Below are positions 1 to 18,809 of a stretch of 18,809 nucleotides of DNA, one piece after another (positions within the stretch are counted from its first letter, which is position 1; every line of letters starts with the position of its first letter). The DNA is from Bdellovibrionia bacterium (GTDB lineage: Bacteria; Bdellovibrionota; UBA1018). The stretch spans positions 1 through 18,809 of the forward strand of contig JBMSSC010000044.1 in NCBI GenBank assembly GCA_049424145.1, given 5' to 3'. The notes under the pieces were generated by a model. That model saw only the letters and a list, made by a program, of their open reading frames with translations. It was not told the origin of the DNA and ran no database searches. The translations under genes and the position numbers were made by a program.

Positions 1-1
1 C

Positions 2-853
2 ATCTTAACGCGCTTGGAGCAACCCAAGAAGGCGAATCTCTCGTTGCTTCAAAAACTGAAACTCTATGATGGGAAAACCTTAACGGGATACACTGAAGAT
101 AACGTCAAGGAGCTCAGAAAAGAAGCCATTCGTGAGGGGTTAGAGGGGATCAGTCCTCGTTACATTCAGGATAAAATCTCCAATGCTCTCGTCAATGACA
201 AGGGAGGGGAGATTGGTTGCGTCAATCCATTTATGGTGATGAATGAGCTGGATGGGGGATTAAAAAACCATGCGCTCATTGGAAGCGATGAGAAGCGACG
301 CGAGTACAAAGACCTCTTGGCCGTGGTTAAGCAGGAGTACGAGGATATCGTAAAAAATGAAGTCCAGCGCGCCATTTCGGCCGATGAGGATTCCATTGCT
401 AAGCTCTGTGCGAACTACATTGATCATGTCAAAGCCTACACCCAGCGGGAGAAGGTCAAAAACAAGTACACCGGGCAGGATGAGGAACCCGATGAGAGAC
501 TGATGCGCTCGATTGAAGATAAGATCGATATCCCTGAAAGTCGTAAGGATGACTTTAGGCGTGAGATCATGAACTACATTGGAGCGCTCGCCATTGAAGG
601 TCGTACGTTTGATTACAAAACCAATGAGCGTCTGCACAAGGCTCTGGAGTTGAAACTTTTTGAAGATCAAAAAGACACCATTAAGCTCACTTCGTTAGTT
701 TCTAACGTGGTGGATCGCTCCACCCAGGAGAAGATCGATGTGGTGAAGACTCGATTAGTGAAGAACTACGGGTACTGCGAGATCTGCTCAACGGATGTCC
801 TGAATTTTGTGGCCAGTATTTTTGCCAGAGGGGACGTGAAAAAACGGACATGA
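2..853 (+). CDS. prkA: PrkA/YeaG-family AAA+ ATPase/serine kinase, C-terminal part (5' end outside window)
   Basis: Frame is open from base 2 (ILTRLEQPK...). Typical PrkA C-terminal motifs: [44 protein letters not shown]. Stop overlaps the next start (ATGA, 850-853). Canonical synteny with yeaH-spoVR. Confidence 0.95.
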
Positions 854-1959
854 TCTACAATATTAAGCGTGATCACGCCCGGTTTCGATCGATTGTTAAA
901 GGGAAGATCAAGCAGGATCTCAAAAAATACGTCACCCATGGGGAAATGATCGGGCGCAAGGGGAAGGACTTAGTCAGTATCCCCTTGCCGCAGATTGACA
1001 TCCCACGCTTCCGCTTCGGAGATCGGGATCAGGGTGGCGTGGGTCAGGGAGAGGGTAATCCCGGGGATCCGATTGGTCAGGGGGATCCTGAGCCGGGTCA
1101 AGGGGAAGCAGGCGATCAACCCGGGAAGCACTCGCTTGAGGTGGATTTAAGCGTCGAGGAGTTAGCTGATATTTTAGGTGAGCAATTGGAGTTGCCTAAG
1201 ATTGAGCCCCGGGGCCATAAGACGCTCAAATCCAAGACGGAGAAGTACACGGGCATTGCCAACTCAGGGCCCAACTCCTTGAGGCATTTTAAGCGCACCT
1301 TTCGTGAGACCCTCAGGCGCCAGATTGCCTCAGGCGTCTACAATCCCGATCAACCCGTCATCATCCCCATTCGAAAAGACATGCGGTTTCGCTCCTGGAA
1401 AACCTCCGTTCGCCACGAGAACAACGCCGTAATTATCTATATGATGGACGTCTCAGGGTCGATGGGGGATGAGCAAAAGGAGATCGTTCGAACCGAAGCG
1501 TTTTGGATCGATACTTGGCTTCGCTCCCAGTACAAAGGGATTGAAACTCGTTACATCATCCATGATGCCACGGCGCGAGAGGTGGATGAGGAGACCTTCT
1601 TTAAAACGCGGGAGTCGGGAGGAACCCTCATTAGCTCAGCCTACAAGCTGTGTGAAAAAATCATTGAGACGGATTATCCCCCTTCGGATTGGAACATTTA
1701 TCCCTTTCACTTCTCAGACGGGGATAATTGGTCGGGAGAGGATACGCGGTTTTGTCTGGACCTTCTGGAGAAGTCCTTGCTTCAGGTGTGTAACGTATTT
1801 TGTTACGGTCAAGTGGAGTCTCGATACGGTTCCGGACAGTTTTATAAGGACTTAAGGGAGCACTTTGGTGTGCAGCATGACTCCGTGATTCTCTCTAAGA
1901 TTGAAAACAAAGAGGGAATTCTTCAATCCATTAAAGAGTTTCTCGGCAAGGGGAAATAA
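850..1959 (+). CDS. yeaH: YeaH/YhbH (DUF444, UPF0229) family protein with vWA-like domain
   Basis: N-terminal DHARFR..IK, Gly-rich GVGQGEG linker, MIDAS-like [33 protein letters not shown]. Lies between prkA and spoVR. Confidence 0.95.
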
Positions 1960-1963
1960 CCAT

Positions 1964-3472
1964 ATGGCTCAGGGTGATTTTTATAGTAGCGAGTTACCTC
2001 CTGAACTGCTGAAGATCCGGGATCAGATCCGAAAGTACGCCGAAGGCTATGGACTGGACTTCTTCGATGTCATCTTTGAAATGGTCGATTCGGATCAAAT
2101 CAATTCCCTGGCGGCGTTAGGCGGCTTTCCGGTTCGCTACCCTCATTGGCGCTTTGGGATGGATTACGATCAGCTCTCCAAAGGCTACACGTGGGGCTTA
2201 CAAAAGATCTACGAGATGGTGATTAACACGAACCCATCTTATGCCTATTTAATGAAGTCCAATAATATCGTGGATCAGAAGACAGTGATGGCCCACGTCT
2301 TTGGGCATGTGGATTTTTTCAAAAACAACACCTGGTTCTCCAAAACGAATCGCAAAATGCTCGATCAAATGGCCAATCACGCCGTGAAGATCCGAAATTA
2401 TATGGATCGTTATGGTCAGGACAAAGTGGAGGGCTTCATTGATTCCTGCTTAGCCATTGAGAATCTCATTGATCCCTACTTGCCGTTTTCAGGGGTCAAG
2501 CGCTCAGGCTCAGCTCAGGATGAGGCTGAGGCAGAGACTTCGGCTCGGGTCGGGAGAATCCGAACGGATCGCCCCTACATGGAGCAGTACATGAATCCTC
2601 CGGAGTTCTTAGAGGAACAAAGAAAGCGTCTGGATCAGGAGGCTCGAAAAACCAAGAAGAACCCTCCTTCACCGGAGAAGGATGTGCTGGCTTTTTTACT
2701 TCAGTACGCGCCCCTGGAGAGTTGGGAGCAGGATATTTTATCCATGCTTCGGGATGAGGCTTATTACTTTGCCCCTCAGGCCCAGACGAAGATCATGAAC
2801 GAGGGCTGGGCCTCCTATTGGCATTCTCGCATCATGACTGAAAAAGCGTTGAAAGATTCTGAGATCATTGATTTCTGTGATCACCACGCAGGCACCCTGG
2901 CCATGCAGCCGGGTCGGATTAATCCCTATAAAGTGGGCATTGAACTGTTTCGAGACATTGAAGACCGCTGGAATCGCGGGAAGTTCGGAAAACAGTACGA
3001 TGAGTGTGATGACATGAGAGCCAAGGCCAATTGGGATCAAAAGCTAGGCCTAGGACAGAAGAAGATTTTTGAGGTTAGGCGGGTCTGCAATGATGTGACC
3101 TTCATTGATGAGTACCTCACCGAAGAGTTCGTCGAGCGCTTTCAGCTGTACACCTATGCCTTTAATCGCAGAACGAATCAGTACGAAATCGCAGATCGGG
3201 ATTTTAAAAAGGTGAAAGAAAAACTCCTTTTTCAGCTCACCAACTTAGGGCAGCCCTTCATCTATGTGGTGGATGGGAATTTTCAGAACAAAGGGGAGCT
3301 GCTGTTGCTTCACAAACACCAAGGCTTGGATTTGGACGTCAAGTGGTCACGAGAGACCATGAGAGCCCTAAGTGAGATTTGGAAGCGCCCGGTGAACGTT
3401 GAGACGGAAGTCGATACGCAGAAGAAGCTGTTTACCTATCAAAATTCCGAGTTCTCTGAGCGATTTCTATGA
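1964..3472 (+). CDS. spoVR: SpoVR/YcgB family protein
   Basis: Hallmark motifs GGFPVRYPHWRFG, IYEMVIN, HVFGHVDFFKNN, YYFAPQAQTKIMNEGWASYWH, NPYKVG. ATG at 1964 (4 nt after the yeaH stop, AAGGGG upstream) preferred over TTG 1901. Confidence 0.96.
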   Translation: MAQGDFYSSELPPELLKIRDQIRKYAEGYGLDFFDVIFEMVDSDQINSLAALGGFPVRYPHWRFGMDYDQLSKGYTWGLQKIYEMVINTNPSYAYLMKSNNIVDQKTVMAHVFGHVDFFKNNTWFSKTNRKMLDQMANHAVKIRNYMDRYGQDKVEGFIDSCLAIENLIDPYLPFSGVKRSGSAQDEAEAETSARVGRIRTDRPYMEQYMNPPEFLEEQRKRLDQEARKTKKNPPSPEKDVLAFLLQYAPLESWEQDILSMLRDEAYYFAPQAQTKIMNEGWASYWHSRIMTEKALKDSEIIDFCDHHAGTLAMQPGRINPYKVGIELFRDIEDRWNRGKFGKQYDECDDMRAKANWDQKLGLGQKKIFEVRRVCNDVTFIDEYLTEEFVERFQLYTYAFNRRTNQYEIADRDFKKVKEKLLFQLTNLGQPFIYVVDGNFQNKGELLLLHKHQGLDLDVKWSRETMRALSEIWKRPVNVETEVDTQKKLFTYQNSEFSERFL

Positions 3473-5427
3473 GGCCAATTGGGACTTTCTGAGTGGCTTA
3501 AGTGGGAGACCACACAGAAGGGATCAGTGGGGAAGTACCGGCAAAGTCGGTCTTGAAGTTTTTGGAGCCGTTTTTCTTTCAGCGCAAGCTCCGCTTGAAG
3601 GTGCTTGATTTCCTTTTCTCGGTCTTGGTGATCTTGTTTCATTTGGCGAGAGATGCTTTTTAGGGCTTGAAGCATGAGGGGGCTCATTTGATCATAGTTG
3701 ACGGAGAATTGAACGCCGGCGGGACTGATGAAGCCGTGCTCATCCTGAGTCTCCACTAAGTCGGGGTGGTTGGGGGACGGGGTTTTTGAGACCATCGTGT
3801 CAAATCCTAAGCGGAGAAGATCTTGAGCCATTAACCCGTACTGAGTTTCCTGGCTGTGCTTCCATTTGAATCGTTTGGGCTGAACCTGTTCCACGAAGTG
3901 CAAAGCCACTTGCTCATCAATGGGTTGGATATCGGTTTTGAGTCTACGATCGGAGGTTTCATTAAAGCTTGAGGCTTTGATCTTACCTTGGGCGTTTACG
4001 GAAGTGTAATTGATCAGACTGTCTACGGCGTCGATTTGGAGAGGAAAAGAGGGATTAGCATCGCTCCCAATACTGACCCATCCTGCTTCTGTGATTTTAA
4101 AAAGCTGGGTGGATCCCTTGGAGATTAAAAACGGTGGGATCGTCGCTCCGGAGGGAAGGGCCAGGGTGAGTGAGGCGACTTTTCCGGTGGGCACGTCATT
4201 GGAATTTCCAATCAGAACTTGGCTGCCCCCATTTTCTGAAGCGGCGTCGGTATTGAGGGCTGGAAAATGAGCCGTGCCATTGACGTCGAGTTTGGCATCA
4301 GGATTTTTCTTTTGGACGCCCACCCCTGCGGCGGTGATGGAAAGGCCCAGGGTATTTCCCGTGCCGGGTGTCGTCGAACCGCCGCTTGTGGCACTGGAGT
4401 TGAGAAAAAAATCACTGCCATTTCCAGAATCATTATTGGCATTCTTATGTCTAGATCGAATGAAGTGCCGAAATCCTCCGCTTTCTGACTGCAAGGCAAG
4501 AGCGGGGTACCCATCGCTCCCAGCAGCATTGGAGCCGGACTGGATGTCAATTTGCCCAAGCGGTGTCTGGGTTCCTATCCCTAAGTAGCCTTGGGAGTTC
4601 AATCGCATCCATTCCGAGGAGCCTCTACCGAAGCGGATGATTCCGTTCATATCCGTCACACTAGAGTAGGCGCTTAAGTCTATGAATACTTTTTTTGCGG
4701 CATTTGATCCTCCGCCTGCGCTGAGTCTTAGAAATCCATCATCGGCGGTGGGGCCTGTGCCGGAGTAGCCTGAGATTTCCCCAGGAATCCGCAAGGAGCT
4801 GATGGCGGGTCGAGGGTCACTGGAGGTTAATCCGGAGTTGATGAGGAGGGAGGCTTGATTCGAGGCTGTGGAGTCTAAGTGGAGGGTTCCTAAAACGTCC
4901 AATGGCATGGATGGATTGGTCGTTTTAATGCCGACATAGCCCGTGAGACTTGAGATGGTCAGATCAGGAGTGAATCCGCTTTCTACACTCAGATAAGCGG
5001 GAGTTGTACCATCATAGGGCCAGTTCACAAGCGTCGTGATCCTTCCAAGACTTAAGTCTTCACCGCTTTGATTGCTGGTGAACACTCGGGTTCCAAGCCC
5101 TGTGAACTTGGCAATCCCATAGTTGTAGTTGTAAAGCGAGATCATCGCTTGCTGGGAGTTGGGGTCACCGGTATAAAACACGGACTGACCTCCCACTCTT
5201 AAATCCCCTTGAACGTCAAGGCGCTCGTTTGGATTGGTAGTTCCGATTCCTGCGTTTTTTAGGGACGGATAAAATTGGCTGTTGGCACTGGTGTAGGGAT
5301 CAGGCAAGGTGCTGTCCATGATGATGGGGAAGGTGGTATCAGCAAAACTCCTGGCACTCCCACACAGGAGTAATCCTAGCAGCGTCAGAGCAACAAGAGG
5401 AATTTGAAGCGAAATTTTTGTTCGCAC
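3439..5427 (-). CDS. Secreted trimeric tail-fibre-like adhesin with C-terminal Peptidase S74 intramolecular chaperone (fibre A)
   Basis: Sec signal (MRTK...LLLCGSARSFA). Repeated GxxGIGTxxP...LDVxG fibre repeats. TSDRRLK autocleavage motif at 3937-3954, then FKWK, YGLMAQD, VNYDQM, a coiled coil and LCRYFPTDPFC. GTG start. Confidence 0.88.
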   Translation of the reverse strand: MRTKISLQIPLVALTLLGLLLCGSARSFADTTFPIIMDSTLPDPYTSANSQFYPSLKNAGIGTTNPNERLDVQGDLRVGGQSVFYTGDPNSQQAMISLYNYNYGIAKFTGLGTRVFTSNQSGEDLSLGRITTLVNWPYDGTTPAYLSVESGFTPDLTISSLTGYVGIKTTNPSMPLDVLGTLHLDSTASNQASLLINSGLTSSDPRPAISSLRIPGEISGYSGTGPTADDGFLRLSAGGGSNAAKKVFIDLSAYSSVTDMNGIIRFGRGSSEWMRLNSQGYLGIGTQTPLGQIDIQSGSNAAGSDGYPALALQSESGGFRHFIRSRHKNANNDSGNGSDFFLNSSATSGGSTTPGTGNTLGLSITAAGVGVQKKNPDAKLDVNGTAHFPALNTDAASENGGSQVLIGNSNDVPTGKVASLTLALPSGATIPPFLISKGSTQLFKITEAGWVSIGSDANPSFPLQIDAVDSLINYTSVNAQGKIKASSFNETSDRRLKTDIQPIDEQVALHFVEQVQPKRFKWKHSQETQYGLMAQDLLRLGFDTMVSKTPSPNHPDLVETQDEHGFISPAGVQFSVNYDQMSPLMLQALKSISRQMKQDHQDREKEIKHLQAELALKEKRLQKLQDRLCRYFPTDPFCVVSHLSHSESPNWPHRNRSENSEF

Positions 5428-5433
5428 ATCGTT

Positions 5434-5461
5434 TTTTCGGAAAAACTGGGAAAAAAATTGA
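5434..5461 (-). promoter_or_regulatory. Putative sigma28 (FliA)-type promoter of fibre A
   Basis: Minus strand TCAA-tttttttcccagtttt-TCCGAAAA (16-nt spacer), ending 6 nt before the GTG. A second -10-like TCCGATAC lies at 5471-5478. Confidence 0.5.
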
Positions 5462-5505
5462 ATTTTTTAAGTATCGGAAATCTTGATTTTTTTTGTTTTT
5501 TTCCT

Positions 5506-7662
5506 TCAGTTAGCCTGGATGTTGAAATCGTCGCTAGATGGCTTGTGCTTTGAGACGGGGTTGCCACTTTCTGAGCTGCGGGGGCTTTTGAGGGATCGCT
5601 TCTGCTCGGCTTCTATGAATTGACGAATGGGCAAAAGTTGACTCAGAATTGGGGTGATATCGACGTAATCCGGATCCTTGGAAAATTCTCTTTTTTCTGA
5701 ACCCAAGAGGAGTGCCCTGGCTTGACTGGTGTACTCCAGAGGTTTGTTCGTGAGGATTCCGCTATCGAGCACTTGTTCGTCGGTTCCATAGGAGTTGATG
5801 CGGTTTTGAGGGTTCCTAATTCTCTCAATCCAAACTCGACCTTCTTGGTCTTTCGCCATATGCCATTCTAAGGGCTTTCCGTTCAGAGAACTGTGAAAAA
5901 CTTGGACTGTGGTTTCACCCAAGAGACTGTGATCAAATCGGTAGGTCCGATCGGGGGCTTGATTGAAGTTCGGGATAAATCCTTGGATCGCTTCGTCGTT
6001 GAAGCGTTGATTGAGAGTTTCAATGTAGTGGGTGAAGTTCTTTTTGGGTTGATCTTCAATACTTTTAAAAGTCGAGTTAGAAAAAATACGGGCACACATC
6101 AGGTCTGTTGCTTGAGTTAATAGGGAACGTCCAAGAGGGTTGCTTGTAGCCTTGGCGTAGTCTTGAGCAAGGTCACACTCAAAGCAATCTCCTGGTGTGC
6201 ACTCTTGGAAGATCTTCAGGAGTTGGCTTTCTGCTTGATTCTTTGATTCTTCTTTAAAGTGGTTCGAGTTTCTTCGGAAAGGATGGAGCTCGTTTTTCGA
6301 GTTTGGGTCGGGCCAGTAAAAATGAGAATAGACTTCATTTTCTTGGTCTTCTGTGAGGCGCTCTTTGGGTCGGGTTTCAAGTTTTTGGAGAGCATGAATA
6401 ATGTCTTGGTGAGGCTTGGTTTCTTGAGTGTAATGAATTTTATTTCCTTTTGAATATCCATGTTCTGTAATTTGTGGGCAGGATCTCCATCCACCGTCAC
6501 TTCTTGATTTATAGAACAATCGGGGAACAAATAGCTTTTGACCTTCATGTTCAATTTCTGTGTAGAGAATGACGTGAGGTCGTTGTGAACCTTCGAGGAT
6601 TCCTGTTGTGTAGAAAGTCCGATTTCCAATGATGATTTTATCTTTTGGGTCGAGCTGGGTGAGGTTCAGTTTCATCAGCTCATTTAAAATAAATGACTGA
6701 TTCTGATCTTTGAGTTTGGCTGTGATGGCTTTGATTTCAGGGTCGTGCTCAGGCTCTTGGTTAGATGGGGTTTTCTTTTTGTTTCGTTGAAACGCACGAA
6801 AAGCTCGTTGAATCCGAAGCGCCGCTTGTTCTTCGCTGAGTACGGGGCACGACGAAGAGAGGAGTGCACGGGGAGTGGAATGATTGATCTGTTCGACGCT
6901 TTTTATGGCCGTTTCAATGGGGTTTTCAGGTTTTTCTATGGGGTGTGCAGAGGGTTTCTCAGGCTGCTTCAAATGCTCAGAGTAGGTCGTGAGGAAGGTT
7001 GAGTAGTGCTGGGCAATCAACTCGGGGTCAGGACGATGAGAGGCGCACTGCTGGGCAACTGCTGAGAGTGAATCTCGGCTGGGTTTGAGCGGATCGCTAT
7101 TCAGTGTTTTTGTGAACTCTTGGGTTAATCCTGCATAAGCTTTCAGGGCTGTTGGTTGGTTGAGTTGATCTCGGTAGGCTTCAACCGAGGGGATGAGGGG
7201 GTGATGGGGAGCTAATTCTTTTAAAAGTTGCACATAGGAGTTGAGAACTAAAGTGTGATCCGATCGAGGATCAGAAATGACTTGGATGAAGCGAGATGCT
7301 TGAGAATCCGTGGCGGAGGCCTTAGCCCATGCTGAAATACTTTCTTTGTACCTATCCCAGATTTCTTCGGTGGAAAGGGAGGCGTAGGCTATGGATAAAA
7401 TCCAGGTTTCAGGGATCAAAAGTCGTCCCCAGCGGGAGTGATTTCTGGGCCTCGTTTGGTCGCCACGGGGAGGTCGCTTTAGGGAGTTCAAAGGAGGCGG
7501 CGGTAGCGGCGGAGGTAAAAAGTACTTTTGGGTCTTTGAGTCTGAGAGTGGGGTCGAGCGAGGGAGGGTGGCTAAGCTGGGTTCTTCAGAACCCAAGAGG
7601 ATCATGAGGCTCAAGATCATGAACTTCTTGAGGCAAAAGTGGGGGTTAGAAAAAGGGTTCAT
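5506..7662 (-). CDS. Secreted hypothetical protein (~718 aa) with poly-Pro tract, IQ-like motif and unknown C-terminal domain
   Basis: Long ORF. ATG at 7662 overlaps the stop of the upstream fibre (ATGA). KKFMILSLMILLG...SLA signal peptide, FLPPPLPPPPL, AALRIQRAFRAFQRNKK. Confidence 0.85.
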   Translation of the reverse strand: MNPFSNPHFCLKKFMILSLMILLGSEEPSLATLPRSTPLSDSKTQKYFLPPPLPPPPLNSLKRPPRGDQTRPRNHSRWGRLLIPETWILSIAYASLSTEEIWDRYKESISAWAKASATDSQASRFIQVISDPRSDHTLVLNSYVQLLKELAPHHPLIPSVEAYRDQLNQPTALKAYAGLTQEFTKTLNSDPLKPSRDSLSAVAQQCASHRPDPELIAQHYSTFLTTYSEHLKQPEKPSAHPIEKPENPIETAIKSVEQINHSTPRALLSSSCPVLSEEQAALRIQRAFRAFQRNKKKTPSNQEPEHDPEIKAITAKLKDQNQSFILNELMKLNLTQLDPKDKIIIGNRTFYTTGILEGSQRPHVILYTEIEHEGQKLFVPRLFYKSRSDGGWRSCPQITEHGYSKGNKIHYTQETKPHQDIIHALQKLETRPKERLTEDQENEVYSHFYWPDPNSKNELHPFRRNSNHFKEESKNQAESQLLKIFQECTPGDCFECDLAQDYAKATSNPLGRSLLTQATDLMCARIFSNSTFKSIEDQPKKNFTHYIETLNQRFNDEAIQGFIPNFNQAPDRTYRFDHSLLGETTVQVFHSSLNGKPLEWHMAKDQEGRVWIERIRNPQNRINSYGTDEQVLDSGILTNKPLEYTSQARALLLGSEKREFSKDPDYVDITPILSQLLPIRQFIEAEQKRSLKSPRSSESGNPVSKHKPSSDDFNIQAN

Positions 7663-9833
7663 CGACACTCGGGGTCCTCCGGAAAGTGGCGGCAGAAGAG
7701 GACCTCGGTCTCTTGGAGACGCTGATCAAGTCCCTGAAACCTGTGGTGAGTTTGAGAGAAGCCTTCTTGCTCTATTTTCTTTTGATCCCGGCTTTTTTGA
7801 AGCGTAACTTTTGTCGCGGCTAAAAGGAGGACCTGAGTTTGGCTTGGTCGGATGGTGAATACGGTTTGCGCTGGGCTGATGATCCCAGTTGGGTCCCGCT
7901 CTTCCTTCATTTCAGGGGCTGGTTCTGGGTGAACGAGAAGTGGAAATTCAGCGGCTAACCAGTCTTGAGCGATAAAACCATAGGTCTTTTTTTGATTTTT
8001 TTTCCACCGAAATGAGACGGGATTTGATCGCTCTAAAAACTGTTGAGCGGTCGCTTCAGAGATGGGTTCAATTTCTTCTTTCAGTCGGCGGTCTGATGTG
8101 GAAACCTTGGCGAGGCATTTAAACTTCCCAGTGGCTTTGATTACGGTTTTGGTGGGATCATCTGAGCCCGTGGAGGAGACTTGGAGGGGGTATTGATCGC
8201 TTGTCGTGGATCCAATGATCACACGAGGATCCGTGCCTGAGAACTTCACCTGAAACCAGGGAGTTTTTGAGCCCGCTACTAAAAACGGAGCGAGGGTTGC
8301 AGTGGAGGCTTGGGCAATGGTGAGGTCGGCTTTTTCCCCTGAGGGAACTTGGGTGGTTTCTCCAATCAGAACTTGACTCCCTGCGTTTTCAGGCGCTTCG
8401 GTGGCGTTGAGTGCAGGAAGGTGAACGGTCCCTTGAACATCCAGGGAGGCTTGTGGATTTCGAGAAAAAATACCGACGCCTGCAGCCGTGACACTCAGAC
8501 TCATTTGATTTGTGGTGAGACTTCCTACGAGAGGATCTGGGGCGAGAGAGGCTTGGGGTGTTGCTGAATTATTGAGGAAAAAGTCGATGCCGTTTCCGCT
8601 GAGGTACTCATCGGTGGAGTGACGGGTGCGAATGAAGTGCCTGTAGCCACCACTGGATGAGGTGAACGCGAATTGAGGAACCGTGGTGTTGACGGCACGA
8701 ACATCGATGAACGCTTTGGGGGAATCACTTCGGATCCCTAGGTGACCGTTTGAATCCAGCCGAGCCCACTCAGTTGATCCACGGGCAAAGCGGAGGGTGC
8801 GGTCCATCTCGGGTTCACTGAAGCTGCCTGTGATTTCCAGGAGGGTTTTAAAACTGGATTGGGTTCCTCCCCCTGCACTCAATCTTAAAAAGCCAGAATC
8901 ATTGGTGGTCCCCTGAGATCCATGTCCCGAGATTTCCCCAGCCCGTCCCGCAGGATTCACGCTTAAGTCAGTGAGGGTGGGTGAGGTCGGGGTGCGGATT
9001 AAAAGAGATCCGTTTTCAGGAGTAGGTGACGAGAGAGCTGTGCCTCCGGAAACCGTCAGTTCTTCATCGGGTGTGGGGGTGTGAATTCCAATTCGACCGG
9101 AGCTGTGAACCAGGAGGCTATCGGAGTAATAAGCCTCGGTGAGTAGGTAGGGGTTTCCTCCACCACTGTAAGGCCATGGGATATTGGGGCGGATCACTCC
9201 TAAGCTTAAGTCTGTCGTATGGCTCGAATAGAGGATTAAGCCTCCCGAGGTTTTCTTGGCGATCCCGTAGTTATAACTCAATAAGCTCACCATGGCTTGA
9301 GGAGTCTCAGTCAAGGGGGTGCTTGCTTGCCCTCGTAAAAACAAATCCCCTCCAATGTCAAGGCGTTCGGGGGAGCCTCCTTGAGATCCGATTCCACTGT
9401 TCCACAGGTTCCAGTAGTAGGGACTTGCAACCTTTTTATAAGGCTCGGGTAATTGGGCCTCTGTGGAGAGGTAAAAATAGAAGGATCCATTGTCGTTTGT
9501 CAGCTTGAGTTCATAGACCGTGCTCACGCTCAGATGGAGTTCCGATTCTGGCGTTGCGATTAAAGCACTTTCCGATTGAGAGAGGACGGTGAACGGAGCG
9601 GTCAGATTCAAGCCATTCAGAGTCACTTGGCTAATGAAATCCAAGTGCGAGCCACTTAAAATCAGGAAATTTTCTGAAACGGAGACCTGGCTTAAGGTCG
9701 GTCTTCCAACAGCGTCATAGGCTTGATTCCCGGAGGGGGTCTCGACACAGCTGCTGAAAACTCCGAAAGCCACCAGGGCAAGTACGCCGCGGCGAAGCAT
9801 CGGATGGATCTGAAAAAGAAAGTGGAGTCTCAC
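7659..9833 (-). CDS. Lipoprotein trimeric tail-fibre-like adhesin with N-terminal IPT/Ig-like domain and C-terminal Peptidase S74 chaperone (fibre B); start may be ATG 9800
   Basis: MLRRGVLALVAFGVFSS-C lipobox. PTLSQVSV..LILSGSHL IPT/TIG-like segment. Fibre repeats. TSDRRLK at 8079-8096, FRWK, YGFIAQD, C-terminal FCRHFPEDPEC. Colinear paralogue of 3439-5427. Confidence 0.88.
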   Translation of the reverse strand: MRLHFLFQIHPMLRRGVLALVAFGVFSSCVETPSGNQAYDAVGRPTLSQVSVSENFLILSGSHLDFISQVTLNGLNLTAPFTVLSQSESALIATPESELHLSVSTVYELKLTNDNGSFYFYLSTEAQLPEPYKKVASPYYWNLWNSGIGSQGGSPERLDIGGDLFLRGQASTPLTETPQAMVSLLSYNYGIAKKTSGGLILYSSHTTDLSLGVIRPNIPWPYSGGGNPYLLTEAYYSDSLLVHSSGRIGIHTPTPDEELTVSGGTALSSPTPENGSLLIRTPTSPTLTDLSVNPAGRAGEISGHGSQGTTNDSGFLRLSAGGGTQSSFKTLLEITGSFSEPEMDRTLRFARGSTEWARLDSNGHLGIRSDSPKAFIDVRAVNTTVPQFAFTSSSGGYRHFIRTRHSTDEYLSGNGIDFFLNNSATPQASLAPDPLVGSLTTNQMSLSVTAAGVGIFSRNPQASLDVQGTVHLPALNATEAPENAGSQVLIGETTQVPSGEKADLTIAQASTATLAPFLVAGSKTPWFQVKFSGTDPRVIIGSTTSDQYPLQVSSTGSDDPTKTVIKATGKFKCLAKVSTSDRRLKEEIEPISEATAQQFLERSNPVSFRWKKNQKKTYGFIAQDWLAAEFPLLVHPEPAPEMKEERDPTGIISPAQTVFTIRPSQTQVLLLAATKVTLQKSRDQKKIEQEGFSQTHHRFQGLDQRLQETEVLFCRHFPEDPECR

Positions 9834-9840
9834 TCGAGAG

Positions 9841-9868
9841 GAATCGGAAGGATGGAAGATAAAGTTGA
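9841..9868 (-). promoter_or_regulatory. Putative sigma28 (FliA)-type promoter of fibre B operon
   Basis: Minus strand TCAA-ctttatcttccatcct-TCCGATTC (16-nt spacer), 7 nt before GTG 9833. Confidence 0.55.
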
Positions 9869-9966
9869 GTGATGACTTGAGGGGGGGGGATTGGATCCGT
9901 TGCCTTTGGGTTTTAAACCTTGAGTTTTCAAGTAAATTTAGGGACTTGCTCCGAGGTGAGCCCGAA

Positions 9967-10761
9967 TCAGAAAGTGAACCCTGCAGTCAGGGCTACGGCG
10001 TCATACTGGATTAAGGTGGTGGGGTTCAGAAGGTAGTAAAATGTGTTTCTCTCCAGGCGGGTGGAGAGGGAGTGAGTTTTTCCTAAAATCACGTGGAGGC
10101 CAACCGAGGCCACGGTTTGGAGCTGTGAGGAGTCCAAAAGGCGTCCTAAGTAGAGGAATCGATAGCTGGCATCAAGGCTCACTCGATCCCAGAGGTGGAA
10201 GCTGATCTCAGGGTAGATCGTGGGGGTGATCACGAGGCCAGGGTAGCCTAAGATCTGATTCGTGCCGGTGAGTTCCGAATAGGCCACTCCGCCAAAGACA
10301 TTGAGGTTTAAAAAGCGGTTTTGAATCAGGGAGTATCCCAGTTCGGCTGTGGCATCGAAGTAGAAAGCCTCCACTCCTCTTCGGTTCGTGCTCATTGTAC
10401 TATGGGTGAGATTGAAACGGGAGCGAGCCTCCATCCTCCAGTGGGGTACCAGGAGCCTGATGCTTCCGTGGAAGTACCCGGATCGCTGAGAGAAGTCAGG
10501 GATTCCCGTTTGAGAGTAATTCATGAGGGCGATTCCCCCTTGGGCGTTCAGATGGAGCCCTGAGCGATAAGGGGCGAAGAGTTCTGCTTCTTTTTTTTGT
10601 TTTTCAGCTAGGGCTTTGTCAGTTTTTAGATCTTCCCCTTCATCGGCGAGTTCAGAATTATTATTCTCAAAAATGGGGGTGGCATCCGGAGCGTAAGGTT
10701 GGTGAGCAAAAAGAATTCCTGCTCCGATGACTCCGGCTGCATAAATCATCATAAGAATCAT
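9967..10761 (-). CDS. Probable outer-membrane beta-barrel protein (hypothetical)
   Basis: AAGGGAG RBS 8 nt before the ATG. Hydrophobic N-terminus, charged linker, then about 10 amphipathic strands (LGYSL, LNVFGGVAY, VSLDASYRF, ASVGLHV). BAM-type terminal AGFTF. Confidence 0.7.
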   Translation of the reverse strand: MILMMIYAAGVIGAGILFAHQPYAPDATPIFENNNSELADEGEDLKTDKALAEKQKKEAELFAPYRSGLHLNAQGGIALMNYSQTGIPDFSQRSGYFHGSIRLLVPHWRMEARSRFNLTHSTMSTNRRGVEAFYFDATAELGYSLIQNRFLNLNVFGGVAYSELTGTNQILGYPGLVITPTIYPEISFHLWDRVSLDASYRFLYLGRLLDSSQLQTVASVGLHVILGKTHSLSTRLERNTFYYLLNPTTLIQYDAVALTAGFTF

Positions 10762-10788
10762 GGCTTAAGCTCCCTTAGGTGATGATTG

Positions 10789-10826
10789 ATTATACACTAA
10801 CAGAGGTGTTTAAAATAGGTTACAAT
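10789..10826. promoter_or_regulatory. Divergent sigma70-like -10 elements
   Basis: Perfect TATAAT on the minus strand (10789-10794) upstream of the beta-barrel gene. TACAAT on the plus strand (10821-10826), 6 nt before ATG 10833. No convincing -35 boxes. Confidence 0.4.
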
Positions 10827-10832
10827 AGAAGA

Positions 10833-11882
10833 ATGCAAGGGAGTGGACAGTCCTCCTTCAGAAGAGAAGTCCATTGGATGATGCTCGGAGCAGGCTTGGC
10901 TTGGGCTACGGCCTGCGTGTTTCCCGCTCCTCAGGCAACGAATAATCTGACGGTGGCCAGTGCTCTTCCCACCGCTTCTCCTTCTCCTAGTGTGACGCTT
11001 GCGGTGAGCTCAAAGTCAGCTCGCTTTTATTTCCAAAGCACGGGTGCGGCCAGTTTTGATCCTCCCCAGGCTTCAGGGACCCTCAATGCGGTGGGCTCGG
11101 GTCTTCAAGCCGTTCGAGTGTACTCCGCTGACGGAGCCGCTCTGGAGCTCAATGGACCCACGGGAACCAATTGGCCGAAATGGATTTCCTCACTGGAGGT
11201 GGGAGTGAGTGGTTCTGCTAACCTCGCTGCCCCCAATCCTCATTGTGCCAATTTTGTGACCGCAGCGGAGAGTAATTCCAATCCAACGTGTTGTACGAAT
11301 CCTGCCGCATGCGGGGCCTCTAGCTTCAACTGTGGTGCCCCTCTGAATCAGTTTCGGGTGAGTGAGTGGGATTGTTTGGGTTCCTCACTGGGGGTGGGGG
11401 GAGCAAGTGATGGGATCTATATTCGTGCTATTTTTAATCGCAGTCCCTCTGTTTTAGCCACGTCAGAAAATATCTTAGTGACCGTCGAGTACACGGCTTC
11501 AAGTCTGAGTTCCTCGCCCACCAATCCAGTGAGTTGTTTAACCGGAGGGGTGTTCTCCCCTGAGTTTTGCTCGGACTTTACCTGGAGAGCTTATTTAAAG
11601 CGGACTCCCACCGAGGTTCTTCAGCCATTTCTGCTTTTGGTTCCCCCCATTTACAGCTCCGCGCAGACAATGGGTACGGGAGTTATGACGAAGCAGTTTT
11701 TCTTACCTCTTGCCTCGGATTCCGCGCTCTCGGTGTTTCAACTGAGTCGGACGGGCAGTACACTAACGGGCGCAACGCCCAACTTTTCTACTCAGTGCTT
11801 CAATGCCCACGCTAGTGGGTATGGTGACTCGCCACTCTGCTCGGGAATGGTTTTTTATTCCATTACGTTTCTCAGGATTTAA
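10833..11882 (+). CDS. Cys-rich hypothetical lipoprotein (~349 aa)
   Basis: FRREVHWMMLGAGLAWATA-C lipobox, Ser/Pro/Thr tether, 10 further Cys. C-terminal domain shared with 17934-18809. ATG 10833 preferred over GTG 10779, which overlaps the divergent promoter. Confidence 0.8.
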   Translation: MQGSGQSSFRREVHWMMLGAGLAWATACVFPAPQATNNLTVASALPTASPSPSVTLAVSSKSARFYFQSTGAASFDPPQASGTLNAVGSGLQAVRVYSADGAALELNGPTGTNWPKWISSLEVGVSGSANLAAPNPHCANFVTAAESNSNPTCCTNPAACGASSFNCGAPLNQFRVSEWDCLGSSLGVGGASDGIYIRAIFNRSPSVLATSENILVTVEYTASSLSSSPTNPVSCLTGGVFSPEFCSDFTWRAYLKRTPTEVLQPFLLLVPPIYSSAQTMGTGVMTKQFFLPLASDSALSVFQLSRTGSTLTGATPNFSTQCFNAHASGYGDSPLCSGMVFYSITFLRI

Positions 11883-12882
11883 GTGCAGTGGGTTTGACCT
11901 CATCCGGATTGCTCCAGTTGTTCGGCAGAGGGGCTTGAAGCGCAAGGAGAGATCCTTTTGCGGTGGGAAGAATCAATTCAAAGGCATGAAGAAAAAGGCG
12001 TGAGGCAGGTTTGCCAGCGTACACTGGATCTCCTAAAATGGGGTAGCCTAAGAGACTCAAGTGACATCGGATCTGGTGTCTCACCCCGGTTTGAATTTGA
12101 ATCTGAAGATCGAATCGAGCGCTCCTTTCGGGAGTCAATCCGCTTGAAACTTGAGCCTCAATTGATTGAATTAGCGTTTGAGTGGGAAGGGCTCCTCCGC
12201 GTGCTTGGTGGGCGCGTTCGGGGGTCCAGGCGATCATTTTTTTTGAGGATTTTTTGGAGTGAGCCAGGGGCGTTTGAATGGGGTGCGGCAGAGGGGGAAA
12301 GGGCTCAGATCCCGTCACCCAGGCGCGATAGATTTTCCTCACTTGCCCGGTTTTCCAGATGGAGCGAAGTCTTTGGTACTCGTCTTGGGTTTTAGCAAAA
12401 GCAAGAAGGCCACTTGTGCCCGTGTCTAAACGATGCACAAGGCCTGACTCAAAGGGGGATCTTCCGATTGAGCACAGGGCTGGGCAGTGGGTTAGGGCGA
12501 GCCCAACAGCCGTTGGGGTGTCGGAGTGATCCAGGGGAACTGAGGGGAGTCCTTCGGGTTTGTTGAGAATCAGAAGTTGATCGTCTTCATGCAGGATGGA
12601 GATCTGAGCAGGAGGTGGAGTCCAGGATTTTAAGGCAGGCGTCTCCAGGTTTTTCAGTTCGTCCAGAAGGTCATTGCTGAGTTGGACTTCAAGGAGGCCT
12701 GGGTTTAAAAGTAACGAGGGTTTGGCCACCTGAGTTTGGATCCGGATCCGACCGGCTTGGAATTGTTTTTTTAGCCAAGCCCGACTGATGCAGGGGTACT
12801 CGAGCTTCAGTTCGCAGAGAAGAACCTGGTCGAAACGCAAGCCCGGGGAGTGGATTTCAAGCGTGCGTGTGGCAAATGTCAT
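11872..12882 (-). CDS. RluA-family (RluC/RluD-like) pseudouridine synthase with N-terminal S4-like domain
   Basis: ILHEDDQLLILNKPEGLPS, catalytic GLVHRLDTGTSGL, KIYRAWV, TGVRHQIRCHL, GYPILGDPVY, RLFLHA. Confidence 0.95.
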   Translation of the reverse strand: MTFATRTLEIHSPGLRFDQVLLCELKLEYPCISRAWLKKQFQAGRIRIQTQVAKPSLLLNPGLLEVQLSNDLLDELKNLETPALKSWTPPPAQISILHEDDQLLILNKPEGLPSVPLDHSDTPTAVGLALTHCPALCSIGRSPFESGLVHRLDTGTSGLLAFAKTQDEYQRLRSIWKTGQVRKIYRAWVTGSEPFPPLPHPIQTPLAHSKKSSKKMIAWTPERAHQARGGALPTQTLIQSIEAQVSSGLTPERSARFDLQIQIQTGVRHQIRCHLSLLGYPILGDPVYAGKPASRLFLHAFELILPTAKGSLLALQAPLPNNWSNPDEVKPTALKS

Positions 12883-12896
12883 GGGGTGTGCCTATC

Positions 12897-15299
12897 TCAA
12901 TACGAGGGTGGAAGACAAGTCCCTTGGGAGGGTTCCAGATGAGAGTCTCCGACGATGCTAAGGGGGGTACCGGATTGATCGATGACGCAGCAGCCTTCTT
13001 GCGGGGTTTTTCCTAAAGCCGCCTTGCCGGCTTGATTGTCGTAGGTGATGGTGCAGTTATAGCTGGAATCGGCCCTGATTCCGCGTTCCACATCCGCTTC
13101 TGGAGCAAGAAGGGGGAAGTGAGTCCAGCCGGCTTCATTGGTCATTGCTACAGTTCGATCGCACGTTGTGCTGGCGTTCGTGGTGGAGTTCGACTTGGGG
13201 TAAGGAGTGAGATTGCTGTGGCGTGCGTAAGCGATTGGTTGATTGGCAGCGGCACTGGGGTAGCTGTAGTTCGTCGTGGGGATTGAAAGCGCGGTGGCCG
13301 TGCAAGCAGTCAGGACACCGGGTGTGTTGCCATTGCGCTTGCTCAGGTGAGAGGTATAAGGAGAAACAAGGCCCAGTGGAGTAATGGGGTTTGCGCTGGG
13401 GGTGAGGGGTGGGTCAAGGGAGGCGATATTGGTGTTTTGAGTGGGGTACGACTCAGCGCACCAGGCGTGATTGGAGCCTGAAGAAGAGGTTGCAAAGTGC
13501 AGGGGGGGGTCCACAAATGGCTTCGCCTGAGGGGCGCAGGCCCTAAAATCCGTATCCTCTTCGTAATGAGGCGTAAACGGCTGAAATGGGCGGATAAACA
13601 GGTGCTTAAACCGAGTGGTGGCCATCTTCTTGTTGACTGTGGTCATGAAAAAGCGTGTTTTATCGGAGCTTAAAAACGGGAGAGTGGCTGAGCAGGAGGT
13701 TTCTGAATCTTCGTTGGGAAACTCAATGCCGTCAATATTCGTGCCCTCGTTGTTGGCTTTACCGTCACCTGTGATCCATCGGGTGTCATTGGTGGCTCGA
13801 TAGCCCAGGGGCATGGATTGACTGCTCGTTGTTGCGGTCGTCGTATCGTAGGTGACATCGTTTCGATCAAAGAACGCAAAGGGGCAGGGCTTAGGTCCCA
13901 GCATGGTGTAAGGCTTCAGAGGATTGGTTGTTCCGGAAGAGGAGGCCACAGGGCGATCTAAGACGTAGATGGTGTCAATGGCTTGGCGATGACTCATGGG
14001 CTTTCCTCCCGTGTCAAAGACGCGAGGGTAGAGGGCCACAAAGCGCCTCAAGCGGAAGGTCTGAATGATTTGTCCTGAGCTGCCTTTGATGTAGGGGCAA
14101 GAGCCATCGGAGCTCACTGGGGCTGCAAATCCTAAGCAGGAGCTGACTACAGAATTCGTATTGGCACTGCTGTTTCCTCCGTTTGAGCTTGCAGTCGGGA
14201 AGCACTGCGAGTTTCCTGCGGTGGGATCTCCCAGACCGCCTGAGAGTTTGGTGTTGGCCTGCACACCGACACTGAAGTCGGCTGAGGGGCTCAGCGCCAG
14301 CGCAAAAGTCTTATCTCCGGGCCAAAACTGATTGCTGGTTCCAACAACGGATGATCCGATGGGGGCCTCCAGCGGTTCTTGAACAAGGGGGCAAACGTAT
14401 CCGTCATTAAATTGATTGATGTCCCCCTTCTCGCTGTTCCGAATGTAGAGGTTAAAGTAATAGGCTTGGGAAGAGAAGTTGGCTTCTCCCAGATTCGGGC
14501 AAGACTCGGAGATACTGGCTGCGGCTCCGGATTTGAGTAGGCAGAAGGCTGAACCATACAGAATGGCCTGTTGGTCTCCGGTGTTGGAGTTGCTCTGGAT
14601 GTAGCGCTTAGATTGGATCGCAAGTCCTTTTTTGAACTTATTGTAGCAGGAGTAGTGAACAATGTTGTCAAAGATGTTTCCCTTTTGGTCTTGAAAGGAG
14701 CCTGAGACGCTTTTTGCTGACTTGGTATAGAGATAGGGTTTGACGCTGAATGTGCCTAGATCTGGATTCGCGGAGCCTGCAACTAGAGATACTTTGATCT
14801 GGGTGCCGTCAATGATCTCTGAGCTGTAGACTGAAGGAGCGCTGCAAATGACTAAAGCGGGTTGGACTTGCGTGAGACTGGTTTGAACGTTTCTTTGAAT
14901 CGCAAGCGATGCGCCACTGCTGGCGTTGATCTCAGACCAGCTGAACTGACAAAAGCAGGGCTTGGGCGTGAGTCCTGAGCTACTGGTATTGCAATGGGTG
15001 GTGACGGGCGTGGTGGATTTTACGGTATCAAAAAAAAGAGCAAAAGAGGGTGCGCTTCCCGAGGTGGAGCCTGAAGCCACGCTGGCAGAGGAAATGACAT
15101 ATTGATCCAGTGAGACGGCTATGGGTGTGGATGTGGGGGATGAAGAAGGAGTGGTCAGTGGAGAGGCACTCATGACGTTTCTGGATAGATTGCTCAGCAG
15201 CGAGTTGGTGCATGCAGAAACGAAAAGGGCGCAGAGGATTCCCAAGAGCTTTAAGGTGAAAGCTTCAGTGCGGGTTGGAAGAGGTTGCGTCCATTTCAT
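12897..15299 (-). CDS. Large Cys-rich, Ser/Thr-rich hypothetical lipoprotein (800 aa)
   Basis: GAGGA RBS, KLLGILCALFVSA-C lipobox, S/T/P tether, about 21 Cys in the mature part. Paralogue of 15388-17634. Confidence 0.85.
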   Translation of the reverse strand: MKWTQPLPTRTEAFTLKLLGILCALFVSACTNSLLSNLSRNVMSASPLTTPSSSPTSTPIAVSLDQYVISSASVASGSTSGSAPSFALFFDTVKSTTPVTTHCNTSSSGLTPKPCFCQFSWSEINASSGASLAIQRNVQTSLTQVQPALVICSAPSVYSSEIIDGTQIKVSLVAGSANPDLGTFSVKPYLYTKSAKSVSGSFQDQKGNIFDNIVHYSCYNKFKKGLAIQSKRYIQSNSNTGDQQAILYGSAFCLLKSGAAASISESCPNLGEANFSSQAYYFNLYIRNSEKGDINQFNDGYVCPLVQEPLEAPIGSSVVGTSNQFWPGDKTFALALSPSADFSVGVQANTKLSGGLGDPTAGNSQCFPTASSNGGNSSANTNSVVSSCLGFAAPVSSDGSCPYIKGSSGQIIQTFRLRRFVALYPRVFDTGGKPMSHRQAIDTIYVLDRPVASSSGTTNPLKPYTMLGPKPCPFAFFDRNDVTYDTTTATTSSQSMPLGYRATNDTRWITGDGKANNEGTNIDGIEFPNEDSETSCSATLPFLSSDKTRFFMTTVNKKMATTRFKHLFIRPFQPFTPHYEEDTDFRACAPQAKPFVDPPLHFATSSSGSNHAWCAESYPTQNTNIASLDPPLTPSANPITPLGLVSPYTSHLSKRNGNTPGVLTACTATALSIPTTNYSYPSAAANQPIAYARHSNLTPYPKSNSTTNASTTCDRTVAMTNEAGWTHFPLLAPEADVERGIRADSSYNCTITYDNQAGKAALGKTPQEGCCVIDQSGTPLSIVGDSHLEPSQGTCLPPSY

Positions 15300-15339
15300 A
15301 AAAAAGTCCTCTTGGGCTCCTGTGCTTCTTGATGAAATT

Positions 15340-15367
15340 CGATCGGTGTCTGCTCTATTTTAATTCA
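15340..15367 (-). promoter_or_regulatory. Putative sigma28 (FliA)-type promoter
   Basis: Minus strand TGAA-ttaaaatagagcagac-ACCGATCG (16-nt spacer), about 40 nt upstream of ATG 15299. Confidence 0.4.
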
Positions 15368-15387
15368 ATTTAATAACTAAAAAAAGT

Positions 15388-17634
15388 TTAATCCGGCTGT
15401 AATACACACACTGGAAATATTCCGTTTCGACCTGGGTCATCAGCTGGGGGATCTCCGTTGCTTCCCACATCATGCAATTTTAATCCAAAAGTCGTCATCG
15501 CGTTCATGGGGTTACAGCGTGAGGGGTCGAGGGCATAAGTGGCATCGGGATCCCTGGATGGCTGGTTGGTTCCGATTTCTTGACAATCGGTATCCGTGTA
15601 GAAGCGATAGGGTTGATAGGGGAGGCTGGCTGCTGTTCCGTTTTGCATGTCAGCGAGCATGATGCTGGGAGGAGTGACCACAAAAAGAAAGTCAAATCGG
15701 GCCGATCCTGTGTCTAATGCTTGAGAGGTGACGTTCATGGAAAAAGGAGCCGCTGGAGCTGTTTTTGGGGTTCCATAGGTCTGAGGGCTCATGTAGGTGG
15801 AGCAGACGTTCAGCGGGTCCACCAGAGGGGAGGCCTTACAGCCATATTTGAGGGCATTGAGATAGCCTGATGTTTGTCCAGAATCGACTCCAAAAGCATC
15901 CAAGTCTGGAGCCGCTGCGTTTTCATTGAGAACCCAAGTGGCCCATCGGTCTTCTTTTTCGGTTCCGCAAGCAAAACCAGGTCCATTCGTGCAGGGAGTT
16001 AGAAATGTTCCTCTTATCTTATAATTATTGTAGTAGTTGGTTAGATAGGGGAAAGCCCCACTCTGAGTCATATCTCCAGAAAAGGCATTAAGTCTCACGC
16101 ACTGGCGAGTGGATAAGATGCGATCGGCTAGAAAATGCGGGCCGCCCGCTTTTGCTTGATTGATGACGCCTTTGATCGACAGAGAGGCTGAAACTCGAGT
16201 CTGATCCAGGTCGCTCTCCTCAACGTCTCGTGGGCATCCTTCGAAAACAGGAATAATTTTGGAACCACTCGTAATATTGGGGTCAGCCCTCCAGTTTCCC
16301 GGATTGCAGTAGATCCCAGAAATCTGGAGCAAAGAGGAGGACTGACCTGGGTTGGTTCCCCCTGAGCCGGGGTAGTAGATGGATCGTTGAGGAAGGCTGG
16401 TTCGAAACAACCAAAGCTTCATCCAATGAAAACCCGAGGGAATCTTAACGGACGAATCGGGGCAAGTTTCCTGACCGGTGCCTGTGAATGAAGGGCGAGC
16501 CCCGTATCCAAGAGGAGGAGGTGGAAAGCCTCCTGAGCTTGATCCCGTCAGAGTGTTGATGCCAGGGGCAACATACGCGTTCACGGGAACACCAAAAACG
16601 CCGGAGGGTTGTTTCGCTAGGTAAAACGTGGAGCGATCCACTTCTCCTGAAGCTAGAGGATTTGAGGGGGAATGTGAGGGGGGAGGGTAAATCACCTTTG
16701 AGTTTGCGGGAAGTCCGGTGGGGAGAGCTCCTTTACTGTAAATGAAGAGATTGGAGTGGTTCTTTTCATTGTAGTAGCTTAAGTCATCTTTTGTGGCGTG
16801 AAAATTATTAGCCGAGCTGCTTAAGTAACGGCTGGGTTCGGGTATGGGAGGGCAGCTCCAGTTGGCAAGCCCCGGGTTGCCGGTGAGCGTGTAGGCTGCG
16901 GAGTAAACGGCGAGATTGCCACCGGGATTGGTGAAGTAAAAATCCAAGGGATAAGTGATCTTATAGTTTTCTGATTGAAAAGGATCATAGACGCTGGGAT
17001 CAAAGAGGTAGCCTACAGTGAGGATATCACTACATTGAAAGCGCTTGGGTTGTAAAAAACTACTGCTTTGAGTGGTGTCCAGCGTGTTGCCATTTCCACT
17101 GAAGGTAAATAGGACTGAATTGCTGTAGAGATCGGCTGTGGTGAGGTGAATGGAGACTTTAAAAGAAGTCACGTCACTGGCTAAGGTGCCATAGTTGCAG
17201 CGAACCAGGTCCGTTTCTGTGTAGATGACAGGGACCTCGACTTTCTGGTTGGGTAAGCTTTGGGAGGAGTAGGTATACACGCAGGTGCAGCTATTGCTCG
17301 AATTTGAACTGGATCCTGTGTTTTGACAGATGCTGCCTAGGGTTCCACTCCCATCCCCCACGAGATCCAAGGTGCCCGTTGGGTTCAGGTTATTCTTTAA
17401 AACCCGGCTTAAGACGAAGCTCACGGTTTCGTTGTTTGTGGGGGCTTGGGCAGACGGGGTGGGTGCGGTCAAGCTACTGAGAAAATTCATGACCCTGAGG
17501 TTATTGGTACAGCCGGATTGAAGCACAAGCACTAAGCATGAGGCAAAAAAAGGCAATAGGCGGAGGCTTCTCGACGCGCAGGTCGAGAAGGCACGGGGGA
17601 GGTCCTTTCTTTTAAAAACCGGGATGATTCTCAA
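15388..17634 (-). CDS. Large Cys-rich hypothetical lipoprotein (748 aa)
   Basis: TTG start with AAAGGA 9 nt upstream, CLVLVLQSG-C lipobox, about 17 Cys in the mature part. Paralogue of 12897-15299. Confidence 0.85.
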   Translation of the reverse strand: MRIIPVFKRKDLPRAFSTCASRSLRLLPFFASCLVLVLQSGCTNNLRVMNFLSSLTAPTPSAQAPTNNETVSFVLSRVLKNNLNPTGTLDLVGDGSGTLGSICQNTGSSSNSSNSCTCVYTYSSQSLPNQKVEVPVIYTETDLVRCNYGTLASDVTSFKVSIHLTTADLYSNSVLFTFSGNGNTLDTTQSSSFLQPKRFQCSDILTVGYLFDPSVYDPFQSENYKITYPLDFYFTNPGGNLAVYSAAYTLTGNPGLANWSCPPIPEPSRYLSSSANNFHATKDDLSYYNEKNHSNLFIYSKGALPTGLPANSKVIYPPPSHSPSNPLASGEVDRSTFYLAKQPSGVFGVPVNAYVAPGINTLTGSSSGGFPPPPLGYGARPSFTGTGQETCPDSSVKIPSGFHWMKLWLFRTSLPQRSIYYPGSGGTNPGQSSSLLQISGIYCNPGNWRADPNITSGSKIIPVFEGCPRDVEESDLDQTRVSASLSIKGVINQAKAGGPHFLADRILSTRQCVRLNAFSGDMTQSGAFPYLTNYYNNYKIRGTFLTPCTNGPGFACGTEKEDRWATWVLNENAAAPDLDAFGVDSGQTSGYLNALKYGCKASPLVDPLNVCSTYMSPQTYGTPKTAPAAPFSMNVTSQALDTGSARFDFLFVVTPPSIMLADMQNGTAASLPYQPYRFYTDTDCQEIGTNQPSRDPDATYALDPSRCNPMNAMTTFGLKLHDVGSNGDPPADDPGRNGIFPVCVLQPD

Positions 17635-17684
17635 ATCATTCAGTCCTTTTTTTATGAGGCCTTAATTGATCAGTCTCTGATTAG

Positions 17685-17712
17685 TATTCGGGTTCTAGAT
17701 ATGCAAAATTTA
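17685..17712 (-). promoter_or_regulatory. Putative sigma28 (FliA)-type promoter
   Basis: Minus strand TAAA-ttttgcatatctagaa-CCCGAATA (16-nt spacer), 50 nt upstream of TTG 17634. Confidence 0.55.
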
Positions 17713-17933
17713 TACTAAATTACAAAAATAAATCATTTTCGAATTGAAAGGATTTTTGAGTTCTTTTTTGGGTCTTGAAGTGCTCAAGAAATAGACACTT
17801 TAGGGAGTGGTTCTCACAAGAAAGAGAGTAAGTGGGCTTAAGCAATGAAGAAAATCTCATTTTGACTCTGGGTGATGAGGCCTTTGACACTGTCTGATAT
17901 TTGGACATAGAAAAGTTCCTAAAATTCAGAAGC

Positions 17934-18809
17934 TTAGCGGTACCCCATTCGATAGAGCGTGGCATCAATGAAGATGATGCTTCCTGAGATGCGCTGAATA
18001 TGAATTCGATCAATAGCCGGGTCGATGGAGAGGGGAATGAGGACTTGAGCTTGCTGAATTTGGCCCGTCGGAGGTGCAAGAATAGCAAGCGTGTCAACTG
18101 ATCTTGGGTATTGATCGGTGGCTCCGTAGGTCAAAATACGAGGTTGGTTAATGGAGCGGACGACATCGGCTGAGTGTCCCGTTCGAACCAGGTGCACTCG
18201 CAGGGAGCCTGCTTCGCTCACACTGAGTGAACTCAGGTTCATCTTTTGATTGGACTGATCGAGAGGAAAAAAAGTGAGGTTGAGCAAGAGGTCTTCACGG
18301 GGTCCTAAGGCGCTGCGATCCAAATCGATGTAGACGCCACCGACGTATTGGCTACTGATGGTGGGGTCGAGGCTAGCAATGGGTCCTGAGCCCACGCAGG
18401 CGGTGTTTAGGGTCGTATAGTAGCCTGAGTTATAGCCTAGGTCTCCTCGGTAATTGATGATGGAATCAAACTTCCAGTAGTAAGTAGGCGGGGTGGAGGA
18501 GGTGGTAGTCGAGGTGAAGTGAAGAATGGGGTTTTGGAGGGTCAATGCAGCACTGGTGAGGGTGGAGTTTTCCGATCCCAGATCTTCGCCACTTGAAGGG
18601 TAGATACTCACGCTTGAAGAGTTTGATGTATCCAGTCGTTGAAGGAAGATGGATTGGCCCGCATTGAGGGCTGCAGGGGGAAGTTTTAAGTGCATGGACC
18701 CTAAGGTAGCATCTACGAGAAGAAACCGACTTTGGCTTGGGATGGAGTAGGCAGTGGAGGAGGAGATCATGGGCTCAGGGTTTTGAGTGCTCCAGTAGTA
18801 TTTGGAGAC
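17934..18809 (-). CDS. Hypothetical protein, C-terminal part (5' end outside window), with phage-fibre-like module and domain shared with 10833-11882
   Basis: Frame stays open beyond ATG 18770 to the window edge (VSKYYWSTQNPEP-M). LVDATLGSMHLKLPPA...G.SIFLQRLD...VSIYPSSGE module. C-terminal YIDLDRS..EDLLLNLTF..LIPLS..RISGSIIF. Confidence 0.8.
   Translation of the reverse strand, partial: VSKYYWSTQNPEPMISSSTAYSIPSQSRFLLVDATLGSMHLKLPPAALNAGQSIFLQRLDTSNSSSVSIYPSSGEDLGSENSTLTSAALTLQNPILHFTSTTTSSTPPTYYWKFDSIINYRGDLGYNSGYYTTLNTACVGSGPIASLDPTISSQYVGGVYIDLDRSALGPREDLLLNLTFFPLDQSNQKMNLSSLSVSEAGSLRVHLVRTGHSADVVRSINQPRILTYGATDQYPRSVDTLAILAPPTGQIQQAQVLIPLSIDPAIDRIHIQRISGSIIFIDATLYRMGYR

Follow-up and report, generated by a model that had tools for sequence, protein, structure and literature searches.

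Four neighbouring genes in an 18,809-nt stretch of Bdellovibrionia DNA (the window; contig JBMSSC010000044.1) appear, with slightly better than even confidence, to form a cluster that is specific to the lineage and whose products are likely exported. The cluster comprises two paralogous S74 fibres that are likely adhesins, an orphan-domain protein that is likely secreted separately and likely co-transcribed with one of the fibres (fibre B), and a beta-barrel that is likely no export pore. It occupies a variable slot behind spoVR, and the genes are likely only loosely grouped and not parts of a single machine. The source is an uncultured water bacterium, likely of predatory type.

Layout of the locus and its occurrence in relatives

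The four ORFs were all found on the minus strand (Table 1), in agreement with a preliminary description of this DNA; export signals were called from hydrophobicity and inspection by eye. The ATGA overlap that it reported between fibre B and the gene lying between the fibres (the middle gene) was present at 7662-7659. Since 118 of the 1152 co-directional gene pairs of the genome (approximately 10%) share such a -4 overlap, this is an ordinary feature. The 3′ end of fibre A overlaps the end of spoVR by 34 nt, tail to tail.

Table 1. Features of the four-gene block (positions in the window)
Feature	Position	Strand	Remarks
10-stranded outer-membrane beta-barrel (modelled)	9967..10761	-	short divergent member of order-wide multicopy family
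FliA/sigma-28-like site before fibre B	9841..9869	-	13.1 bits
Fibre B, 713 aa (724 from GTG 9833)	7659..9800	-	lipobox-like Cys18, fibre modules, S74 chaperone
Fibre B S74 chaperone	7932-8096	-	Peptidase_S74
Middle gene, 718 aa (720 from GTG 7668)	5506..7662	-	signal-like N-terminus, IQ-like motif, orphan domain
IQ-like motif, aa 279-297	6772..6828	-	directly before orphan domain; sub-threshold
Orphan domain, aa 317-688	5599..6714	-	motifs YxSxSxGxWR, HYTQETK, NKPLEY
Weak FliA/sigma-28-like site before fibre A	5434..5462	-	6.3 bits
Fibre A, 662 aa	3439..5427	-	signal-like N-terminus, MAT-type capping-loop modules, S74 chaperone
Fibre A strain-variable distal part, adjoining S74 cleavage site	3955..4484	-	strain comparison
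Fibre A S74 chaperone, cleavage serine S492	3814-3954	-	Peptidase_S74

A search of relatives for a neighbourhood of two fibres, an intervening gene and a barrel had been suggested, and lack of its conservation had been named as one outcome that would speak against a common module; no such neighbourhood was found in relatives (37 + 60 + 20 loci). Profile searches detected no S74 ORF near 37 orphan-domain loci or in 3 wider loci of relatives, with a profile built from 9 sequences that distant S74 genes could escape. PF13884 had no match in 26 of the 32 genomes carrying the orphan domain, and both S74 and the orphan domain were absent from 20 + 40 loci of the barrel family and from 20 syntenic regions downstream of spoVR; the gene content of these spoVR regions varied from genome to genome. 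The sole other locus of the fibre B type had unrelated upstream neighbours. S74 fibres, the barrel family and the orphan domain were not seen together outside the species, in a comparison with genomes from other genera. With the layout missing from these relatives, a dedicated four-part system is unsupported, though one of recent origin is conceivable. All four genes were kept in strains X2-X4, which came from two further studies.

The S74 fibres and their promoter sites

Peptidase_S74 was matched above the cut-off in both fibres (E = 4e-13 and 1.5e-11), and SDRRLK (SDxxxK type) was found in both S74 domains. As had been suggested, the two fibres are paralogous (40% identity over 618 aa). A relaxed pattern of the MAT capping-loop motif, V-G-G/N-pi-X-X-P-X-X-X-L as given in PMC10769870, occurs 4 times in fibre A and twice in fibre B. 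Translated from ATG 9800, fibre B has a lipobox-like FSSC with the cysteine at position 18, in line with the lipid anchor predicted for it, and an N-domain of approximately 100 aa rich in beta structure. The N-terminal anchor domain is missing from fibre A, whose mature start aligns at residue 112 of P0162 with nothing domain-like ahead of it. The two fibres are MAT-like paralogues that likely serve as trimeric contact adhesins. By analogy to the family, they would use Sec to pass the inner membrane, assemble into trimers and lose the S74 chaperone by cleavage at SDxxxK, with fibre B remaining lipid-tethered.

With the S74-group MATs of Bdellovibrio bacteriovorus (e.g. Bd3182), the fibres share a signal peptide, capping loops, mosaic modules, a variable distal end and, at the C-terminus, S74 with SDxxxK. 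According to PMC10769870, all B. bacteriovorus MATs have a conserved N-domain of approximately 130 aa and are typically about 1000 aa long. In contrast, this beta-rich domain was not found after the signal peptide of fibre A, fibre B carries a lipobox and an apparently different N-domain, and both fibres are shorter. The genome also carries canonical-looking MAT genes. No tblastn match was obtained between the N-domain of fibre B and the genes on contigs C38 and C12 of this genome, which we take to be MAT-like from their motif. Phage S74 tail fibres (PHROG 5481, 5668, 1980, and 9942) resemble fibres A and B in the S74 chaperone and in distal fibre similarity, but the latter have signal peptides and a chromosomal context, with no phage genes in the window.

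In strain comparison, fibre A showed 36 differences over 863 nt in run X2, versus 6 over 1067 nt in the middle gene (p = 4e-8); among the differences listed, 20 codons were non-synonymous and 6 synonymous. On an X3 contig, the fibre A allele departs directly after 3954, exactly at the S74 cleavage serine. This variation is also compatible with relaxed selection. Whether the middle gene is variable had been put forward as a check; it is no variable cassette, being approximately 99.4% identical among strains, whereas fibre A varies.

The pattern TCAA[CT]-N16-CCGA[TA] was observed upstream of both fibres. With a matrix that was trained on flagellin genes and whose seed pattern was partly drawn from these two sites, the fibre B site ranked in the top 1.7% of 1157 upstream regions (reversed controls, 0.8%), whereas 12% of upstream regions scored as high as the fibre A site versus 11.5% of reversed ones, which is chance level. 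Thus, the shared promoter motif reported earlier is present twice as a pattern, and goes beyond chance at fibre B only. The motif precedes 25 of 49 flagellin genes of relatives (1 in the reversed control) and 4 of the 6 in this genome; a positional test of the sites found nothing. For the attack-phase genes that FliA (sigma-28) controls in B. bacteriovorus, PMC3627812 gives the consensus TTAAG-N16-CCGATA, which also drives cell-surface anchors. The fibre B site is comparable in matching the flagellin motif of the order; differences are the fifth base, C/T instead of G, and the chance level of the fibre A site.

The middle gene has no promoter-like site of its own (best, 1.4 bits) and its ribosome-binding site sits inside the end of fibre B, so that the two are likely transcribed together. 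Of the co-expressed module envisaged earlier, this pair is the part that gains support. The true start of the middle gene may differ, because the in-frame GTG at 7668 follows GGAGGA by 6 nt. In swimming cells, FliA would switch on fibre B together with the middle gene.

The middle protein and its orphan domain

Ahead of the orphan domain, the middle protein has a Pro-rich and helical region without homologues. The whole-domain model of the orphan domain is confident, yet it had no match to solved folds and sequence searches gave no family match. The domain has 500 representatives at E ≤ 0.001, mostly from small-genome or predator-like bacteria, with Patescibacteria accounting for 18 of the 37 named loci. 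In 123 of 160 homologues it lies within 60 aa of the C-terminus, and 33 have a signal-like N-terminus. Fusions with FHA, PP2C, metallophosphoesterase, RelA_SpoT, LysM, PG_binding_1, ankyrin, and HEAT were observed; because of the FHA and phosphatase fusions, the substrates are possibly phosphorylated. Its conserved Ser, Arg, Lys, His, and Tyr residues may form an active or ligand site, an enzyme reading drawn only from residue conservation.

GspD was found in the genome above the cut-off, and VirB4 and VipB had no match there. The middle protein would exit through Sec followed by type II secretion. It is likely secreted independently, not carried by the fibres, as a putative host-directed enzyme. 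As a well-modelled conserved family lacking annotation, the orphan domain is a candidate for a new enzyme of this kind.

The barrel and rival explanations

The barrel gene predicted earlier was borne out by a 10-strand model (pLDDT 92.9), with OMP_b-brl matched at E = 3.6e-4, below the cut-off. Its closest folds are omptins (Pla and OmpT) and OpcA (TM 0.64-0.70 by query), a likeness of fold only at approximately 10% identity; none of 19 members of the barrel family matched the Omptin Pfam. In our search, the family was confined to the order: it was present in 103 of the 127 genomes covered from the class, and in none of the 11 that belong to the two families of the other order. A Ser/Thr/Gly/Asn-rich lipoprotein lies beside 6 of 23 barrel genes versus 9 of 161 other genes, and in a hold-out set beside 7 of 44 versus 7 of 295 (p = 0.0007, or 0.01 with one genus collapsed), leaving 37 of the 44 barrels without such a neighbour. 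Known protein translocators of the outer membrane (autotransporters, Slam, Omp85) have at least 12 strands, versus 10 in this model. Because of this number, export through the barrel is unlikely, and as a fibre export pore it is likely too small. Of the two roles suggested earlier, export or anchoring, the latter gains from the enrichment, and the barrel may anchor a surface lipoprotein. Against this, a different lipoprotein gene (10779-11882) also adjoins it in head-to-head orientation. The Discussion of PMC10769870 does not name the surface element holding MAT fibres, and the words "lipoprotein", "barrel", and "operon" are absent from the main text; a fibre with a lipid anchor and a barrel family associated with lipoproteins are candidates for that element.

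It is quite improbable that the four genes make up a dedicated system, in which the fibres depend on the barrel for export or anchoring and deliver the middle protein as their cargo. Co-orientation, the overlap, retention of all four genes in X2-X4 and the enrichment beside lipoproteins would suit such a system, but the parts do not co-occur in the relatives' loci, most genomes with the orphan domain have no S74, a tenth of gene pairs overlap in the same way, and a barrel of omptin/OpcA-like fold is smaller than known protein translocators. Pure juxtaposition is rather unlikely; here, unrelated exported genes would have gathered at an insertion hotspot, the middle gene would have landed between the duplicated fibres without any role in common, and the IQ motif would be due to chance. 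The likely co-expression of the middle gene with fibre B and the intact retention of the block in strains count against it; the slot content, different in each relative, the low GC3 of the middle gene (0.485; neighbours 0.52-0.58, genome quartile 0.498), and a paralogous fragment elsewhere (G000:C151, 60% over 104 aa) are consistent with it.

Compatible with the loose cluster of exported proteins is a further explanation, in which the middle protein acts as an enzyme switched by calmodulin, within a Sec-exported set directed at eukaryotes, and the fibres bind a protist; we regard it as possible, at somewhat under even chance. A eukaryotic target cell is given about the same tentative standing, and a bacterium or no target at all is moderately favoured. 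The IQ motif noted earlier is visible, but the match to IQ_SCN5A_C (E = 0.036) reached 14.1 bits against a cut-off of 27.7. It is without Gly7 and Arg11 of IQxxxRGxxxR, its 40-aa piece searched alone gave no family, a genome-wide search with PF00612 gave nothing at E ≤ 0.05, and the motif is absent from all 159 orphan-domain homologues. In favour of the motif, its pattern is found a single time among 1838 proteins, with shuffle frequencies of 0.0002-0.013 for patterns chosen after the motif had been seen. Pointing away from protists are the Patescibacteria loci and the LysM and PG-binding homologues, which suggest bacterial hosts, the canonical-looking MAT genes, and the finding of only one FHIPEP gene and no T4SS or T6SS marker in the genome.

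Weak as the IQ motif is, the protist target proposed earlier finds independent backing in the rest of the genome (G000). It has seven F-box matches, 3 of them over the cut-off, more than any other of the 116 genomes of the order (any F-box in 11), F-box+LRR and F-box+ankyrin architectures were confirmed, all 7 ORFs open with a signal-like segment as judged by eye, and 31 ankyrin matches were found. Calmodulin-activated IQ-bearing bacterial effectors (Legionella SidJ/SdjA and Chromobacterium CopC) and F-box effectors (AnkB and GALA) have been reported; an enzyme-like domain adjoins the IQ-like motif here as in the former, and F-box and repeat proteins occur in the same genome as the middle gene. 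Those effectors are injected by T4SS or T3SS, whereas the N-termini here look Sec-type with no injection marker found, and the middle-protein domain is unrelated to theirs. It is unlikely, albeit conceivable, that the whole is a prey-contact kit turned on protists, in which FliA-driven tip-swapping S74 fibres hold the cell, Sec/T2SS effectors act (at least 7 F-box proteins and a new-fold calmodulin-switched enzyme from a family also present in Patescibacteria epibionts), and the 10-stranded barrel family anchors lipoproteins. In a lineage of predator type, F-box proteins that carry LRR or ankyrin repeats and open with a signal-like segment would indicate an unrecognised protist-associated lifestyle. 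Also in favour of a protist target, a relative (G020) has a signal-IQ-F-box protein together with the orphan domain.

Layout of the locus

The window corresponds to contig C44 of the host genome (2.69 Mb, 95% complete). As first described, it has four co-oriented minus-strand ORFs, encoding the barrel, fibre B, the middle protein and fibre A; these were located between spoVR and a lipoprotein gene. Contigs from three studies cover the locus, which is real DNA; run X1 may be the source sample. The spoVR-fibre A junction was bridged in runs X2 and X3 and the barrel-lipoprotein junction in X3. Among the pieces listed, the junctions of the middle gene with fibre A and with fibre B were bridged with at least 31 letters per side by X1 alone, and no joint omitting the middle gene was found among the strain contigs listed. 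The ATGA overlap of fibre B and the middle gene is real but represents the commonest spacing in the genome (118 of 1152 pairs).

Coordinates of features in the window, on other contigs of the host genome (G000) and in a relative
Feature	Position	Strand	Remark
prkA-DUF444-spoVR operon	14-3472		ordinary
spoVR	ends 3472	+	one flank of the four-ORF block
fibre A/spoVR 3′ overlap	3439-3472		34 nt, tail to tail
lipoprotein gene	from 10779	+	other flank of the four-ORF block
rluA operon	10779-18770		rluA and four Cys-rich exported proteins without Pfam match; conserved in family
second orphan-domain gene	G000:C151:298-609		fragment at contig start; 60% identity over 104 aa
seven F-box matches	G000 C166, C113, C165, C131 (two, plus a third F-box-like start), C162, C11
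signal-IQ-F-box protein	L080:1393-2313		relative G020, which also has the orphan domain

The 367-aa lipoprotein of the rluA operon, matched in 39 of 74 family genomes, is displaced and inverted in the window. The final ORF is the end of a gene of about 1500 aa, cut by the contig end.

Fibres, promoters and barrel

Both fibres have S74 domains above the cut-off and share 40% identity, confirming them as paralogues. In each, SDRRLK occurs along with the capping-loop motif known from mosaic adhesive trimer (MAT) fibres (PMC10769870), and their mosaic modules are common to 10 other proteins. The database call for fibre B (713 aa, start ATG 9800) results in a lipobox-like Cys18. The closest of these proteins, P0162, has the lipoprotein head of fibre B, as does metagenome ORF L208, which however ends without S74; these therefore form a small recurring fibre type. 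Fibre A, in contrast to MAT, has no N-domain and on that account falls outside MAT by the membership test; it likely works like MAT. Nothing in fibre B corresponds to the last 24 or so residues of fibre A. Contigs C38, C12 and C32 of the host genome carry long genes (2550, 1192 and 1046+ aa, respectively), termed MAT-like from the MAT N-terminal motif; the C32 gene, truncated where its contig stops, has S74. These genes, the six flagellins and a FliA motif of Bdellovibrio type suggest that the organism is Bdellovibrionota-like.

Against X2, the distal half of fibre A differed at 36 of 863 nt and the middle gene at 6 of 1067 (p = 4e-8); in a partial list of codon differences in fibre A, 20 of 26 changed the residue. 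Relaxed selection is a possible explanation of this variation. One X3 contig was identical over 3611-3954 and then unlike for 111 nt, starting one codon before S492, and the first ten codons of the diverged stretch, translated by hand, resemble the same strand. This single contig (depth 3.6) suggests that the fibre tip may have been swapped.

The motif upstream of the fibres is the flagellin motif of the order, found at 25 of 49 flagellin upstream regions in relatives (1 in reversed and 0.87 in shuffled controls) and at four of the six flagellin genes of the host genome. A study of B. bacteriovorus places TTAAG-N16-CCGATA at 92 of 140 attack-phase promoters (PMC3627812). A shared promoter motif had been proposed for both fibres; the fibre B site ranks in the top 1.7%, whereas that of fibre A is at chance level. 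The seed pattern was drawn partly from these fibre sites, and at a score of 12 bits there were 29 against 17 in reversed controls, an enrichment of only about twofold. The same scoring gave no motif upstream of the barrel and middle gene.

The barrel belongs to a multicopy family with members in 103 of the 127 genomes from this class; the copy in the window is without the N-terminal extra domain normal for the family. Its model (10 strands, pLDDT 92.9; fold like omptins and OpcA) argues against a fibre pore; the suggested role as an anchor is possible. A long Ser/Thr/Gly/Asn-rich lipoprotein adjoins 6 of 23 barrel genes against 9 of 161 other genes, and in hold-out loci 7 of 44 against 7 of 295 (three of seven from one genus). 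In a second family context (L148-L187), many barrel genes, at times in tandem, adjoin genes presumed to be HAMP/PP2C-like and FecR-like.

Conservation of the four-gene block

The adhesin-effector system put forward in the preliminary description would have a conserved barrel-fibre-X-fibre neighbourhood. None was found across the orphan-domain, barrel and spoVR loci, all from outside the genus. With a profile from 9 sequences, none of the 1283 ORFs in orphan-domain homologue loci outside the host genome was an S74 ORF; PF13884 had no match in 26 of 32 genomes holding the orphan domain, and S74 was absent from 60 barrel loci. Three of 40 relatives have the orphan domain, two without an S74 match and the third with S74 on a different contig. 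Across the family, a slot usually separates spoVR from the conserved rluA-lipoprotein operon that it faces, and the genes in this slot are different in every genome; among 20 spoVR-downstream regions (two very short) none had S74, barrel or orphan domain. By this sequence comparison, the block is therefore probably lineage-specific cargo of a variable slot. As far as the evidence goes, it is no categorically new machine; it is a variant of S74/MAT-like adhesins within a loose cluster of exported genes. The orphan domain of the middle protein is a valuable part of this cluster, with an unexpected eukaryote-like secretome in the background. This domain also sits within giant proteins of 4800-7400 aa (P0042, P0087, P0094, P0072 and P0048).

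Protist or bacterial target

A protist target had also been considered. In its favour, the host genome has seven F-box matches, three of them above the cut-off, and this total of seven is the highest among 116 genomes of the order (11 with any; 2 of 14 controls gave sub-cut-off matches), F-box+LRR and F-box+ankyrin combinations were confirmed, and the relative G020 encodes a signal-IQ-F-box protein. Judged by eye, the N-termini of the F-box ORFs are signal-like; the genes next to them, going by their presumed functions, look like core genes. Against it, the IQ motif of the middle gene is weak, homologues of the orphan domain are mainly in bacteria-dependent lineages, and no injection marker was found; VirB4 and VipB had no match in the host genome, and one FHIPEP gene was found. 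GspD is present and gives a way out; for entry into the host cell no route is obvious except from inside a food vacuole. The eukaryotic reading is tentative, somewhat short of an even chance. Contigs C20, C73 and C41 of the host genome encode three exported paralogues of about 900 aa, in which C-terminal ankyrins follow an N-terminal domain without annotation.
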